This document shows positions 1 to 64,000 of a stretch of 64,000 nucleotides of DNA, piece after piece. Position 1 is the stretch's first letter; every line of letters starts with the position of its first letter. The notes under the pieces are model-generated. The model was given only the letters and a program-made list of their open reading frames with translations. It ran no database searches and had not been told where the DNA came from. Origin of the DNA: Patescibacteria group bacterium (lineage in GTDB: Bacteria > Patescibacteriota > Minisyncoccia > Phycocordibacterales > JAKAEA01); contig JAZKCY010000001.1 in NCBI GenBank assembly GCA_040387855.1, positions 317,857-381,856 of the forward strand. The letters are read 5' to 3'. Position numbers and translations under genes: made by a program.

Positions 1-902
1 GACTTCTTGATGTATCAGCAGATGATTTGGCTCCAAAGAAAAGCTATTACGGAGCGGGAAGTGATTCATCATATGATTCTATTCAAATCTATTTGAAAGA
101 AATTGGTCAGTATCCACTATTAAACGCGTCACAGGAAAAAGATCTTGCAAAGCGAATTGAAAAGGGAGAACAAGAAGCTAAGAATCTTTTGGCACGAGCC
201 AACCTCCGACTTGTGGTTTCTATTGCCAAGAAGTATGTAGGCCGAAGTCCAGACCTTACCCTTTTGGATCTCATCCAGGAAGGGAACCTGGGCCTCTTTA
301 AGGCTGTAGACAAGTTTGATTGGACCAAAGGCTATAAATTCTCAACCTATGCAACCTGGTGGATCCGACAGGCTATTACACGTGCTCTAGCCGACCAATC
401 ACGAACTATTCGTGTTCCAGTGCACATGGTGGAAACAATTGCTAAGTATAAGCAGGTTGTACGACGACTTGCTCAAGATTTGGGACGAGATCCATTGCCT
501 GAAGAAATCGCTACAGAAATGGGAATGGATGTAGATAAGATTTACAATATCGAAAAGATTGACCAGAGTACTGTTTCACTTCAGAGTCCCGTAGGAGATG
601 ATGGGGGAGATAAAGAATCAGAACTTCAGGATTTCATTGCAGATGATAAAATTCTTTCTCCAGATCAAGATTCATCACGACGAATTATTGGTGATCAAGT
701 TCGTGAGATTCTCAATGATCTTCCAGAAAAAGAACGAAAGATTCTTGAATTGCGACACGGACTCATTGATGGCGTGCAGCACACACTTGAAGAAGTAGGT
801 AAAAAATTTGGTGTGACTCGAGAACGAATTCGACAGATTGAAGCGAAAGCTCATGAAAAGATTCGTCAGCACGAGAAAGTAAACCGGCTTCGAAACTATT
901 AA
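1..902 (+). CDS. rpoD: RNA polymerase primary sigma-70 factor, 5' end truncated by window edge
   Basis: Frame is open from base 3 into track ORF 27..902; region 1.2/2 ([16 protein letters not shown]), region 3 and region 4 HTH ([23 protein letters not shown]) motifs. Confidence 0.85.
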
Positions 903-916
903 ATTTAAAAGAAATG

Positions 917-946
917 ATCCCGCTTATGGCGGGGTTGTTTTTTTGC
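917..946 (+). terminator. rho-independent terminator after rpoD
   Basis: hairpin cccgc-ttatg-gcggg followed by gttgttttttttg. Confidence 0.6.
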
Positions 947-1057
947 AAAAAAAAAGCCTAATGACGAGTCCAATCTTTACGAAGGGAATGTTTCATTAGG
1001 TACCTCCTTTCTAGGGGGTAAGGGTGAATTTGCATATCAGCGAAGTTGCTGAGTTTG

Positions 1058-1459
1058 CTAAGAACAGGTGCAGGGGTTCATGAGGTGCACAACCTTAAAT
1101 CGATTTGCACCTTTCATTACGCGTAGGATCTTCAGAACGAAATCGTCGCCGCTCATGTCTTTATTGATTCTGAGCTCGTAATCGTCTTTAACTTCTTTGA
1201 GAAGTACCTCCTTCGCCGATTCAACATCATGTTGATCGGTGATTGAAGGATCCGCTAGAATCTCCACTATTTGTCTAGCCATATTCGGTGCGGATTTGAC
1301 GAAGCGACCAGTGTCCTTCTTTTGCTTCTCCAGTCGAGCATCGAGTTCAGCTTTTTGCCTTGAGGGCAGGCAAGCTGGCTCTTCGAGAGGGTTTGGGGTT
1401 TCTCTTAGGATGACCTTCCTTGGTCCGTAAGTACCGGTAGGAAGTAGAAGCGGATGCAT
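1058..1459 (-). CDS. hypothetical protein, intermediate GC (about 47%)
   Basis: 133-aa ORF with GAGG 5 nt upstream of ATG; no recognisable domain; composition differs from flanking low-GC genes. Confidence 0.4.
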   Translation of the reverse strand: MHPLLLPTGTYGPRKVILRETPNPLEEPACLPSRQKAELDARLEKQKKDTGRFVKSAPNMARQIVEILADPSITDQHDVESAKEVLLKEVKDDYELRINKDMSGDDFVLKILRVMKGANRFKVVHLMNPCTCS

Positions 1460-1580
1460 AAAACCTCACGCAGGGACAATCCCCAACATATCTCAACTCC
1501 ATCTATTATAGTATCATATTTAAGCACATGAGTCAAGTGTCTGTTGGGCTGTGATTTTGGTGTGTTATAATAGGTATATT

Positions 1581-4500
1581 ATGGCTACAAATCAACGTTT
1601 CCAAGAGCTTTATACTCGACTAAATCCCGAGCAGAAAAAGGCAGTAGATACGATTGATGGCCCTGTTATGGTTATTGCTGGACCTGGTACTGGAAAAACT
1701 CAGATTCTTACTTTGCGTATTGCAAATATTTTGAAAGAAACTGATGCGGGACCTGACTCTATTTTAGCTCTTACATTTACCGAGTCGGGAGTGCATGCTA
1801 TGCGAAAGCGATTGGTAGATATTATTGGCAGTGCTGCGTACAAAGTCATGATTACTACATTTCATGGTTTTGCCAATGATGTGATTAAAAATTTCCCTGA
1901 AGAGTTTCCACGAATTATTGGTGCAAATAATGCTACTGATATCGATCAGATTAGATTAATGGAAGGTGTGCTTCAGTCGCTGAGCCTTGAACGGCTAAAA
2001 CCATACGGCGATCCTTTGTATTATGTGCGACCCATTTTGCAAGAGATAAAGCATCTTAAACGTGAAAACATAGATCCTGATGAACTAGAAAAGATAGTTG
2101 CCAAGCAACAAAAAGATTTTGATGTAATTCCTGATTTATACTATGAAAAAGGAGCCTATAAAGGCAAAATGAAAGGCGCATACAAAGATCTTGAAAAGCA
2201 GATTGAAAAAAACAAAGAATTAATTCTTGCATATAGAGGTTATGAGGTAGCCCTTACTAAAGAACGCCTGTTTGATTTTGAAGATATGATTATGGAGGTG
2301 GTGCGGGCAATGAAACGCAATGAAGATTTGCGTTTGCGATTGCAAGAAAAATATCAATATGTGCTTGCCGATGAACATCAGGATGCAAATCAAGCACAAA
2401 ACAGTATTTTGGAGCAGCTTTCAAGCTTTCATGATAACCCCAATCTTTTTATTGTGGGAGATGAAAAGCAAGCAATCTTTCGATTTCAAGGTGCATCACT
2501 TGAAAACTTTCTGTATTTCAAGCGTATCTACCCACAAGCCTCTTTAATTAGTTTAGTTTCAAACTATAGATCTCATCAGACTATTCTCGATGGATCCCAT
2601 AGTGTTATTGAAAAAAATAAAGTAGAAGATGCAAGCTTACGTGTACAACTACAGTCTCAAAGCAAGCTCGTACCTGAAAAAATTCGAATTGCTAACTTTT
2701 TAAAAGTAGAGGATGAGTATCTATTTTTACTAAAAGATATAGAAGATAAAATTAGATCTGGAATTTCTCCCTCTGAAATAGCTATTTTATTTAGAAATAA
2801 TAAAGATGTTTTTCCATTAGTAAAAACATTTGAAAAAACGGCTGTGCCTTTTTCTGTGGAATCTGGACAAGATGTATTGTCTGACGATGATATTTATAAA
2901 TTATTGCTCATTCTCCGTGCCATAAATGAACTTGGAAATAATGCATTACTCATGGATGTTATGTTTATTGATTTCCTCAAGCTCAGTCATATCGATGTAT
3001 TTAGAATTTCCACATATGCAAAGTCACAACGAATTTCTATCTATGATTGTCTCAGAGATGAAAGTTATTTGAATGAGGCCGGAGTCCATAATGTTGAGAA
3101 ATTTGTAGCTTTAAATGAAAAGCTTTCAGACTGGGCATCACTTGCTAAGAATAAAAACATTGTAGACTTTTTTGAGCATATTGTACGAGAGTCGGGATTT
3201 CTTGAGTATATACTTTCTCATAATGGATCATTGGATAAATTGCATAAGCTTGAAGCTTTTTTTGGTGAAGTTAAAAGAGTCGCTCAGAATCATAAAGAAT
3301 ATAAGTTGCGTGATTTTATTACGTATTTAGATTTGCTTAAATCTCACAAGATTTTAATTTCTTCCCAAAATACGAGCGAATCTCGTCAGGGGGTTCGACT
3401 TATGACAGCTCATCGATCAAAAGGATTGGAATTTGATCATGTGTATATAATTGGAGCATGTGATGGTCATTGGGGAAATAAGCGGGATGTGAAGTATTTT
3501 AAAGTTCCACTACCTGGACATAAAGAAGAATATGACGCTATTGATGATGAGCGAAGATTGTTTTATGTGGCACTCACACGTGCTCGAAAAGGATTAACTA
3601 TTACATGGTGTAGTCAGAGTCTAGAAGGAAAGATAGATCAGTTACCATCCCAGTTTTTAGAAGAAATTGCTGAAGATCATAAAGAGCAGATTGATGTTGA
3701 GACTATCCCTAAGCATGAATTAGCCGTACCTAGTTTTTCATTTGCTCCACAATTGAATTTTGGCATTGATCTTAAGGATAAAGAATTCTTAAAAAAGTTA
3801 TTCTTAGATCAAGGTATGGCAGTGACTGCTCTTAACAATTATTTAGACTGCCCATGGAAATGGTTTTTTCAAAATTTGGTGCGAATTCCTCAGCCACAGA
3901 GTAAACATCAATTGTATGGAACTGCAGTACATGAAACGCTCAAATTCTTTTTTGATAAATACAGAATAGAAGAAGATCTGACTAAAGACAGGTTATTAGA
4001 AGTACTAGAAGATAACCTTCGTAAAAAGCCTTTTGAATTAAGAGATTACGAAGACTCACTTAAAAAGGGAAGAGAAGCACTTAGTTTATATTTTGATTTG
4101 TATAAAAACAATTGGCCACGAGCTCTACTTACTGAATTTACTATATCTGGTATTCCTATTAGTTTTGAAGGTTCTGATGCTACACAGCACATTTTGAACC
4201 TTAGAGGACAGCTCGATAAAATAGAATTGGATAACGCGCCCTATGTAACGGTTATAGACTATAAAACAAAAAAGCCAATGACTCGTAATGAGATCGAAGG
4301 TAAGACTAAAAATTCTGATGGGGGATACAAACGCCAGTTGGTATTCTATAAGCTGCTCTTAGATAGATTTGAAGAAAATAAATATACAATGACTACGGGA
4401 ATTATTGATTTTCTTGAATCTGATACAGAAGGGCGATTTAAGAAAGAAGCATTCACTATTAGCCAGGAAGAAGTAGATGAATTAGAAATACTCATCAAAA

Positions 4501-4604
4501 AAACTGCCAAAGAAATTTATGATTTTTCTTTTTGGCAGTCTGTTTGTTCTAAGAAAGATTGTGAATTTTGTAGATTGAGAAAACTAATGGAACAAAAAAG
4601 CTAA
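1581..4604 (+). CDS. UvrD/PcrA-family SF1 helicase fused to C-terminal RecB/Cas4-like PD-(D/E)XK nuclease with Cys cluster (AddA/AddB-like single-chain helicase-nuclease)
   Basis: Walker A VIAGPGTGKTQ, motif II LADEHQD, C-terminal DYKTKKP nuclease motif plus 1+3 Cys pattern (CPWKW ... CSKKDCEFC) typical of Fe-S RecB-family nucleases; track ORF starts 1551 but ATG at 1581 (MATNQRF) is the likelier start. Confidence 0.8.
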   Translation: MATNQRFQELYTRLNPEQKKAVDTIDGPVMVIAGPGTGKTQILTLRIANILKETDAGPDSILALTFTESGVHAMRKRLVDIIGSAAYKVMITTFHGFANDVIKNFPEEFPRIIGANNATDIDQIRLMEGVLQSLSLERLKPYGDPLYYVRPILQEIKHLKRENIDPDELEKIVAKQQKDFDVIPDLYYEKGAYKGKMKGAYKDLEKQIEKNKELILAYRGYEVALTKERLFDFEDMIMEVVRAMKRNEDLRLRLQEKYQYVLADEHQDANQAQNSILEQLSSFHDNPNLFIVGDEKQAIFRFQGASLENFLYFKRIYPQASLISLVSNYRSHQTILDGSHSVIEKNKVEDASLRVQLQSQSKLVPEKIRIANFLKVEDEYLFLLKDIEDKIRSGISPSEIAILFRNNKDVFPLVKTFEKTAVPFSVESGQDVLSDDDIYKLLLILRAINELGNNALLMDVMFIDFLKLSHIDVFRISTYAKSQRISIYDCLRDESYLNEAGVHNVEKFVALNEKLSDWASLAKNKNIVDFFEHIVRESGFLEYILSHNGSLDKLHKLEAFFGEVKRVAQNHKEYKLRDFITYLDLLKSHKILISSQNTSESRQGVRLMTAHRSKGLEFDHVYIIGACDGHWGNKRDVKYFKVPLPGHKEEYDAIDDERRLFYVALTRARKGLTITWCSQSLEGKIDQLPSQFLEEIAEDHKEQIDVETIPKHELAVPSFSFAPQLNFGIDLKDKEFLKKLFLDQGMAVTALNNYLDCPWKWFFQNLVRIPQPQSKHQLYGTAVHETLKFFFDKYRIEEDLTKDRLLEVLEDNLRKKPFELRDYEDSLKKGREALSLYFDLYKNNWPRALLTEFTISGIPISFEGSDATQHILNLRGQLDKIELDNAPYVTVIDYKTKKPMTRNEIEGKTKNSDGGYKRQLVFYKLLLDRFEENKYTMTTGIIDFLESDTEGRFKKEAFTISQEEVDELEILIKKTAKEIYDFSFWQSVCSKKDCEFCRLRKLMEQKS

Positions 4605-5459
4605 TTATTTGTAGTTGGCTTGAATGATGAGCTGAATAATCTGATCCATAACAGTAGCTTGCATTGCACCACTTACGATTAATTTAGTTCCATCATTTGA
4701 TACTGAGAATGGTGCCATACCTCCTGTGCCTTGGCGAGTGAGAATTTGTAGGTTGGTTTGTTCAATGAAATCGATAGTTGCTCTATTGAGAGGTGCTTCT
4801 GAAATGATTACTGTATGAGGAGTTCCAACGGCACCAGCGCTTACTGCCTCATCATATTGCTGCTTAACTTTTGTTGCATACTTTCCACTTGTGAGACATG
4901 TTGAGAACTTTGCTTTGTCGATTCCAATACTTTCAGCAAGAACTGGAAGCTGTGATACTTCAATACCTACGTATTTATCGGTAGCACTTGTTTGGAAATG
5001 TTTTGCAGCAAATACTTTGTTGAGGTACTCCCAGAATTTATCGTTGCCACCAATTTCTGCCGCACATTCTGTAGCTTCAGCTTCTTTTGGTGCGCGTTCA
5101 TGAAAAGCAAAATGTCGATATGCCCATGCGAGTTTGCCATCTTTACCATATTTGTCTACAAGTTTTTGTAACTCAGGATGAAATCGCTGACAAAATGGAC
5201 AATCTGTATCTGAGAACTCAATCATAGAAACCTTGGCATTTGGATTACCTAAGACATGATCTGCTGGAGTTACTGGATTTACGGTGATACTGAGTGACTG
5301 GGTTGCTTGTTTTGCAACTGGACTATCTTTTTTAACAAGAAAGATAGCTCCAGCAATAATAATACCTGCAATAATAATTGAAAATGGCAGTAAGACATTT
5401 GTCTTCGCCGGTTGAGGCTGGTGATCTTGGTAATGATTTTGATCCATAGTAAATGACAA
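4605..5459 (-). CDS. membrane-anchored DsbA-like thiol:disulfide oxidoreductase (thioredoxin fold)
   Basis: N-terminal TM helix, CPFC active-site motif (DTDCPFCQRFHPE), about 60-aa C-terminal extension. Confidence 0.65.
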   Translation of the reverse strand: MSFTMDQNHYQDHQPQPAKTNVLLPFSIIIAGIIIAGAIFLVKKDSPVAKQATQSLSITVNPVTPADHVLGNPNAKVSMIEFSDTDCPFCQRFHPELQKLVDKYGKDGKLAWAYRHFAFHERAPKEAEATECAAEIGGNDKFWEYLNKVFAAKHFQTSATDKYVGIEVSQLPVLAESIGIDKAKFSTCLTSGKYATKVKQQYDEAVSAGAVGTPHTVIISEAPLNRATIDFIEQTNLQILTRQGTGGMAPFSVSNDGTKLIVSGAMQATVMDQIIQLIIQANYK

Positions 5460-5530
5460 TTAGTATGGATATATTCTACCATGGATGACATTTCAAGAAA
5501 ATAAAAAAGCTCTGTCCAGATGGGCAGGGC

Positions 5531-5905
5531 TTATGCGGCTTCGACGACTTCATGTTGAAGCATAACCAGATCTATGTGTTTGTCCGCAGGCTGACCTGCC
5601 AGCAACTTGTTGATCTGGTAGCGAGCAAGCATGAGGCACGCATTCGGCAGGGACTGGTAGCAGTCCCATCTCAAGACCAGCGAATAGCAAAGGGTCTTGT
5701 CGCACGTGCACAGATGGGGCCACACGGTGGCGTCCATTTCCCAGGGCGGGGTCTTGGCAACTAGCTTCTGATCGTAGATCTGCTTGCTGCTTTGCCTGAG
5801 TACGTCCATGCATTGGGGAAGGAAGTCGTCGATGAGGAACCTCCTCCAGTCGTGGGACCTGCCGAGCATTGCCGCCAGATCCATAACTACTTGATTCGTA
5901 AGCAC
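5531..5905 (-). CDS. hypothetical protein encoded in a high-GC island
   Basis: 124-aa ORF, GGAGGTG upstream of start, island about 5520-5960 is about 60% GC against a 35% background; no recognisable domain. Confidence 0.3.
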   Translation of the reverse strand: MLTNQVVMDLAAMLGRSHDWRRFLIDDFLPQCMDVLRQSSKQIYDQKLVAKTPPWEMDATVWPHLCTCDKTLCYSLVLRWDCYQSLPNACLMLARYQINKLLAGQPADKHIDLVMLQHEVVEAA

Positions 5906-5995
5906 GTCACACCTCCGTGTGCTAGGGACAGGGACGTCGTTTATGAGTCACTACCACTAGTATATAAAGACGGATGAGTTCGGTCCAGCTTACAA

Positions 5996-6571
5996 TTAGA
6001 AAGGAAGGGTATGGGTGAGTGAACTTTCATCAATATCATCCCAATTATTTGTATCAAGTGGAATAGTAATTATTTTGCCAGCATCTTTATATTTAAGTTT
6101 GCTGTTTTTAAGTGCGTAGTCATACACCTTTTTTGTAATTTTCACGTCATCCAAACAGTACTGGCGAATTTTCTCAATTTCACCTTGCTTCCACCAGGTG
6201 ATAGCCTGTAAACCGTGCCCAGATTTATTAATATTTAAAGTTCCTTCAGCAATACTATCTAATTTAAATCTGCGTCCTGTAGCATTCTTAATTTCTTTAA
6301 GTAAATCCAAACTTTTTATTTTAGTAAGATCTCCAGGATAGTATTTATTGAGCAGAGGAATATCAAAATGATCAGAATTATATCCAATCAAAATATCTGC
6401 TTTTTCTATAATCGGCCACAATTGGTTTAACTCTTCTTGAAGGTAACTTGTATACTTATTTGTTTCAGAATCCCATACACCTACGAGGGAAAGATCAAGA
6501 AGGGTTGGATCATTTTTACCGACATCTGAAAACATATTTCGGGTTTCAATATCGAAAATAATTTTACGCAT
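5996..6571 (-). CDS. DEDDy-type 3'-5' exonuclease (RNase H-like fold, PolB-exonuclease-like)
   Basis: Exo I FDIET, Exo II YNSDHFDIPLL, Exo III YCLDDV motifs. Confidence 0.6.
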   Translation of the reverse strand: MRKIIFDIETRNMFSDVGKNDPTLLDLSLVGVWDSETNKYTSYLQEELNQLWPIIEKADILIGYNSDHFDIPLLNKYYPGDLTKIKSLDLLKEIKNATGRRFKLDSIAEGTLNINKSGHGLQAITWWKQGEIEKIRQYCLDDVKITKKVYDYALKNSKLKYKDAGKIITIPLDTNNWDDIDESSLTHTLPF

Positions 6572-6574
6572 ACG

Positions 6575-7897
6575 TTATGTTCGTTTTAGGTAATCAATAA
6601 TTTCTTGTTCGTTTGCGAAAGAAGCTTCTGTTTTAGTTGCCAATTCTTTTACAGTAAACTTTTTATCTTTAATCTCATTTTCGCCAATAACCATAATAAA
6701 CGGTATTGCATGCTTATCTGCCCATTTGATTTGATCTCCAACTTTTCTACCAGTGATATCTACTACAGCATTTATACCTTTGCTGCGAAGTGTTTGAGCT
6801 AGGTTTGATGTATATGCAAGTGAAGATTCATCAAATGGACAAAGTGCGATTTGGGTTTTAGAACTAAACTGGGGAAGTAAATTGTGAGTCTCAAGAAAAT
6901 CTCGAATAGTAACATCACCCATACCAAATCCTACTGCAGGAACCTTTTCTACATCAAATACAGCAAGTAATTCATCAAATCTTCCACCTCCAAAAAGTGA
7001 TCGTACATTTGCGGGATCTGTATCATTAACTTCAAATACTATTCCTGTATAGTAATCAAAACCACGAGCAAGGGTTGGATCAAAAACAGCATTTGTGATT
7101 CCAGCTGATGAGAGCTTTTCAAGGAGCTCTTTCGTTTCTGCAAAACCGTTGATTTCTTGTGATGTTTTGTCAGCTAAACGTTTTTGAAGTTCATCAATAT
7201 TCTGCGCATTGAGAGCTAGTACAAAATTATCTGTCTGATCATTCAAGATTTCTTGTATTTGATTTTTGAACTCATCTGCTGAGATCTTCTTTTTCTTATC
7301 TATGAGTTTTGTAATTCTGTATGCATCTTCTTCTTTGAGATTAAATGCATCATGTAATATAAAGTTGAGAATTTTTCTGTTGTTGATGCTTATTTTGAAA
7401 TCTCTTTCTTCTGCACCAAAATGTTTCATAACTGCATGAGCTGTAGAAATAATTTCTACTTCTGCATTAATACCACTAATTCCAAAGAGATCTACATTGA
7501 GTTGGTAGTGTTCTCGCAGACGTCCACGCTGTGGTTTTTCATATCTAAAAAGATTGGGAATAGAATACCATCGAAGAGGGAATGAAAGCTCTTTTCGTTT
7601 TGCTGCAACCATACGAGTTACTGTAGGTGTCATTTCTGGACGTAGTGTTACATCTCTGTCGCCTCTATCTTTGAAAGAGTATGTTTGTTCATTAACAATT
7701 TCTTCTCCAGACTTTGCTTTATACAGCTCGGTTGGTTCTAAAATAGATGCTGCATATTCTTCATAACCAAAGCTTTCAACTGCTTTACGCATAGTAGAGA
7801 AAATATGGTTTTGGATAAACATATCTTCAGGATAAAAGTCCCGAACACCTTTATATGGCTCCGTTCCAAGAGATTTCTTTGTGTTTTCGTCGTTCAT
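6575..7897 (-). CDS. hisS: histidine--tRNA ligase
   Basis: class II aaRS motifs (GVRDFYPEDM, RLREHYQ, GGGRFDEL), anticodon-binding C-terminal domain; track ORF extends to 7960 but the internal Met (MNDENTKK, at 7897) avoids overlap with truB. Confidence 0.85.
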   Translation of the reverse strand: MNDENTKKSLGTEPYKGVRDFYPEDMFIQNHIFSTMRKAVESFGYEEYAASILEPTELYKAKSGEEIVNEQTYSFKDRGDRDVTLRPEMTPTVTRMVAAKRKELSFPLRWYSIPNLFRYEKPQRGRLREHYQLNVDLFGISGINAEVEIISTAHAVMKHFGAEERDFKISINNRKILNFILHDAFNLKEEDAYRITKLIDKKKKISADEFKNQIQEILNDQTDNFVLALNAQNIDELQKRLADKTSQEINGFAETKELLEKLSSAGITNAVFDPTLARGFDYYTGIVFEVNDTDPANVRSLFGGGRFDELLAVFDVEKVPAVGFGMGDVTIRDFLETHNLLPQFSSKTQIALCPFDESSLAYTSNLAQTLRSKGINAVVDITGRKVGDQIKWADKHAIPFIMVIGENEIKDKKFTVKELATKTEASFANEQEIIDYLKRT

Positions 7898-7914
7898 GAG
7901 GTAGATTCTACCAT

Positions 7915-8637
7915 ATGGAACTAGTCTACAAAAGAAGAGGTCAAACGCCACTCCAAGCACTCGATGAACTACGGGGTCAAAAACTAGACTACAAAGATAC
8001 AGCTTTAAGTTATGCGGGGCGACTTGATCCTATGGCCGAGGGACTTATGCTTGTGCTCGTAGGGGAAGAAAATAAAGAACGTGAAAAGTATTTGAATCTT
8101 GATAAAGATTATGTAGTAGATATTTTGTTTGGGATTGAAACTGATACGTATGATGGATTGGGGAAGATATCTGAGATTAAAAATACTGAAATAGAAATAC
8201 TAAATCTGGATAAATATATAGGTAAGTTTGTTCAAGAATATCCACCATATTCATCAAAGCCTGTAAACGGAAAGCCCATGTTTGAATGGGCGAGAGAAGG
8301 TAAATTAGATGAAATAGAAATTCCTACGAAAAAAGTTGAAATATTTTCATGTGAAATTCTATCTAAGAATGTTATTTCAGGTAAAGAACTTATAGAAAAT
8401 GCAGAATTAGATAGCACTTTAATTACTGGTGATTTTAGACAAGAAGAAATTCTTAGTTCTTGGAAGAATGCATTAAAAGAACATGAGAGTAGTGTTTTTA
8501 GTGTGCTAAAAATAAAAGTTTCATGTTCAAGTGGTACGTATATGAGGAGTTTTGCTCATAACCTTGGCAAAGAATTATCGTGCGGTGCAATTGCATATCG
8601 TATTAAACGTACGAAAGTGGGGGAATGGGTAATCTAA
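7915..8637 (+). CDS. truB: tRNA pseudouridine(55) synthase TruB-like
   Basis: catalytic motif AGRLDPMAEGLMLVLVGEENK (TruB HxGTLDPxAxGxL signature), divergent from hisS. Confidence 0.7.
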   Translation: MELVYKRRGQTPLQALDELRGQKLDYKDTALSYAGRLDPMAEGLMLVLVGEENKEREKYLNLDKDYVVDILFGIETDTYDGLGKISEIKNTEIEILNLDKYIGKFVQEYPPYSSKPVNGKPMFEWAREGKLDEIEIPTKKVEIFSCEILSKNVISGKELIENAELDSTLITGDFRQEEILSSWKNALKEHESSVFSVLKIKVSCSSGTYMRSFAHNLGKELSCGAIAYRIKRTKVGEWVI

Positions 8638-8757
8638 GCTCATCCTTGCATTTTTATGGCCTCTTGATATATTAGAGCCAATCGTAAGGTTCTCGTTCGA
8701 TCCTAAGTAATTAGTAGAAGAGAGGTCGCATACGATGTAAGTTAACGTATAAAGGAT

Positions 8758-9054
8758 ATGTCAAAAAAATTGTACATTGGAGGAGTGTCATACAATACGA
8801 CACAGCAAGGCCTTCAGGAAGCTTTTGAGAAATTCGGAAAAGTTGTCTCTGCCCAGATCATTATGGACAAGATGACAGGACGATCTCGAGGTTTCGGTTT
8901 CATTGAAATTGAGGACGCAGATGCAGAAGCAGCAATCAACGGTATGAATGGTGCTACTCTCGACGGCCGAAAGCTCATTGTAAACGAAGCAAAGCCTATG
9001 GTTCCACGGGACCAGTATAAGCGAGCTCCAATGGGAGACCGACAGAGTTACTAA
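8758..9054 (+). CDS. RRM-domain RNA-binding protein
   Basis: RNP-2 LYIGGV and RNP-1 RGFGFIEI motifs, 98 aa. Confidence 0.8.
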   Translation: MSKKLYIGGVSYNTTQQGLQEAFEKFGKVVSAQIIMDKMTGRSRGFGFIEIEDADAEAAINGMNGATLDGRKLIVNEAKPMVPRDQYKRAPMGDRQSY

Positions 9055-9076
9055 ATTCTAAGGTTTTCTACAAAAC

Positions 9077-9114
9077 AAAAATCCCGAACCGAAAGGTGAG
9101 GGATTTTTGTTTGC
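9077..9114. terminator. bidirectional rho-independent terminator
   Basis: aaaaatccc-gaaccgaaaggtga-gggattttt hairpin with flanking A/T runs, between convergent genes. Confidence 0.6.
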
Positions 9115-9321
9115 TTAAATCAGACCTAATTTATTCTTTATAACTCGGTTATCATCTTCAAGATTAGTGATTCTTCGTTCTTGGCTTGAGGTGTTTTTCT
9201 CGACGGTTACTAATCTTGATTCTATTCGATCAAATCTTGCATCGACTTTATCAAATCGATCAGACATTTGGCCTGAAAGTGAATTTATAAGAGTTTCTAA
9301 TCTTTGAAATCCTTGTTCCAT
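9115..9321 (-). CDS. small coiled-coil hypothetical protein
   Basis: 68-aa ORF, heptad-like charged sequence; no known domain. Confidence 0.35.
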   Translation of the reverse strand: MEQGFQRLETLINSLSGQMSDRFDKVDARFDRIESRLVTVEKNTSSQERRITNLEDDNRVIKNKLGLI

Positions 9322-9392
9322 ATAGATCTATTTTATTCTTGTTAATGCTCCAAGTAAAGCACATCAAGATAAAATAAAACTGAAGTAGGGAA

Positions 9393-11180
9393 TTATAATT
9401 TTCCTTCTCGCTGCGCTTTATCTCGCATTGATTTGTTTAAGAATTTCTTTCGAAGTCGAACTGACTTTGGAGTAATTTCGATGTATTCATCATCTGACAT
9501 AATTTCCATGGCTCGTTCGATAGAGAGGATGTAGGCAGGAGCAAGATAGATACCTTCGTCTGATCCTGAAGCTCGCATGTTGGTGAGCTGCTTTCCTTTG
9601 GTTGGGTTTACATAAAGATCATCACCTTTTGTAACACTTCCGACAACCTGACCTTCATATACTTCATAACTTGGTTCTACATAGAGAGTTCCTCGCTGCT
9701 GAAGGTTGTCGAGAGAGAAGGCGAGACACTTTCCTTTCATCATTGAGATCATAGATCCGAATGTCTGTCGTTCCACTGTTCCAGCATATGCTCGGAATTC
9801 TAGGAATCGTGAAGAAATAATTCCTTCTCCCTTAGTATCTACAACGAACTGTCCTCGGTATCCGAGCAAACCTCGAGTTGGGATTTCAAATACCAATCGT
9901 ACCTGACCTCGCTCTTCGGTCATGTTCATCATGATTCCTCGTCGTCGCTGGAGCTTTTCAATAACAGCACTTGATGATTCTTGAGGAACGTCGATAGTTA
10001 CTTCTTCAAAAGGTTCTGATTTTACTCCATCAATTTCTTTGATGATAACTTGTGGTTGTGATACTTGGAGTTCATAACCTTCTCGTCGCATATTTTCAAG
10101 CAAGATCGCAATGTGCAATTCTCCTCGTCCGTATACTTTGTAATTTTCACCTGTAAAGTCTACTTTGAGTCCAACGTTGATTTCGAGTTCTCGTTCTAGT
10201 CGTTCTCGAATTTGTCGTCCTGTAACAAACTTTCCTTCTTGTCCGGCAAATGGAGAATCGTTAACCAAGAATGTAAGAGAGATAGTAGGTTCATCAATCT
10301 GAATAGCAGGAAGCGCTTCTTGATCCTGTGATTCACACACAGTGTCTCCAATATAGATATCAGGAATTCCGGCCATCATCACAATATCTCCAGCTTCGGC
10401 AATATCAGTTTCTGTTCGAGTTACACCTTTGAATGTAAATAGTTTAGTTAGCTTTCCAGAGTGAATAGTTCCATCTGGTGTTTTTGCAAAAATGTTTTGT
10501 CCCATTTTCATCTTACCTTCGTATACTCGGCCAACAGCAAGTCGTCCTAGGAAGTTGTCGTATCCAAGGTTGAACACCTGCATTCGAAGTGGAGCTTCTG
10601 TATCTGCTTGTGCTGCAGGAACTTTTTCTAAAATAAGATCAAGGAGGGGAGTAAGATCTTTTGATTCATCTTCCATCTTTAGCTTTGCAACTCCTTGTCG
10701 TCCGATAGCATAGATAGTTGTGAAATCGAGCTGATCGTCATTTGCTCCAAGTTCGAAGAATAATTCAAGAACTTGATCATGTGCACGCTTTACATCTGCA
10801 GCAGGTTTATCAATTTTATTTAAAACAACGATAGGCTTAAGACCAAGCTCGAGAGATTTCTTAAGTACGAATCGTGTCTGGGGCATAGGACCTTCCTGAG
10901 CATCCACTACAAGAAGCACGGTGTCGATAGATCGCAGCACACGTTCCACTTCAGAACCGAAGTCGGCGTGGCCCGGTGTGTCCACAATGTTGATCTTTGT
11001 ATTCTTATAGAATACTGACGTGTTCTTAGCGTAAATAGTAATACCTCGTTCCTGTTCAAGGGCGTTTGAGTCCATTGATATACCTTCTTCCACCATACCT
11101 GTCTGGCGCATCAAAGCATCAGTAAGAGTTGTCTTACCGTGGTCCACGTGCGCAATAATTGCAATATTTCGAATTTCCAT
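9393..11180 (-). CDS. typA: translational GTPase TypA/BipA
   Basis: G1 AIIAHVDHGKTTL, G3 DTPGHADF, G4 NKIDK, EF-G-like domain order, 595 aa. Confidence 0.9.
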   Translation of the reverse strand: MEIRNIAIIAHVDHGKTTLTDALMRQTGMVEEGISMDSNALEQERGITIYAKNTSVFYKNTKINIVDTPGHADFGSEVERVLRSIDTVLLVVDAQEGPMPQTRFVLKKSLELGLKPIVVLNKIDKPAADVKRAHDQVLELFFELGANDDQLDFTTIYAIGRQGVAKLKMEDESKDLTPLLDLILEKVPAAQADTEAPLRMQVFNLGYDNFLGRLAVGRVYEGKMKMGQNIFAKTPDGTIHSGKLTKLFTFKGVTRTETDIAEAGDIVMMAGIPDIYIGDTVCESQDQEALPAIQIDEPTISLTFLVNDSPFAGQEGKFVTGRQIRERLERELEINVGLKVDFTGENYKVYGRGELHIAILLENMRREGYELQVSQPQVIIKEIDGVKSEPFEEVTIDVPQESSSAVIEKLQRRRGIMMNMTEERGQVRLVFEIPTRGLLGYRGQFVVDTKGEGIISSRFLEFRAYAGTVERQTFGSMISMMKGKCLAFSLDNLQQRGTLYVEPSYEVYEGQVVGSVTKGDDLYVNPTKGKQLTNMRASGSDEGIYLAPAYILSIERAMEIMSDDEYIEITPKSVRLRKKFLNKSMRDKAQREGKL

Positions 11181-11267
11181 GTGTCTTCTAACCTTAAAAT
11201 GCCTATAAATAAAAAGAGAGCTCGAGCTCTAATTAGGCTATTATCATAATAAAAAAAGCCTCATGTG

Positions 11268-11435
11268 TCAAACATTTGGCTGATCGGGTTTCTTTGGTTC
11301 AGGTGCATTTCTTTCGAAGATGCCCAGTGAGCACAGAAAGAAGGCCGCAATAGCGATAAGGCCGCACACAGCGCTCAGAAGCTTCAACAAACTACGAGCT
11401 AGTTTTTGAACCCCCTTAGTTACTATTTGAGTCAT
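11268..11435 (-). CDS. small membrane protein (about 55 aa), not in ORF track
   Basis: manual translation MTQIVTKGVQKLARSLLKLLSAVCGLIAIAAFFLCSLGIF... with one TM helix; lies at the GC-elevated edge of the 11.2-12.2 kb island; coordinates approximate. Confidence 0.25.
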   Translation of the reverse strand: MTQIVTKGVQKLARSLLKLLSAVCGLIAIAAFFLCSLGIFERNAPEPKKPDQPNV

Positions 11436-11536
11436 ATTACCTCACGTTTGTACATAGGTTCGGGATAAGTATACCTGAAACCATGGTACGATTGAAATGG
11501 AACCATGCTCACCCAAATTACAAGAAAGGAGGCCGC

Positions 11537-12235
11537 ATGCGTCTACCACCATTGAAGCCGATAATTCGTCTGTTTACGTCTCGGCTTGGCGAAGTTGCTC
11601 GACGCTTGTTGCGTCCGCTCGTTACACTCGAAGAAGCAAAATCAATTCTTGGTGATCCATATGTCATCGATGCTGCTACAGCGGCATCGGTGTGGAATAT
11701 GGAGGTGCCTCATGACCTACCGATTCCATTTACCAAGAAGCGACTTATGCGTTGTGCAAAAGCAAATGCCAAAGGTGATAAATGGCGGCTCGTGTGTTGT
11801 TTGGGAATTTCAGTTCTCGACATGCACACCAAGCGGCCTGAAGATTTTTATCACTCGAGCATTTGGCAGCAACACGAACGACCGCAATGGATGTCGGAGC
11901 ACGATGCTCCGTGCTACATGCTCATCAACATGAAGCTTCGGCTTAGGGATGCGGGGAGGGAGCAAATGATGCGGTATTTGATGAACCGCAAAAGAGTGTA
12001 CGCCTGGGCTCACTTTCCTACAGTCGTTGAAACCATCGTTACGCTGACTCACAGCCAGCGAGAAACATGCCTTACTGATGGCATGCATGTAGACCTTACC
12101 GAAGGAGATACTATTCCAACGGTCCAGGTCTTCGACGACGGGGTCAACATCTCGACGACTAACAAAGATGTCGTCGCGATGGGAATCAACACAATGGGCA
12201 TAGTCTTGTGCATTATCCCTGAGTCGCTCTCGTAG
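11537..12235 (+). CDS. hypothetical protein encoded in a high-GC island
   Basis: track ORF 11483..12235; ATG at 11537 (MRLPPLKP) has a perfect AAGGAGG 5 nt upstream; about 52-55% GC; no recognisable domain. Confidence 0.45.
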   Translation: MRLPPLKPIIRLFTSRLGEVARRLLRPLVTLEEAKSILGDPYVIDAATAASVWNMEVPHDLPIPFTKKRLMRCAKANAKGDKWRLVCCLGISVLDMHTKRPEDFYHSSIWQQHERPQWMSEHDAPCYMLINMKLRLRDAGREQMMRYLMNRKRVYAWAHFPTVVETIVTLTHSQRETCLTDGMHVDLTEGDTIPTVQVFDDGVNISTTNKDVVAMGINTMGIVLCIIPESLS

Positions 12236-12262
12236 CTGCTTGGGTTTTTTTATTGCTAAAAA

Positions 12263-12297
12263 TGATCACACTATTTTTAAGCGTGATCATTTTTTAG
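12263..12297 (+). terminator. rho-independent terminator
   Basis: atgatcac-actatttttaagc-gtgatcat followed by tttttt. Confidence 0.6.
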
Positions 12298-12314
12298 TTT
12301 GTGTATCAAGTAAA

Positions 12315-12464
12315 TTAGATAACTCGTCGGCCCTGGATAAGTCGAACTGCGAAGACAATAACGGCAGCTACAAGAAGAAGGTGGACTAATCCGCCAACTG
12401 TTGGAAATCCGATAAAGCCTACAAGCCAAAGTACCAAAAGGATAATTGCAATTGTAGATAGCAT
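12315..12464 (-). CDS. small membrane protein (49 aa) resembling the lmo0937/DUF-type double-TM family, not in ORF track
   Basis: manual translation MLSTIAIILLVLWLVGFIGFPTVGGLVHLLLVAAVIVFAVRLIQGRRVI; coordinates approximate. Confidence 0.4.
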   Translation of the reverse strand: MLSTIAIILLVLWLVGFIGFPTVGGLVHLLLVAAVIVFAVRLIQGRRVI

Positions 12465-12610
12465 AAGCGAATGTGATTATTTCAATAACTACCGACCTTT
12501 ACTCAACTGTAGACGAAGCTCTGCTGCAGCTCTTACATTTGCTGAGCCTGCTCTAAGCAATAGCCGCGCTTTGAGCTTTTTTCACAAATGATAAAATTAC
12601 ACTTATATAT

Positions 12611-14035
12611 ATGAATATGAAGTCATTATCATTACTGCAGCCATTGGCAATAGTAGATATAGAAACAACCGGGGCGAGTCCTTCTCATGACAGGATAATT
12701 GAAATTGCGATTATCAGATTTGAAGAGGGCAAAGAAATAGAGCGCTTTTCTACACTTGTTGATCCGGAGTGTTCTATTCCTTCCGGAATATTTTCTTTGA
12801 CAGGTATTACAACCGATCATGTAAAAGATGCTCCCACTTTCTATGACATATCTAAAGATGTAGAAAGGTTATTAAAAGGAGCTATATTTATTGCTCACAA
12901 TGTGCGGTTTGATTATTCTTTTGTAAAACAAGAGTTGTCACGCCTCAATATTTCTTTTTCAGCTCGACAATTGTGTACAGTGAGACTTTCAAAATATTTG
13001 TATCCTGAATTTCAGAGACACGATCTTTCTACTATTATTTCTCGCTTTAATTTTGTTTGTGAAGATCGCCATAGAGCTTTAGGTGATGCTCAGGTATTAG
13101 TAGATCTCTTGTATTTAGCAGATACAGAGCATAAAGAAAAATTTACAGAAGCAGCAGAAAAGATAATTGGTAGATCAAGATTGCCTACATTTTTAAACGA
13201 GTCTGTTATTAAATCTCTTCCTGAAGGACCTGGGGTATATATCTTTTATGGGGAAGATGGTGAAAAATTATATATAGGTAAAAGTGTAAATATTCGACAG
13301 CGGGTAGTATCTCATTTTGGAGGTATGACAAAAAATACACTAAGATTTTTGGAAGAGGTGAGAGATATAGAAGCTCGGGAGACAGCCGGAGAGCTTAGTG
13401 CGCTTTTACTTGAATCACATTTAATAAAAACAGAACAACCACTTTACAATAAACTTTCTCGAAAAATGAAAAAGCTGTGCTGTGTGATAGAAGATTCACA
13501 TAATGGATACAAATCTATTCGTATAGAACAGTATGATCAAGAAGAGCTTGAGCACTCTCATAAAATAATTGGCATTTTCAGAAGCATGATGCAAGCAAAG
13601 AAAATGCTTGATGCGTATGCAAAAGAACATTCATTGTGTCCGAGGTTGTCAGGACTTGAGAAGGGAACAGGGGCATGCTTTTATACCCAGCTAGGAAAAT
13701 GTAAGGGCGCATGTGCAAGTAAAGAAGATACACTTGCCTATAATCTTAGATTTGATGAAGCTTTTTCAAGCAGAAGATTAAAGGCATGGCCATACAATGG
13801 TCCTATCACTATTACGGAAACAAAAGATAAAGATACGGGAATTACTCATATTATCAATGAATGGCGGCTCGTAGGCAGTATTCAGTACGATGAAGGCGGC
13901 CAGCGACAGTTTTTACCTCAGAATCATATATTCGATTATGATGCCTATAAAATCCTCGTTCAGCACCTAAAAACCTATAAACAAAGGGTTAAAATCATCA
14001 CTCCATTTGAGATGAAGAATCTATTGACTTTATGA
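12611..14035 (+). CDS. fusion of DnaQ-like 3'-5' exonuclease domain and GIY-YIG (UvrC/Cho-like) nuclease domain
   Basis: Exo I IVDIETTGASP, Exo II FIAHNVRFDYSF, Exo III HRALGDA; GIY-YIG GVYIFYGEDGEKLYIGKSVNIRQRVVSHF. Confidence 0.75.
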   Translation: MNMKSLSLLQPLAIVDIETTGASPSHDRIIEIAIIRFEEGKEIERFSTLVDPECSIPSGIFSLTGITTDHVKDAPTFYDISKDVERLLKGAIFIAHNVRFDYSFVKQELSRLNISFSARQLCTVRLSKYLYPEFQRHDLSTIISRFNFVCEDRHRALGDAQVLVDLLYLADTEHKEKFTEAAEKIIGRSRLPTFLNESVIKSLPEGPGVYIFYGEDGEKLYIGKSVNIRQRVVSHFGGMTKNTLRFLEEVRDIEARETAGELSALLLESHLIKTEQPLYNKLSRKMKKLCCVIEDSHNGYKSIRIEQYDQEELEHSHKIIGIFRSMMQAKKMLDAYAKEHSLCPRLSGLEKGTGACFYTQLGKCKGACASKEDTLAYNLRFDEAFSSRRLKAWPYNGPITITETKDKDTGITHIINEWRLVGSIQYDEGGQRQFLPQNHIFDYDAYKILVQHLKTYKQRVKIITPFEMKNLLTL

Positions 14036-14081
14036 TATAAAAGTGATATAATATACATATTAAGTTAAGTATATAAATACT

Positions 14082-14411
14082 ATGACTACACACGTATATC
14101 ACGCAAAACACAAGGATCATAAAGAGCTTGCCGCAAAGCTTCAGCTTGAAGTTGATTCAATTTTGACCACTGTCAAAAATAAAGGTGAATATTCTGAATT
14201 CCGAGAACGAGAAGTAATTGATATTCATGACATTAGTGATAAACCACTTATGACAGAATTAATTGATCATCGTATTCATGAAATTGCTACTCGGCATCAA
14301 CGGCCAAGTAAAGTTTTGAAACAGACAGAACATGTTTTAAAACATACTGAAAAGGTTGGAAAGAATATTCATAAAGTAGTTAATTATCTTTTCAAACCGT
14401 TCGAACTCTAA
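14082..14411 (+). CDS. hypothetical protein
   Basis: 109-aa ORF, His/Lys-rich, no recognisable domain. Confidence 0.4.
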   Translation: MTTHVYHAKHKDHKELAAKLQLEVDSILTTVKNKGEYSEFREREVIDIHDISDKPLMTELIDHRIHEIATRHQRPSKVLKQTEHVLKHTEKVGKNIHKVVNYLFKPFEL

Positions 14412-14482
14412 AAGAAATCCACACAAATGAGTGATCATACGTGTGATATAGTAAAGCTATGCGACGAGCATAGCTTTATTAT

Positions 14483-16165
14483 ATGCATCTCTTTATCGAA
14501 CTTAGTCTTCTCATAGTAATTGCTCTTATTATTGCTTCAGTAATGAAGGTGTTACGACAGCCACTTATTGTGGGCTATATACTCACAGGAATTCTCGTGG
14601 GGCCTTTTGCGTTAAACTTTTTTCACTCTACAGAAAGTATTCATATATTTTCAGAATTAAAGATTGCGATTCTTCTGTTTATTGTGGGGCTTAGCCTTAA
14701 CCCTCTCATATTTAGAGAAGTAGGAAAAACAACATTGCTCACAGGGTTGGGCCAAGTCTTTTTTACCTCGGGAATTGGATATGCAATTATGCAGCTCATG
14801 GGATTTGATGCAATCACATCTCTTTATGTTGCATTAGCTATTTCATTTAGTAGTACTATTATTGTTTTAAAAATACTTACTGATAAGGGTGATTTAAATA
14901 AGCTGTACGGTAGAGTGTCTGTTGGATTTTTGTTGGTTCAAGATGTTGCGGCAATTATTGTACTACTTATCGTCTCTACAATTCCGCGAGTGACAGGAGA
15001 ATCACTTTCTGCTGCCGTGGCACTGCTATTTCTAAAAGGTTTTGCAATAACTGCACTCATTTACATTATTGGTAAAAGAGTACTTCCTCGAATAAGTAAG
15101 TTTTTTGCTTCATCACAAGAGTTGTTGTTCTTGTTTTCGTTAGCGTGGGGATTGGGATTGGCATCACTCTTTTATTCGCTCGGGTTTTCGATAGAAGTGG
15201 GAGCGCTTATTGCAGGAGTGCTACTTTCAGTATCACCATTTTCATATGAAATTAGTTCACGAATAAAACCATTGCGTGACTTTTTTGTGTTGCTCTTTTT
15301 CATAATGTTTGGAACTCAAATTATGCTTACTGAGCTTCCGTCACTCATAGGACCAGCACTTGTTCTTTCAACGATAGTATTACTTGGAAACCCACTTATT
15401 ATTTTCGTGATTATGAATGTGCTCGGATATAAACGGAAAACAAGCATTATGGCTGGTTTTACTGTTGCACAAGTAAGTGAGCTATCGTTAATTCTTATTT
15501 CTATTGGCTTTGCGAGTGGCCATGTTTCTGCATATATAGTTTCGCTTGTGACACTGGTATGTATTATCACAATTTGTGGATCAACATATCTTATGTTGTT
15601 TGCCGATACTATTTACCCACAAATACATAGATTGTTGGGAATCTTCGAATTGAGAAAGAAAAGAAGTGTACAGCAAATGACAAAAGAACAACATCCCGAA
15701 ATAATTATCTTTGGGTATGACCGAGTAGGTAGTGATTTTGTGTATGCCGCTGAGCAATTAAAAAAGCAGTATATCGTTGTAGATTTCAATCCGCGATCTA
15801 TTCAGAAACTTAAAGAAAATAACATTCCGTATGAATATGGTGATGCAGAAGATGTAGATTTTCTTCAAGATTTAGGACTTAATAATGCTGAGATGATTAT
15901 CTCAACATTGCCCGATTTTAACGCCAATATGCTTTTAGTTCAGATGTATCGAAAAGATAACCAGAAGGGAATTATCATGGTGCTTTCGCATGATGTAGAA
16001 CATGCAGAAGCTTTGTATAAAGCTGGAGCAACCTATGTGGTTATGCCTCACTACTTGGGTGCTCATTATGCATCATCTATGATTTCTCGTTTTGGATTTA
16101 ATTCTTTTGAGTTTGAAGAAGAGCGAAATAAGCATCTTCAGCACCTCGCGCAGCGTCAATCTTAA
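14483..16165 (+). CDS. CPA2-family (Kef-type) cation:proton antiporter with C-terminal RCK/TrkA-N domain
   Basis: about 12 TM helices followed by Rossmann GxGxxG (IIIFGYDRVGSDF) NAD-binding regulatory domain. Confidence 0.75.
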   Translation: MHLFIELSLLIVIALIIASVMKVLRQPLIVGYILTGILVGPFALNFFHSTESIHIFSELKIAILLFIVGLSLNPLIFREVGKTTLLTGLGQVFFTSGIGYAIMQLMGFDAITSLYVALAISFSSTIIVLKILTDKGDLNKLYGRVSVGFLLVQDVAAIIVLLIVSTIPRVTGESLSAAVALLFLKGFAITALIYIIGKRVLPRISKFFASSQELLFLFSLAWGLGLASLFYSLGFSIEVGALIAGVLLSVSPFSYEISSRIKPLRDFFVLLFFIMFGTQIMLTELPSLIGPALVLSTIVLLGNPLIIFVIMNVLGYKRKTSIMAGFTVAQVSELSLILISIGFASGHVSAYIVSLVTLVCIITICGSTYLMLFADTIYPQIHRLLGIFELRKKRSVQQMTKEQHPEIIIFGYDRVGSDFVYAAEQLKKQYIVVDFNPRSIQKLKENNIPYEYGDAEDVDFLQDLGLNNAEMIISTLPDFNANMLLVQMYRKDNQKGIIMVLSHDVEHAEALYKAGATYVVMPHYLGAHYASSMISRFGFNSFEFEEERNKHLQHLAQRQS

Positions 16166-16307
16166 TCGTAGCTTCATTAGTTGCTCATCCTTGACTTATC
16201 CACAGATTTTCAGTCTGCTATTGACGAATTTTTTAATAGGAGTAAGCTAGTATCTGGCTTCGTACCAATCGGGTTCTCAGATTTCTTGTTTTTCTCGGAG
16301 GTATTGC

Positions 16308-16925
16308 ATGACGGTTGTAGACAACATGGATGTTGGAGCGGCGCTTGCGCTCATGCGTGAAGAGTTGCCCGCGACGCTTTCTGGGGATGAAGTGAAGGCT
16401 GTGTGCGATGAGTGCACGGATCGGAGGTTGGCGGCACTTGCGCCCTCTACCGTTTCGACGGTCAACGTGACGTGCATGGACTTCCGGTTCTGCATCAAGT
16501 CACGTCATGCGTTGCGCACGATGTACGGGGTCGAAAAGCTCGTCGACCTCGTGACCTTCGCTGGTGGAGCCTACAGCTTCGCCGCGACATCAGGTGCGCC
16601 GTGGTGGCAGGTGCACAAGCACGTGTGGATCTGGTGCGTGAAGATGATGGTGCGCTTCGTGATGTGCATCAGCCTTCGGGTCGCCATCTACAAGCATGGC
16701 GTCGAGCGCATCGTGCTCTGCGGTCATGAGCAGTGTGGCCTGTGTTGCCTTCACGGGCATCATTTCGACACGATGGAGGATGACAGGGCGTTCCACCAGG
16801 ATCGTCTCCGGGCCGCGGGTAAGTGGCTGCGGAAGAAGTTTCCCGAGGTAAAGGTTATCTGTTTGTGTTTCCTGTATATGGACGGTGAAGGAGACGTTCA
16901 GCTCAAGGAGTTCGAACAGATGTAG
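16308..16925 (+). CDS. putative beta-class carbonic anhydrase-like protein encoded in a high-GC island
   Basis: GGAGG before ATG; motifs TCMDFRF (C-x-D-x-R) and LCGHEQCG (H-x-x-C) match beta-CA zinc-ligand signatures; about 62% GC; adjacent to a SulP transporter. Confidence 0.4.
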   Translation: MTVVDNMDVGAALALMREELPATLSGDEVKAVCDECTDRRLAALAPSTVSTVNVTCMDFRFCIKSRHALRTMYGVEKLVDLVTFAGGAYSFAATSGAPWWQVHKHVWIWCVKMMVRFVMCISLRVAIYKHGVERIVLCGHEQCGLCCLHGHHFDTMEDDRAFHQDRLRAAGKWLRKKFPEVKVICLCFLYMDGEGDVQLKEFEQM

Positions 16926-16935
16926 TTCCAATGGG

Positions 16936-16962
16936 GGTGCGATATCGCATTCCTTTTTTATT
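16936..16962 (+). terminator. rho-independent terminator after the high-GC gene
   Basis: palindrome tgcgatatcgca followed by ttccttttttatttg. Confidence 0.45.
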
Positions 16963-17066
16963 TGGGAAAAGCAGAAATAATATGATTGTATTGTAATTTA
17001 GCATTAAGAGGTATATAATTTTTTCTTGTGTCTTTACTTCGAGTTTAATGATTTCTTAATAATTTT

Positions 17067-18695
17067 ATGAACGGAATAGTTGATCAATTAAAGAAGAACT
17101 GGATTTCAGCTCTCTCAGTGGCACTGGTATCAGTACCGCTTTCTCTTTCACTAAGTATTGCTTCAGGAGCGGGTCCTGTCGCCGGAGTCATTACTGCAAT
17201 TTGGGCCGGGTTATTTGCCGGAATTTTCGGAGGAAGTAAATTCAACATTGTAGGCCCTGCAGGAGCACTCGCTGGGATTTTAGCTTCTATTGCTTTTGTG
17301 TATGGTGCTGCTGTACTACCTTTGATTGCTATTGTTTCTGGATTTATGATTTTGGTTGTTTGGTTTTTTAAATGGGACCGATATCTTATTTTCGTTCCAT
17401 CTGCTGTGGTGCATGGTTTTACGCTCGGTGTTGCACTTACTATTGGTTTTGGTCAGCTCAATTTTGCATTGGGATTGAAAGATCTTCCAAAACATGAACA
17501 TCTCATTTCAAATATATTAGAATCATTAAAACATATCGCATTCTCTCAAACATGGTCTGTGATTCCTTTTATAGTAGGTCTTGGACTAATGTTTACTATT
17601 CTTAAATACAAACCTCGTTGGCCTAATACTGTTATTGTTGCTGCTCTAGGTATTTTATTTGGATACCTTACAAGTATTGGAACAATTCCACTTACTATTG
17701 ATACTCTGTTTACAAAATTTGGCGACCTTATCCTTCGACCGTTCAATATTCCGACATTGTCTCGAGATATGTTTAACCAAGTGATTTTCCAGTATTCTGC
17801 AGTTGTTGCATTCGTGGTAGTTCTTGAAACATTGATATCAGCAAAGATTGCAGATGGAATGACTAAGACAAAATTCAAGCAGCGAAAGGAAGTACTTGGA
17901 GTGGGACTTGCAAACATTGCTGCAGGTATCTTCGGAGGTATTCCAGCAAGTGGAGTATTTGCTCGAACAGCCATCAATGTAAAAAGTGGAGCAACATCAA
18001 ACTGGTCTCAAATTATTAATGCTGTTTTTGTTGCTATTCTAGCTATGGTATTGCTCCCAGGATTTAAGTTTATTCCTTTATCTGTAATTGCTGCAATTCT
18101 TGTATATGCATCTATAAGAATGGTTGCAACACATCATTTTAAGAAGCTCTATAAATTTGATCGATCAGCATTTTGGATTTCTATGGCAGTAGCTATAATT
18201 ACTGTTGTTTATGATGCTACAGCAGGTATTCTTGTCGGAACCCTCCTAGCATTGCTTGTATTTGCTCGAAAGCTATCGAGTGCTCAATGTAATGTAACTA
18301 TTAATGAAGAAGATGGTCAGACAGATGCTACTGAAGTTCTTAATGAAAATGTGAAAGGAAAGGAAGTCGTGTATAGATTTGCTGGAGAACTCACATATAT
18401 CAATGCTAAGAGCCACATAGAACGATTACAGAGAATTAGTTCAGATAGTGCTATAGTTCTCAACTTTAGAAATTTATTTTATATAGACGTAGATGGAATC
18501 GAAGCCCTAGATGAAATTATTGAAGATTTAGACCGAAGAAATCAGTCGGTATTTGTGACGGGAGTAAACGAAAATATCATGAAGTTTGTAAAAGATCATG
18601 AATGGTTTAAAAAGCTTGTACATGAAAATAGAGTGCTTACAACAACGGATGCTGCAATTGCTCAATCAAAAACTATTTCTCTAAAGAATCTATAA
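17067..18695 (+). CDS. SulP-family anion (sulfate/bicarbonate) transporter with C-terminal STAS domain
   Basis: SulP TM core and STAS domain (VVYRFAGELTYINAKSH...), 542 aa. Confidence 0.85.
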   Translation: MNGIVDQLKKNWISALSVALVSVPLSLSLSIASGAGPVAGVITAIWAGLFAGIFGGSKFNIVGPAGALAGILASIAFVYGAAVLPLIAIVSGFMILVVWFFKWDRYLIFVPSAVVHGFTLGVALTIGFGQLNFALGLKDLPKHEHLISNILESLKHIAFSQTWSVIPFIVGLGLMFTILKYKPRWPNTVIVAALGILFGYLTSIGTIPLTIDTLFTKFGDLILRPFNIPTLSRDMFNQVIFQYSAVVAFVVVLETLISAKIADGMTKTKFKQRKEVLGVGLANIAAGIFGGIPASGVFARTAINVKSGATSNWSQIINAVFVAILAMVLLPGFKFIPLSVIAAILVYASIRMVATHHFKKLYKFDRSAFWISMAVAIITVVYDATAGILVGTLLALLVFARKLSSAQCNVTINEEDGQTDATEVLNENVKGKEVVYRFAGELTYINAKSHIERLQRISSDSAIVLNFRNLFYIDVDGIEALDEIIEDLDRRNQSVFVTGVNENIMKFVKDHEWFKKLVHENRVLTTTDAAIAQSKTISLKNL

Positions 18696-18701
18696 CAAAA
18701 A

Positions 18702-18726
18702 AGCCCTGAATAGTCAGGGCTTTTTG
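18702..18726. terminator. bidirectional rho-independent terminator
   Basis: agccctga-atag-tcagggct followed by ttttt and preceded by aaaaaa, between convergent genes. Confidence 0.65.
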
Positions 18727-19308
18727 CTATTCGAGAATTGCGTGAGCTATACCTAGTTCTACAGCATCGGAAGGTGTGAGTACTGTATTGTTTGCCATAA
18801 GTTCTAAAACTTTTTGCACGGTAAGCTTTCCATTTGATTGATCAGCTATTACTGAAGCGTATTGAAAATCTTTAAGTTTATCTTCTTTAACAATAGATTC
18901 CATTTCTGGAGTAGTCATTCGTTTTGGCATATCAAAAGTTCGTCCGGCAAGATGGAGAAGGAGAGTTGTGTTTGGAGTTATGAATCTGTTTTTACCTGTG
19001 AGAAAAATAATAATTCCACTTGAATCAACATCTCCTGATCCAATGGTGTTGAGAACTGGCTTGTACACACTTCTCATACTGTCATAAAAACTCATGCCGA
19101 TACCAGTTGGACCGCCATGGGATGTAACCACAAGATTAATTGGCTCAGTAGGATTGTCGATAACGAGATTTTGAATTCGTTCGATCATGTCAGCAAGTAT
19201 TCCACCACTTACACCACCAATCCACTGTATAGTTCGTGCAGGAAGATATGGTAAAACTAATTTTTCTTCAGAACTAACTTGATAACTAATCTTTTGACTT
19301 GTGGCCAT
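18727..19308 (-). CDS. ClpP-like serine protease (S14/S49-related fold)
   Basis: TSHGGPTGIGMSFYDSMR and GSGDVDSSGIIIFLTG resemble ClpP INSPGGSVTAGLAIYD / GQAASMG regions. Confidence 0.45.
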   Translation of the reverse strand: MATSQKISYQVSSEEKLVLPYLPARTIQWIGGVSGGILADMIERIQNLVIDNPTEPINLVVTSHGGPTGIGMSFYDSMRSVYKPVLNTIGSGDVDSSGIIIFLTGKNRFITPNTTLLLHLAGRTFDMPKRMTTPEMESIVKEDKLKDFQYASVIADQSNGKLTVQKVLELMANNTVLTPSDAVELGIAHAILE

Positions 19309-19394
19309 GTGTAAAATATTCTAACTGCTAACGTACTAAAGATCTTAGTAGTTATATTTTACCTTTGCCATCTTTGCTATACAAATTAATAATA

Positions 19395-19423
19395 CACAGG
19401 GCCCTCTATTTGAGGGCCCTGTG
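19395..19423 (-). terminator. strong hairpin, probable terminator for upstream minus-strand small gene
   Basis: 12-bp perfect stem cacagggccctc-tattt-gagggccctgtg, T-rich tail on the minus strand. Confidence 0.4.
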
Positions 19424-19439
19424 TAAAGATATTATCGAT

Positions 19440-19607
19440 TTATCGCTCTTCTATACCAAATTCGTCTTCCAACAGTCTTTTGTCTAATTCTTCATCTTCA
19501 TTCCTTGTTTTTGTATTTCCGTGTGATGCTTTATTTGAATTGTTTTGTTCTGAAATTTTTTGTCGGTTCTGGAGATTATTTTCACGAGCATTATTTTGTT
19601 GTGCCAT
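19440..19607 (-). CDS. small hydrophilic Asn/Gln/Glu-rich protein (about 55 aa), alternative to track ORF 19484..19750
   Basis: manual translation MAQQNNARENNLQNRQKISEQNNSNKASHGNTKTRNEDEELDKRLLEDEFGIEER; coordinates approximate; a similar small protein lies at 40308..40433. Confidence 0.2.
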   Translation of the reverse strand: MAQQNNARENNLQNRQKISEQNNSNKASHGNTKTRNEDEELDKRLLEDEFGIEER

Positions 19608-19733
19608 CTTCTATGAACTAAATAACCAATAATATTTTGTATCACCGACTGTGATGTAATAAAAGACGCATATCTATCGTATATACTTACCACTGATTGT
19701 TTCAGACTATGTATAAAAAGTATTGTCAATAAA

Positions 19734-19778
19734 ATAAAAAAAGCGCTCAAAGCTTGGAAGCCTGAGCGCTGGGTTTGT
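19734..19778. terminator. bidirectional terminator at the edge of the high-GC island
   Basis: 8-bp perfect stem agcgctca-(13 nt)-tgagcgct flanked by A and T runs; downstream of the minus-strand lipoprotein gene. Confidence 0.55.
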
Positions 19779-19813
19779 ACAAAAAGGACGAAACGAAAGT
19801 TACTCGACGACGA

Positions 19814-20581
19814 TCACCTGTCCGGGTGGTGGTGCACGGGATTGAAGTCGCTGGGATCGGACCACCGGTTGGGACGATTGTTCTGGCCTTGTCCCTGACC
19901 TTGGCCTTGACCCTGCTGGTTGTTGACATTGACACCGACGTTGTTGTTCACGCCGACGCCTTGATGATTGCGGTTGGTGGCCACAGCGTGGTTGTTGTTG
20001 TTCACCACAGGCCCTCCCACACGTACTTGGGGGGCTGAGTTGGCGTTGCCACCGGTTGCTCGAGAGCTACCGCCAGCACCACCTTGACCTCCCGTGCCAC
20101 CATCTCCACCGTTTCCACCAGCACCGCCGGTACCCGATCCACCGGAACCACCGTTGCCAGTGCCACCAGTTGCATTGCCACCGTTGACCTTGGTGACGTT
20201 GTTGTATCGGGCGGGATCCTCGACGGCTTTGCCGAGGACATAGGCTGTACCCGTTACAGCTCCTGGCAGGACATTTGCCCCGACTCCTCGATCTGTGGAC
20301 ACGGCGGTTGCCGTGATCACCATCGGAGGAGCCAGGAGGCGATCTGCCGGCTGTGTTGTCGCGACAGCTGGCTGATGGACCGTGGATCGCACGACGCTTT
20401 GGTGCGACTCCATGATGATCCCGTTTTGGCCCCATGGGTTGGTGAACTCGGCGACGGTAACCTCCTTGACGGAGCCGTCGGCCATGATCATGGGGTCCGA
20501 CTTGTACACCTTCAGCTTCGCGCAGCCGCTCGCGAGCGCAATGCTCGCGAGCAGCGCATACAGCACGATTTTGCTGTTCAT
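19814..20581 (-). CDS. secreted Gly/Asn-rich lipoprotein encoded in a high-GC island
   Basis: signal peptide with lipobox LASGC, long low-complexity GGxG / NN / QG tracts, about 63% GC. Confidence 0.5.
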   Translation of the reverse strand: MNSKIVLYALLASIALASGCAKLKVYKSDPMIMADGSVKEVTVAEFTNPWGQNGIIMESHQSVVRSTVHQPAVATTQPADRLLAPPMVITATAVSTDRGVGANVLPGAVTGTAYVLGKAVEDPARYNNVTKVNGGNATGGTGNGGSGGSGTGGAGGNGGDGGTGGQGGAGGSSRATGGNANSAPQVRVGGPVVNNNNHAVATNRNHQGVGVNNNVGVNVNNQQGQGQGQGQGQNNRPNRWSDPSDFNPVHHHPDR

Positions 20582-20613
20582 GTGACCTCCTTGGGTCTTG
20601 GGTTAAGGGTCTG

Positions 20614-22473
20614 TTACTTCACGTTTTCGATGACGCGAACTTTGCCTGGGACGTTGATCCATCCACTGCCTGGTGGCTGATTGGGATCCCGGTACATTGT
20701 GTGCTCCGGAAACTCGAAGATCTCACCGCGGGTGCTACGGCCAAGGTATTGGCCATGTGCGTCTACGATGGGAACTAGTTCACGGAGATTGTATCGCGAA
20801 TCAAACATCGCCACTCCCAGCAAGTTCACAGGATGGTCACCGGATTCGTGAAGCCGGTTCCTGTAGAACACTCGTTGCCCACGTGGCTCGATGTGGACCA
20901 CATCGCTGACGAACTTGCTCTCGTCTACGTCGATGCTCTTTCCATCGGGAGCTGTGGTCACCGGAGCAATCCTGCGGGGTTCCCCAATAAAAACGGCCCC
21001 CGATCCCGTGGATCGGGTGGAGGCCATGGCGGGCGGCGGGGTCACCGTCCTGGTTGGGTTGGTGGTCGCTGCGACGCTCGGCTCGGCCGACGGCACCGTG
21101 GTGCCGTCGGCCGGAGCCGGGGTTGTGGGAACGGGGGAAACAGAAGCTCCGGGACCCGTGGGACCCGAAGTCGGAGGTGCTACTTCGAACATCTCCTTTG
21201 GCGCGTTGCCGAAGGTCATGACCGACGCCTCGAAGGGCGTGAGCTGCGAACCGTTCTTGAAGGTCAGCGCAACCCACTTCTTGCTGGACCGGCGCTGGAA
21301 GTCGTCGACCACCTTGTCGGTGAGCGTGACAACCATGGCCGAACCGCCGTAAGGGATCGTAAGACCCCGAACATGCGGCTCGGCACGCAGGACGATGTGA
21401 GCACCGTCAGGCAAGCCTGAGATACTCGCGACGGCCGGGACATGATCCGGGTGAAGGTTCGACATGCGAACTTCCTTCAACTGGTTCTTGTCGATGAGCG
21501 TCGGCCTTCCTGCCTCGGTCTCGCGGAACAGGATCTGCCACTGATCGTAGGGCAGGCCTTCGTGGTACACGACCGGCATCTCGCTCGGCTTGGGCGGCGG
21601 CGCCACCGCGAGGAGCGGGGGCGTCTTGGCCTTGGGCTTCGGCTTGTCCTCACCACGATCGGGCGTACCGGTCGGGGTGGGTGAGCCTGGCGGGACCGAA
21701 CCTGGTCCGGTAGCCGGCCGGCTTGTGGGCCGGCCGCTCTTGATGCGAGGCGCCGTGGGGTCGGGATCGGAGGGCGTGCCACCGATCTTGTCCTTCACGA
21801 GCTTCACATCATCCGCGACCTTGTCGACTCGGGAGCCAAGCGCGCCGACCTTGTCGTCGACCTTCTTGTCTCCAGCATCCACGTACTCCTTATGAGTCAT
21901 TGGATTGCCTGGCTTCGTACCCTCCATCTCGATCTCCGAGCGGAGCTTGAGGTACTCCTTCCACTCGGAGGGCTGAGTCGGCACGGGTGCGGCGGGGACC
22001 ACGTTCACCGGCGGCGTATCGTTGGAGGGCGCCTTCTTGGCGTTCCACCAGTCGATGCCCGCAGTGATCAGCATGTAGAGGATGACGGCCAGGAGCACCG
22101 CACCGATGATGATGAACCACCTCAGGTTGCGCTGCCACCAGGTCTGGAGTTCGACCGGGTCCGACGAGGCCGGGCCGCCGACGATCGTGTCGTCGGGTCG
22201 CGGCGGGGTAGCGGCGGGGTCGGCGTACTGCCAGGCCTGCACCTTGTAGGTCACCTCGGGGTCCTCCTTGCTCAGGAGCTTGTTGACCTTGTCGGTGAAC
22301 TTGGTGCCGGTGATCTGCCTGTTCGGCAGTGGCGGGGTGGGGCGGTCGCTGGCCTGGCCGGTACGGGTGACGATGTAGTAGTCGGCATCGGGAACGGGTT
22401 CCCAGCTGACCTTCACAACGTTCCCGTGCTGCGTGGCTTCGACGAGCTCCGGGGTAACGAGATTCGTGGGCAT
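20614..22473 (-). CDS. bitopic membrane protein: cytoplasmic FN3-like N-domain, one TM helix, long Pro/Thr-rich extracytoplasmic region with a C-terminal globular domain, encoded in a high-GC island
   Basis: VVKVSWEPVPDADYYIVTR (FN3-like), TM WFIIIGAVLLAVILYMLITAGI, repeats VDDKVGALGSRVDKVADDVKLVKDKIGG, PxxP tracts; about 64% GC. Confidence 0.5.
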   Translation of the reverse strand: MPTNLVTPELVEATQHGNVVKVSWEPVPDADYYIVTRTGQASDRPTPPLPNRQITGTKFTDKVNKLLSKEDPEVTYKVQAWQYADPAATPPRPDDTIVGGPASSDPVELQTWWQRNLRWFIIIGAVLLAVILYMLITAGIDWWNAKKAPSNDTPPVNVVPAAPVPTQPSEWKEYLKLRSEIEMEGTKPGNPMTHKEYVDAGDKKVDDKVGALGSRVDKVADDVKLVKDKIGGTPSDPDPTAPRIKSGRPTSRPATGPGSVPPGSPTPTGTPDRGEDKPKPKAKTPPLLAVAPPPKPSEMPVVYHEGLPYDQWQILFRETEAGRPTLIDKNQLKEVRMSNLHPDHVPAVASISGLPDGAHIVLRAEPHVRGLTIPYGGSAMVVTLTDKVVDDFQRRSSKKWVALTFKNGSQLTPFEASVMTFGNAPKEMFEVAPPTSGPTGPGASVSPVPTTPAPADGTTVPSAEPSVAATTNPTRTVTPPPAMASTRSTGSGAVFIGEPRRIAPVTTAPDGKSIDVDESKFVSDVVHIEPRGQRVFYRNRLHESGDHPVNLLGVAMFDSRYNLRELVPIVDAHGQYLGRSTRGEIFEFPEHTMYRDPNQPPGSGWINVPGKVRVIENVK

Positions 22474-22622
22474 TGCATGCTCCTTCTAAGAGGGGGTGCG
22501 GTTGCGTGTTCGTGTTCCACAGCTATGCCAACAAGGCACAGCCGTAACTTTCTATTCTGTTGTCAAACCTCTTTTCTCCCTGCCACAATGGCCGGGAAAT
22601 AAAAAAGAGGCTTCAATAGCCT

Positions 22623-22644
22623 GTGCATAATTATGCACTTTTTT
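22623..22644. promoter_or_regulatory. perfect 16-bp palindrome plus T-run (orphan terminator-like element or operator) in the AT-rich spacer upstream of 20614..22473
   Basis: gtgcataattatgcac followed by ttttttatg and preceded by aggcttcaatagcct mini-hairpin. Confidence 0.3.
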
Positions 22645-22846
22645 ATGAATTTGTCAAGCGACTTTCGTTGAGCTCTACTATAAGGACGTATAACACGCCA
22701 AATACTTATATACAGCAGAGTCTGTTATATGGCTAATATTAATAGTATTTAAGATGCTTACTCGTAAGCTTGAGTAGACTTTATCGTCTCTAGATAGGTA
22801 AGGTATATGATAGTTAGAATTTACTCATAAAAAACCTTTATACGTT

Positions 22847-23530
22847 ATGGATCAAACAACTGGTTATTTTACAAATTTGGGTGATGTAACTGCTGCGTCT
22901 CTTCAGACTGCATGGTTTAATCTATTGCAGCATCTCCCAAAGATTATTGGAGCACTACTCATCCTCATTATTGGATGGATTGTAGCAAGCGTTATTGGTG
23001 GACTTGTAAAAAGAGTTGTTCGCGCAACTGGCTTGGATGAAGTTGTTGAAAGATCACAACTTAATCAAAAGCTTCGAGTGAGTGGTAAGTATAAATTGTT
23101 GTCTGGAATGATCGGTGAATTTGTGAAGTGGTTTATCATAATTGTTGTACTTATTGCTGCAGCAAATACCTTAAACCTCCCACAAGTAACTGAGTTCTTT
23201 AACGCAATTGCACTCTATATTCCTCGAGCAATTGTTGCAGTGATCATACTTGTCGTTGGATTACTCCTTGGTGAATTTGTTGCCAACCTTGTTCGTGGAG
23301 GACTTGAAGCATCAAAACTTCCAGTGCGTCACAAGCAAACCCTCGGTTCAGTTGCAAAGTACGCTATCATTGTATTTTCAATCATGGCTGCTCTTGTTCA
23401 ACTCAACATTGTGCCTGAACTCATTCAGATTCTTTTTGGTGGATTTGTGTTAGCACTTGCTCTTGCCTTTGGTCTTGGAGGTAGAGAAGAGGCTGCACGA
23501 TTTTTGGCTAGTTTCCGACAAGAACGTTAA
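22847..23530 (+). CDS. small multi-TM membrane protein with repeated conserved-TM-helix modules (MscS-N-terminal-like)
   Basis: two similar halves each with a hydrophobic helix followed by a charged segment (LPKIIGALLILIIGWIVASVIGGLVKRVVRATGLDE / IALYIPRAIVAVIILVVGLLLGEFVANLVRGGLEA). Confidence 0.4.
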   Translation: MDQTTGYFTNLGDVTAASLQTAWFNLLQHLPKIIGALLILIIGWIVASVIGGLVKRVVRATGLDEVVERSQLNQKLRVSGKYKLLSGMIGEFVKWFIIIVVLIAAANTLNLPQVTEFFNAIALYIPRAIVAVIILVVGLLLGEFVANLVRGGLEASKLPVRHKQTLGSVAKYAIIVFSIMAALVQLNIVPELIQILFGGFVLALALAFGLGGREEAARFLASFRQER

Positions 23531-23651
23531 GACATCTCACTCAGTATAAAGATGAACCTCGCAGAAATGTGGGGTTTAATCTTTGTATATAATGCTGAGT
23601 CTGTCCATAGACTAATCTTCCAAAAAATGGTACTGTATTATTCCTGTTCAT

Positions 23652-25136
23652 ATGTCTAAAAAATTAAACATAGCTCATATAGCTTCAGAAGTGGAGCCAT
23701 TTTCAAAGAGTGGTGGCCTGGCCAATGTGCTCAGTTCGCTTCCAAAAGCTCATAAAGAATTGGGGTATGACGTAATTGTAATCACTCCGCTTTTTGAACA
23801 CATCATTGATCCAAAAACTTTGGAACTTATTGGTGCTGCAGAAACAATTGAATTGAGTGAAGGTATATACGAGAAGGTAAGTTTCTACCGAGGCTATATA
23901 GATAATCTTGTTCCTGTATATTTCATTCAAAATCAAAAATACCTTAGTGATCTTAAAATATTGTATGGAGCAGAAAATGATAATGCGCGATTTATGTTGT
24001 TTAACGTTGCCGCATTGCATCTCATAAAAAAACTGGAATTTAAAGCAGACATTATTCAATGTCATGATTGGCATTCGGGTCTCGTTCCATATTTTCTCAA
24101 GGGTAGATATAAAAAAGATGAATTTTGGAAAGATACATCAACACTTTTTACGATTCACAATCTAACCTATCAGCTGGGACACAACTGGTGGGATATCCCT
24201 TCAGAAGAAAGAGATGACGGCCGATCATCATTACCAAAATTTGATGATCCAGCACTTGAAAAAGTAAACTTTGCAAAACGCGCAATTATATATGCAGATG
24301 CAATTAACGCTGTTTCTGAAACATATAGAGAAGAAATCATGACCAAGGACTTTGGTCAGGAATTAAATCGCGTACTCAAAAATCGAGAAAAGCGCGTGTT
24401 TGGAATTGTAAACGGGATTGATTACAACGAGTTTAATCCACTTACCGATCCAGGACTCATTCAGCACTATAGTGATAAGTCTGTACAAAGAAAACGTACA
24501 AATAAAAAATGGCTTCAAAAATTCTATAAGCTTACCGTCAATCCAGATATTCCACTTATCTGCATGACATCTCGAATTACAGAACAAAAAGGTTTTAAGC
24601 TTTTGATGAACATCATAAAGCTAATACTCAGATTTGAAGTCCAGATTATTATTATGGGAGATGGAGATAAGGAGATGGTGAGTTATTTTGAGAAGGTTCA
24701 AAAAGAATTCCCAAAGCAATTAGTTATAGTTCCATTCGATCACGAAAAAGAAACACTGTATTATGCTGCTTCAGATATCTTTCTACTACCTTCTCGATTT
24801 GAACCATGTGGAATCAATCAAATGATTGCACTTCGCTATGGATGTATTCCTGTGGTTCACCATATTGGGGGACTTGCAGATACTATTGTCGATTATGATC
24901 CACTTAAAAAGAGTGGAAACGGATTTACTTTCAAACGCTATAGCGCAGTCAATTTGCTTGTCGCCATTGTACGAGCTCTTGAGACTTTCAAGCACAAGCG
25001 AGCATGGAAAGAATTAACAATATCTAGTCTACGAGAAGCTAATTCATGGCTGCTTCCTGCATTTAAGTATATTGATTTGTATGAAACTACAATCAAGCTC
25101 AAACGTCGTTCAGATAGAGAGGATAAACAAAAATAA
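23652..25136 (+). CDS. glgA: glycogen/starch synthase (GT5)
   Basis: N-terminal IASEVEPFSKSGGLANVL (KTGGL motif), GT-B fold length 494 aa. Confidence 0.85.
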   Translation: MSKKLNIAHIASEVEPFSKSGGLANVLSSLPKAHKELGYDVIVITPLFEHIIDPKTLELIGAAETIELSEGIYEKVSFYRGYIDNLVPVYFIQNQKYLSDLKILYGAENDNARFMLFNVAALHLIKKLEFKADIIQCHDWHSGLVPYFLKGRYKKDEFWKDTSTLFTIHNLTYQLGHNWWDIPSEERDDGRSSLPKFDDPALEKVNFAKRAIIYADAINAVSETYREEIMTKDFGQELNRVLKNREKRVFGIVNGIDYNEFNPLTDPGLIQHYSDKSVQRKRTNKKWLQKFYKLTVNPDIPLICMTSRITEQKGFKLLMNIIKLILRFEVQIIIMGDGDKEMVSYFEKVQKEFPKQLVIVPFDHEKETLYYAASDIFLLPSRFEPCGINQMIALRYGCIPVVHHIGGLADTIVDYDPLKKSGNGFTFKRYSAVNLLVAIVRALETFKHKRAWKELTISSLREANSWLLPAFKYIDLYETTIKLKRRSDREDKQK

Positions 25137-25139
25137 TAT

Positions 25140-26300
25140 ATGCTAACCTGGATTAATTTTCTTCATATTTACCAGCCTCCAACACAGTCAAAAGAGATTG
25201 TGGATTTAGTAGTGCGAGAAAGTTATGAAACTATTGTGAGGGTTCTTAATTCATATCCCAAATTAAAGATTACACTTAATATCTCAGGATCTCTTATTGA
25301 GTTGCTTGAAAAAAATGGCCATCAAAACTTGCTTGCTGATTTTAAAAAACTAGCAGAAGAAAAAAGAATAGAACTTGTAGGCAGTGCGATGTACCATCCG
25401 CTTTTAGCTCTATTGCCAGAGTCTGAAATTGTGCGCCAGATTGAATTGCATAATGAAATATCAAAGAGATACTTTGGTGATGCCTATAATCCGAAAGGAT
25501 TTTTCATTCCAGAAATGGCTTACAGTAAAAAAGTCGCAGATATTGTAGAAAAAATGGGATTTACATGGCTCATCTTGGATGGGATGCATGCTGCAAGCGT
25601 AACTCCAAACCCTGAAGTGCATTACACAATTGAAGGAACCAATCTCTCTGTGGTTTTTCGTGATCGAGAATTTTCAAAAACATTTCCACCTGAGTTTATT
25701 GTGGAGAACAAAGATAAGATACAGCATTCTGCTATCGTTATTGCTCATGATGGTGAATTGTATGGGCATTGGCACAAAGATGATCGTGGATACTATCAAA
25801 AAGCATTTCAGGAATCTGATATTCAGTTTAAGACAATATCAGACTACATTTCAGGATTACAAATCTCAGATACTATTAAAGTTCAGGAGGGAAGCTGGGA
25901 ATCACTGCCTGCTGAAATATCTGCAAATGTTCCGTACGCATTATGGAACAATCCAAGCAATATGATTCATTCTATGATGTGGTCATTTGCTCGCTTTGTT
26001 TTAACAACAATAGAACATCATTCGCAGGATCAAAATTATATATCATCACGGCATCTGCTAGATCAAGGATTGGCAAGTTGTGCTTGGTGGTGGGCTACAA
26101 GTGAAAAACTTGTTGCAACATCTCCTATTTGTTGGAACCCAACGGAAATAGAAAAAGGAGCTGCACTCATGCTTCTTGCATTGCGATCATTGCGTCATGC
26201 AGATGATGAAAAAATTATTGCTGAAAAAAGCTTTGGTGAATTGCGAACTCTTATTTGGATTACCCATTGGCAATATGAAAAGAATAATAAAATACTGTAA
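25140..26300 (+). CDS. GH57-family alpha-glucan enzyme (branching enzyme / 4-alpha-glucanotransferase-like)
   Basis: N-terminal INFLHIYQPP (GH57 HxHQP region), catalytic-region similarity, starts 4 nt after glgA stop. Confidence 0.7.
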   Translation: MLTWINFLHIYQPPTQSKEIVDLVVRESYETIVRVLNSYPKLKITLNISGSLIELLEKNGHQNLLADFKKLAEEKRIELVGSAMYHPLLALLPESEIVRQIELHNEISKRYFGDAYNPKGFFIPEMAYSKKVADIVEKMGFTWLILDGMHAASVTPNPEVHYTIEGTNLSVVFRDREFSKTFPPEFIVENKDKIQHSAIVIAHDGELYGHWHKDDRGYYQKAFQESDIQFKTISDYISGLQISDTIKVQEGSWESLPAEISANVPYALWNNPSNMIHSMMWSFARFVLTTIEHHSQDQNYISSRHLLDQGLASCAWWWATSEKLVATSPICWNPTEIEKGAALMLLALRSLRHADDEKIIAEKSFGELRTLIWITHWQYEKNNKIL

Positions 26301-26362
26301 ATAAAATCGACGTTATACGTCGTAGAAACAGTAGAGAATTAACGCGGTAATTATCAGACACA

Positions 26363-27121
26363 ATGGAAAAGAAAGAAATGAAAATATCGGTAATTTCTAC
26401 AACATACAATAGAAAAGATCTACTAAAACAAACTATCGAGAGTGTGCAAAAGTCGATTGTGGCTCCTTTAGATTCTGTTGAATTTGAGCATATTATATAC
26501 GACGATGCCTCAACTGATGGAACTGAGGAATTATTTAAAGATAATCCTTGGAAAAACGTAAAATATATTCGAGGAGAAGAAAACAAAGGACCTTCATATG
26601 GCCGCAATAGAGCAATAGAGGCATGTACAGGGGACTATATTTTTCTCATTGATAGTGATGACATAATCCTTCAGCGAACGCTTCATAATTTTGCTATCTG
26701 TGCATTAGAACATCCTCAGACACAATGGTTTGTATCTTCATTTTTGCATGTTGATAATGATCTCAAGTACATCGTTGGAGATGATTACTACACATGGAAT
26801 TTTAAGGATACTCATGAAATGCTTACTGCTATTTTTAAAGGAGAACACTTTATACAAAGCAGTGTGTTCTTTACTAAAGATATATTCTTTAAAGCAGGTA
26901 TGTTTGATGAGAATTTGTCGATGGGAGAAGATTTAGACTTCTTTATTAGAGTTCTACTATTGGACGAAATGCCAAAGTTTGAAGCATTTATATCACATCT
27001 ACACCGGTTCCATACTTCAAATCTTTCAGATGGCATAACAAAGGAAAAGCATTTGAAACAAATTGATTTCTTCCGAGAAAAATATTCTGCTGAGCTTGCA
27101 AAGGCACAAATAAAAGTTTAA
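26363..27121 (+). CDS. family 2 glycosyltransferase
   Basis: ISVISTTYNRKDLLKQTIESV ... YDDASTDGT (GT2 DxD region). Confidence 0.7.
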   Translation: MEKKEMKISVISTTYNRKDLLKQTIESVQKSIVAPLDSVEFEHIIYDDASTDGTEELFKDNPWKNVKYIRGEENKGPSYGRNRAIEACTGDYIFLIDSDDIILQRTLHNFAICALEHPQTQWFVSSFLHVDNDLKYIVGDDYYTWNFKDTHEMLTAIFKGEHFIQSSVFFTKDIFFKAGMFDENLSMGEDLDFFIRVLLLDEMPKFEAFISHLHRFHTSNLSDGITKEKHLKQIDFFREKYSAELAKAQIKV

Positions 27122-27135
27122 AACAGATACATCAT

Positions 27136-28752
27136 ATGGAGAAAAAAGTACCTTGGTATAAAAATTCTGTAGTCTATCAAATTTATCCTTGGAGTTTTAA
27201 GGACTCAAACGGTGATGGTATTGGAGATATCCAAGGAATTATTGAAAAACTCGACTATCTTAATGACGGTACTGAAAAATCTCTTGGAGTAGGAGCAATT
27301 TGGCTTTCGCCAATTTATAAATCACCCATGAAAGATTATGGGTATGATATTTCTGACTTCTACGCCATTGATTCTCGTTTTGGAACAATGGAAGATTTCT
27401 ATGATATGACTGTCGAAGCTCATCGACGTGGTATTAGAGTTATTATGGACTTTGTAACAAGTCATACATCGTCGGAACATCCATGGTTTACAGAATCCAG
27501 ATCTTCAAAAAATAATCCCAAACGCGATTGGTATGTATGGCGCAATCCAAAACCTGATGGTTCACCTCCAAACAATTGGATAAGTGTTTTCGGTGGTCCT
27601 GCATGGACGTATGATGAATTTACAGGACAGTATTATCTCCATCACTTTTTGAAAGATCAACCTGATCTCAATTGGCGAAATCCTGAAGTGCGAGAAGAAA
27701 TGAAACGAATTTTGGATTTTTGGATGCATCGAGGGGTAGATGGCTTCCGTGTGGATGCAATCAGTCACTTCATCGAAGATGCCGAATTTAGAGACAATCC
27801 ATTAAATGAATCTTATCGAGAAGGAAAAGATCATCCGTATTCAAAGTATCTTCATAAATACAGTAAGGATCAACCAGAGCTTAAAGAAGTAGTAGAACTT
27901 TTGTGTGACACGCTTGATAACCATGAAGAAAAATTTGTAGTGAGTGAAGCTCATCTTGGCGTGAAGGATCTTGTAAATGTGTACAAATATTCTCAAAAGA
28001 AAATTCATGCGCCATTCAATTTCAATCTCATCAACATGAGATGGAGTGCGCATGCATACAAAAAGTTTATTGATTCATTTGATGCATTGCTTGGTGAAGA
28101 TGAAATTCCAACATATGTATTGGGCAATCACGATCAGCCACGATTAGCCTCACGTGTTGATTCTAAACGGGCACGAACACTTGCAATGCTTTTACTTACC
28201 GTGAAAGGCATGCCCTTTATTTACTATGGTGAAGAGCTTGGTCTTAAGAGTGTAAAAATTCCACAGCATAAATTGAAAGATGCGTTTTCAATTCAAACAA
28301 GTAAGAAGCATTCAAGTCGTGATCCTGAGCGAACCCCAATGCAATGGAATGAAGAAAAGTATGCTGGATTTTCATATGCCGAACCTTGGTTACCTCTTTC
28401 TCGAACATATAAAGAAAACAATGTAGAAAAACAACAAAAAGATTCAACTTCAATGTTTAGTCTCTACAGTAAACTTATACACTTTAGGAATAATTCTCAA
28501 GCATTAATCGAAGGCAGCTATAAGTCTTTGTCTACAGTATCAAAGAAAGTTTATGCATACATACGTGAATATAAAGATGAAAAGATATTGACAATACTTA
28601 ACTTTTCGAAAGATTCTGTAACTGAATCATTTGATTTCTCAAAAGCTGAAATTATTTGTTCAACGTATATGGATACAAAGAAAAAGCAAAAGTTAGATGG
28701 GGAAGGACTCACCTTACGTCCATACGAAGGATACATCATAAAGATTTCGTAA
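27136..28752 (+). CDS. GH13 alpha-glucosidase / oligo-1,6-glucosidase-like
   Basis: [33 protein letters not shown] catalytic region, 538 aa. Confidence 0.8.
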   Translation: [538 protein letters not shown]

Positions 28753-28770
28753 TTATGATTGAGGAAAAAA

Positions 28771-30450
28771 TTACTTTCGCTTAAACATTTTATCAAGTTC
28801 GTTCATGCTCACTTCAATATGAGTAGGACGGCCGTGTGGACAGGTGTATCCGGCTGGGCATGCCAATAATTTCTCAAGTAATCTTTTGCGCTCGTCAGGT
28901 GCAAGGGGATCTCCTGCTTTTACTGCAGTTCGACACGCCATAAATGCTAATGTCCTTTCTGTTGTTCTATCAAGCTTTGATCCTGAATTTCTCCCTTCAC
29001 GCATATCATTAATAAATTCAGAGATTAGTTCTTTATAATTTCTATCTTTAAATACGTCAGGAACTGCACAAAGCTTAAATGTATTTACACCAAACAAACT
29101 AATATCAAAACCAAGCTTTTGGAGTGTCTCAGCATGCTCATCTAAAATTATAGAATCAGAAGCTGGAAGGTTTATAAGTAGTGATTCAGGTAATTCAAAC
29201 ACAGCTCCCGTTGCATGTGAATTTCTAAATGCTTCTTTAAACTGCTCAAATAAAATACGTTCGTGCGCTGCATGTTGATCTACAAGTAAAATGCCATCAG
29301 CTGTTGGCGCTACTAAATATAAATTGTGAAGCTGAGAAATCTCCTGCATATTTTCAGGCTTTAGATTCCATGGAGTTACCATATCTTTAAGCATGTCGGC
29401 AGTAGATCCATCCATGCCTCGTTCTTTCATAAAATCACTACTTATTTTTTTATAGGTTATATTATTATTTTTGAGTGTAGTTACAACAGCTTCTTCGCAC
29501 AATTCTAAGATATTCTTTGGATAGGCAAAAGCAACTTCTTCTTTTCGAGGATGAACATTTACATCAACACTTTCATAGGGAAGCTCAAGAGATACTACAA
29601 ACACCGCATGGGTTCGTGGCTCAATGAGGGATCCAAAACTTTCTGTCACTGTGCGTGAGATAGGAAGGTGAGTAATACTTCTATTATTTACAAATAGATA
29701 TTGGTGAGCTCGTGAAGATCCTGCAAGTTGGGGTTTACCAATGAAGCCATTTAGTCTTCCATACTGAGATTCATGAGTAATTGGCATCATCTGCATTCCA
29801 ATATCATCACCTAATAATGCATGAATCCGTTCTTGTAGATTTTGTTCTTTTGGAACATTTACAATAACGTTCCCATCGTGCTCAAGGATGAAGCCAACTC
29901 GAGGAAATGATAAAGCGATTGTGGTAATAGCATCTACTATGTGACGTAGCTCGGTACGGCTATCTTTCACAAATTTTTTTCGTGCTGGAATTGTTGAGAA
30001 TAAATCTTTAATTTCTATTTCAGTTCCTACTGGGATTCCAGCAGAGCTAAGTGTTGGCTCTTGAAAGGGAATTAGCTCAACCATGTATCCATGCTCAGCA
30101 TCTGTTTTTCTGCTTTTTATAGTCATGTGAGACACAGCAGCAATACTTGAAAGTGCTTCACCTCGAAAACCAAATGATTGAATAGTATCCAAATCTTTTT
30201 CAGTAGTTATTTTACTAGTTGTATGAGGCAGAAAACATATTTCCAAATCTTCTTTGCTCATGCCTTTGCCATCATCTTTTACAACAATCTTTTTTAATCC
30301 GCCTTGTTCTAAGATTATTTGAATATATGTTGCACCTGCATCAAGAGAATTTTCAACTAGTTCTTTAATAGCGGATGCAGGACGATCAACTACTTCACCA
30401 GCAGCAATCTTTGAAACAATATGATGGGGAAGGTGATTGATAGTTTTCAT
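28771..30450 (-). CDS. mutL: DNA mismatch repair protein MutL
   Basis: GHKL ATPase N-terminus INHLPHHIVSKIAAGEVVDRPASAIKELVENSLDAGA. Confidence 0.9.
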   Translation of the reverse strand: MKTINHLPHHIVSKIAAGEVVDRPASAIKELVENSLDAGATYIQIILEQGGLKKIVVKDDGKGMSKEDLEICFLPHTTSKITTEKDLDTIQSFGFRGEALSSIAAVSHMTIKSRKTDAEHGYMVELIPFQEPTLSSAGIPVGTEIEIKDLFSTIPARKKFVKDSRTELRHIVDAITTIALSFPRVGFILEHDGNVIVNVPKEQNLQERIHALLGDDIGMQMMPITHESQYGRLNGFIGKPQLAGSSRAHQYLFVNNRSITHLPISRTVTESFGSLIEPRTHAVFVVSLELPYESVDVNVHPRKEEVAFAYPKNILELCEEAVVTTLKNNNITYKKISSDFMKERGMDGSTADMLKDMVTPWNLKPENMQEISQLHNLYLVAPTADGILLVDQHAAHERILFEQFKEAFRNSHATGAVFELPESLLINLPASDSIILDEHAETLQKLGFDISLFGVNTFKLCAVPDVFKDRNYKELISEFINDMREGRNSGSKLDRTTERTLAFMACRTAVKAGDPLAPDERKRLLEKLLACPAGYTCPHGRPTHIEVSMNELDKMFKRK

Positions 30451-30493
30451 GAAGTAGAATCATTATAATATAACAAAAGTTGCTATATAAAAT

Positions 30494-32986
30494 TTAAGTT
30501 AGCTTTTTTATTACAATACTATCCTGATTTGTTTCATCAAATGTCTTCAAAAGTTCAGTAGCACGAGATGTAACATTTTGTGGAATCCCCGCAAGCTTTG
30601 CAACTGCAATAGCATAACTTCCATGCGCGCCTCCTCTTGTTAATCTATATAAAAATACCGGATTAGAATTTGATTCCTCAATTGCCATGTGATAGTTTTT
30701 TATCTTTTCAGGATAGTGAGATTCCAGTTGTTGGAGCTCGTGATAGTGTGTTGCAAAAAGAGTTTTTGCAGATTTATTATTCTGAGTTACCAAATATTCT
30801 GCAACAGCCCAGGCAATACTGATTCCGTCATAAGTGCTTGTACCTCTTCCAATTTCATCCATAATAATTAAGCTATCTTGAGTGGCATGATGAAGGATAT
30901 ATGCAGTCTCAACCATCTCCACCATAAATGTAGAAAGTCCTCGGCCGATACTATCTGCAGCACCAGAACGTACAAAGATACGATCAACTAATGAAATGGA
31001 TGCACGCTTGGCTGGCACAAAACTCCCCATATGTGCCATAAGAGTAATGAGAGCAACTTGTCGCATGTACACACTCTTACCAGCCATATTTGGGCCTGTG
31101 AGCATTAGAAGCTGATGATCCTGATTATTTAAATTAGTATTGTTTGGAACAAAAGAAGTATCACGCAATTGTTCTACAACTGGATGTCGACCGTCTTCTA
31201 TTTTTAGCTCACTAGGTGAATCAGGATTTCCTGAAGAGGTTATTTCAGGTTTTACGTAGCGCTCATGTTCTGCCGTTGTTGCAAAACTAATAATGCAATC
31301 AAGTTCGGCAACAGCATGAGCAACTTCTTGAATCCTTTTTGTATGACTTAAAATAAAATAGAGCATCTCCAAAAAGAGCGCGTATTCTTTTTTATTAATT
31401 AAATCTTCGCCATGAAGAACTTTGTCTTCATAAGTTTGAAGTTCGTGGGTGATATATCGCTCGGCATTTACGGTAGTCTGCTTTCTTATATAATCTGAGG
31501 GTACTAAATGCGTATTTGATTTACTGATTTCTATGTAATAACCAAACACACTGTTAAATCTAACTTTAAGTGAACCAATACCAGATCGCTCACGCTCGCG
31601 TTGCTCAAGATTTGCAATCCATACTTGGCTATCACGAATGCTGTCGCGGAGGGCATCAAGTTCTGGATTCACTCCCGATTTCATAAGTCCACCTTCACGA
31701 GATTCAATTGGGGGTTCAGGCACCAGCCGTTCATCAATATAATTAGCAACATGAATAATCTCTGGAATTGTTTTTAATTTATCTTGTATAAATGAAGAAG
31801 GGGAACTTATAGAATTTAATAACTCATAAACTTGTGACGCAGAAAAAAGTGTTGATTTTAAGTTTATTAAATCATGTGGAGTACCAATGCCAACAGAAAG
31901 GCGTGAGACTATTCGTTCAATGTCATACATTCGTGCAAGTTCGAGACGCACTTTTTCTCGAAGTGATCGTTCATGCAATACACATTCAACAGCGTTGAGA
32001 CGAGCTTCTATGTGTTTTTTATTTCGTAAAGGCTCACGAATCCATCGGCGAAGGAGACGTCCTCCCATTGCTGTTCGGGTTTCATCAATGCAGTGTACGA
32101 AAGAGCCAATCTCTTCGTTGTCTCTAATAGTTGAAAAAAGTTCAAGATTAGAAATAGTAGAAGCATCGAGAACAACATGCTCATCAGGAGAGTATGTTTT
32201 AAGTGTATTAATATGCCCAATATTATCTTTTTGAGTGTGTGAGAGATATCCAAGTAATGCTCCTGCCACACGTACTGCCATTGGTTTATCATGCAAGCCA
32301 AAGCTTCTCAGTGTCTTAATTGAAAAATGCTTTTTTAATTTTGTTTCAGCTTGTTCTGCATGAGTATCCCATTCAGGGAAATGATAGACATTACTATTTT
32401 TTGTAGAAGTTAAGAGGCCAAGTAACTCTGCATCATTGTAAAGTTCAGAATTTAAAATACACTCTGATGGCATAAATCGCGCGAGCTCATTATTCAAGAT
32501 ATGAGTAAAATTTTCAGAGTAGGGGATTTCAGTTACTTGAAAATCTCCTGTAGATACATCTGCTACGGCAAATGCTATTGTTGATTCATTCTTAGTAATG
32601 CTCATCGTGTAGTTGTGTTCTTTTGCACGCAATGTTTTTTCATCCAAGATTGACCCAGGAGTAACAATTCTTACAACATCTCTTTGTACTATACCTTTCA
32701 AACTTGGATCACTCACTTGTTCACAGATTGCAACCTTGTGTCCCATTTTTACGAGCTTGGCGATGTAACCATCAGCAGCATGAAAGGGAACACCTGCCAT
32801 AGGAATATCTCCATCTTTTCCCCGAGGTCGTCGGGTAAGTACTATTTCCAAAGCTTTTGCTCCAACAATTGCATCATCTAAAAATAATTCATAAAAATCG
32901 CCAAGTCTAAAAAACAGCAAGCAATCTGGATATTGCTGTTTAATATTCATGTACTGTTGCATCATGGGAGTAGAGAACTCACGCAT
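30494..32986 (-). CDS. mutS: DNA mismatch repair protein MutS
   Basis: N-terminal mismatch-binding motif TPMMQQYMNIKQQYPDCLLFFRLGDFYELF, Walker A GPNMAGKS, 830 aa. Confidence 0.9.
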   Translation of the reverse strand: MREFSTPMMQQYMNIKQQYPDCLLFFRLGDFYELFLDDAIVGAKALEIVLTRRPRGKDGDIPMAGVPFHAADGYIAKLVKMGHKVAICEQVSDPSLKGIVQRDVVRIVTPGSILDEKTLRAKEHNYTMSITKNESTIAFAVADVSTGDFQVTEIPYSENFTHILNNELARFMPSECILNSELYNDAELLGLLTSTKNSNVYHFPEWDTHAEQAETKLKKHFSIKTLRSFGLHDKPMAVRVAGALLGYLSHTQKDNIGHINTLKTYSPDEHVVLDASTISNLELFSTIRDNEEIGSFVHCIDETRTAMGGRLLRRWIREPLRNKKHIEARLNAVECVLHERSLREKVRLELARMYDIERIVSRLSVGIGTPHDLINLKSTLFSASQVYELLNSISSPSSFIQDKLKTIPEIIHVANYIDERLVPEPPIESREGGLMKSGVNPELDALRDSIRDSQVWIANLEQRERERSGIGSLKVRFNSVFGYYIEISKSNTHLVPSDYIRKQTTVNAERYITHELQTYEDKVLHGEDLINKKEYALFLEMLYFILSHTKRIQEVAHAVAELDCIISFATTAEHERYVKPEITSSGNPDSPSELKIEDGRHPVVEQLRDTSFVPNNTNLNNQDHQLLMLTGPNMAGKSVYMRQVALITLMAHMGSFVPAKRASISLVDRIFVRSGAADSIGRGLSTFMVEMVETAYILHHATQDSLIIMDEIGRGTSTYDGISIAWAVAEYLVTQNNKSAKTLFATHYHELQQLESHYPEKIKNYHMAIEESNSNPVFLYRLTRGGAHGSYAIAVAKLAGIPQNVTSRATELLKTFDETNQDSIVIKKLT

Positions 32987-33131
32987 ATGTTCATAGTATA
33001 CATGAAATTATGATCAAGATTGCTGCCATTGCTAAAAGGAGTAATCTGTCCTATAGTACTGATCAGGAGGAGTTGCGGTGGACTGCAGCTCTAAGTCCTA
33101 ATGACAGTGGACAATGTGTGGAGTGTCACTC

Positions 33132-33932
33132 ATGGCACGCACGTATATCGAGAGTCTCGAGAATCGAAGCCATCTTTCTGGTACCTTTGAGGTGTCGGGC
33201 CTGGGTACAACGTACGTGGGCAGGATCAAGATCGAGGTTGAGATCGGTACGGTGACGATCACGGGGACCAAAGGCCCCGACGTGATCGACGCCAAGGTCG
33301 TGAGCGGTAAGAACGCAAGCACGCTCGAGGTCAACGGCAAGAAGGTCACTGTTCCTGCCCGCTTCCACTCCTTCATCATGAAGGGGATGCTCGGCAAGGA
33401 CGACATGACGCTCAACACCCGGGGGTTCCTTCGGAACGAGACGTTGACGTTGATCTACGGCGACGACCCCGACAACTACGAGGTGGGGAGTGCCGACACG
33501 ATCCGTGGCTACTTCGACGGCGAAGGCCTCATCGAGGCTGGCGCAGGTGACGACTTCGTTACTGGCATCGGCCAGCCTGCTACCGGCTTCGGTCGCGTCG
33601 TAAACTTCAACGGTGGCTCGGGCAACGACGTCATTCTCGGTACGTCCGGGGACGACATCCTTACCGGTGGCACTGGCAAGAACAAGATCTATGGCCTGGG
33701 TGGCAACGACATCCTGGTCAGCGAAGGTGGCTTCGACGAGTTGTGGGGAGGGGCCGGCGACGACCAGCTCTTCACAACTGCGAACTACCTCACCACGGGC
33801 CCGACCGTTAGTGGGCTCTTCCGTGGAGGTCCTGGGATCGATCTTGTCGTGGTCTACGATGTGATCGATCCGTCGATCCTCGACTATCTCGACACTCGTA
33901 CCGTGGAGGACATCTACTTCACGTTTGGCTAA
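33132..33932 (+). CDS. secreted RTX-like (beta-roll, GGxGxD nonapeptide repeat) protein, paralog 1, high-GC
   Basis: N-terminal YIESLENRSHLS motif; repeats GGSGNDVILGTSGDDILTGGTGKNKIYGLGGNDILVSEGGFDELWGGAGDDQLF; track ORF 33114, ATG at 33132. Confidence 0.55.
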   Translation: MARTYIESLENRSHLSGTFEVSGLGTTYVGRIKIEVEIGTVTITGTKGPDVIDAKVVSGKNASTLEVNGKKVTVPARFHSFIMKGMLGKDDMTLNTRGFLRNETLTLIYGDDPDNYEVGSADTIRGYFDGEGLIEAGAGDDFVTGIGQPATGFGRVVNFNGGSGNDVILGTSGDDILTGGTGKNKIYGLGGNDILVSEGGFDELWGGAGDDQLFTTANYLTTGPTVSGLFRGGPGIDLVVVYDVIDPSILDYLDTRTVEDIYFTFG

Positions 33933-33967
33933 TAACAAGGTCAATAGAACATTAATGTACATCAACA

Positions 33968-34002
33968 CAGCATATCCTCATGAGGGGAGATGCTGTTTTT
34001 TA
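33968..34002 (+). terminator. rho-independent terminator in the AT-rich spacer between RTX-like genes
   Basis: cagcatatcctc-atg-aggggagatgctg followed by ttttttatt. Confidence 0.55.
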
Positions 34003-34161
34003 TTGTCTATAGTAACTATTTATACTACACCATATGCTTGACTTTTAATCTAATATATGCTATTATACACAACGAATGACCCCGCGTGTGCGGAGGTCTA
34101 TGTTCCCAGAGATTTGGCAAGTTTGCCATTCTCAGTCTGATTTCACTCTCGGAGACTCGAA

Positions 34162-35139
34162 ATGTCCAACATCCTCAGCCTCATCGTCGCTTCCGTCAAG
34201 AAGGCCCTCACCCCCGCCAACAACCCGATCGCACAGGCCATCCGGCCCGTCGTGATCGAGAAGATGGAAGGGCGGACCCTCTTCGCGGTCGCGCCGGCCC
34301 CGATCGAGATGCCGTCGATCAGCGTCGACCTGTTCAACGGGTCGATCAACGTCAACGGCACCAGCAAGTCCGACACCGTCAAGGTGTTCGGGCGAGTGGT
34401 CACCAAGACCGTCAACACCGACATGGGACTCGTCTCGTTCCCGGTGCTGAAGGCCGACTTCGTCGTCAACGGCATGTTGTTCTCCTACACGGGGGCCAAC
34501 AGCAGCGAGTGGTTCACCGTGAACACCGGCGCCGGCAACGACGTGGTGGAGGTGAGCATCGTGACCGGAGGTGCCTTCGGGTACTACGCCGGGTTGATCA
34601 ACACGGGCGCCGGTCTCGACAAGGTCCTCCTCAACCAGGCGGACCAGAGCGTGACCGTCGACACCGGCAACGACGCCGACTACGTGAAGGAGCTCGACGA
34701 CCCCAACAAGGCCCGTCACAACATCCTTCTCGGCAGCGGCAACGACGTCGCGGTGGTCGTGGACGACTACGTCGACGCCGGCAGCGGTGACGACAAGGTC
34801 TACGCGGCCCACAGCATCTTCGCCAACCCGAAGGACAACTTCGGTTCCGTGATCTACGCCGGCGACGGCAACGACACGGTCTACGGCGGTACCGGCGATG
34901 ACTTCATCTCCGGTGGCCGCGGCAAGGACACGATGTTCGCCGGGCTCGGGAACGACACGTTCCTGTACAACGCGTACGAGGTGAAGGACCCGGACAACGC
35001 CAACGGCGGCGCCGGTACCGACTCGGCCGTGCAGTACATCGACATCTCGCGTGGCGAGACGTTGGTGAAGTACCCCGGCATCTTCTCGAGCGTCGAGATC
35101 AAGACGTCGTACAAGTTCGACGGCAACAGCAAGGGCTGA
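34162..35139 (+). CDS. secreted RTX-like repeat protein, paralog 2, high-GC
   Basis: N-terminal VIEKMEGRTLFAVAPAP motif; repeats GSGNDVAVV, GSGDDKVYA, GDGNDTVYGGTGDDFISGGRGKDTMFAGLGNDTF. Confidence 0.55.
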   Translation: MSNILSLIVASVKKALTPANNPIAQAIRPVVIEKMEGRTLFAVAPAPIEMPSISVDLFNGSINVNGTSKSDTVKVFGRVVTKTVNTDMGLVSFPVLKADFVVNGMLFSYTGANSSEWFTVNTGAGNDVVEVSIVTGGAFGYYAGLINTGAGLDKVLLNQADQSVTVDTGNDADYVKELDDPNKARHNILLGSGNDVAVVVDDYVDAGSGDDKVYAAHSIFANPKDNFGSVIYAGDGNDTVYGGTGDDFISGGRGKDTMFAGLGNDTFLYNAYEVKDPDNANGGAGTDSAVQYIDISRGETLVKYPGIFSSVEIKTSYKFDGNSKG

Positions 35140-35213
35140 ACAAGCCCCGGCTAGAACGACAACGGACATACCAAGTACCTTAAACTAGTGCGAGTCACAC
35201 GGCTCACAAGCAC

Positions 35214-35249
35214 GACGGCGATCTCTATGAGGTCGCCGTTTACATTTTT
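35214..35249 (+). terminator. rho-independent terminator in AT-rich spacer
   Basis: acggcga-tctctatgagg-tcgccgt followed by ttacattttt. Confidence 0.5.
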
Positions 35250-35307
35250 GGATGATTTTGAATATAAATTACTTGCCATAAATCATATTATATGGTATTT
35301 TCTTTTT

Positions 35308-35333
35308 AGAAAGGCGCCACGTTGTGTGGCGCT
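35308..35333 (+). promoter_or_regulatory. GC-rich hairpin in the AT-rich 5' region of RTX paralog 3, followed by short direct repeats
   Basis: aggcgccac-gttgt-gtggcgctt; then ggtagtac-tgc-ggtagtac and aatctag-aatctag direct repeats before the start codon. Confidence 0.25.
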
Positions 35334-35402
35334 TCGTCCGATAGGAAAGATTAAGGTAGTACTGCGGTAGTACCTCAATCTAGAATCTAGCAGGAGTGTT
35401 CT

Positions 35403-36335
35403 ATGTTTCTCTCCCAGATCAAGCAGCACCTCGTGTGCTCGATGGGTCTCACCAGCCGCGCCCCCAAGCGTGGTTCGGCTCCCAAGCGTCAGGCGCCGCC
35501 GGTTCGTCCGGTCGTCGAAACGCTCGAGAGCCTGCAGTACATGTCGGCGACGATCCATGACGTCAACGCCAACGGCGACGTCGTCGTTGAAGTCACGGGT
35601 GACGTCGGGTTCTCGAAGAGCTACACCGTGGTCACCGCGTCCAACAACGCGGATGGCATGGCGACGCTCACCGTCTCGCACGGGTACTTGAACCCCGTTG
35701 TCACCACATGGTCGGCCTCGGTCGACACCCCGATCTTCGGGGTCCTGATCCAAGGCGACGGCACCAACAACGAGATCTTCCTCAACGGGCAGACGTCGGT
35801 GTTCGGTGGAGCGCTGATCAGCGTGGACAGCGGAGATGGCAACGACCTGATCGGGGCCGCCGTCGACACCTCGGTGATGCTCAACGGTGGTGCCGGCAAC
35901 GACGGGATCATCTGCGGTGGCATGGCTGCCCTCGCCGAGGGCAGCAGCCCGGTTTTCATCTCCGGTGGCAGTGGCAACGACAACCTGCAGGGCAGTCAGG
36001 GCTTCGACGTCATCAACGGCGGCAGCGGCAACGACTACCTGCAGGGTAACACCGGCAACGATCAGCTCTTCGGCGGGTCGGGCAACGACCGGCTGTGGGG
36101 CAACCAGGGGGACGACTCCCTCAACGGCGGTGTCGGCGACGACTACCTGCGCGGCAACAGCGGCAACGACGTCTACTACCTCGACCTGACCTTCAGGTAC
36201 CAGGGCCGTGAGGTGTTGGATGACACCAGCGGCCGCGACTCGATCTACTACGCGAAGGACACCAACTTCAAGGACATGACGATCAAGGGCCGCTTCGAGG
36301 TCTACCGGCTCGTCCCGAATGCGCCCGGCGTTTGA
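35403..36335 (+). CDS. secreted RTX-like repeat protein, paralog 3, high-GC
   Basis: canonical nonapeptides GGSGNDYLQGNTGNDQLFGGSGNDRLWGNQGDDSLNGGVGDDYLRGNSGNDVYY; N-terminal basic region then VVETLESLQYMS. Confidence 0.6.
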   Translation: MFLSQIKQHLVCSMGLTSRAPKRGSAPKRQAPPVRPVVETLESLQYMSATIHDVNANGDVVVEVTGDVGFSKSYTVVTASNNADGMATLTVSHGYLNPVVTTWSASVDTPIFGVLIQGDGTNNEIFLNGQTSVFGGALISVDSGDGNDLIGAAVDTSVMLNGGAGNDGIICGGMAALAEGSSPVFISGGSGNDNLQGSQGFDVINGGSGNDYLQGNTGNDQLFGGSGNDRLWGNQGDDSLNGGVGDDYLRGNSGNDVYYLDLTFRYQGREVLDDTSGRDSIYYAKDTNFKDMTIKGRFEVYRLVPNAPGV

Positions 36336-36419
36336 GCAGTACTGAGCATGAGGCTCGGTCAAAGTGACCCTTGGGAAAGAGGATTTGTATGTACAACAAC
36401 GTGACAGGATGTCACATAA

Positions 36420-36460
36420 AGCAGCGACTTTGGGTAAAACCGGGTCGCTGCTTTCAATTT
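36420..36460 (+). terminator. rho-independent terminator after the RTX array
   Basis: 9-bp stem agcagcgac-tttgggtaaaaccgg-gtcgctgct followed by ttcaattttc. Confidence 0.6.
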
Positions 36461-36532
36461 TCATAAAATCATGGGTTTATAGTATAGTTATTTCTACGTG
36501 TGTTTTTATTTCAATAATTAGTTTTATAAAGT

Positions 36533-37342
36533 ATGGATTCTACAAAAACAGGAAGAGTGGAAGGGAAGATCGCCCTTGTCACAGGTGCTGCTGATGGAAT
36601 TGGAAAAGCTATTGCAACCAAGCTTGCAGCAGAAGGTGCTACAGTAATAGTTGCCGACATTAATGCAGAACTAGGAACTAAAACTGCAGAGGAATTACGT
36701 GGGGTTTTTATGTCTCTTGATGTGAGTAATGAAGGTGCATGGCAAGATGCAGCGAGCTACATAACTAAAAATTACGGGCATCTCAATATTTTAGTAAACA
36801 ATGCCGGTATCATTGGTAAGGGAGCTCAAGATCCTGAAAATGCATCACTTACTGATTGGCAGGTGATTCATAAAATAAATCTCGACAGTGTGTTTCTTGG
36901 GTGCAAATATGCTATTAAGCTTATGAAAGAAAAGGGAGGTTCTATTGTAAATATGTCATCACGATCAGGAATAGTAGGCGTGCCAGGAGCTGCTGCATAT
37001 GCTTCAACAAAAGCTGCTGTACGAAATCATACAAAATCTGTAGCGCTCTATTGTGCACAGCAAGGATATCCTATTCGATGTAACTCAGTCCATCCTGCAT
37101 CTATCCTCACTGCAATGTGGAAAAATATGTTGGGTGAAGGGGAAGCGTATACAGAAAATCTTAAAAAGTTTGCTAAAGATATTCCAATGCAGCGATTTGG
37201 TACTCCAGAGGAAGTAGCTGCTGCTGTTTTATTCTTGGCTTCTGATGAATCATCTTACACAACTGGATCAGAACTCAATGTAGATGGAGGAATTTTGGCC
37301 GGAACGACAACAAGCCCCGATACAGGGCTTGAGAAGAAGTAA
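36533..37342 (+). CDS. short-chain dehydrogenase/reductase (SDR) family oxidoreductase
   Basis: TGAADGIGKAIA (TGxxxGxG), NNAG, catalytic YASTKAAV. Confidence 0.8.
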   Translation: MDSTKTGRVEGKIALVTGAADGIGKAIATKLAAEGATVIVADINAELGTKTAEELRGVFMSLDVSNEGAWQDAASYITKNYGHLNILVNNAGIIGKGAQDPENASLTDWQVIHKINLDSVFLGCKYAIKLMKEKGGSIVNMSSRSGIVGVPGAAAYASTKAAVRNHTKSVALYCAQQGYPIRCNSVHPASILTAMWKNMLGEGEAYTENLKKFAKDIPMQRFGTPEEVAAAVLFLASDESSYTTGSELNVDGGILAGTTTSPDTGLEKK

Positions 37343-37354
37343 AAGAGTTAATTA

Positions 37355-37723
37355 TTATGCAGTAGGTGTAAGACTTTTTTCTACGACATCGAGAAGGTGT
37401 CGACTGCTAAAAGGTTTGGAAACAAAGGTGTTGACGCCATAGGCTTCAATGCCTTTTTCCATATTATGATTTGCCGAAATCATAATAATTGGAATAGCTT
37501 TGGTTTCATCTTTTGATTTAAGTTCTTTAGCAATTTCACGGCCGTCTAAACCAGCAAGCATAACATCCATGAGAATGAGATCAGGCTTAAATGTGTTTAC
37601 AAGTTCGATAGTCTCTTCTCCTTTAAGAGTATATTTGGTTTCGTATCCTGCATTTTTCAACACCATCTCGATTCCTTTGGTAATAGGAAGATCATCATCA
37701 ACCACAAGAATTTTCTTATTCAT
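37355..37723 (-). CDS. stand-alone response-regulator receiver (REC) domain protein
   Basis: KILVVDDD...DLILMDVMLAGLDGREIAKELK, no output domain; the ATG directly follows the TAA of the upstream ORF in the same frame. Confidence 0.8.
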   Translation of the reverse strand: MNKKILVVDDDLPITKGIEMVLKNAGYETKYTLKGEETIELVNTFKPDLILMDVMLAGLDGREIAKELKSKDETKAIPIIMISANHNMEKGIEAYGVNTFVSKPFSSRHLLDVVEKSLTPTA

Positions 37724-38014
37724 TTAATATCCGTATTGATTATATTTAAAACCCTGTATACTTCTATTTTCGCTGGAAGTATCCTTAATGTCAATAAGAC
37801 TCAGTTTTTCTCCACGAGCTGCTTTCTCCCATGACTTTCGGAAAAAGTCTTTTGTTAGTTCGATTGATTTACTTCGACTGTCTGTTTTCTCAAAAAACGT
37901 AGAGAAAACACTATCTGCAGTATCTTCATAGAATCGAAGGAATTTTTCTTGTGTATTTCTCATATATTCAGTATAGATGCTAGGTATGAAGATTAAATGA
38001 AGGGGTCTTAACAA
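37724..38014 (-). CDS. small hypothetical protein, possible sigma-70 region-2-like helical domain
   Basis: probable start at internal MRNTQEKF; segment DSVFSTFFEKTDSRSKSIELTKDFFRKSWEKA weakly resembles ECF sigma region 2 (..AEDLVQETFLKAW..); low confidence. Confidence 0.3.
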   Translation of the reverse strand: MLRPLHLIFIPSIYTEYMRNTQEKFLRFYEDTADSVFSTFFEKTDSRSKSIELTKDFFRKSWEKAARGEKLSLIDIKDTSSENRSIQGFKYNQYGY

Positions 38015-38022
38015 TAAATCTT

Positions 38023-38241
38023 CTAATCAAGTTTTTGTACTTCAGCTCTAAATTCCTCAAGCATTTCAAGCATTTTAGCTTGGGACTTATCAATATCTTC
38101 TAAAATTTCTTTTTGCTGAGGGGTAAGATCTCCTGCCATTCCACCAATGAGCATATCCAAAAAAAGCTTTGATGAGGCAAGGGGAGTTCGTAGCTCATGT
38201 GATAGGTGAGAGAACAATTTTTTTGCTGAAGAATCAGACAT
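38023..38241 (-). CDS. stand-alone HisKA (DHp) dimerisation/phosphoacceptor domain protein, no ATPase domain
   Basis: H-box LSHELRTPLASSKLFLDML in a 72-aa ORF; a HATPase_c domain is absent from every frame downstream. Confidence 0.5.
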   Translation of the reverse strand: MSDSSAKKLFSHLSHELRTPLASSKLFLDMLIGGMAGDLTPQQKEILEDIDKSQAKMLEMLEEFRAEVQKLD

Positions 38242-38596
38242 GTTTTTTGATTGTTATTAGTAGTGAATCTAGATTGAATGGCTTTGCTATAAAATCATCA
38301 GCACCTGCATCCTTAACCGATTGTTCAGCTCCTGGATGAGCCGACATCATAATAATTGGAATTTGCTGTGTGGCTTTCTGACTTTTAAGCTTTTTACATA
38401 TTTCGCGGCCGTCCTTACCAGAAAGGAGGATGTCGAGGAGTATGAGATCAGGAAGAGCTTTTTTGTTTTTTTCAATTGCCTCAATCTCTTCTGGGTGTTC
38501 TGCTGCCACAACTTCATATCCAGAATACTCAAGAGTAAAACGCATGGCTTCCATGATGCTGTGATCATCTTCAATTACCAGGATCTTTTTACTCAT
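38234..38596 (-). CDS. stand-alone response-regulator receiver (REC) domain protein
   Basis: KILVIEDDHSIMEAM...DLILLDILLSGKDGREICKKLK; internal Met (MSKKILVIED, at 38596) starts 7 nt after the kinase stop; track ORF extends to 38662. Confidence 0.8.
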   Translation of the reverse strand: MSKKILVIEDDHSIMEAMRFTLEYSGYEVVAAEHPEEIEAIEKNKKALPDLILLDILLSGKDGREICKKLKSQKATQQIPIIMMSAHPGAEQSVKDAGADDFIAKPFNLDSLLITIKKHV

Positions 38597-40223
38597 GTGT
38601 TTGTTTTGTGAAAGGCATAGTAAAGCAAAACTTTGATCCCTTTCCCTTAATACTTTTAACATCTATTTTGCCATGATGTCTTCGAACTATTTCGGAAGAT
38701 ATATAGAGTCCAATTCCGAGTCCAGGAAATGTACGTGCTTCCGGACCCGACACTCTATAAAAACGTGTAAAGATTTTCTTTTGCTGTTCTTTTGTGATGC
38801 CTATACCGTAGTCTTGAACAGTAATTTCTGCATTATGTTTTGTTTCACCAACATGAACAACTACTTTATGTGCCTCTGGTGAGTATTTTATCGCATTCGT
38901 TAGTAAATTTGTAATTACTTGTGCAATACGATATTTGTCACCCCATACTTTCTTTGTGAGAGTGCCTTTGATTGTAATCTTGTGTTGAATTGAACTTGCC
39001 TGAACACTTTCGATTGTATCTACAACAACTTCTTGTAAATCAAAAAATTCCTCATGAAATTCCAGCTTACCCAACTGTAATTTTGAAATATTGAGAAGAT
39101 CATCAATAAGCAGCGTGAGTTTATTAATTTGGGTTTCCATCTTTTTAAGTGGAATGATCATTTGATCTTCACCTTTTCGTTTCATCTGCTCTAGAATAAC
39201 CTGCGTGTACATTTTTAAAGAGGTGACTGGGGTTTTCAATTCATGACTTGCAACACTAATAAACTCATCACGAACTGAAACTGCTTTTTGAGATTCTGTA
39301 AACAAACGTGCATTGTGAATAGCGAGTGCCGCCCGAGCTGCAACTTCTTGTGCAACAGTGAGATCTGCTTGTGTATATTTTCGCCCCGATTCTGAATAAA
39401 TAAAACTGATTGCACCAACAGGCTTATCTTGAATGATAATTGGAAGCATCATCACCGACGATAGCTGAAGCTTGCGAGCAAGTTTAAGGTGTTCTTCATC
39501 TCGTGCAGAAGCGACAAGCATTTCATCAGTAATAACTGGATAAAATTGTGTTTCACCCTTAGTAAGTACTTTAGTAAGTCCATTAGTCTCATCATTAATA
39601 TCAGGTGGATCTTTTTTGTTGAGTTCAATAGCCCATTTTACTTTTTTGGGGTCTATGTGGGCTACAGCCAATCTATGTATTTGATTATCGGCAGTAAGCA
39701 TATCTACTGCACACCAATCGGCAATCTCAGGTACACCAAGATCCGCAACAGCTTTGAGTGTTTTATTGTAATCAAGTGATGAAGATAATACTTTACTCAC
39801 TTGAGCTAAGTATGAAAGATTTGATTCCACTTGTTTTCGTTCTGTAATATCGATATTAACTCCAATAACCCGAATTGCTTTTTTCTTTGCATTGCGAACT
39901 ATTTTTGCTCGAGTCATCAGATGGTGAACACTTTTATCAGGCCAGATCACTCTGAATTCAATATTAAGTTCATTTTCGTGTTTCAATCCATATGCTGTTG
40001 CATCAGCAACTTTCTTCTTATCCTCAGGGTGAAGTAGTTTTGACCATTCGACGCTATTTTTTCCTTTAAAACCGCCATTTGGAAAGCCATAGAGGGCTTC
40101 AAAACCCTTTGACCATGTTGATATTCCTTTTACAAGATCCCATTCAAAAGTACCAATTTTTCCGGCTTTTTGAATAAATTCATCTTGATCTATGTGGTTT
40201 TGTTCCAAATGTGATGAGGACAT
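38589..40223 (-). CDS. cytoplasmic sensor histidine kinase, PAS-GAF-HisKA-HATPase_c
   Basis: PAS (GTFEWDLVKG...), GAF-like region, H-box SHELKTPVTSLKMY, G-boxes GIGITKEQQKKIF / GLGIGLYIS; probable start MSSSHLEQ at 40223 (track 40289 uses upstream GTG). Confidence 0.8.
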   Translation of the reverse strand: MSSSHLEQNHIDQDEFIQKAGKIGTFEWDLVKGISTWSKGFEALYGFPNGGFKGKNSVEWSKLLHPEDKKKVADATAYGLKHENELNIEFRVIWPDKSVHHLMTRAKIVRNAKKKAIRVIGVNIDITERKQVESNLSYLAQVSKVLSSSLDYNKTLKAVADLGVPEIADWCAVDMLTADNQIHRLAVAHIDPKKVKWAIELNKKDPPDINDETNGLTKVLTKGETQFYPVITDEMLVASARDEEHLKLARKLQLSSVMMLPIIIQDKPVGAISFIYSESGRKYTQADLTVAQEVAARAALAIHNARLFTESQKAVSVRDEFISVASHELKTPVTSLKMYTQVILEQMKRKGEDQMIIPLKKMETQINKLTLLIDDLLNISKLQLGKLEFHEEFFDLQEVVVDTIESVQASSIQHKITIKGTLTKKVWGDKYRIAQVITNLLTNAIKYSPEAHKVVVHVGETKHNAEITVQDYGIGITKEQQKKIFTRFYRVSGPEARTFPGLGIGLYISSEIVRRHHGKIDVKSIKGKGSKFCFTMPFTKQTHE

Positions 40224-40274
40224 ATACGTAGTCTTTAGACATTGGCATAATACAGTATGGGCTGATACAAGTAA

Positions 40275-40303
40275 ATAAAAACTCCCCACTTGGGGAGTTT
40301 TTG
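40275..40303. terminator. bidirectional rho-independent terminator
   Basis: aaactcccc-actt-ggggagttt flanked by A and T runs. Confidence 0.65.
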
Positions 40304-40307
40304 AAAT

Positions 40308-40433
40308 TTATTCAGATTCTTCTTCAGAATCTTGTTCTTCTGTTGGAGCTTGTGTTCCTCCACTATGTGATGCTTTTTGTTCGTCTTTAGAACCTCCTTT
40401 TGAATTTGAGTTAGAATCTCGATTTGATGCCAT
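40308..40433 (-). CDS. small hydrophilic Ser/Glu-rich protein (about 41 aa), not in ORF track
   Basis: manual translation MASNRDSNSNSKGGSKDEQKASHSGGTQAPTEEQDSEEESE, directly followed by the terminator; coordinates approximate. Confidence 0.25.
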   Translation of the reverse strand: MASNRDSNSNSKGGSKDEQKASHSGGTQAPTEEQDSEEESE

Positions 40434-40605
40434 AAAATTATTTAAATTATGTTACTAATGAACACGCTTTTAATGACGGGCTAGTTTATAACTCCTTACT
40501 TTAATGTTGAGCTGTTTTCATAATTAGACAACACAAAATCTTGTTGAGCATAAGTCTAAACTATACTCTGTAAAAAATAAGCGGTTTCTGCGTCATAGAT
40601 AGCAC

Positions 40606-40794
40606 ATGGCGAACATAATTCTTTTATCTGGAATAGCAATTCTGTCTTTTATGCTTATATTTGTAGGCAATTTGTCACGTATCACAAGTGATATGGCTGT
40701 GGCACGTCCGGGCTATGCCTTCTATTTTCCAATCACAACAATGATGCTCATGAGCATCGTGCTATCATTTATTTTCTGGATTTTACGCCGATAG
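40606..40794 (+). CDS. small two-TM membrane protein
   Basis: 62-aa hydrophobic ORF immediately upstream of the YibE/F-like gene. Confidence 0.3.
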   Translation: MANIILLSGIAILSFMLIFVGNLSRITSDMAVARPGYAFYFPITTMMLMSIVLSFIFWILRR

Positions 40795-40812
40795 TCGTCT
40801 ACTATAGAACGT

Positions 40813-41958
40813 ATGTATAAAAAATTGCTCATCATTGGTGTTGCTGCTCTTTGTATGAGTTTGTTTGGTGTAGTTCAGATTCATGCTCAAGAAGAGTCTT
40901 CAGATGTGCAGGGTGTATGGAAAGCAAAAGTACTTGAGGTTACAAACCAGGAAACACGACTCGTTCCAGGTACTGATACACAGTCTACCTACCAAACTCT
41001 ACAAGTAGAAGTTTTGGAAGGGGAAAGAAAAGGCCAGATTATAACTATAGAAAATGATTTCCTAAAATTAGAAAAAGGGGATGCTTTCTTTATGAATTAT
41101 CTGAAGAAAGCAGATGGAACAGAATTATATTCTGTACGCGACATTGAGCGAAGGCCAACCATCTATTTTCTTATCGCACTTTTTGTTGCTGTGATAATCT
41201 CATTTGGCGGCAGACAGGGGATCCGCTCTTTAATTAGTCTTGCTGGTAGTTTACTTATTATTTTATATGTTTTATTGCCTGCGCTATTAAAAGGATACAA
41301 CCCCGTACTTATGAGTACTCTCATTGCTACATGTATTTTGTTTTTAGCAATTTATTTTACACATGGATTTAACAAGGAATCTACAGCTGCATTTCTAGGT
41401 ACTGTAATAGCAATTGTTGTAACTGGAATTCTTGCATCTCTTGCTGTGAGTGCTGCAAGCCTATCTGGCTTTGCTTCAGATGAGTCAGTGTTTCTAAATC
41501 TCACAACGAGGGGTACATTAAATATGCAGGGACTCTTATTGGGTGCAATCATTATTGGAGTGCTTGGAGTTCTTGATGATATCGCAATTACACAGGCGAC
41601 CGTTGTGAGAGAATTATATGGCACCGCACCACATTTAAAAAGATTGGAAATATACAAAATTGCAATTCGTGTAGGGAAAGAACACGTTGGAGCATTGGTA
41701 AACACACTTGCTCTTGCATATACAGGCGCGTCGCTACCGTTACTACTATTGTTCTCTTCAGGAAGTACATCTGTATCCATGATTTTAAATTATGAAATTT
41801 TTGCGACAGAAGTTATTCGAACAATTATAGGTAGTATCGGACTCATACTCACAGTTCCGATAGTAACTGGCTTAGCTGTTGTGCTCCTCGAGAAGACAAG
41901 AGGACAAAAGCCTCACCATGCACACGGTCACAGCCATTCTCATAATCACGTGCATTAG
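40813..41958 (+). CDS. YibE/F-like multi-TM membrane protein with His-rich C-terminal tail
   Basis: signal/TM, soluble N-domain, about 8 TM helices, C-terminus HHAHGHSHSHNHVH. Confidence 0.45.
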   Translation: MYKKLLIIGVAALCMSLFGVVQIHAQEESSDVQGVWKAKVLEVTNQETRLVPGTDTQSTYQTLQVEVLEGERKGQIITIENDFLKLEKGDAFFMNYLKKADGTELYSVRDIERRPTIYFLIALFVAVIISFGGRQGIRSLISLAGSLLIILYVLLPALLKGYNPVLMSTLIATCILFLAIYFTHGFNKESTAAFLGTVIAIVVTGILASLAVSAASLSGFASDESVFLNLTTRGTLNMQGLLLGAIIIGVLGVLDDIAITQATVVRELYGTAPHLKRLEIYKIAIRVGKEHVGALVNTLALAYTGASLPLLLLFSSGSTSVSMILNYEIFATEVIRTIIGSIGLILTVPIVTGLAVVLLEKTRGQKPHHAHGHSHSHNHVH

Positions 41959-41992
41959 TGTATACTAGTAAAGTACTTATTAAACAAATTAC

Positions 41993-42145
41993 ATGGCATC
42001 AATAGCATATTGCATGAAGTGCAAAGAAAAGCGGGATATGAAAGATGAGAAGGAGGTAGAAATGAAAGGTGGCCGACGAGCATTACAGGGAGTATGTTCA
42101 AAGTGTGGCACTAAAATGTTTAAGATCTTAGGTAAGGCAAAATAA
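41993..42145 (+). CDS. small zinc-ribbon protein (about 50 aa), not in ORF track
   Basis: manual translation MASIAYCMKCKEKRDMKDEKEVEMKGGRRALQGVCSKCGTKMFKILGKAK with CxxC...CxxC; followed by a terminator. Confidence 0.4.
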   Translation: MASIAYCMKCKEKRDMKDEKEVEMKGGRRALQGVCSKCGTKMFKILGKAK

Positions 42146-42169
42146 ACATTGAGATAGTAAAAATAAAAA

Positions 42170-42200
42170 GCACCCCGAAAATCTCGAGGGTGTTTTTTAT
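42170..42200 (+). terminator. rho-independent terminator
   Basis: gcaccccga-aaatc-tcgagggtg followed by ttttttatt. Confidence 0.55.
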
Positions 42201-42258
42201 TGCCCAGATTGACTCTAAACTAATTGTGTCCTGTCACACATTTTTTCGAAAGATAGAG

Positions 42259-42279
42259 ATACTTAAGCGTCTTAAGTAT
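42259..42279. promoter_or_regulatory. 9-3-9 perfect inverted repeat, candidate operator upstream of the CHRD gene
   Basis: ATACTTAAG-cgt-CTTAAGTAT about 50 nt upstream of the 42328 start. Confidence 0.3.
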
Positions 42280-42327
42280 TATCGTAAACATGATTGTTTA
42301 TAGATTTTAAAAATAGAATTTTAAATT

Positions 42328-43200
42328 ATGACTAAAAAATTATTATCAGGAATGCTTGTTGTTACTTTGCTTGCTGCTGGAACAGCTGTAGCAACAGCTG
42401 ATACTTCAATGCATGGTTCAACAACAATGCAGACTCATTCAATTATGGTAGGTGATTATAAACATACGTTTAGTGCAAATCTTTCTGGAGGAATGGAAGT
42501 GCCACCTGTAACTACTCAGGGAATGGGTACTAGTGAATTTCATGTGTCAGGAGATGAGCGAACGATTCACTATAAGCTAGGAGTACACAATCTTTCATCT
42601 CCAGTTACAGGAGCTCATCTTCATTGCGCACCTATGGGACAAAATGGGCCTGTTGTTGTTCCATTAGCAAATCCAATGGGATCAACGACACATATGATGT
42701 CTGAAGGAATGATTACTGAATCTCAAATAACAGCAGCATCAGCAGCATGTAGTCCAAATATTCGCACCGCATCACATCTAGTACAGGCAATGCGGGAAGG
42801 ACAGATGTATGTAAATGTTCATACTGAATTACATCCCAGCGGCGAAGTGAGAGGTCAATTAATGCTTCAAGATGGAAAGGCAAGTCCAGTATATTCTCAT
42901 GATGATCATATGAAAATGTATAAAGATGGATACTCTATGATGAAAGAAGGTTATTCTTGGATGAGTAATCCAGACAAAATGTACGAAGGATATATGATGA
43001 TGCACAAGGGCTATATGCATATGCATGATTCATACAAGCACGTTGATGCTGATCATCATGCAATGATGACAGAGGCTCATACTTGGATGCTCAGTGCACA
43101 TCAAAAGATGCTCGATCATTATAATGCAATGCACAATTCTCTTATGATGCATTCACCAATGATGCATGCAACGTCTACTGCCACAACAACATCAATGTAG
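42328..43200 (+). CDS. secreted CHRD-domain protein with Met/His-rich C-terminal tail
   Basis: signal peptide; CHRD-like LSGGMEVPPVTTQGMGTSEFHV ... VHNLSSPVTGAHLHCAPMGQNGPVVVPL; tail MMKEGYSWM, MMMHKGYMHMHDSYKH, MMHSPMMH. Confidence 0.6.
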   Translation: MTKKLLSGMLVVTLLAAGTAVATADTSMHGSTTMQTHSIMVGDYKHTFSANLSGGMEVPPVTTQGMGTSEFHVSGDERTIHYKLGVHNLSSPVTGAHLHCAPMGQNGPVVVPLANPMGSTTHMMSEGMITESQITAASAACSPNIRTASHLVQAMREGQMYVNVHTELHPSGEVRGQLMLQDGKASPVYSHDDHMKMYKDGYSMMKEGYSWMSNPDKMYEGYMMMHKGYMHMHDSYKHVDADHHAMMTEAHTWMLSAHQKMLDHYNAMHNSLMMHSPMMHATSTATTTSM

Positions 43201-43303
43201 TCTATTCCAATAACTGTTTGAAACAATAAAACCTCAGAAAACTTCTGAGGTTTTATTATGTGTATATATGATAAAATGTAGCTAAAGTTTCTATAAAATT
43301 ATT

Positions 43304-43828
43304 ATGAAGAAATCTGCACTCATTACTTTTTTTGCTTTCATAGCTGCATTTATTACTCTTTTGGCTAGGGAAGCTATAAGCCCTACCGCTTCTCCACAAA
43401 CTCTTCCTGCAAGTGTGTACAATGTGGTTCAAGTGGTAGATGGAGATACTATTAAAGTAGAAATAGACGGAACAAAGCAAACATTACGATTGATAGGCAT
43501 TAACACTCCTGAAACTGTGGACCCACGAAAGCCAGTAGAATGCTTTGGTAGGGAAGCATCAAACAAAGCAAAAGAATTGCTTGCTAATCAAAATGTAAAA
43601 ATTGTCGCTGATCCCACTCAAGACGAGCGAGATAAATATGATAGGTTGTTGCGATATGTATATTTAGAAGATGGAACAAATTTTAATAAACTCATGATTG
43701 AGCAAGGATATGCATATGAGTATACCTACGATGTTCCGTATCAGTATCAAGAAGATTTCAAAGCTGCTCAGCGATATGCCCAACAAAATAAATTGGGATT
43801 ATGGGGTGCTACTTGTTCTCAAAACTAG
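43304..43828 (+). CDS. secreted thermonuclease (staphylococcal nuclease, SNase fold)
   Basis: N-terminal TM/signal, VVDGDTIKVEIDGTKQTLRLIGINTPET, RYVYLEDGTNFNKLMIEQGYA. Confidence 0.8.
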   Translation: MKKSALITFFAFIAAFITLLAREAISPTASPQTLPASVYNVVQVVDGDTIKVEIDGTKQTLRLIGINTPETVDPRKPVECFGREASNKAKELLANQNVKIVADPTQDERDKYDRLLRYVYLEDGTNFNKLMIEQGYAYEYTYDVPYQYQEDFKAAQRYAQQNKLGLWGATCSQN

Positions 43829-44618
43829 TTGCCATATAATGTGATTCTCCTGGTTCTTCATGTCCATGGTTTACAAATGTACCGATGGTAAACATGAGTG
43901 CAATACCTAAAATTAAAGAAACTATATGGATACTAAGATGATCATGTTTTCGTACTGAATCAATAGTGTGGGGAAGGAGATCTCGTAGTACTACATAAAT
44001 GAAACTTCCTGCAGCAAGGCCTAGCAATGGCAACTGGAATTGTTCAACAGCTGATACAAAGAATGTGAGAACAACACCAATAATTATAGTTCCAGAAATA
44101 AAGAAGTTACGAATAAGAGCTTGTCGGGAAGTGTATCCTGCCTCTTTAAGAATAAAAAATTCTGATGTTTCTTGAGCAAGTTCATGGATCAAAATTGCTA
44201 GAGCAGTAGTTATACCTACATAGGTACTAACTAAAAATGCAGTAGTAAGGAGAATGCCGTCGCCAATATTATGAAGTGCATCACCAATTTGTAATCGTCG
44301 AGCATCGATATGTGTGTGCTCATGATCGTGTTCAAGTGTGTCGTGATGGTGGTGAGTATCAGGAATTAATCTACTTGCAATCTCAACAACTAAAATTCCA
44401 GCTATCATCCACAAAAATACTGTACTTACTGATGAAGATTCATGAAGTACTTCTTCAACAAGTTGATAAATAATTACAAGAAACACACCCATTGAGAAGG
44501 TGATAAGGAATCGCAAATTATGTTGGAGCCAATTGTGTAATCGTGCAGAAAGAAAAATTCCTCCAATGAGAGATCCACACATAATAGCTACAACCGAGAG
44601 TGCAACTGGAATTATCAT
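43809..44618 (-). CDS. ZIP-family divalent metal (Zn/Fe) transporter with His-rich loop
   Basis: HELAQETSEFFILKEAGY signature (HExPxExGD-like), loop DTHHHHDTLEHDHEHTHID; internal Met MIIPVALSV at 44618 preferred (track ORF 44831 overlaps the upstream gene). Confidence 0.7.
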   Translation of the reverse strand: MIIPVALSVVAIMCGSLIGGIFLSARLHNWLQHNLRFLITFSMGVFLVIIYQLVEEVLHESSSVSTVFLWMIAGILVVEIASRLIPDTHHHHDTLEHDHEHTHIDARRLQIGDALHNIGDGILLTTAFLVSTYVGITTALAILIHELAQETSEFFILKEAGYTSRQALIRNFFISGTIIIGVVLTFFVSAVEQFQLPLLGLAAGSFIYVVLRDLLPHTIDSVRKHDHLSIHIVSLILGIALMFTIGTFVNHGHEEPGESHYMATSFENK

Positions 44619-44667
44619 ATAAACTCGAGTATATTCCAATTCATAAATTAATGCAAGTAAATTGCAT

Positions 44668-45480
44668 TTAGACTGAGCACTGAGATAGTGATCCAGATTC
44701 AAAACCTCGATTAAATGAAGTGACCCGTTGTTCTGATGAACCGTGTGTCCAACTTTCTGGATTGGTTCTGCCTGTTGTTGCCTTTTGTATACGATCATCT
44801 CCAACCGCAGCTGCTGCATCAAGTGCTTCATTTATTTCACCCGGTGAGAATATTCCTAAGTCTTTTATTGAATGAGCCCACATTCCTGCATAACAGTCTG
44901 CTTGAAGTTCTGTTGCAACAGATTCAGCATTTGATTCACGTTCATTTAAACTCCCTAATATATTTTGTACATGATGACCGACTTCATGAGAGATAACATA
45001 TGCTTCAGCTACATCTCCACCTTGAGCTCCAAGTCGAGAACTAAGTTCTTCAAAAAAAGTTTCGTCTAAATAAATAGTGCCATCCAAAGGACAGTAATGT
45101 GGTCCTACTCGTGCATCTGCACCACCACACTCTGATTGTGTTGATCCTCTGAAAAGTACCAGTGTTGGTTCTTGATATGTACGATTGTTTTCGGCAAATA
45201 TTCGTTTCCACATATCATTGTTTGAACCCAATACTGTTGATGCAAATACTTCATAACTATCCGCTCCTTCAAAATCCTGAGCGTTGTATGTTTGCTGTTG
45301 CTGAAGCTGGTTTGGATCTATTTGTGTTATAACGTCAGTTACATCACCTCCATTAAGTAATGTAAAAATTATTCCAATAATTAGGCCCGTAATTCCTAAA
45401 CCTCCTCCAATAGCCGCTGGCCCCATTGCGCGTCTATCTTGAACATTCCCACGTGATGATACTTTATCCCATAATGCCAT
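44668..45480 (-). CDS. YpfJ-like putative neutral zinc metallopeptidase, membrane-anchored
   Basis: N-terminal TM, HExxH in YVISHEVGHHVQN, conserved ELQADCYAGMWAHS region. Confidence 0.65.
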   Translation of the reverse strand: MALWDKVSSRGNVQDRRAMGPAAIGGGLGITGLIIGIIFTLLNGGDVTDVITQIDPNQLQQQQTYNAQDFEGADSYEVFASTVLGSNNDMWKRIFAENNRTYQEPTLVLFRGSTQSECGGADARVGPHYCPLDGTIYLDETFFEELSSRLGAQGGDVAEAYVISHEVGHHVQNILGSLNERESNAESVATELQADCYAGMWAHSIKDLGIFSPGEINEALDAAAAVGDDRIQKATTGRTNPESWTHGSSEQRVTSFNRGFESGSLSQCSV

Positions 45481-45527
45481 ATAGATATATAGACAGATTT
45501 TTTGTCTAAGAATTACACACGGGCTAA

Positions 45528-47195
45528 TTATTCTGCGAGCGGTAGAGTGAAGTAGAACGTTGAGCCTTTTCCTTTAATACTTTTAACCCATAATCTTCCT
45601 CCTTGATTCACTATAATTTCATTACAAATGTAGAGACCTAAGCCAAGTCCTGGATATGTTTTTAATTCAGGAGTATTTATTTGATAGAACCGTGTAAAGA
45701 TTTTATCTTGATGATCTTTATCAATTCCAATACCAAAATCTTGAACACCTACAATCAATTCTTTGTTTTTTTTCTTAATCTCAACAATGATTTTGTTTGC
45801 ATGCGGAGAATACTTAATCCCATTGGTTAGAAAATTAATTATTACCTGGCGCACTCTATCTTTGTCGGCAAATACTTTTGAAGAATCAGCAGTTCTGACA
45901 GTGATTTTATGAGTAGCTGTTGTCGCTTGTACATCTGTCACTACATCAGTCAATAAATTCTTAAGAGAGAACTGAGACTTTTTGTATTCTAATTTACCTT
46001 TTTGGACTCGAGTAATATCCAAAAGATCAACTATAAGTTTGGTAAGTCTATCAAGTTGTTCTTCTATTCGAGTGGCAAACATATGACCTTTTGCATCATT
46101 TTTGTCTTTAAAATGTTGATTCAAAACATGAGAAAACATTTTAAGTGAAGTTACTGGAGTCTTAAGCTCGTGACTTACAAGAGCAACGAAATCTTCTTTT
46201 TGTTGGTCTGCCAATTTCTTTTCTGTAATATCACGACCAATAGCAGATGCTCCAATAATATTACCCTTAGTATCTTTAATGGGTGATACTGTAAGAGATA
46301 CAAAAATTTCTTTTCCAGATTTATGAAAACGACGTGTTTCATAGTGTTGGATACGTTGACCCTTTTTTATGCAGCTAATTATATATTCCTCATCCTTATG
46401 AAGTGATGGGGGGATTAAAAAAGTAACATGCTTACCTATAATTTCTGAGTCTTTATAGCCATACATTTTTTCTGCTCCACGATTCCAGCTCGTAATTACT
46501 CCGTTCAAATCTTTACTCGTAATTGCATCGCTTGATGATTCAACAATTGCCGCGAGTCTCTTCTGAGCAAAATATGCTTCTTCAAGTTCTATCGTTCGAT
46601 TTTCAAGATCAACCTGAATCTTTTTTTCATCAGTAATGTCTTGAGCTGTTCCAATCATCTTAACAACTCTGCCTTTTCTGTCTTTTATAACTCTGCCTAT
46701 GCCTCGCACATATCTAATAGAACCATTTTTTCGAAATACACGGTGATAGAGAAGATATGGCTTTTTTGCTTTAAATGCCGTTTCAATTATTTTTTTTATT
46801 TCTGCTTGATCTTCGGGATGAATGAGAGATATATACTCATCAAAAGTTGGATTGTGTTTTGAGACGGGGAGATCAAATATCTTAAATAATTGAGGTGACC
46901 ATATAATAGTGTTGGCTAAAACATCCCATTGCCAGTTACCAAGCTTAGCTGTTGTTTGGGCTAGCTGAAGTTCATTGTTTACAGATTCAATTGTTGCAAT
47001 CTTTTCATGAATTACTTCTGTCATCAATTGAATACCTGTATACAATTCTGTGAATTCATCATCATTATCAGGAAGAGTGATTTTAGTAGAAAAATCACCA
47101 ATTGCCGCTTTTGCAAAGAGGGGGCGAAGCTTTTTTAATTGTTTTTGAACATTTTTCTTGTAATGTTCTAGTCCGGGATCTTTCATTATTTCCAT
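45528..47195 (-). CDS. sensor histidine kinase with HAMP-like N-terminus, two PAS domains, HisKA and HATPase_c
   Basis: H-box SHELKTPVTSLKMF, G-boxes GIGIDKDHQDKIF / GLGLGLYICNEI, 555 aa, no TM. Confidence 0.8.
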   Translation of the reverse strand: MEIMKDPGLEHYKKNVQKQLKKLRPLFAKAAIGDFSTKITLPDNDDEFTELYTGIQLMTEVIHEKIATIESVNNELQLAQTTAKLGNWQWDVLANTIIWSPQLFKIFDLPVSKHNPTFDEYISLIHPEDQAEIKKIIETAFKAKKPYLLYHRVFRKNGSIRYVRGIGRVIKDRKGRVVKMIGTAQDITDEKKIQVDLENRTIELEEAYFAQKRLAAIVESSSDAITSKDLNGVITSWNRGAEKMYGYKDSEIIGKHVTFLIPPSLHKDEEYIISCIKKGQRIQHYETRRFHKSGKEIFVSLTVSPIKDTKGNIIGASAIGRDITEKKLADQQKEDFVALVSHELKTPVTSLKMFSHVLNQHFKDKNDAKGHMFATRIEEQLDRLTKLIVDLLDITRVQKGKLEYKKSQFSLKNLLTDVVTDVQATTATHKITVRTADSSKVFADKDRVRQVIINFLTNGIKYSPHANKIIVEIKKKNKELIVGVQDFGIGIDKDHQDKIFTRFYQINTPELKTYPGLGLGLYICNEIIVNQGGRLWVKSIKGKGSTFYFTLPLAE

Positions 47196-47335
47196 TCAAT
47201 TATATATGTAGTACTGCCATCAGGATTGCTATATGACTCTACTTTACCTTGAAGTCAAAAATTCTCCAACATTGAACTGATAAAGCTCTTTGTATTATTA
47301 ATTGCAAATTAGTTGCATTGTGGTAGTGTGCATAT

Positions 47336-47752
47336 ATGAAGCATGATTTCAGTACTATTTTAAAGAATAAGAAGTTTAAAGTTACTCCAGCTCGAGTGGC
47401 TATTCTTGAGGTGTTCTCAAAAGAATGTAAACCAGTAAATGCAGAGGAGATTTTTGATAGTGTGAAAGATACAAAGATAGATCAGGTAACGGTTTATAGA
47501 ACGCTAAATTCGTTTGAAGAAACAGGTATTTTAAAAAGAGTAGATCTTCGAAAAGGATCTGCCTATTATGAACTTAATAGTGCTCAGCACCACCATCATA
47601 TTGTGTGTACTATTTGTGGAACTATTGAAGGTTTTGATATGTGTTCTGTTGAAAAGATTTCAAAAGAAGTATTGAATACCTCTAAAAAGTTTAAAACTAT
47701 TTCAGATCACTCACTTGAATTGTTTGGAAGTTGTACAAAATGCAGCAAATAA
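47336..47752 (+). CDS. Fur-family metalloregulator (Fur/Zur/PerR)
   Basis: winged-helix N-domain, HHHHIVCTICG ... CTKC metal-site motifs, 138 aa. Confidence 0.8.
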   Translation: MKHDFSTILKNKKFKVTPARVAILEVFSKECKPVNAEEIFDSVKDTKIDQVTVYRTLNSFEETGILKRVDLRKGSAYYELNSAQHHHHIVCTICGTIEGFDMCSVEKISKEVLNTSKKFKTISDHSLELFGSCTKCSK

Positions 47753-47767
47753 AAAACTAGCCATCGG

Positions 47768-48145
47768 CTAGCGGTTTGGGTCGCCCTGCATCTCTTCGGT
47801 CACGAGTGTGATTGTGACAAACTCGAGATCTGGTACTGGCGATGTCACTTCGGCGCAGTGTACGTCGAAGTTGAACAGGGCTGTTTCCGACTGAGGGAAT
47901 CTTCGGTCCCTCCACCACTTTGCTGCTTCAGGAGCGGACTGTTCTAAAGCATTGATCGCATCGACCTGACGGACGATGTACCCTGGTTTGGGACCCAAGG
48001 ACTTGCCATCGACTACTCCCGAAACGCCGAAGCCAATCCGGTCGAAGGCGATGCATGGCATCTCCACACCCACCCATTGGATCCGGATTATTACTGGGGC
48101 TTGACCATCGGGTGTTTCCACGATGACGATCTTTCCTGTAATCAC
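47768..48145 (-). CDS. hypothetical protein encoded in a high-GC island
   Basis: 125-aa ORF with GTG start, about 58% GC, no recognisable domain. Confidence 0.3.
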   Translation of the reverse strand: MITGKIVIVETPDGQAPVIIRIQWVGVEMPCIAFDRIGFGVSGVVDGKSLGPKPGYIVRQVDAINALEQSAPEAAKWWRDRRFPQSETALFNFDVHCAEVTSPVPDLEFVTITLVTEEMQGDPNR

Positions 48146-48226
48146 TGGATTGTCGGGTATGACGAGTTCCTTTCTTTTGTACGAGTATGATTACAATAGT
48201 ACTCAGCACTATATAAAACGCAAGGA

Positions 48227-49999
48227 TTATTTTAATTGGATAGTTTTACTTAAATTTATTTTTCCTAAAACATGTAATTCTGTTATTGCACGGGTAAGGG
48301 CAACATAGAGTAAATCTTTTTTGATACGGGTTAACTCTTCATTTTGATTATGAGTAGTAATAGAATCATCAATTCCAACAATACAGACAATATCAAACTC
48401 GACTCCTTGTGATTCTCGCATCGTAAGAATGTGCACGTTAGAATTGCTTTTAAATTCAGAAATAAAAGGGGAGAGATATTCTGGGTTTTGAGCAAGAATA
48501 CCAATGCTTTGTTCTGGATACTTTTCTATCAAGCTTTTAATATAATCTATTTCTTCTGCATTGCTTTGCATAACTAACTCACTCACATCTGGGCCTGATT
48601 TAATTTGTTCTGGAATAGAAATGTCATATCCCAATTTCTGAATATAATTCAGAATATTTTTAGTATTTCTATATACTTTCTTTAATAGTACTTGTTTCTC
48701 ATCTGGAATAGCTTCACCGATCTGTTCCCATGAACGTATTGTCCCAAGCTGAATTTGCTGGGCCATGTCTCCCACATACACTATAGACTGGGTCTCTTTT
48801 GCTAGAGTGCTTTTAAAAAGACTAAGCTGTTCTGGTAAATAGTTTTGGAATTCATCTACTAATGCGAAAGAATATTCAGCTACAGTTTTTTCTTTTCTGA
48901 ATGCTAGTTTCTTATCTTTGTGCTTTCCCTTTAAGCATTGTAAAAGTAAGGTGAGGTCAAAGCGATCTAGTTTCTTTTCTTTCTTTTGTTGAGCAAATAA
49001 CTTCAGAGCTTCGACCGATAGTTTTTCTGAGTAGATTTGATTGAGTGTCGTAAATGGTTTTGCATTGAATGCGAGCTCGGGTTTTGATCTCAAGATCTGA
49101 AGCTTTTCAAATTCATATGCATCACGTTGTTGTTCTGTGGATCCAAATCTAATAGCATATGAATACTCTTGAGAATCTAGATCTAAAACAGTAAAAGCCC
49201 ATTCTGAGAATGTAGTAATATGCACGCCTTTAATACCTAGCTCAGGAAGAAGATGTGAAAAGTAATCTTTTGTGCCGTTATCTTGCACTAGAATAATAAT
49301 AGAACGTTCAGGATAAAGTTGAGATGTGTCTGGTGCTTGTACGAGATATGCTACTCGGTGAAAGGCGAGTGTTGTTTTTCCTGATCCCGCAGGTCCTGCA
49401 ATAACTAAAGGTCCCTTGTGATGAGCTCTGATAACTTGATCCTGAGCTTTTTCCATTTGGGCCACAATTTCAGGAAGCATGAATCCTGATTTTCTGTTTG
49501 AGAAATGTTCTTGGTGAATAAGTTCACGAGGTGTACCTAAAGATTCTTTCGCAAAAAATATTACATTACCATCTACAATCATATACTGTTCTTTATCTTC
49601 GAGTAATGCATGTTTTTTTGTACCGTCTGGAAGTGTATAGAAAACAGGTCCTGGTTCTTCAAATCTGATAGATGCTACTGGCGCAACCCATGAATATATT
49701 TTTTCGTCACTCAAATGAAATTTTGCAAATCGGTATTCCACTTTTTCACCTGAATCTTTGAGGGTGAGATTTACTTTTATGAAGTAAGGAGAGTTATAAA
49801 GATGATCGAGTTCTTCAACCCGTTTTTCAAACTGAGCTTTAAGTGCCCAGTAGGTAACTTGATCTTCTCGAGCCAATCCTTTGATTGCAGACATGGGTAA
49901 ACTGCTTCTATCAAATGCTGCTTTTCGAGCATCTACAATTTTAGTTCTAATAAACTCGATGTGGTTTTTAAGCTTGTGTAGTAAGGTTTCTTTACTCAT
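48227..49999 (-). CDS. UvrD-like SF1 DNA helicase (HelD / helicase IV-like architecture)
   Basis: N-terminal extension then Walker A IAGPAGSGKTTLAFHR, later helicase motifs, 590 aa. Confidence 0.7.
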   Translation of the reverse strand: MSKETLLHKLKNHIEFIRTKIVDARKAAFDRSSLPMSAIKGLAREDQVTYWALKAQFEKRVEELDHLYNSPYFIKVNLTLKDSGEKVEYRFAKFHLSDEKIYSWVAPVASIRFEEPGPVFYTLPDGTKKHALLEDKEQYMIVDGNVIFFAKESLGTPRELIHQEHFSNRKSGFMLPEIVAQMEKAQDQVIRAHHKGPLVIAGPAGSGKTTLAFHRVAYLVQAPDTSQLYPERSIIILVQDNGTKDYFSHLLPELGIKGVHITTFSEWAFTVLDLDSQEYSYAIRFGSTEQQRDAYEFEKLQILRSKPELAFNAKPFTTLNQIYSEKLSVEALKLFAQQKKEKKLDRFDLTLLLQCLKGKHKDKKLAFRKEKTVAEYSFALVDEFQNYLPEQLSLFKSTLAKETQSIVYVGDMAQQIQLGTIRSWEQIGEAIPDEKQVLLKKVYRNTKNILNYIQKLGYDISIPEQIKSGPDVSELVMQSNAEEIDYIKSLIEKYPEQSIGILAQNPEYLSPFISEFKSNSNVHILTMRESQGVEFDIVCIVGIDDSITTHNQNEELTRIKKDLLYVALTRAITELHVLGKINLSKTIQLK

Positions 50000-50130
50000 G
50001 ATTGTGATTTTTACATAAACAAAAAACCGCTAGTCGCGGTTCTTTCCAAATGGCCTGCTCAACGAGAGGTGTTTATGTGGTTTATAATTCCCAAACATAT
50101 GAAGGTTTTATAGTACTGCTTATTTAAGAA

Positions 50131-50535
50131 TTACGCAAGTTTGCACTTTTCTGCAACGAGCCGCATGAGCTGTTCATCACCAGCTTCGGTGAGTCCAGAA
50201 AAAGAAAGAATATAGTCACCAGCTCGAATAGCTCCACCTGTCTGATCTTTTTCTGGATTGCGTGTTTCAAAGCTTGTCATAATATGCGTGGGAGAATTTA
50301 GAAGTCTAAATGCTTTCTCCTGACTCATATTCATCCAGCGTTCTTTTTTATTTTGTGGAACTAATCCTACTGCTTGAAGTATAAGAGGAGATTGATCTTT
50401 TGATTCTGGATTATTTTTAAGTACACATAAAAAGCCGCTTGATCGATGTTGATCTGGTGCTCGGTTTTTATTTACAGACTCTAGAAATTCTTGAGAGCTT
50501 AGAATTTCAGATGTAGTGTTAATTATTTCTTGCAT
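50131..50535 (-). CDS. hypothetical protein
   Basis: 134-aa ORF immediately downstream of the HxlR gene (2-nt gap); no confident domain. Confidence 0.35.
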   Translation of the reverse strand: MQEIINTTSEILSSQEFLESVNKNRAPDQHRSSGFLCVLKNNPESKDQSPLILQAVGLVPQNKKERWMNMSQEKAFRLLNSPTHIMTSFETRNPEKDQTGGAIRAGDYILSFSGLTEAGDEQLMRLVAEKCKLA

Positions 50536-50536
50536 A

Positions 50537-50869
50537 CTATGCCTGCTTTTTTAAAAGCTTCTTTCCAAAATTGAACATACTATCAACAACAGGAAGACTT
50601 TCTTTGCCAAGCTTACTAAGACAGTAGGTGACTGAGAGTTTATTAATTGTTTCTTCGTTGCGGATAATCATTCCCATTTCTTCAAGAGTCTTGAGCTTTG
50701 TTGTGAGGGTAGCAGAATTGATTCCCAATAATTCTTGAAGTTCTTTAAATCGAAGTTCGCCATTGCGTAGAGCATCAACAATCTTCAAACGCCAGCCATC
50801 ACCAAAGACTTCAAAGGCTTTGATACATGCTGGTTCGTTGTTTGGTTCAGGTTGCTTGGAGTTTTGCAT
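50537..50869 (-). CDS. HxlR-family winged-helix transcriptional regulator
   Basis: CIKAFEVFGDGWRLKIVDALRNGELRFKELQELLGINSATLTTKLKTLEEMGMIIR. Confidence 0.75.
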   Translation of the reverse strand: MQNSKQPEPNNEPACIKAFEVFGDGWRLKIVDALRNGELRFKELQELLGINSATLTTKLKTLEEMGMIIRNEETINKLSVTYCLSKLGKESLPVVDSMFNFGKKLLKKQA

Positions 50870-50884
50870 TGTGGTGTAGTTGGG

Positions 50885-50906
50885 TTTAAGTTTGCTTTAA
50901 AACTTA
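50885..50906. promoter_or_regulatory. 8-6-8 inverted repeat in the HxlR / FMN-reductase divergent intergenic region (candidate operator)
   Basis: TTAAGTTT-gcttta-AAACTTAA. Confidence 0.3.
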
Positions 50907-50966
50907 AAGTGCTTTATTATTTAAACTACTTTACTATATAAAGCAATAATAACATATTCAGACATT

Positions 50967-51548
50967 ATGATCAAGATAAAAATAATTGCCGGATCGACAC
51001 GGCCAGGACGGTTTAACACACAGCCAGCGCAGTGGATTTATAATCTCGCAAAAGAACGAAAAGATATTGAAGTAGAACTTTTGGACTTAGCAGAAATTAA
51101 CTTGCCATTACTCGATGAAGCCGTTCCACCATCAATGGCTGGCGGGAAATATGAACATGAGCATACTCGAAAATGGGCAGCAAAGATTAGCGAAGCCGAT
51201 GGATTTATTATTGTTGCCCCTGAATACAATCATTCAGTACCTGCGGCGCTAAAAAATGCTTTAGACTTTGTGTATCATGAATGGAGTTTTAAACCAGTAA
51301 GCTATATTAGCTATGGTTCACTTGCAGGAGGGGCTCGATCGGTAGAACATTTACGTGGAATTGCTGGGGAACTAAAGATGTATGATCTGCGAGAACAAAT
51401 TTTACTTCCCGCATATTATGAAAATCTTAATGAGAAAGGTGAGTATCAATTTAATGAACGGCATGTAAAACAAGCTGAAGGGATGCTAAATGATATTACA
51501 TTCTGGTCAACTGAGATGAAGGCATCTCGTGCAAAGCTATCAATATAG
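50967..51548 (+). CDS. NAD(P)H-dependent FMN reductase (flavodoxin-like fold)
   Basis: MIKIKIIAGSTRPGRFNTQ N-terminus and overall NADPH-dependent FMN reductase family pattern, 193 aa. Confidence 0.75.
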   Translation: MIKIKIIAGSTRPGRFNTQPAQWIYNLAKERKDIEVELLDLAEINLPLLDEAVPPSMAGGKYEHEHTRKWAAKISEADGFIIVAPEYNHSVPAALKNALDFVYHEWSFKPVSYISYGSLAGGARSVEHLRGIAGELKMYDLREQILLPAYYENLNEKGEYQFNERHVKQAEGMLNDITFWSTEMKASRAKLSI

Positions 51549-51639
51549 CTTTCCTATACACAGCTGTACATTGGATGAGCCTGAATAGTGCGATATACTT
51601 AAGTCACATTATCATGTGGTCTTATACTTCGCTTATTTG

Positions 51640-54285
51640 ATGAAAAAGTTACATATATATTTACTTATAGCAGCACTACTTATTGGTAGTGTTGTTGTCG
51701 TTGGTATGATGATTGAAAAAAACAATCGTCTACCTGCTGCGGTTAGTCAATCCAGCATATCCAACACAACTCAGCGGGTTACTCAATTTATGCTGATAAA
51801 TGCTGATAATGATCAGGCAATTACTTCAATTACTAATAACTCAGTAATAAATCTTGCTACATTACCTACAAAGAACTTAAATATTGAGGTAATTACTAAT
51901 CCTGCTACTGTGGGCAGCGTTAGGTTCTCATATGACCAATATTCAGGATACAAGCTTCAAGATATCCCACCATATGCTATTGGAGGAAGTTCAACGAGTA
52001 GAGATTTCTATAGTTGGAATCTTACCGAAGGATCACATACCCTTAAAGTTACTCCATATACTGGTAAGGGAGGAACAGGTACAGCGGGAAGTCCTCTTAC
52101 TGTAGAATTTTCTGTAATCAATCAAGTTCAACAAGCTACAATTCAAAGTCTTGAACTCTACAACACTGACTATAATGCACCAACTAAATTTTTTACTCCC
52201 ATTACTGATGGCACCGTAATTGATTTAACTAAACTTACAACTAAAAATCTTACAATTAAGGCTAATCCATCTGCTGATACTTCTATTGTTCAATTTGATT
52301 TGGATGGAAAATTAAAATTTGGATATGAAACTGGTGCACCGTATTTTATGGCTGGAGATAATACTTCAAACTGGCCCTATGCATGGAATCCAACATTAGG
52401 TTCACATACAGTAGTGGTAACTCCATTTAAGCGAGTAAATGGATCACTCGTTGCGGGAGTTCCTAAAACAATTCGATTTTCTGTAATCAATCCAGCCCCA
52501 GTAGTTGTTGTACCAACTATGTCACTTGCAGCTCCTACGAGTATTACTTCAGGAGGGAATATTACATTGTCGTGGACATCTACAAACACTACGTCATGTG
52601 TAGCCTCAGGTGATTGGACAAATACTCAAGGTCCATCTGGAACCATTACATTCTCAGGAATTACTCAAGCAAAAACATTTACGTTAACGTGTACTGGTGC
52701 AGGAGGTAATGTTTCAAAGACTGTATCTGTAGCGGTAACTGAAGTAGTTGTGCCTCCCACTCCACCCACACCACCAACTCCGCCTACACCTCCCACTCCT
52801 CCAGATATAACCCCACCAGACACAACACCTGTTGTTGGGTATACGGATATAACACCTAAATTTGATTCTAAAATTGTATATGTATCATCATCACTAGGAA
52901 GTGATAGTAACGATGGATCACTTGGCGCACCGGTACAGTCGGTATCAAAAGCTATGACTATGATACGAAGTGGTTATCCAGATCAGATACTTCTAAAACG
53001 AGGAGATAGTTGGAGTGGAGAAATTACAAACTATATTACATCACTCTACAATCCAATCTCAGGTAGATCTGCATCAGACAGATTGGTAATTAGTTCATAT
53101 GGCACAGGAAGTAGACCAAAAGTATCTTCAAATACCAACGGAGTCACTCTAGGTCATGGTACAAAACATATTGCTATTGTTGGAATCCATTTCGTCGGGA
53201 ATTTTAAGGATGATGCAATACGACTTGAAGGTACTTCTGTTGGTGGTGAAAATATTCTTATTGAAGATTGCTACATAGAAAAGTTTGCAAAGGGAATTAC
53301 TATCTCAGTTGCCCAGCCATATTCTCAAGTAACACAACAGAATTCACCTAATCTCATAAAGAATGTTGCTATTCGACGTAATGTTGTCGTTGATGTATTT
53401 AGTACTGTTGATGCGCAAGGGAATCTAGAACACCCTGAAGGAACATATTTTTATGGTATTAACGGCATACTTGTAGAAGATAATATATTTGATAACAACG
53501 GACGGCGGGCAAACGGAACAGGAGGTACAATCTTCGGACATGCAGTTTATATTACAGGTAGAAACTGGAACTCAGTTGTGCGAAATAATATATTCTCAAA
53601 TGCAGCAAGTGATGCTCTTCAAGCTCGTGCTGGAGGAATAGTAGAAAACAACTTCTTCTACAATAATCCAATTCACCTTTCTTTTGGATATGTAAATGGA
53701 GGAGGACCACAACATTTAGGCGGTGTTCGAGGAACCGTTAAGAATAATGTGATGATTGGTACTCGTATTGTAGATGCGGGAGGACCAAATGTATCTGGTC
53801 CAGTAAATGGTAAACGAGGTCAAGCATTGGTAATGGCAAACATTGCTGAGGCTGTTGTAGAAAAAAATATTATTGCGTTTAATACACTGTCGACAAATCG
53901 TGCTGCTATTATTCTTGAGCCTGGATCTGGTGAATATGCAGCAGATGCAATAGGTATTCATAATCTTATGATACGAGATAATATTGTGTATCAATATCCT
54001 ACTGCCTTTACAATTAATAGTCTTGGACTTGTTGGACTTGGCCGATACTCAGCAAGTAATATTGTATTACGAGGAAATCATCTTTCAGGTCTAGTTAAAG
54101 TAAGTTCTGCATATACTACTCCAGATGGACCATTTAATGCTCCTATTGAAGTGAGTCCAAATCTCAGTTCAAATTATGATTCATTTATTTTAGAAGCACG
54201 TAGTCAATCTAAAACAAATTGGCGATCTCAGTTTACTGCAACTGCAATCAACAATCAGGTGCGGAGCTTAATGTATTTCAAATAA
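51640..54285 (+). CDS. large cell-surface protein: N-terminal anchor, two tandem about 115-aa beta-sandwich repeats, Ig-like domain, Pro-Thr linker, C-terminal right-handed parallel beta-helix (pectin-lyase-fold) domain
   Basis: internal tandem repeat (…NLNIEVITNPATVGSVRFSYD… / …NLTIKANPSADTSIVQFDLD…), linker PTPPTPPTPPTPPTPP, beta-helix NNIFSNAASDALQARAGGIVENNFFYNN; ATG at 51640 (track start 51616 is GTG). Confidence 0.6.
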   Translation: MKKLHIYLLIAALLIGSVVVVGMMIEKNNRLPAAVSQSSISNTTQRVTQFMLINADNDQAITSITNNSVINLATLPTKNLNIEVITNPATVGSVRFSYDQYSGYKLQDIPPYAIGGSSTSRDFYSWNLTEGSHTLKVTPYTGKGGTGTAGSPLTVEFSVINQVQQATIQSLELYNTDYNAPTKFFTPITDGTVIDLTKLTTKNLTIKANPSADTSIVQFDLDGKLKFGYETGAPYFMAGDNTSNWPYAWNPTLGSHTVVVTPFKRVNGSLVAGVPKTIRFSVINPAPVVVVPTMSLAAPTSITSGGNITLSWTSTNTTSCVASGDWTNTQGPSGTITFSGITQAKTFTLTCTGAGGNVSKTVSVAVTEVVVPPTPPTPPTPPTPPTPPDITPPDTTPVVGYTDITPKFDSKIVYVSSSLGSDSNDGSLGAPVQSVSKAMTMIRSGYPDQILLKRGDSWSGEITNYITSLYNPISGRSASDRLVISSYGTGSRPKVSSNTNGVTLGHGTKHIAIVGIHFVGNFKDDAIRLEGTSVGGENILIEDCYIEKFAKGITISVAQPYSQVTQQNSPNLIKNVAIRRNVVVDVFSTVDAQGNLEHPEGTYFYGINGILVEDNIFDNNGRRANGTGGTIFGHAVYITGRNWNSVVRNNIFSNAASDALQARAGGIVENNFFYNNPIHLSFGYVNGGGPQHLGGVRGTVKNNVMIGTRIVDAGGPNVSGPVNGKRGQALVMANIAEAVVEKNIIAFNTLSTNRAAIILEPGSGEYAADAIGIHNLMIRDNIVYQYPTAFTINSLGLVGLGRYSASNIVLRGNHLSGLVKVSSAYTTPDGPFNAPIEVSPNLSSNYDSFILEARSQSKTNWRSQFTATAINNQVRSLMYFK

Positions 54286-54293
54286 AAAACACC

Positions 54294-54803
54294 TCAAGGA
54301 ACTTGATCCTTGGGTGCATTATCAGACAAAGGATTTGCCTTTGTCTGATTTTGTTGTGGGGAACTACTTGGGTAGCAGAGGAAAATTGCAGCAACTATCG
54401 CTGCAGAAAATCCCACTGCTTGCATCCATGTGATTCCGCGGTTGACGATGATCGAATAGATCGCCGGTGGGCATGTTTGGGCGACGAGCATCACTACAAA
54501 AAGAATACCCACTTTTGCAGGCATAGCTTCGGATAGCAATGTGTTGAAGATCACCACGCCTCCGGTTGCGATCACTGCAGCAATGATGGTCATTGTCCAG
54601 TTGGCACGGTAGAGCGAACTTGTATCCATCAGTGCCGGAGTGATCAAGAGCGTAAGCTGAATACAGCTCACAACCACACACGTTACAAATCCAGATAGAT
54701 TGCTCTTGTTCATGAACAATGGCCAGATGCCGAAGAGCAATCCCGCTGCGATGGCCATGATTTGATGTTTCATCTCCACAGACTCCACAAAGACTCGGAA
54801 CAT
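54294..54803 (-). CDS. small 4-5-TM membrane protein, intermediate GC
   Basis: hydrophobic ORF; about 48% GC, higher than the flanks; overlapping alternative-frame ORF 54364..54843 considered less likely. Confidence 0.35.
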   Translation of the reverse strand: MFRVFVESVEMKHQIMAIAAGLLFGIWPLFMNKSNLSGFVTCVVVSCIQLTLLITPALMDTSSLYRANWTMTIIAAVIATGGVVIFNTLLSEAMPAKVGILFVVMLVAQTCPPAIYSIIVNRGITWMQAVGFSAAIVAAIFLCYPSSSPQQNQTKANPLSDNAPKDQVP

Positions 54804-54872
54804 GACGCTCAGCGTAAATTACCACTATGAAGTAGTTTGTCAATTAACACATAATGCTATACTTATGTATAT

Positions 54873-55343
54873 ATGATAAAGAATAATAAAACAGCGTTTA
54901 TAATTGGCGGGTCTATTATAGGGGGAATCATTATTGGATGTATTATTTGTTGTCTCATGATGATGTGTATGGGAGGAGGAATGATGAATCGTCATATGAA
55001 GATGAAAGGAATGTATTCTCAGAACATGAATGGAATGCACATGATGCCTGATGGAACAATGATGCCAAATGCAGGAGCTGTACCACCACGTGATACTCCT
55101 GGCATGCAAGGAATGATGGATCATATGAATGCAAATCTCGAAGGAAAAACAGGGGATGCATTTGATCAAGCGTTCTTAGAAGAAATGATTGTGCATCATG
55201 AAGGGGCAGTAGAAATGGCAGAAGCTGCATTAACGAATGCAAAGCATCCTGAAATCAAAAAGCTTTCTCAAGATATAATTACTGCTCAGAAGAAAGAAAT
55301 TGCAGATATGAAAGCATGGCTAAAAGCTTGGTATAACAAATAA
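54873..55343 (+). CDS. DUF305-family protein with N-terminal TM anchor and Met-rich segment
   Basis: DUF305-like FLEEMIVHHEGAVEMA and ITAQKKEIADMKAWL; N-terminal MMMCMGGGMMNRHMKMKGMYSQNMNGMHMMPDGTMMP. Confidence 0.6.
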   Translation: MIKNNKTAFIIGGSIIGGIIIGCIICCLMMMCMGGGMMNRHMKMKGMYSQNMNGMHMMPDGTMMPNAGAVPPRDTPGMQGMMDHMNANLEGKTGDAFDQAFLEEMIVHHEGAVEMAEAALTNAKHPEIKKLSQDIITAQKKEIADMKAWLKAWYNK

Positions 55344-55355
55344 AAATCTAAAGTA

Positions 55356-55382
55356 AAAAACCACCCTATGGTGGTTTTTTAC
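55356..55382 (+). terminator. rho-independent terminator
   Basis: aaccacc-ctat-ggtggtt followed by tttttt. Confidence 0.65.
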
Positions 55383-55405
55383 TTCTCAACTCCTACAACA
55401 TCTTG

Positions 55406-55894
55406 TTAAACAGAGTACATTTTTTGTAGTTTTTCAATATCTTTATAAATATAGGAATCTGATGGAAGAGAAAATAATTCTACATCTAGCTTTGTACTTG
55501 TATCTGAAAATATTTTCTGTAACGCCATAAGTCTGCCATTACCTTCAAATGACATATAGCCATCTTTGTAGGGAATAATTTGAATTGGGCTTACAGAGGG
55601 CATTATTTCTATGAGCTGATCATTTGATATAGTCTCATCATTCAAAACCATAGTATCTTTTATATCAGAAAGTGCCTTCACTCTAAGATCAATTTTATCT
55701 AGTGCTGATTTTCTATTTATCGGGTGAATGAGAATAATAGAATGTATAGGTACTGATGTAAAAGTTCGTAAGGTGGCTTTGCGGGTAATATCAAGAACGA
55801 TTTTTGCAAGTAATGCATCGCTAAGTGAGAGGTGACGTAATTCAGGGGTTTTATGTAGAAGCCATTTTCGGAACCGGTTTAGTCGATGAATCAT
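55406..55894 (-). CDS. hypothetical protein
   Basis: 162-aa ORF, no recognisable domain. Confidence 0.4.
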   Translation of the reverse strand: MIHRLNRFRKWLLHKTPELRHLSLSDALLAKIVLDITRKATLRTFTSVPIHSIILIHPINRKSALDKIDLRVKALSDIKDTMVLNDETISNDQLIEIMPSVSPIQIIPYKDGYMSFEGNGRLMALQKIFSDTSTKLDVELFSLPSDSYIYKDIEKLQKMYSV

Positions 55895-55975
55895 AGTTGT
55901 AGTATAGCAAAAATATTACTTTTTCAAGATCATACTAGGGTGTCATAAAGCCTCAGCATTTTCGTCTCTAGATAT

Positions 55976-56221
55976 ATGTCAGACACAACAAAACTAACAA
56001 AAGTTGAAGCGTACCTTTCAAACGAACGTACACTACTCTCTTATATGCGAACAGCAGCATCAGTGGCTGTACTTGCTGTTGCAATGTTTAAGTTTTTTGA
56101 AGATGAATGGGTGATCTATTTAGGATTTGCTGTGTTACTACTTGGAGTTGGCGTATTTGTTTTGGGTACCTATAGATTTATTCAGGGAAGAAAACGAATT
56201 AATTCGATTACTACTTCGTAA
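55976..56221 (+). CDS. DUF202 (YidH-like) small membrane protein
   Basis: LSNERTLLSYMRTAASV signature and two TM helices. Confidence 0.6.
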   Translation: MSDTTKLTKVEAYLSNERTLLSYMRTAASVAVLAVAMFKFFEDEWVIYLGFAVLLLGVGVFVLGTYRFIQGRKRINSITTS

Positions 56222-56699
56222 GCCCAGCAAGTACTTCATCTAGTCGCTCATGTCCTTCTACAACTCCGTGCTCCATTCCAGACTGAATCATTCCATCGCG
56301 ATCAGTTTGTGTTGAAAACACGGATGTCCCAACAACTCGAGTTCTGTTTCCAGGAAGACTTTCAAATCGAGCTGTTTCTAATGCAACATGACCTCGTTCT
56401 GGAAGACCTTCAAATTCAAATGTTCCCACAAGCAATTCTGGGGTTTTCATGTAGTGGGTGACACCGTTAAATGCATAAGCATTACCCTGAGGATCTTTTG
56501 AAATATATCTCCATGAACCTCCATTTTTTGCTTCAAATTTTTCAATTTCCATACTCATACCTCGAGGACCTACCCATTGTTTGTACAAATCAGCTTCTGT
56601 ATATGCTCTAAATACTAAATCTCGTGGTGCATCAAATTCTCGAGTGATTATTATACTTAGTTGTCCTGGTTCTGCTACTATTGTTGTTTTATTAGCCAT
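56211..56699 (-). CDS. SRPBCC-superfamily protein, AHSA1 (activator of Hsp90 ATPase)-like
   Basis: IITREFDAPRDLVFRAYTEADLYKQWVGP; 8-nt overlap with the upstream ArsR gene. Confidence 0.7.
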   Translation of the reverse strand: MANKTTIVAEPGQLSIIITREFDAPRDLVFRAYTEADLYKQWVGPRGMSMEIEKFEAKNGGSWRYISKDPQGNAYAFNGVTHYMKTPELLVGTFEFEGLPERGHVALETARFESLPGNRTRVVGTSVFSTQTDRDGMIQSGMEHGVVEGHERLDEVLAGLTK

Positions 56700-57033
56700 A
56701 ATGTTTTTTCTTTAATTTTTCTAATACCTCATCTAAGCGCTCAAATTTTTCCTCCCATATCTTTCTATACTCCTCTATATATTCATATGCAAACTTCATC
56801 GCAGGAGGGGAGAGAGCAATATATTGATGCGTACCTTCACGTCGCTTTTCTATTAAATGTGCTTTTGCTAATACTTGAATATGTTTAGAGACTGCAGCAA
56901 GTGTGAGATCATATCGTTCTGCGAGTTCATTCACAGATAGTTCTTTCTTGGCTACGCGCTTTAATATATCTCGACGGGTGGGATCCGCGAGGGAATAAAA
57001 GATACGATCAATGTCTAATTTATATTCAACCAT
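56692..57033 (-). CDS. ArsR/SmtB-family transcriptional regulator
   Basis: FYSLADPTRRDILKRVAKKELSVNELAERYDLTLAAVSKHIQVLAKAHLI. Confidence 0.75.
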   Translation of the reverse strand: MVEYKLDIDRIFYSLADPTRRDILKRVAKKELSVNELAERYDLTLAAVSKHIQVLAKAHLIEKRREGTHQYIALSPPAMKFAYEYIEEYRKIWEEKFERLDEVLEKLKKKHYG

Positions 57034-57087
57034 TTAGTTGAATAATATACTATATGAGTTTTTATGTCAAATAAAAAACCGACATGG

Positions 57088-57852
57088 TCAGAGGATCTGA
57101 TTCATGCCGGCAACGGTGATCTTGAGGTTTTCGTACAGCCCGGGCACACCAACTGTGCTGTAGGATTGGCCATCTGGAGCAATGAACACGAGGTCACAGT
57201 CGCATACGAGCTCATTGCAGCCCGGGCAGGTTTGGTAGCGATCAAACACCTCCTGCTCGAGATCGATACCACGCACGTATGCGAGCGTGAGTAGCCAGCT
57301 GAGTACATCTGCAGCTTCGAGCTCAGACTGGTGATCTGCCATACCACCACGAAGAGGTGTATGTGGGCCTCTCGACTGGATGATGCTCAGTTCACCGACT
57401 TCGCTTACGAGCCTGCCGTAGATCTTCCAGAACTTGTCGCCCTGAAGGTGTCGCCAGCCGTAGACGGTCTTGAGGTGCTCTTGCCACCGTCTCAACGTCC
57501 AGCCGCGCTGCTCATCATGCAGCTTGTAATCCTTTGGGTCGGGACGGGTTGCATCATTGCAGTCGCAGGGCATGTGCGTGCAGTACAAGCAGCCATACGG
57601 CGGGAACTTGTACATCATCCCGCGCTCAAGGTCGACGCGACCATTGAAGAAATTGACTACGTTGTAGAAGTAGCTGACACTTCTCGCAAGTCGTCCGGGC
57701 AGGCGCTCGCTTTTCCGCTCCGCATCAGCGATCTTGCCGACGCGGTAGATCATATGGCCTGCACGTTCCGGGAACGAACCTCCGGTGTGTTGAACACGAC
57801 GGTTGTACATCCGGTTGAAATGGTTCTGCAGTCCGAGAATGGTGGTTTCCAT
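57088..57852 (-). CDS. Cys-rich protein with C-terminal MazG-like nucleotide pyrophosphohydrolase motifs, encoded in a high-GC island
   Basis: LVSEVGELSII and ELEAADVLSWLLTLAYVRGIDLEQEV match the MazG E-x-x-E-x-G-E-L / E-x-x-D-x-L pattern; CxxC pairs CLYCTHMPCDC and CPGCNELVCDC; about 60% GC. Confidence 0.4.
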   Translation of the reverse strand: METTILGLQNHFNRMYNRRVQHTGGSFPERAGHMIYRVGKIADAERKSERLPGRLARSVSYFYNVVNFFNGRVDLERGMMYKFPPYGCLYCTHMPCDCNDATRPDPKDYKLHDEQRGWTLRRWQEHLKTVYGWRHLQGDKFWKIYGRLVSEVGELSIIQSRGPHTPLRGGMADHQSELEAADVLSWLLTLAYVRGIDLEQEVFDRYQTCPGCNELVCDCDLVFIAPDGQSYSTVGVPGLYENLKITVAGMNQIL

Positions 57853-57917
57853 GTGACGCGCTCCTACGTGGTGTTGTGGTCGTAGTACAGAAGAACGACG
57901 ATCGTTCTGTCGCTATA

Positions 57918-58721
57918 CTATTGCTGTGGGTACCAATTTGCAAGTACTACTTCAATATTTGAGTCTCCAGTATTTACAAGTGTTTTAAATTTAGCCACAT
58001 CTGCTAATCCATCTTGTCCGCGGTAGTGGTAGGGATATACGATCTTTGGTTTGAATGCGAGCACTGCTTGAGCTGCATCTTCAACACCCATAGTGAATGG
58101 AAGATTCATAGGAACAAATGCCATATCAATATCAGTGAGTGCTTTCATTTCTGGAGTTGGTCCGGTATCACCAGCAACATACACTCGGTAGCCATCTCGC
58201 TCAATTATGTATCCATTGCCTCGGCCTTTTGTATGTCTGCTATCTGTTGCTTCAGGATAGTTATACATAGGTACTGCGGTAATAGTGAAACCTTGTTCTG
58301 TTCGTGTCTGACCATTGTTCATTACAACTGCTCGTGATTTAAGATTTGCAGGAAGCAAATCAACTACTGCTTTTGGTGCGATAAGTGTAGAGCTGCCAAC
58401 GATAGTATTTAATGTACTGGTACTTAAGTGATCTCCATGGATATCAGTTACAAGAATGATATTTGGTGGTTGAATTCCTTGAAAGTTTGCTGCGCCACCC
58501 GTTGGATCCAAAAAGATATTTTTATTTGCCCAAGTGAGAACTCCGGTTGCATGTGAAAGCGGAATCACTGTTACAGGAACATTTTGTTGCTGTGTATTTC
58601 CTGTCTGATTGGTTGAGGTTGCTAACGGTTGAGTCCCATCTGTTGTTGTAGTTCTATTTAAAAGTGAAAACAAGGCGATTATTATAATAATTACTAAAAT
58701 TATGGGTATGATTCTTTTCAT
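57918..58721 (-). CDS. secreted MBL-fold metallo-hydrolase
   Basis: N-terminal TM/signal, HxHxDH motif in ILVTDIHGDHLS. Confidence 0.7.
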   Translation of the reverse strand: MKRIIPIILVIIIIIALFSLLNRTTTTDGTQPLATSTNQTGNTQQQNVPVTVIPLSHATGVLTWANKNIFLDPTGGAANFQGIQPPNIILVTDIHGDHLSTSTLNTIVGSSTLIAPKAVVDLLPANLKSRAVVMNNGQTRTEQGFTITAVPMYNYPEATDSRHTKGRGNGYIIERDGYRVYVAGDTGPTPEMKALTDIDMAFVPMNLPFTMGVEDAAQAVLAFKPKIVYPYHYRGQDGLADVAKFKTLVNTGDSNIEVVLANWYPQQ

Positions 58722-58799
58722 ATAAGTTCATTATACCAACTAGTAATAGGTCAACAATACTAAGACGTGTGAGAACTAAGAATCTGTATTTTTAAGTAT

Positions 58800-58826
58800 A
58801 AAAAAACCGTGTCGAAACACGGGTGT
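58800..58826 (-). terminator. rho-independent terminator (minus strand) after the high-GC gene 58859..59371
   Basis: ccgtgt-cgaa-acacgg hairpin with T-run on the minus strand (the plus strand shows the preceding A-run). Confidence 0.55.
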
Positions 58827-58858
58827 CATGAAATCTACGACAAGAACTGATGGTGCAC

Positions 58859-59371
58859 TTACGGCTTGATCCACACCGCAGTGGACTCTGCTGAGATCGT
58901 CGTTGATGTGCTACCAGTGGAGCTCACGGTTATGCGAACTCCCTGGCCGGTCACGCTGTAGACGCCACCTCTTTGGAAACCGCTAATGCTCTTGCTAACC
59001 GTGGTGTCGGTCGAGTAGACCTTGAACGTGGCAAGTGCCACTTGGCGCATAGTGCCAGTGGTTTGCTGTTGGCGGATCACCAGCCGAGTATGTGTGGCCC
59101 GAGGACCACTTGGGTTGATGGTGTAGGTGAACTTCACCGTCGCCGCACCCGTAAGCGTATTACGGGCGACGATCTGCCGCTGCAGGTAGAGCGGTGGTTG
59201 TACCCGCGTTACCGAGGTTGTGGTCACCGCTCTAAGGTTGTAGGTGTAAGCAGCCTGTGCCACCGAGTCGAGAATCGATGTCGCGCCTCCACCGAGGCCA
59301 ACCGACATCACAGTACGATTTTCGAGACATTCAACATACGGAAGCATGAAACGTAGTCCTTCTGCATGCAA
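58859..59371 (-). CDS. secreted Thr/Ser-rich protein with N-terminal LENR motif, encoded in a high-GC island
   Basis: TTG start; N-terminus MLPYVECLENRTVMSVGLGGG shares the LExRxxxS motif with the RTX-like paralogs; beta-rich TxT repeats; about 60% GC. Confidence 0.4.
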   Translation of the reverse strand: MHAEGLRFMLPYVECLENRTVMSVGLGGGATSILDSVAQAAYTYNLRAVTTTSVTRVQPPLYLQRQIVARNTLTGAATVKFTYTINPSGPRATHTRLVIRQQQTTGTMRQVALATFKVYSTDTTVSKSISGFQRGGVYSVTGQGVRITVSSTGSTSTTISAESTAVWIKP

Positions 59372-59439
59372 ACGAAAAGGAGCAGCCGTGCTCCTTGTTC
59401 ATCTGCGGGAACTGAACCGAACGGTACAATACCAAAAAA

Positions 59440-59628
59440 TCAGGAAAATCTCAAGCCTTCTTTTTTAAGTGCAGCTCGCAAGAGTGGAAGTGAACCTGGT
59501 CCCATGCCGTGAAGAGCTAAGATTTCTTTTTCAGAATATCTTGAGAGTTTTTTGAGGGAATCTATACCAGCATTAAGTAATGCTCTTTGTGCTGGTGCAG
59601 AAAGTTTTATTTGACTAATTTCTTTCAT
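59440..59628 (-). CDS. small helix-hairpin-helix (HhH) domain protein
   Basis: LHGMGPGSLPLLRAALK (GhG hairpin) in a 62-aa ORF. Confidence 0.4.
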   Translation of the reverse strand: MKEISQIKLSAPAQRALLNAGIDSLKKLSRYSEKEILALHGMGPGSLPLLRAALKKEGLRFS

Positions 59629-59635
59629 AAGCTAA

Positions 59636-60019
59636 TTACATAAATACAAAATATGCAGCAATAATAATTGCTGCTTGTGCGAGTACATACGTAGTATCAG
59701 TAATAATTGCATACTTACTTTTACCTGAGAAAAGACTTGTTGCTTTAATGAATACTGCGACCATACACACAATGAGAATGGCAAATGGTAGGGAAAGAAC
59801 AAGGGCGAGATTCAAAACCCATGCAAATAAAATAGTTCCTAATCCTTGTGACAAAAGAATTAATCCAAGAGGTCGGCCGGGAACAGCTGGTGTACCCATG
59901 CCTGCACGCCATTTGTTTCCAAACATTTTTGGTGAAAACCATAATGATCCAAGTGAGAAAGCAATAAAAGCCCCTATAATAACTGACAACCAATTTATAT
60001 TAGTTAGAAGTGATTCCAT
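59636..60019 (-). CDS. small 4-TM membrane protein (DUF1761-like)
   Basis: 127-aa hydrophobic ORF NINWLSVIIGAFIAFSLGSLWFSPKMFGNKW. Confidence 0.45.
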   Translation of the reverse strand: MESLLTNINWLSVIIGAFIAFSLGSLWFSPKMFGNKWRAGMGTPAVPGRPLGLILLSQGLGTILFAWVLNLALVLSLPFAILIVCMVAVFIKATSLFSGKSKYAIITDTTYVLAQAAIIIAAYFVFM

Positions 60020-60100
60020 AAAAATATTTATTAAATGATATTTAAAGTATAGCAGAGTTAGAATAATCTAGCATAAAAAAAACGCATACAGCCAGGAAGT

Positions 60101-60259
60101 TTACTTGGTCGGTATATGCGTTGGGGGATTGCGTGGTGTTTGCGGGACGCGGTATTCTTTGCCGCAATAGATACACCACATCTGCTTGCCGCGCGTATGT
60201 TCGTCTACAGACTGGGTTTTGACGCAGCGCGGATTGGGACAATAGAGTTTCACGGGCAT
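60101..60259 (-). CDS. 52-aa zinc-ribbon protein encoded in a high-GC micro-island, not in ORF track
   Basis: manual translation MPVKLYCPNPRCVKTQSVDEHTRGKQMWCIYCGKEYRVPQTPRNPPTHIPTK (CxxxxC ... CxxC); AAGGAG 7 nt upstream of ATG; preferred over the overlapping 91-aa track ORF 60042..60317. Confidence 0.3.
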   Translation of the reverse strand: MPVKLYCPNPRCVKTQSVDEHTRGKQMWCIYCGKEYRVPQTPRNPPTHIPTK

Positions 60260-60431
60260 GGTTGGCTCCTTTCACTCTACCTATCCATAATGGTACAGCT
60301 ATTTGGCATTTATACAACGGATAACATGAATATTGTATTAAAAATATAAATGGAAAACCCGCCGACGATACAGCTGACGGAGGGTTTCCATCGGCCGCTT
60401 TGTGGCGGGGTGTGTGAGGTACTTGTGAAGG

Positions 60432-61088
60432 TCATCGACGACGGCGACGAGCGAGAAGTCCTATGCCAGCGAGTCCTGTTAGTGCAACGGATCCTGGCTC
60501 AGGCGCTTGGGTCAGCACGAAGGTCTTGATCTCGACGTGGGAAGCTGGACCGCGGAGGTCGAAGTGGTAGACCGCGGTGAGTGTGCCGTTCGAGCTTTTG
60601 CTCAGACTTCCGATGGCATTGTCGACGAGGCCTGATGACAGAGTAAACTGCACCATGCCCACATCGAGTTGGCCCATCGAATCGTTGATGTGATCGAGAT
60701 CGATGGCACCGGCAAACGTTGCCGGTGTACCATGGGTTTCGCTGAACGGCAGGGTCTGCGTGCTTGCGCTTCGCATCGAGCGGATGTCTCGACCGGTCAT
60801 CTTCACATCCACCGAGTACGTGTAGTACTCCTTTTGTTGGTATGTGATTTCCACGAGATCGATCGTCGCACTCGTTATGAGTCGAGCCGCGAGCGATCCT
60901 GTTGAGGGATCGATCGAGTACTGCTGCGAGATGATTCCAGAGTCGATCGTCATGACCGTCTGGGAATCGGACTTGATCCCGGACGCGCTCAAGGGGTTGA
61001 GGGTGATGAGCGAAGCCTGCGTGGCCGAGCTCAGGGAGAGAATGGCCACGATGAATGCGAGAGCGGACTTCATTGAGAATCCCTTCAC
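60432..61088 (-). CDS. PEP-CTERM sorting-signal secreted protein (exosortase substrate type), encoded in a high-GC island
   Basis: signal peptide MKSALAFIVAILSLSSATQA; C-terminus PEPGSVALTGLAGIGLLARRRRR (PEP motif + TM + Arg cluster); about 60% GC. Confidence 0.6.
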   Translation of the reverse strand: MKGFSMKSALAFIVAILSLSSATQASLITLNPLSASGIKSDSQTVMTIDSGIISQQYSIDPSTGSLAARLITSATIDLVEITYQQKEYYTYSVDVKMTGRDIRSMRSASTQTLPFSETHGTPATFAGAIDLDHINDSMGQLDVGMVQFTLSSGLVDNAIGSLSKSSNGTLTAVYHFDLRGPASHVEIKTFVLTQAPEPGSVALTGLAGIGLLARRRRR

Positions 61089-61183
61089 GATTTCACTGCT
61101 ACATTGCTTGGGGCACTATGCCTTTCACAATAGCTGAGTCTGTGTGTATTATATCATATTTAGGTAAAAAGTCAATATTTAAT

Positions 61184-61666
61184 TTAAATAAGATTTGAGA
61201 GAAAATATCCAACAAAATAAGCAATTACTGCAGCTACTGTTCCAATCATGAGTGTTGCACACGCAGCCCAAGCTCTATTTGTATTTGTAACTTTTCCTTT
61301 TACATATCCCACGAAGATAAATGCAAGGCCAGTGAGAATACATGACATAAGAAATGTGTCTATTCCCGTAGGAACTATGAATGAGAAAAGTGGTACAAAT
61401 CCAATAACTACAAAAGATACAAATGTTATAAATGCAGCTGTAATTGGTTTTTTCTCTGCACTGTTGTGACCTAGATCTTCTTCAGATTTTGAGGATAAAT
61501 AATTTGAGGCTGCCATAGAAAATCCGTCGGCAAAAAGATTTGCAAATCCTAAAATTAAAATAACAGCAGGTGATAGTGATGCTCCAATAACTCCAGATAC
61601 AACAGCAAATGTTGTTACGAGGCCATCAATACTTCCAAAGATAAAGTCAGGTAAATATTTTTTCAT
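61184..61666 (-). CDS. VIT1/CCC1-family Fe/Mn transporter-like membrane protein
   Basis: GSIDGLVTTFAVVSGVIGA and ILGFANLFADGFSMAASNYLS signatures. Confidence 0.55.
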   Translation of the reverse strand: MKKYLPDFIFGSIDGLVTTFAVVSGVIGASLSPAVILILGFANLFADGFSMAASNYLSSKSEEDLGHNSAEKKPITAAFITFVSFVVIGFVPLFSFIVPTGIDTFLMSCILTGLAFIFVGYVKGKVTNTNRAWAACATLMIGTVAAVIAYFVGYFLSNLI

Positions 61667-61686
61667 GTTGTACTAGTATATACGGA

Positions 61687-62298
61687 TTACTTTTCCCACT
61701 CAACTATTGTTCCAGCTTTAAGCTCCAAGGCATCTGCTCGGCGAATAAACTTTTTATTTATTTTGGGATAAAAAGGAACATGAGGAGACTTGTCTATATG
61801 TGCTGCAAGATCAAATAACTCTACTTCTGTAGTGATCCATTCAGTACCAAATTTTTTGAGATTTACAGGACGGGTATAGCTTTGTAATACTTTCTCACCA
61901 GTTTCATAATGAAAATATTCATGAAAATATGACATCATAAGTTCGCGAACTGTTTTGTAAACCGGATCACGAAATCGTACAGTAGAGTGATTTGATTTTG
62001 AAATAGCTCCCCATAAGCCATTTATTTTGTAGAGTGCAACACTGTGATCGTCATCATAGGGATGGGCTTTTAGATTTATAATAATTGGTTCTTGTCCGTT
62101 GATCCACAATACTGCTGCAGCAAAAAGAGCAGCTTCCATACAATGAGCTTTTTTCTCGCGTATGACTCTTCGAGGAGACATATTGGTTTCACCATTTGGC
62201 TCAAAGTTGAAGGGAAGAGTATCCAAAAAATCTTGAATCTTAATTGGAGAGTTTAGAGATCGTAGTTTTTTAAGCTCAAGTTTACTCAGATTAAACAT
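61687..62298 (-). CDS. transglutaminase-like / papain-fold cysteine peptidase domain protein
   Basis: candidate Cys-His-Asp arrangement AHCMEAALFAAAVLWINGQ ... DDDHSVALYKINGLWGAIS. Confidence 0.35.
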   Translation of the reverse strand: MFNLSKLELKKLRSLNSPIKIQDFLDTLPFNFEPNGETNMSPRRVIREKKAHCMEAALFAAAVLWINGQEPIIINLKAHPYDDDHSVALYKINGLWGAISKSNHSTVRFRDPVYKTVRELMMSYFHEYFHYETGEKVLQSYTRPVNLKKFGTEWITTEVELFDLAAHIDKSPHVPFYPKINKKFIRRADALELKAGTIVEWEK

Positions 62299-62302
62299 TA
62301 AC

Positions 62303-63484
62303 CTATTTTAGCTTTTTTGGGGTTTTATGAATAGGCAACGAGAAAAAGAACGTTGTGCCCGTACCAACTTTGCTTTCCAACCAAATTTTACCTCCATGAG
62401 ACTTTATAATTTCAGAGGTGATATAGAGTCCAAGTCCAAGACCTTTAATTTCTCGCTCTTTTTTACCATTAGTTCTATAGAATCGTTCAAAGATCTTTTC
62501 TTGCTGATCCCTCGCTATACCCATGCCAAAATCTTGAACACTAATGATAATATCTGTTTTGTTTTTGCTTATCTTAATAGCTATCTTTTTACTATCTGGA
62601 GAATACTTAATAGCATTGGTTAATAAGTTTATAAGTACCTGACTAATACGTTCTTTATCAGCAAAAATCTTAATGCCTGTTGAACCTGACACAGTTATTT
62701 TATGCGTATCTGTAGAGTATTGGAATGTCTCAACCTCTTCATGAACTGCCTTATCCAATAAGAAATGATTTCGATGCATTGCCATTGTTCCAGATTGAAT
62801 CGAATACACATTGAGGAAAGAACTCATCATGCTACTTAATCTATCAATTTGAGAATCAATTTTATTTGAAATAAAAAGGGAATTGATATCTTTATCTTTT
62901 TTATGGCGCTTTTGCAAAAGCTGAATAAACATTTTGATACTTGTAAGAGGGGTTTTTAGTTCATGCGATGCCATTGCAATAAAATCATCTTTCTCTTTTT
63001 CAATTCTGCGTTGCTCAGTCACATCCTCAATGGCAAGTAAAATGAGCTCAGTTTGATGTCCCTCAAGTACTATACGTCGAGCATTGAGCATCATGGTTCG
63101 GGTGCCAATATCCTCAAAATGGTGAGTTACTTCATAATCATTAAAAACAGAATCTTTTGGGAGGATTTCTAAAAGGAGCTTTTTAAGTGGGGGAATGTCC
63201 CATTGTCCGTTACCAAGATCAAATATCTTTTTATTATAGGTTTCAGACTTTTTTACTTCAAACATCTCAAAGAAAGCCTTATTAGCTGTCTTAATGCATA
63301 AGTCTTCATTTAAGATGACGAGAGGTTCACGAACTGTTTCAACAATTGCTTCAGCGTAGGCAAACATGACTACCACATCTTCAACAGTTAGATTTTTTAT
63401 ATCTTTAATATCCTTAATATCCTTGAGGAGTTCGATGGCTTCATTGGCTTTCTCGTGAGCCTTGATGTTCTTTTTGTTTTTCAA
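62303..63484 (-). CDS. cytoplasmic sensor histidine kinase (PAS-HisKA-HATPase_c)
   Basis: H-box SHELKTPLTSIKMF, G-boxes GMGIARDQQEKIF / GLGLGLYITSEI. Confidence 0.8.
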   Translation of the reverse strand: MKNKKNIKAHEKANEAIELLKDIKDIKDIKNLTVEDVVVMFAYAEAIVETVREPLVILNEDLCIKTANKAFFEMFEVKKSETYNKKIFDLGNGQWDIPPLKKLLLEILPKDSVFNDYEVTHHFEDIGTRTMMLNARRIVLEGHQTELILLAIEDVTEQRRIEKEKDDFIAMASHELKTPLTSIKMFIQLLQKRHKKDKDINSLFISNKIDSQIDRLSSMMSSFLNVYSIQSGTMAMHRNHFLLDKAVHEEVETFQYSTDTHKITVSGSTGIKIFADKERISQVLINLLTNAIKYSPDSKKIAIKISKNKTDIIISVQDFGMGIARDQQEKIFERFYRTNGKKEREIKGLGLGLYITSEIIKSHGGKIWLESKVGTGTTFFFSLPIHKTPKKLK

Positions 63485-63549
63485 AAAAATAGGTAATTTG
63501 ACATTGGAACAGTATCATTATATGACATGTTTGTCGAGTGAGTTGAGAG

Positions 63550-64000
63550 CTAGATTTTTATTTGTTCTTTCATCCATAGTGGAAGCTTAAGTAACGTATG
63601 AGTTCCATCAGGATTGTGAACTACCATTCCACTATTAGAAGAAAATGCCCATGGCATAAGTAATGTGAACCCAGTATTTACCAATTTGTTTGAAATATCT
63701 ACAGTAGAAGTATAGTTTGCTTCTGTGTTATAGAGTTCAGAATTTCCAGCAATAGGATGCTCAATCGCTTGGGGATCATAATAATTATATCCTCCATACT
63801 CAACTACCCACTTAGGTTTATTTTTGACCCCGCTAAAATCAAATACTTGGTCAGCAGAATTTCTATAAATATGTAAGCTATATACATCTGTAGAATCATC
63901 TACAAGACGAGTTCTTTTTGCTTCATCTGAAAATAATTGGTATTTAGGTTGTTCACGTTCTTCAAGATCAGAAAATCCTACATAGGTAGAACCTACGAGA
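63550..64000 (-). CDS. hypothetical protein, 3' portion only (gene runs off the window end)
   Basis: open minus-strand frame from the window edge to a TAG near 63550 (…VVHNPDGTHTLLKLPLWMKEQIKI*); not in track because no start lies in the window; coordinates approximate. Confidence 0.3.
   Translation of the reverse strand, partial: LVGSTYVGFSDLEEREQPKYQLFSDEAKRTRLVDDSTDVYSLHIYRNSADQVFDFSGVKNKPKWVVEYGGYNYYDPQAIEHPIAGNSELYNTEANYTSTVDISNKLVNTGFTLLMPWAFSSNSGMVVHNPDGTHTLLKLPLWMKEQIKI

Follow-up and report, generated by a model that had tools for sequence, protein, structure and literature searches.

A possible minimal phosphorelay with a HisKA-only protein and a sigma region 2-like mini-protein in Patescibacteria

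How could a signal reach transcription through two-component proteins that do not bind DNA? The question is raised by five consecutive minus-strand genes in a metagenome-assembled genome of a Patescibacteria group bacterium, which encode, in this order, a sensor histidine kinase, a single-domain receiver (REC1), a protein that consists of a HisKA domain only, the product of a small ORF, and a second receiver (REC2). Pfam detects no DNA-binding domain in any of the five genes. We analyzed them in the context of a stretch of 64,000 nucleotides (hereafter, the window) and of related loci. The answer that we tentatively consider plausible, judging from intact residues and gene order, is that phosphoryl groups might pass from the kinase to REC1, to the HisKA-only protein and on to REC2, which would act via the sigma-like product of the small ORF.

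Layout of the operon and its two modules

All five ORFs delineated in an initial, sequence-only reading of this DNA are present, and its domain calls are correct: Pfam identifies a PAS_3-GAF-HisKA-HATPase_c kinase, two Response_reg-only proteins and one HisKA-only protein. The kinase (38589..40223, minus strand, 544 aa; E-values of 6.6e-15 for PAS_3, 1.4e-07 for GAF, 4e-12 for HisKA and 3.2e-28 for HATPase_c) retains its catalytic residues, with His327 intact and the N, G1, F and G2 boxes present (SHELKTP at position 326, NLLTNAIKY at 439, DYGIGI at 471 and GLGIGL at 501), and thus possesses both the H-box histidine and the complete HATPase_c boxes of a classical HisKA-type sensor kinase. REC1 (38234..38596, minus strand, 120 aa) and REC2 (37355..37723, minus strand, 122 aa) each match Response_reg only (4.9e-24 and 6.6e-23, respectively) and carry the signature residues of single-domain response regulators, namely, D10/D11, D55, S85, F102 and K105 in REC1, and D9-D11, D53, S83, F100 and K103 in REC2. 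Together with the HisKA-only protein, this makes four signalling proteins in which the catalytic residues and domains are intact. All five proteins of the operon are small and soluble-looking, and the source organisms are uncultured.

The kinase and REC1 genes overlap by 8 nt (ATGAGTAA), as do the REC1 and HisKA-only genes (ATGTCTGA), and the ATG of REC2 directly follows the stop codon TAA of the small ORF (a 0-nt junction); the two start/stop overlaps and this junction indicate co-translation. Spacers or overlaps of 0-8 nt had been reported throughout the operon, which is accurate for these three junctions but not for the fourth. For the small ORF, the most likely start is ATG 37963, giving a product of 79 aa (37724..37963, minus strand), rather than TTG 38014, which would yield the 96 aa originally proposed, because the NCBI annotation gives 79 aa and all homologues align from the methionine encoded by ATG 37963; as a consequence, the spacer between the HisKA-only and mini-protein genes is 59 nt instead of 8. 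On the 5' side, the operon is bounded by a terminator-like site that belongs to the minus-strand gene upstream of it, a GC-rich hairpin with a T run after it (40277..40302). This boundary had been recognized at 40275, whereas the hairpin chosen for the other end, at 36420, is real (36418-36454) but separated from the operon by a convergent SDR gene (36533..37342). The probable 3' end is a terminator-like hairpin directly after REC2 (37311..37331, minus strand), within the 3' end of the SDR gene. A consensus scan finds a promoter-like site, TTTACT-17-TATTAT, 5' of the kinase start (40247..40275, minus strand), which is suggestive only; such sites are no commoner in the operon region than in shuffles.

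Comparison with other genomes shows that two modules are joined in this operon. The kinase-REC1 pair forms a module of its own, and a widespread one: kinase homologues are found across phyla, a REC1-like gene (48-58% identity) directly follows the kinase in loci L001-L007, and the pair occurs without the remaining genes in many phyla, with examples in Saccharimonadales and Chloroflexota. The cassette of HisKA-only, mini-protein and REC2 genes, by contrast, is rare, seen only in low-GC uncultured bacteria and absent from all 80 genome loci with kinase homologues (0/80). Conservation of the five-gene synteny as such is thereby ruled out, and what holds of the expected conservation of gene order is the order within the cassette, which recurs in diverged relatives, so that the arrangement is more than chance. 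The sample behind these comparisons is small, comprising 3 loci with a HisKA-only (DHp) gene and 12 mini-protein family members.

In locus L081, where the kinase ortholog is 60% identical, a GAF kinase and REC1 are followed, after a gap of 241 nt, by the genes for an OmpR-type regulator, DHp, the mini-protein and REC2. An OmpR-type regulator lies directly 5' of the cassette also in L085/86, L094 and L096, and is missing from L082-84, L095, L097 and the window, with none anywhere in its 64 kb; the absence of a DNA-binding output noted in the earlier reading is thus a feature of the window, but not of the four layouts with this regulator. Since the regulator, and not REC1, precedes DHp in L081 and L096, it could be the partner of DHp. 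Most relatives possess the cassette without a DHp gene, beside a convergent PAS kinase. These DHp-less loci have a single bare receiver only, whereas the kinase-REC1 pair is also present in both DHp loci with enough context (the window and L081). The cassette-only loci without REC1 have convergent PAS kinases of their own, and these are most similar, in the core (46-47% identity) and in PAS_3 (44%), to the window's own kinase.

Because each module occurs without the other, the two may signal independently. The operon would then hold two merely adjacent systems, the cassette being served by another kinase, and would have arisen by loss of the OmpR-type gene that lies between the modules in L081. 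The gap and the regulator between REC1 and DHp in that locus fit such a history, as do the solitary kinase-REC1 pairs, the cassettes with a convergent kinase and the two orphan PAS kinases in the window (45528..47195 and 62303..63484). Nevertheless, we regard it as unlikely: the stop of REC1 and the start of DHp overlap and no terminator intervenes, so their expression is coupled, and the similarity between the convergent kinases and the window's kinase also speaks against it. For the relay that we prefer, the independence and wide spread of the kinase-REC1 pair mean that the linear four-step order is an inference.

The HisKA-only protein

The HisKA-only protein (38023..38241, minus strand, 72 aa) matches Pfam HisKA only (6.8e-13, profile positions 3-58 of 66) and contains SHELRTPL at residues 14-21, with His15 intact and a phosphatase-type H-E-x-x-T motif. 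A motif of the form H-E-x-x-T/N fits a phosphatase role equally well. Having no ATPase domain, the protein cannot autophosphorylate. In the L081 and L096 orthologs, of 70 and 69 aa, respectively, this histidine is retained, with 38-43% identity among the three lineages, and REC2 is 65-71% identical to its orthologs in the same two loci; the conservation of the HisKA-only form is that seen across three DHp loci (the window, L081 and L096). The gene had been taken for a stand-alone unit, and this view is upheld. A decayed kinase is rejected, given that no HATPase_c remnant is found in any frame of 37300-38300 (the best E-value, 0.16, falls inside REC2) and that the form of 69-72 aa recurs in L081 and L096, and so is recent duplication of the DHp of the neighbouring kinase, to which the identity is only ~30%, with gaps. 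Word-indexed homologue searches with this protein or with the small ORF returned self-matches only, and nothing relevant to stand-alone DHp proteins emerged from the literature.

Spo0B of Bacillus and ChpT of Caulobacter are dimeric DHp phosphotransferases with a C-terminal alpha/beta ATPase-like domain (PMC3433190). The HisKA-only protein resembles them in its helical hairpin with a phosphorylatable histidine, the four-helix-bundle dimer that is expected, the lack of autokinase capacity and the location of its gene between two receiver genes. It differs from them in being a canonical HisKA domain with an intact H-box and in ending after the hairpin, at 72 aa, so that the C-terminal alpha/beta domain, a degenerate ATPase fold, is absent. 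Shrivastava et al. are said to have placed the phospho-acceptor and ATPase functions of the split kinase Rv0600c/Rv0601c on separate polypeptides. Rv0600c/Rv0601c-TcrA of Mycobacterium tuberculosis, mentioned as a three-protein system in PMC3544749, is similar to the present case in this division of acceptor and ATPase roles within one locus; in contrast, the operon described here has a complete kinase and no ATPase-only protein, and its DHp-only protein is much smaller.

Rather than a shuttle, the HisKA-only protein might be a dedicated phosphatase or phosphate sink, in which case full kinases, whether the neighbouring one or the two orphans with PAS domains, would phosphorylate REC2 and REC1 directly and the DHp dimer would speed up dephosphorylation and set the duration of the signal. 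The motif H-[ED]-x-x-[TN], which is linked to the phosphatase activity of HisKA proteins, is retained in 3/3 HisKA-only proteins, and Zhu, Qin, Yoshida and Inouye (in PNAS, in 2000) reportedly observed that the isolated DHp domain of EnvZ dephosphorylates OmpR~P in vitro, a precedent for dephosphorylation by DHp alone. The prevalence of cassettes that have a convergent PAS kinase and no DHp gene, which makes DHp an accessory component, is in line with this role, and, in the comparable network of Alphaproteobacteria, LovK/LovR serve as a phosphate sink (PMC5964349). On the other hand, both the window and L081 have, together with DHp, a second bare receiver, REC1. Moreover, several kinases do not require the phospho-accepting histidine for phosphatase activity, and yet this residue is strictly kept in three such diverged DHp lineages. 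On balance, we consider a dedicated phosphatase a serious alternative, albeit somewhat unlikely.

The sigma-like mini-protein

In the sequence alignment and the predicted fold, the 79-aa mini-protein consists of two helices (residues 2-27 and 30-49) that form a hairpin and of a tail that is variable, with NQYGY at the C-terminus. Only residues 1-50 form a conserved core, and the terminal NQ[YF]GY is kept in 9 of the 12 family members. The family is rare, with 12 singleton clusters among 1.8 billion representatives, and no longer relative was detected in this set at E <= 0.001, nor was any longer homologue fused to REC found. A REC2-type receiver gene lies directly 3' of the mini-protein gene in all 10 of the family members for which context is available. 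The family dN/dS of 0.09 implies purifying selection; the mini-proteins of L082 and L095 differ by one substitution in the first 42 residues at a dS of ~1.4.

Both the HisKA-only protein and the product of the small ORF do look like pieces of larger proteins, and their genes could be construed as what decay has left, without function, of a kinase gene and an ECF sigma gene, a view with which the rarity of the mini-protein family would agree. Against this stand the conservation of lengths and boundaries in several diverged lineages, the retention of the histidine, the lack of ATPase remnants, the strength of purifying selection and the maintenance of the C-terminal motif, so this explanation is very improbable and strongly disfavoured.

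The resemblance of the small ORF to ECF sigma region 2, claimed in the sequence-only reading, is borne out in part, by the predicted fold and weak profile matches. Up to E <= 10, Pfam gives no match for the small ORF or for any of the 12 relatives, and hence no Sigma70_r2 or r4. Sigma families match the small ORF far under their cut-offs (e.g., 12.3 bits against the PRK12514 cut-off of 265), and the matches cover only the N-terminal ~60 positions of the families. The hhalign comparison with an unbiased two-sequence profile of RpoE and AlgU is weak (P=0.023, probability 2%), and every E-value from a Foldseek search with the fold is >= 0.55; for this fold, the alignment-based model was used instead of the single-sequence AF2 model, which was poor (pLDDT 55). 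A pattern-based metagenome scan returned only full-length Bacteroidota-type ECF sigma factors, which favour the similarity to region 2 but, being pattern-selected, are biased evidence. Thus, the modelled hairpin appears, consistently albeit with weak sequence support, to resemble regions 2.1-2.2 of ECF sigma factors. Conservation extends to just two of the four sigma-2 helices, and helices 2.3-2.4, which function in -10 recognition and melting, are absent. The mini-protein may be derived from, or may mimic, helices 2.1-2.2 of an ECF sigma factor.

By description, the mini-protein is akin to RsoA, a small stand-alone sigma region 2-like protein encoded apart from the rest of the sigma, and SigO-RsoA is a precedent for sigma-2 and sigma-4 functions on separate polypeptides (PMC8103513, PMC7826278). 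Conceivably, the mini-protein could likewise be a positive transcription subunit that binds core RNA polymerase while promoter recognition is left to a separate DNA-binding protein, for instance, the OmpR-type regulator whose gene lies directly 5' of some cassettes. We consider this quite improbable. That regulator is missing from the window and the other loci listed above; there is no gene for a sigma-4-bearing partner, the neighbours in the cassette being HisKA-only, REC-only or OmpR-type genes; the conserved part is confined to regions 2.1-2.2, with no evident segment like region 2.3; and, instead of a DNA-binding protein, the universal, obligatory partner is a receiver without any other domain.

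The PhyR architecture that had been invoked for the small ORF and its neighbouring receiver is not tenable: there are two sigma-2-like helices only and no sigma-4, the mini-protein is never fused to REC (10/10 contexts), and the kinases are HisKA-type rather than HWE/HisKA_2. A read-through fusion yielding a PhyR-like protein is ruled out, as the frame relation between the mini-protein and REC2 genes varies between loci. No NepR or EcfG partner is seen in the window, which covers 64 kb of a 981-kb contig and where the sole sigma gene found encodes a primary-type sigma-70 (27..902). An ECF (group IV) sigma factor comprises complete sigma-2 (regions 2.1-2.4) and sigma-4, which the 79-aa mini-protein does not. 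The proteins of this operon are, therefore, not members of the PhyR, Spo0B/ChpT or ECF sigma families, the defining features of which are absent.

A possible relay and its output

The relay proposed here would follow the logic of the general stress response relay of Alphaproteobacteria (Pak or other kinases -> SdrG/MrrA -> PhyT/PhyK -> PhyR -> NepR -> EcfG), which consists of a kinase, a single-domain receiver, a His phosphotransferase, and a receiver linked to a sigma-like module that is non-functional as a sigma factor (PMC5898713, PMC5964349, PMC8103513). In the Pak-SdrG-PhyT-PhyR and MrrA-PhyK-PhyR versions, a kinase-like protein acts as a pure His phosphotransferase that feeds the sigma-mimic regulator (PMC5898713, PMC5964349). 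The putative Patescibacteria system departs from that scheme in that the place of an HWE/HisKA_2 kinase-like protein as the shuttle would be taken by a HisKA hairpin of just 72 aa, and in that the sigma-like part is a separate 79-aa protein limited to helices 2.1-2.2, without sigma-4. PorX, a receiver-containing regulator which, as cited in PMC7826278, binds and stabilizes the ECF sigma factor SigP, is a precedent for a response regulator that directly contacts an ECF sigma-type protein as output, although SigP is a full ECF sigma factor and PorX has an effector domain, whereas both partners here are minimal.

We infer the following steps, including the direction of phosphotransfer, the contact between REC2 and the mini-protein, and the target of the latter. 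The kinase would autophosphorylate on His327 and then phosphorylate Asp55 of REC1. The HisKA-only protein, as a dimeric four-helix bundle, would receive the phosphoryl group on His15 and exchange it with Asp53 of REC2, thereby serving as a minimal shuttle of the Spo0B/ChpT/PhyT kind that may drain phosphorylated REC2 as well. REC2, having no output domain, would bind or release the co-translated mini-protein depending on phosphorylation, and the mini-protein, as a sigma mimic, could engage the beta-prime clamp helices of RNA polymerase or an anti-sigma-like partner. The boldest form of this scheme is a new minimal type of two-component output, in which the phosphorylation state of REC2 would control a free mimic of sigma regions 2.1-2.2 that competes with sigma on the clamp helices or occupies an anti-sigma-like partner, so that transcription would be reprogrammed in a tiny genome without a DNA-binding regulator, with REC2 fed via a bare DHp of 72 aa, which would be the smallest His phosphotransferase known. 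That much we consider rather unlikely.

Even if the model fails, the mini-protein and its receiver remain a conserved gene pair that deserves definition as a family. Should it be true, a DHp hairpin of ~70 residues would by itself be enough for His phosphotransfer or phosphatase activity and would define the minimal phosphorelay unit, and sigma mimicry would have emerged a second time, independently, as a two-component output outside Alphaproteobacteria, in a split form. The ultra-small genomes of Patescibacteria encode very few transcription factors, and the operon would then offer a rare handle on how sensing is coupled to transcription in these bacteria.

Organization of the operon

The five minus-strand ORFs that the sequence-only reading had grouped into one operon, spanning 40223 to 37355, are all present, with the Pfam domains as claimed and with intact catalytic residues. 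The first gene (38589..40223) encodes a sensor kinase with PAS_3, GAF, HisKA and HATPase_c domains, in which His327 resides in the SHELKTP motif and the N, G1, F and G2 boxes are present. It is followed by the gene for a receiver, REC1 (38234..38596), that matches Response_reg only and retains D10/D11, D55, S85, F102 and K105, and by a gene (38023..38241) whose product matches HisKA only (E 6.8e-13, profile positions 3-58 of 66), contains an intact His15 within SHELRTPL and is annotated by NCBI as a 'histidine kinase dimerization/phospho-acceptor domain-containing protein'. Next come a small ORF, originally delimited as 37724..38014, which has no Pfam domain and appears in the NCBI annotation as a 79-aa hypothetical protein, and the gene for a second receiver, REC2 (37355..37723), again with Response_reg only and with D9-D11, D53, S83, F100 and K103 intact. 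The kinase and REC1 genes overlap by 8 nt, as do the REC1 and HisKA-only genes, and the REC2 ATG abuts the TAA stop of the small ORF (0 nt between). A promoter-like site (40275-40247) and the terminator-like hairpin of the upstream gene (40277-40302) lie 5' of the kinase, and another such hairpin (37331-37311, minus strand) follows REC2. The hairpin near 36420, previously taken as the operon boundary, is real (36418-36454) but is not the operon end, being located beyond a convergent SDR gene (36533..37342).

The operon is adjoined by a metal-related cluster (40813..45480) made up of a YibE/F membrane protein whose tail is rich in His, a CHRD-domain protein (42328..43200) whose tail is rich in His and Met, a ZIP transporter (43809..44831) and a zinc metallopeptidase (44668..45480). 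The G+C content of the window is ~37% apart from a few high-GC islands, two of which (20000-22500 and 34000-36400) reach 59-62%; the first harbors a long ORF (20614..22473, minus strand) without a Pfam match, and the second codes for two proteins with RTX calcium-binding repeats (34162..35139 and 35403..36335; HemolysinCabind).

The HisKA-only protein and the kinase-REC1 pair

The HisKA-only protein was rejected as a decayed kinase: a tblastn search of 37300-38300 in all frames with the ATPase domain of the kinase detected no remnant (best E 0.16, inside REC2), and the orthologs at two related loci, L081 (70 aa) and L096 (69 aa), are similarly short, 38-43% identical to the protein from the window, and retain the histidine and the H-[ED]-x-x-[TN] motif. 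The claim of a stand-alone HisKA protein thus stands, and neither of the two refutations named in the sequence-only reading holds up. Its identity to the corresponding domain of the adjacent kinase is ~30%, in a gapped alignment. Lacking an ATPase domain, it can obtain phosphate only from a phosphorylated receiver or from the ATPase domain of another protein.

Scanning one genome per species yielded 255 relatives of the kinase; among the best 80 of these, the closest, 48-56% identical, come from Saccharimonadales, Chloroflexia and Thermomicrobiales. There, a REC1-like gene (48-58% identity) directly follows the kinase, and neither a relative of the small ORF nor a short HisKA-only gene is found downstream; therefore, the kinase and REC1 are a widespread, self-contained pair. 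Compared with loci L002-L007, the pair (38234..40223) resembles the Chloroflexia/Thermomicrobiales pairs (52-58% identity) as closely as it does a Saccharimonadales pair (48-49%), a hint that Patescibacteria and Chloroflexota may have exchanged it horizontally. Two more PAS-HisKA-HATPase_c kinases (45528..47195 and 62303..63484, both minus strand), with no adjoining receiver gene and with cores 40-47% identical to the cassette-flanking kinases of related loci, are candidate additional inputs to REC1 or REC2.

A rare family of mini-proteins resembling sigma regions 2.1-2.2

In word-indexed searches, the small ORF matched only itself, and phmmer over 1.8 billion cluster representatives recovered six short relatives; a profile search expanded the family to 12 members of 77-98 aa, each a singleton cluster and none (0/12) with a Pfam domain. 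Since all homologs align from the ATG at 37963, the gene most likely occupies 37724..37963 (79 aa). The family shares the core FLxxYxxxVDxVFSYYYE+TxDRGKSLEL(T/V)xxxFxKxW, followed by a variable, low-complexity tail that in 9/12 members ends in NQ[YF]GY (37724..37741 in the window), which may be a docking peptide; two members without it both carry PFKGTN. The mini-proteins of L082 and L095, 79% identical, differ by a single substitution within the first 42 residues, with dS ~1.4 and dN/dS 0.09, values that mark the gene as protein-coding and subject to purifying selection. That the small ORF and the HisKA-only gene are non-functional relics is strongly disfavored: the mini-proteins form a real, rare family under purifying selection, and the short HisKA-only orthologs keep their histidine.

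An AF2 model from the 12-sequence alignment shows a hairpin of two helices (residues 2-27 and 30-49, pLDDT 85-89), for which Foldseek returned ~27 ECF sigma chains among 32 matches, all with E-values of 0.55 or worse. Among PDB sequences, the family profile scores best against BldN, an ECF sigma factor (residues 13-56, no gaps, E 0.41). The 12 members matched 13 NCBIfam families, 8 of them sigma families: BldN (best E 9.9e-05), PRK12514 (best 0.0039; 0.12 for the window's own protein, residues 5-50 on profile 19-64 of 180), SigX, SigM, Sig70_bacteroi1 and SigK among them. Seven Bacteroidota-type ECF sigma factors likewise match the family HMM in their region 2, a biased set because their loci were retrieved with a pattern taken from the family, and hhalign against RpoE plus AlgU alone gave only P=0.023, with the alignment falling on the expected region 28-63. 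Our reading of these matches and the model is that the mini-protein probably originated from sigma regions 2.1-2.2 or is a close mimic of them. The proposed sigma-region-2 likeness is accordingly backed by the predicted fold and by weak profile matches, but Pfam Sigma70_r2 was not found in the mini-protein and regions 2.3-2.4 are missing; with all of sigma-4 missing as well, it cannot be a sigma factor and fails the defining features of ECF sigma factors. The window encodes a primary-type sigma-70 with regions 1.2, 2, 3 and 4 (27..902, plus strand), and no further sigma factor was found in it.

Conserved neighborhood and a possible phosphorelay

Gene contexts were readable for 10 family members, and in all 10 a Response_reg-only gene directly follows the mini-protein gene. 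These receivers are REC2 orthologs (phmmer 2e-33 to 5e-52 against REC2, far weaker against REC1), 65-71% identical to REC2 in L081 and L096 and 45-54% in the other loci. The cassette is preceded by the HisKA-only gene and, before it, an OmpR-type regulator in L081 and L096 (the latter also having a convergent kinase); by the OmpR-type regulator alone, with a convergent PAS kinase after REC2, in L085/86 and L094; and consists of the mini-protein and REC2 facing the PAS kinase in L082-84, L095 and L097/98. In L081, an orthologous GAF kinase (60% identity) and REC1 are encoded slightly further upstream, with the OmpR-type gene between them and the cassette, so the window operon, kinase-REC1-HisKA-only-mini-protein-REC2, looks like the L081 arrangement without that regulator. 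L097/L098 (GCA_013817565.1, GCA_013811745.1) are on contigs binned as Nitrosopumilus sp. that are probably mis-binned, given that the bacterial loci L082-84 and L095 have matching BacA and BrkB neighbors.

The PhyR-type architecture suggested previously does not apply: sigma-4 and fusion to a receiver, both defining of PhyR, are absent. A read-through fusion was rejected as well because the mini-protein stop and the REC2 start share a reading frame in the window (37721..37726), L082 (6259-6267) and L096 (594-605), but not in L081, L085 or L094.

We tentatively favor, as possible although short of probable, a relay in which the kinase would phosphorylate REC1, REC1 would pass the phosphate to His15, and His15 to REC2, which would act through the mini-protein. 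This reading is preferred because the HisKA-only protein lacks an ATPase domain and because there are worked examples. In two relays of Alphaproteobacteria, Pak-SdrG-PhyT-PhyR and (kinases)-MrrA-PhyK-PhyR, a kinase-like protein serves solely as a His phosphotransferase and feeds a receiver linked to a sigma mimic (PMC5898713, PMC5964349), and Spo0B and ChpT are dimeric DHp phosphotransferases (PMC3433190), which, unlike the HisKA-only protein, retain an ATPase-like domain, a defining feature of theirs. The universal mini-protein/REC2 pairing also fits the relay, as does the presence of a kinase-REC1 pair in both HisKA-only-containing loci with enough context to judge. The HisKA-only protein could instead be a phosphatase, or a phosphate sink; its H-[ED]-x-x-[TN] motif would suit a phosphatase equally well, and we consider this alternative rather doubtful. 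That the kinase-REC1 pair and the cassette are functionally independent modules agrees with the self-contained occurrence of the pair but is unlikely. An RsoA-like positive role of the mini-protein together with the relatives' OmpR-type regulator (PMC8103513, PMC7826278) appears quite improbable: no such regulator exists anywhere in the window, and the system fails the defining features of SigO-RsoA. In the favored relay, the target of the mini-protein might be either the beta-prime clamp helices or an anti-sigma factor; in genuine sigma factors, regions 2.1-2.2 make the main contact with the clamp helices, and anti-sigma factors cover them too (PMC8103513).

In the searchable literature, which leaves out subscription journals, we found neither the mini-protein family nor conserved DHp-only proteins of 70 aa described. 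Confidence in any mechanism is limited because the cassette is rare, the sample tiny and the steps inferred. The signaling cassette itself is real, conserved and uncharacterized, and conceivably works as a phosphorelay with a sigma-mimic output.

Follow-up and report, generated by a model that had tools for sequence, protein, structure and literature searches.

A 64-kb window (the whole stretch of 64,000 nucleotides analysed here) of a low-GC Patescibacteria chromosome encodes a protein whose C-terminal tail is a bona fide PEP-CTERM domain and whose gene is compositionally foreign. The most likely reading, which we hold at about even confidence, is that of an acquired surface protein with the tail acting as an anchor. 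The protein is NCBI MES2436779.1, titled 'MAG: PEP-CTERM sorting domain-containing protein [Patescibacteria group bacterium]', and the window represents 6.5% of the 981,549-bp contig carrying it. Its PEP-CTERM domain was already recognised by the NCBI pipeline; the unusual element is the host, both this kind of gene and horizontal gene transfer (HGT) being known.

Results

The ORF that the initial annotation had placed at 60432-61088 is present on the minus strand. In the program-made ORF list it begins with the GTG at 61088 and encodes 218 aa. We consider the ATG at 61073, five codons into the ORF, as the likelier start, giving a product of 213 aa plus stop, because an SD-like sequence (Table 1) lies at the proper side of it and the 213-aa NCBI product starts there, whereas no Shine-Dalgarno (SD) sequence accompanies the GTG.

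Table 1. Coordinates of the features of the PEP-CTERM locus and of other high-GC segments in the window
Feature	Position	Strand	Basis
PEP-CTERM protein gene	60432..61073	-	ORF listing and identity with NCBI MES2436779.1
Signal peptide, MKSALAFIVAILSLSSATQA	61014..61073	-	Inspection and alignment with P0002
Ectodomain, ~170 aa, predicted all-beta (10-11 strands)	60507..61013	-	AF2 model, homology searches
PEP-CTERM domain: PEP motif, hydrophobic span GSVALTGLAGIGLLA, RRRRR at extreme C-terminus	60435..60506	-	HMMs and conservation in P0002
SD-like GAAGGG, 7 nt upstream of ATG 61073	61081..61086	-	Read from sequence
Putative sigma-70-type promoter, TTGACT-16 nt-(TG)TATAAT, extended -10	61148..61175	-	11/12 consensus matches
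Predicted intrinsic terminator: GC-rich hairpin (60409-60358), then UUUUCCAUUU	60348..60409	-	Folding
High-GC segment, 58% GC vs ~36% background	60358..61068	.	Two-state HMM
Mini-island: AAAGGAG SD (60272-60266) and 52-aa CxxxxC...CxxC ORF	60101..60272	-	Sequence
Three tandem RTX-repeat proteins in high-GC island	33114-36335		
Lipoprotein and 619-aa proline-rich membrane protein in high-GC island	19814-22473		

Searched with the TIGR02595 model, as the initial annotation had suggested, the C-terminal 24 residues (APEPGSVALTGLAGIGLLARRRRR) score 24.6 bits against a cut-off of 16 (E-value = 2.9e-5). The same residues match PF07589 with 21.9 bits (cut-off 20.7). Both scores are above the curated cut-offs, and the tripartite C-terminus described from the sequence alone is thereby upheld. 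The tail reads APEP-GSVALTGLAGIGLLA-RRRRR-stop, with a short hydrophobic span of 14-15 residues. A simple pattern of this tail is exhibited by one of the 407 stop-to-stop ORFs of the window, namely the PEP-CTERM ORF, and by none of the 7,927 ORFs in 1.25 Mb of CPR/DPANN loci. A looser pattern, applied to about 10,000 ORFs (~2 Mb of CPR/DPANN loci), retrieved a single match, the protein P0002 described below. The tail being unique in the window and missing from the CPR/DPANN loci except for P0002, the PEP-CTERM match is not due to chance.

Models of related signals remained below their cut-offs on the tail. This is the case for MYXO-CTERM (18.2 bits vs 20), the tail having no cysteine, and for the PGF-CTERM models (13.3 vs 24.5 and 15.0 vs 18.8), the tail having no PGF. 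About ten models of named PEP-CTERM subfamilies (PepA NF033554, XDP1 NF041927, CCXG, THxN, QFxxD and others) aligned with the tail only and scored far below their cut-offs. The best of these scores, 23.8 bits for NF033554 against a cut-off of 80, comes from residues 190-218 alone.

By inspection, the N-terminus (MKSALAFIVAILSLSSATQA, followed by SL), for which a signal peptide had been claimed, is arranged in n, h and c regions like a Sec signal peptide, with a predicted cleavage after TQA. It aligns with the signal peptide of P0002, which ends with ASAQ followed by S. The region between the signal peptide and the tail has no Pfam, NCBIfam, PHROG or PDB relative, and a profile search of PDB sequences with this ectodomain gave no credible match. 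An AF2 model computed from the two-sequence alignment with P0002 predicts the all-beta fold given in Table 1 (pLDDT 58.5, core 70-80, pTM 0.60); the single-sequence AF2 model is poor (pLDDT 45). The GFP-like barrels returned from the PDB by Foldseek (TM ~0.18, E-value>1e-3) were discarded as meaningless.

The host and its gene content

The low-GC genes of the window encode RpoD, a UvrD/PD-(D/E)XK helicase-nuclease, HisRS, TruB, TypA, MutS, MutL and ClpP, together with histidine kinases, response regulators, and DsbA-like, ZIP, SulP, Na+/H+ exchanger and YibE/F proteins. This is an ordinary Patescibacteria housekeeping set. The closest homologues of these genes belong to Paceibacteria-type MAGs (e.g. 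TypA, 68% identity). Together with the NCBI label of the contig, this agrees with the CPR-like genome proposed initially: the host is a low-GC Patescibacterium of Paceibacteria type, presumed to be monoderm. Relatives were sought through the VIT1 gene and a DUF553-like gene in GTDB representatives and JGI metagenomes. The best of them exhibit 66-68% protein identity with no conserved synteny, and their contigs contain no match to island proteins. Since these two collections yielded no relative close to the host, they provide no empty-site proof of insertion.

The scan of the window ORFs against Pfam and NCBIfam revealed no exosortase, EPS-export or outer-membrane gene, in agreement with the initial claim that exosortase and EPS genes are lacking from the 64 kb. 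The scan took in every polytopic membrane ORF identified; some dozen ORFs were assigned by eye alone. No gene of the Wzx, Wzy or Wza type is present in the window, of which the only sugar-related genes form a glycogen-type cluster at 23.6-28.8 kb (glycogen synthase, GH57, GT2 and alpha-amylase). One membrane ORF of 169 aa (54294-54803) was considered as a sortase-like candidate and rejected: its match is to a CPBP intramembrane protease model, at E-value = 0.34 and 10.8 bits against a cut-off of 220.

A predicted expression cassette

A low-GC gene of the VIT1 family lies on the same strand, 95 nt upstream of the PEP-CTERM ORF. The AT-rich spacer between its stop (61184) and the PEP-CTERM ORF contains the putative promoter of Table 1, the best of the eight promoter-like sites in the region, where 2.3 were expected. 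On the other side, the hairpin of the predicted terminator begins 22 nt after the PEP-CTERM stop; it has a dG of -30 kcal/mol (z = -3.3), a stability reached by none of 200 shuffled sequences. The terminator stem forms the 3' edge of the GC island, which consists of the ORF and this stem. The GC content of the gene is 57%, with GC1/2/3 of 0.55/0.49/0.68, as compared to a GC3 of 0.17-0.31 in the neighbouring host genes. Judging from its sequence, the locus would form a self-contained expression cassette made of a predicted promoter, a ribosome binding site, an intact ORF and a terminator of its own.

The small cysteine-rich ORF nearby (60101..60259, minus strand) had been described as a zinc ribbon located directly upstream of the PEP-CTERM gene. 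The strand is indeed the same, yet the ORF lies downstream (3') of that gene, separated from it by the terminator and by some 100 nt of AT-rich DNA. The SD sequence attributed to it is real, AAAGGAG being found 6 nt before its ATG, and a weak hairpin with a T8 tract comes after the ORF. It is a separate downstream unit and not an upstream partner of the PEP-CTERM gene. The CxxxxC...CxxC pattern, which is the sole basis of the label, makes the product zinc-ribbon-like, but all HMM matches are below cut-off (YnfU NF038384, 15.8 vs 36; NF045510, 14.6 vs 24).

High-GC islands across the window

About 15 gene-sized segments of high GC occupy 14-16% of the window, with a GC content of 0.48-0.64 and a GC3 of up to 0.94. 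The PEP-CTERM gene therefore does lie in a high-GC island, as noted initially, but this island is one of many and not a singular feature. In addition to the proteins listed in Table 1, the islands encode a Pro_CA_2-like protein and several orphans. Strong SD sites precede most island genes. A hairpin followed by a T5-7-A-T tract is found within 90 nt 3' of 10 of the 15 islands, as compared to 2 of 45 host genes (Fisher p = 2e-6). By these sequence features the islands look like self-contained, single-gene cassettes provided with their own terminators.

The host-island mosaic is real. A Logan contig (L163, run SRR26324620), obtained with a different assembler, is 100% identical to positions 6308 to 21106 of the window and spans three host-island junctions, all of them belonging to islands other than the PEP-CTERM one. 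In two panels of CPR/DPANN loci, the mean share of length occupied by islands is 0.7% and 0.2%, and 57 of 63 and 34 of 36 loci, respectively, have no island at all. Similar islands were observed in independent MAGs of about 40% GC (L012, L015, L046 and L063). A specialist might be mildly surprised by the density of GC-shifted, terminator-equipped orphan cassettes enriched for surface proteins.

The islands share no flanking repeats or att-like sites. No integrase accompanies them, and no tRNA or Rfam element was detected in the window. As to a phage or plasmid origin, ten island proteins matched none of the PHROG families and tblastn gave no plasmid match. The second island protein tested for homologs (16308-16925) has none and is an orphan. 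Four islands other than the PEP-CTERM one have in common an N-terminal motif, [IVL]Ex[LM]ExRxx[LFM][SA], which may be Planctomycetota-like and which does not occur among 3,045 CPR/DPANN ORFs. The sharing of this motif may indicate that at least some of the islands have donors outside the CPR. The idea that such 'LExR'-type N-termini represent a curated Planctomycetota-type domain was dropped, no NCBIfam match being obtained even at E-value <= 10 and no anchor being found in the literature.

A two-member family

A phmmer search of 1.84 billion cluster representatives with the ectodomain as a query returned one true relative, P0002, a protein of 219 aa with 37% amino acid sequence identity (E-value = 1e-15). 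The third hit, P0003 (E-value = 2e-4), is a repetitive low-complexity protein and was rejected as spurious. A word-indexed search of 5.8 billion clusters yielded the PEP-CTERM protein itself only, and a profile built from the two sequences found no relative in 185,579 GTDB species genomes, among which the MAG of the window is evidently not included. P0002 is the sole homolog among about 15 billion proteins.

P0002 shares the plan of the window protein: a signal peptide, a homologous body and a PEP-CTERM-like tail (VPEPATVELFGLGAASLLLRLRRPS). This tail is matched by a dozen PEP-CTERM models and reaches 15.9 bits, slightly short of the 16 required by TIGR02595. PEP, a Gly/Leu-rich span and a basic cluster are kept in both proteins. 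That the same architecture is found at such a low identity of the bodies suggests a constraint on the architecture.

The contig carrying P0002 (L001, GCA_037975565.1) has a uniform GC content of about 65%, and the GC3 of P0002 (0.85) is that of its neighbours. The L19 protein encoded there is 83-93% identical to other L19 proteins, of which the named ones are labelled Parcubacteria, Taylorbacteria or Patescibacteria; its identity to L19 of Parcubacteria/Taylorbacteria is about 90%. Two such contigs, one with 55% GC, display the same gene order (PseudoU synthase, L19, variable region, QueA, DsbA, VKOR). Judged by these genes, the contig is, unexpectedly, Patescibacterial. The family formed by the window protein and P0002 is so far known only from Patescibacteria, and a specialist might find this confinement to CPR genomes mildly surprising for PEP-CTERM proteins.

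P0002 occupies a cargo slot inside a conserved tRNA-Leu(gag), tRNA-Arg(ccg), tRNA-His(gtg) cluster. Since unrelated genes fill the equivalent slot in L082, a Parcubacterium of 55% GC, P0002 is accessory in its own genome. It is followed by a hairpin and TTTTTTATT. Scans with Pfam and NCBIfam detected no exosortase-type enzyme in the 18.8 kb around P0002, nor in L082.

As the sole homolog sits in a Patescibacterium of 65% GC, a diderm donor is not required for the window gene. The GC1/2/3 values of this gene match those of the genes of L082. The immediate donor is plausibly a mid- to high-GC Patescibacterium; a Parcubacterium-like one with some 55-60% GC would agree with the composition of the gene. 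The earlier proposal of an imported sorting signal is thus right about the foreign composition of the gene, but the import need not have come from a diderm.

Discussion

We propose that the PEP-CTERM cassette was acquired horizontally by a low-GC chromosome of Paceibacteria type, as one of many single-gene high-GC insertions. The Sec signal peptide would direct the protein across the single membrane and be cleaved after TQA, leaving the all-beta ectodomain exposed outside the cell. The PEP-CTERM domain would then stop the transfer, with the hydrophobic span in the membrane and RRRRR in the cytoplasm. The product may thus be a C-terminally tethered surface protein instead of an exosortase substrate that is cleaved and re-attached. 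Tethering is the most likely outcome because no cognate exosortase was found in the 64-kb window, although the shortness of the hydrophobic span counts against it. In an episymbiont, a protein tethered in this way might serve as an adhesin or in the interaction with the host.

Less probable than this, but deserving serious consideration, is a direct import from a high-GC, exosortase-bearing diderm of the Planctomycetota, Verrucomicrobiota or Proteobacteria type, possibly the host of the episymbiont, P0002 being then a parallel acquisition. PEP-CTERM is overwhelmingly a feature of diderms (PMC12188702). The position of P0002, an accessory gene in a variable cargo slot of a tRNA cluster, is consistent with such an origin, and so are the neighbouring islands with their RTX-repeat proteins and an N-terminal motif absent from the 3,045 CPR/DPANN ORFs. 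However, neither the 1.84 billion cluster representatives nor the 185,579 GTDB species genomes contain a diderm homolog, and both members of the family come from CPR genomes. No curated model of an N-terminal motif is matched by the motif proteins, and the island proteins tested are orphans for which no donor was identified.

The main alternative to a tail acting as an anchor, though in our view rather unlikely, is a working sorting system of the exosortase/archaeosortase type in this organism, with an enzyme encoded elsewhere in the 981-kb genome that would cut the protein at PEP and link it to a lipid or surface polymer of a monoderm envelope. That both homologs, although diverged, keep the PEP tripeptide speaks for recognition by some enzyme over a mere anchor. 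This and the CPR origin of both strengthen the explanation, the span and the basic cluster being preserved as well at 37% identity. However, the scans detected no such enzyme in the window, in L082 or in the 18.8 kb that surround P0002. Exosortase systems typically have many substrates for one enzyme, and the window has a single PEP-CTERM protein in its 64 kb. Apart from P0002, the CPR/DPANN loci searched (about 2 Mb) contain no tail resembling PEP-CTERM. The score of P0002 itself is under the TIGR02595 cut-off, and a search for literature linking PEP-CTERM, exosortase or archaeosortase to CPR gave nothing relevant. A homologous archaeosortase/PGF-CTERM system operates in archaea, so that a diderm envelope is no prerequisite for sorting of this type, and the initial annotation went too far in tying exosortase processing to diderm bacteria. 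A preprint lists ArtA/PGF-CTERM among the exosortase-type sorting systems (bioRxiv 10.1101/2023.06.07.544157).

The gene might also be a neutral passenger, i.e. recently integrated and unused foreign DNA whose PEP-CTERM tail would be a remnant bound to decay. The streamlined genomes of CPR bacteria generally get rid of DNA that has no use. We consider this explanation unlikely: the ORF is intact with its signal peptide and tail, a near-consensus promoter in host-type AT-rich DNA and a strong terminator flank it, and the architecture is conserved with P0002. It would nevertheless account for orphan high-GC inserts that amount to about 15% of the window, as compared to panel means of 0.2-0.7%, for the lack of homologs of the island proteins tested and for the lack of cognate machinery nearby.

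Slightly more doubtful still is the idea that the two-member family is the sign of a PEP-CTERM-type sorting pathway that some Patescibacteria possess natively. This could rely on a yet-unrecognised exosortase/archaeosortase-like enzyme acting in a monoderm CPR envelope. Another possibility would be a tail aimed at the host, the protein being displayed or delivered and its tail recognised by the exosortase or the membrane of a diderm host. In its broader form, this idea would make dozens of orphan high-GC cassettes with terminators, enriched for surface proteins (PEP-CTERM, three RTX, lipoprotein), a host-interaction toolkit, and would take in a few Paceibacteria-type MAGs accumulating such cassettes. 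Finally, an assembly or binning chimera, in which the high-GC piece is foreign to the chromosome, is very improbable: the source is a MAG and the independently reproduced junctions belong to three other islands, but the island is ORF-sized with host sequence on both sides on a 981-kb contig, those three islands recur base for base in an independent assembly, the same island pattern exists in unrelated MAGs, and the PEP-CTERM protein is also listed from Logan.

If the protein is merely tethered, as in the acquired and anchored surface protein that we judge likelier, the locus would represent a clean, well-delimited case of a single gene transferred horizontally, with its own terminator and a promoter in host-type DNA, into a streamlined genome of the CPR, and would illustrate that the annotation of a sorting signal need not imply a sorting machinery. 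If instead the tail is processed in the Patescibacterium, the range of exosortase-type sorting would come to include the CPR and a monoderm envelope in bacteria, and this would offer a handle on the surface proteins by which ultra-small episymbionts hold their hosts. Through their composition, the dense GC-shifted cassettes could help to trace the identity of the donor or the host in this lineage.

Comparison with known systems

In Patescibacteria, individually transferred genes and islands have been reported to represent up to 13% of genome length, with transfers mostly within the phylum (PMC12455944). This agrees with the island content of about 15% observed here and with the CPR-borne sole homolog of the PEP-CTERM protein. 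Unlike the transfers described there, the inserts in our window are single-gene, strongly GC-shifted, orphan and equipped with terminators, and their density is far above that of the comparison loci.

The PGF-CTERM/archaeosortase A (ArtA) system provides the archaeal counterpart. Its C-terminal tripartite signal is of a homologous class and is processed by an enzyme of the exosortase family, which shows how a tail of this kind might function here. The window protein differs from its substrates in having PEP instead of PGF, and no archaeosortase was detected in the window.

With the substrates of the exosortases (EpsH, XrtA/XrtB), the window protein shares the tripartite C-terminus and the small size typical of many of them, and its N-terminus has the layout of a signal peptide. 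It departs from the exosortase systems of diderms in its host, a presumably monoderm Patescibacterium, and in its surroundings, with no exosortase, EPS locus or further PEP-CTERM paralog within 64 kb. One PEP-CTERM substrate among the 407 stop-to-stop ORFs of the window compares with several per genome in exosortase systems. The body of the protein matches no named PEP-CTERM subfamily. It exhibits no homology with the body of PepA (NF033554), associated with flocculation in Zoogloea; by its general design, the window protein resembles PepA and other small PEP-CTERM surface proteins, which are secreted, about 200-260 aa long and terminated by a PEP-CTERM tail.

High-GC islands and their terminators

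In the window, whose GC content is about 36%, 14-16% of the length consists of high-GC islands, each about the size of a gene and about 15 in number (GC 0.48-0.64, GC3 up to 0.94), versus a mean island share of 0.2-0.7% in the comparison CPR/DPANN loci. Most of them carry a single ORF, and both of the island proteins tested for homologs proved to be orphans. The intrinsic terminators, each a GC-rich hairpin followed by T5-7-A-T(1-3), belong to the island genes themselves: this tract lies 3' of 10 of the 15 island ORFs versus 2 of the 45 host ORFs in the window (Fisher p = 2e-6). A terminator of the same style is also found 3' of P0002, the homolog of the window's PEP-CTERM protein, in the Patescibacterial contig L001, and 3' of islands in L012 and L015, contigs of two independent CPR MAGs.

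Coordinates of islands and associated features
Feature	Sequence	Positions	Strand
High-GC islands	window	1058-1459, 5531-5905, 11483-12235, 16308-16925, 19743-22544, 33064-36375, 47760-48128, 54294-54803, 57079-57913, 58852-59424, 60101-60259, 60358-61068	
3' flanks of island ORFs (examples)	window	5508-5530, 12236-12260, 16926-16965, 19742-19813, 33933-34005, 47745-47767, 57065-57087, 58795-58858, 60075-60100	
RTX (HemolysinCabind) repeat genes	window	33114-33932, 34162-35139, 35403-36335	+
Islands in other CPR MAGs	L012	3151-4646, 16261-17714	
	L015	2537-3082, 10754-11137, 17181-17867	
	L046	2376-3278, 5955-6287	
	L063	4359-5075	
rplS-tRNA arrangement with cargo slot	L001	9726-10880	
	L082	1421-3082	

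Proteins encoded by the islands

Three tandem high-GC genes separated by short AT-rich spacers encode RTX-repeat proteins, and no type I secretion genes are located near them. These three proteins and the product of a fourth island ORF (58859-59371) have in common an N-terminal motif, [IVL]-E-x-[LM]-E-x-[RL]-x-x-[LFM]-[SA], located within residues 12-48 (IESLENRSHLS, IEKMEGRTLFA, VETLESLQYMS and VECLENRTVMS). The motif does not occur in 15,211 host residues, nor its strict form in 3,045 CPR/DPANN ORFs, and no curated model matches it. It may be a secretion signal of the donor lineage.

A 2.8-kb island holds two genes, 19814-20581 and 20614-22473 (-). One codes for a lipoprotein that has an LASGC lipobox and a low-complexity tail rich in Gly, Asn and Gln; the product of the other, of 619 aa, is proline-rich with one internal TM helix. 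Neither received a family assignment. The end of a Logan contig, independently assembled from run SRR26324620, falls within this island.

Other genes of the window

Two islands flank an ORF (59440-59628, -) whose 62-aa product stands alone and matches both the C-terminal (HHH) domain of RNA polymerase alpha and the PRK07758 family (E = 5.5e-20). Three PAS/GAF histidine kinase paralogs (38589-40289, 45528-47195 and 62303-63484 (-)) have 70-80% identical DNA stretches in common in their HATPase regions (direct-repeat families D4, D6 and D7). The low-GC gene 51616-54285 (+), with internal repeats of about 370 nt (D11), encodes an 889-aa protein with an N-terminal TM/signal segment and no Pfam family, possibly a native CPR surface protein.

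Islands and insertion sites in other genomes

Similar single-gene high-GC islands are present in independent CPR MAGs of about 40% GC background, several of them encoding signal-peptide proteins; none of these islands is homologous to those in the window. In mid- to high-GC Parcubacteria (L001 and L082), the arrangement rplS / tRNA-Leu(gag) / tRNA-Arg(ccg) / cargo / tRNA-His(gtg) is conserved. The cargo slot is occupied by P0002 in L001, and by an unrelated 201-aa membrane protein and a DNA glycosylase in L082. This slot between tRNA-Arg(ccg) and tRNA-His(gtg) is a variable insertion hotspot.
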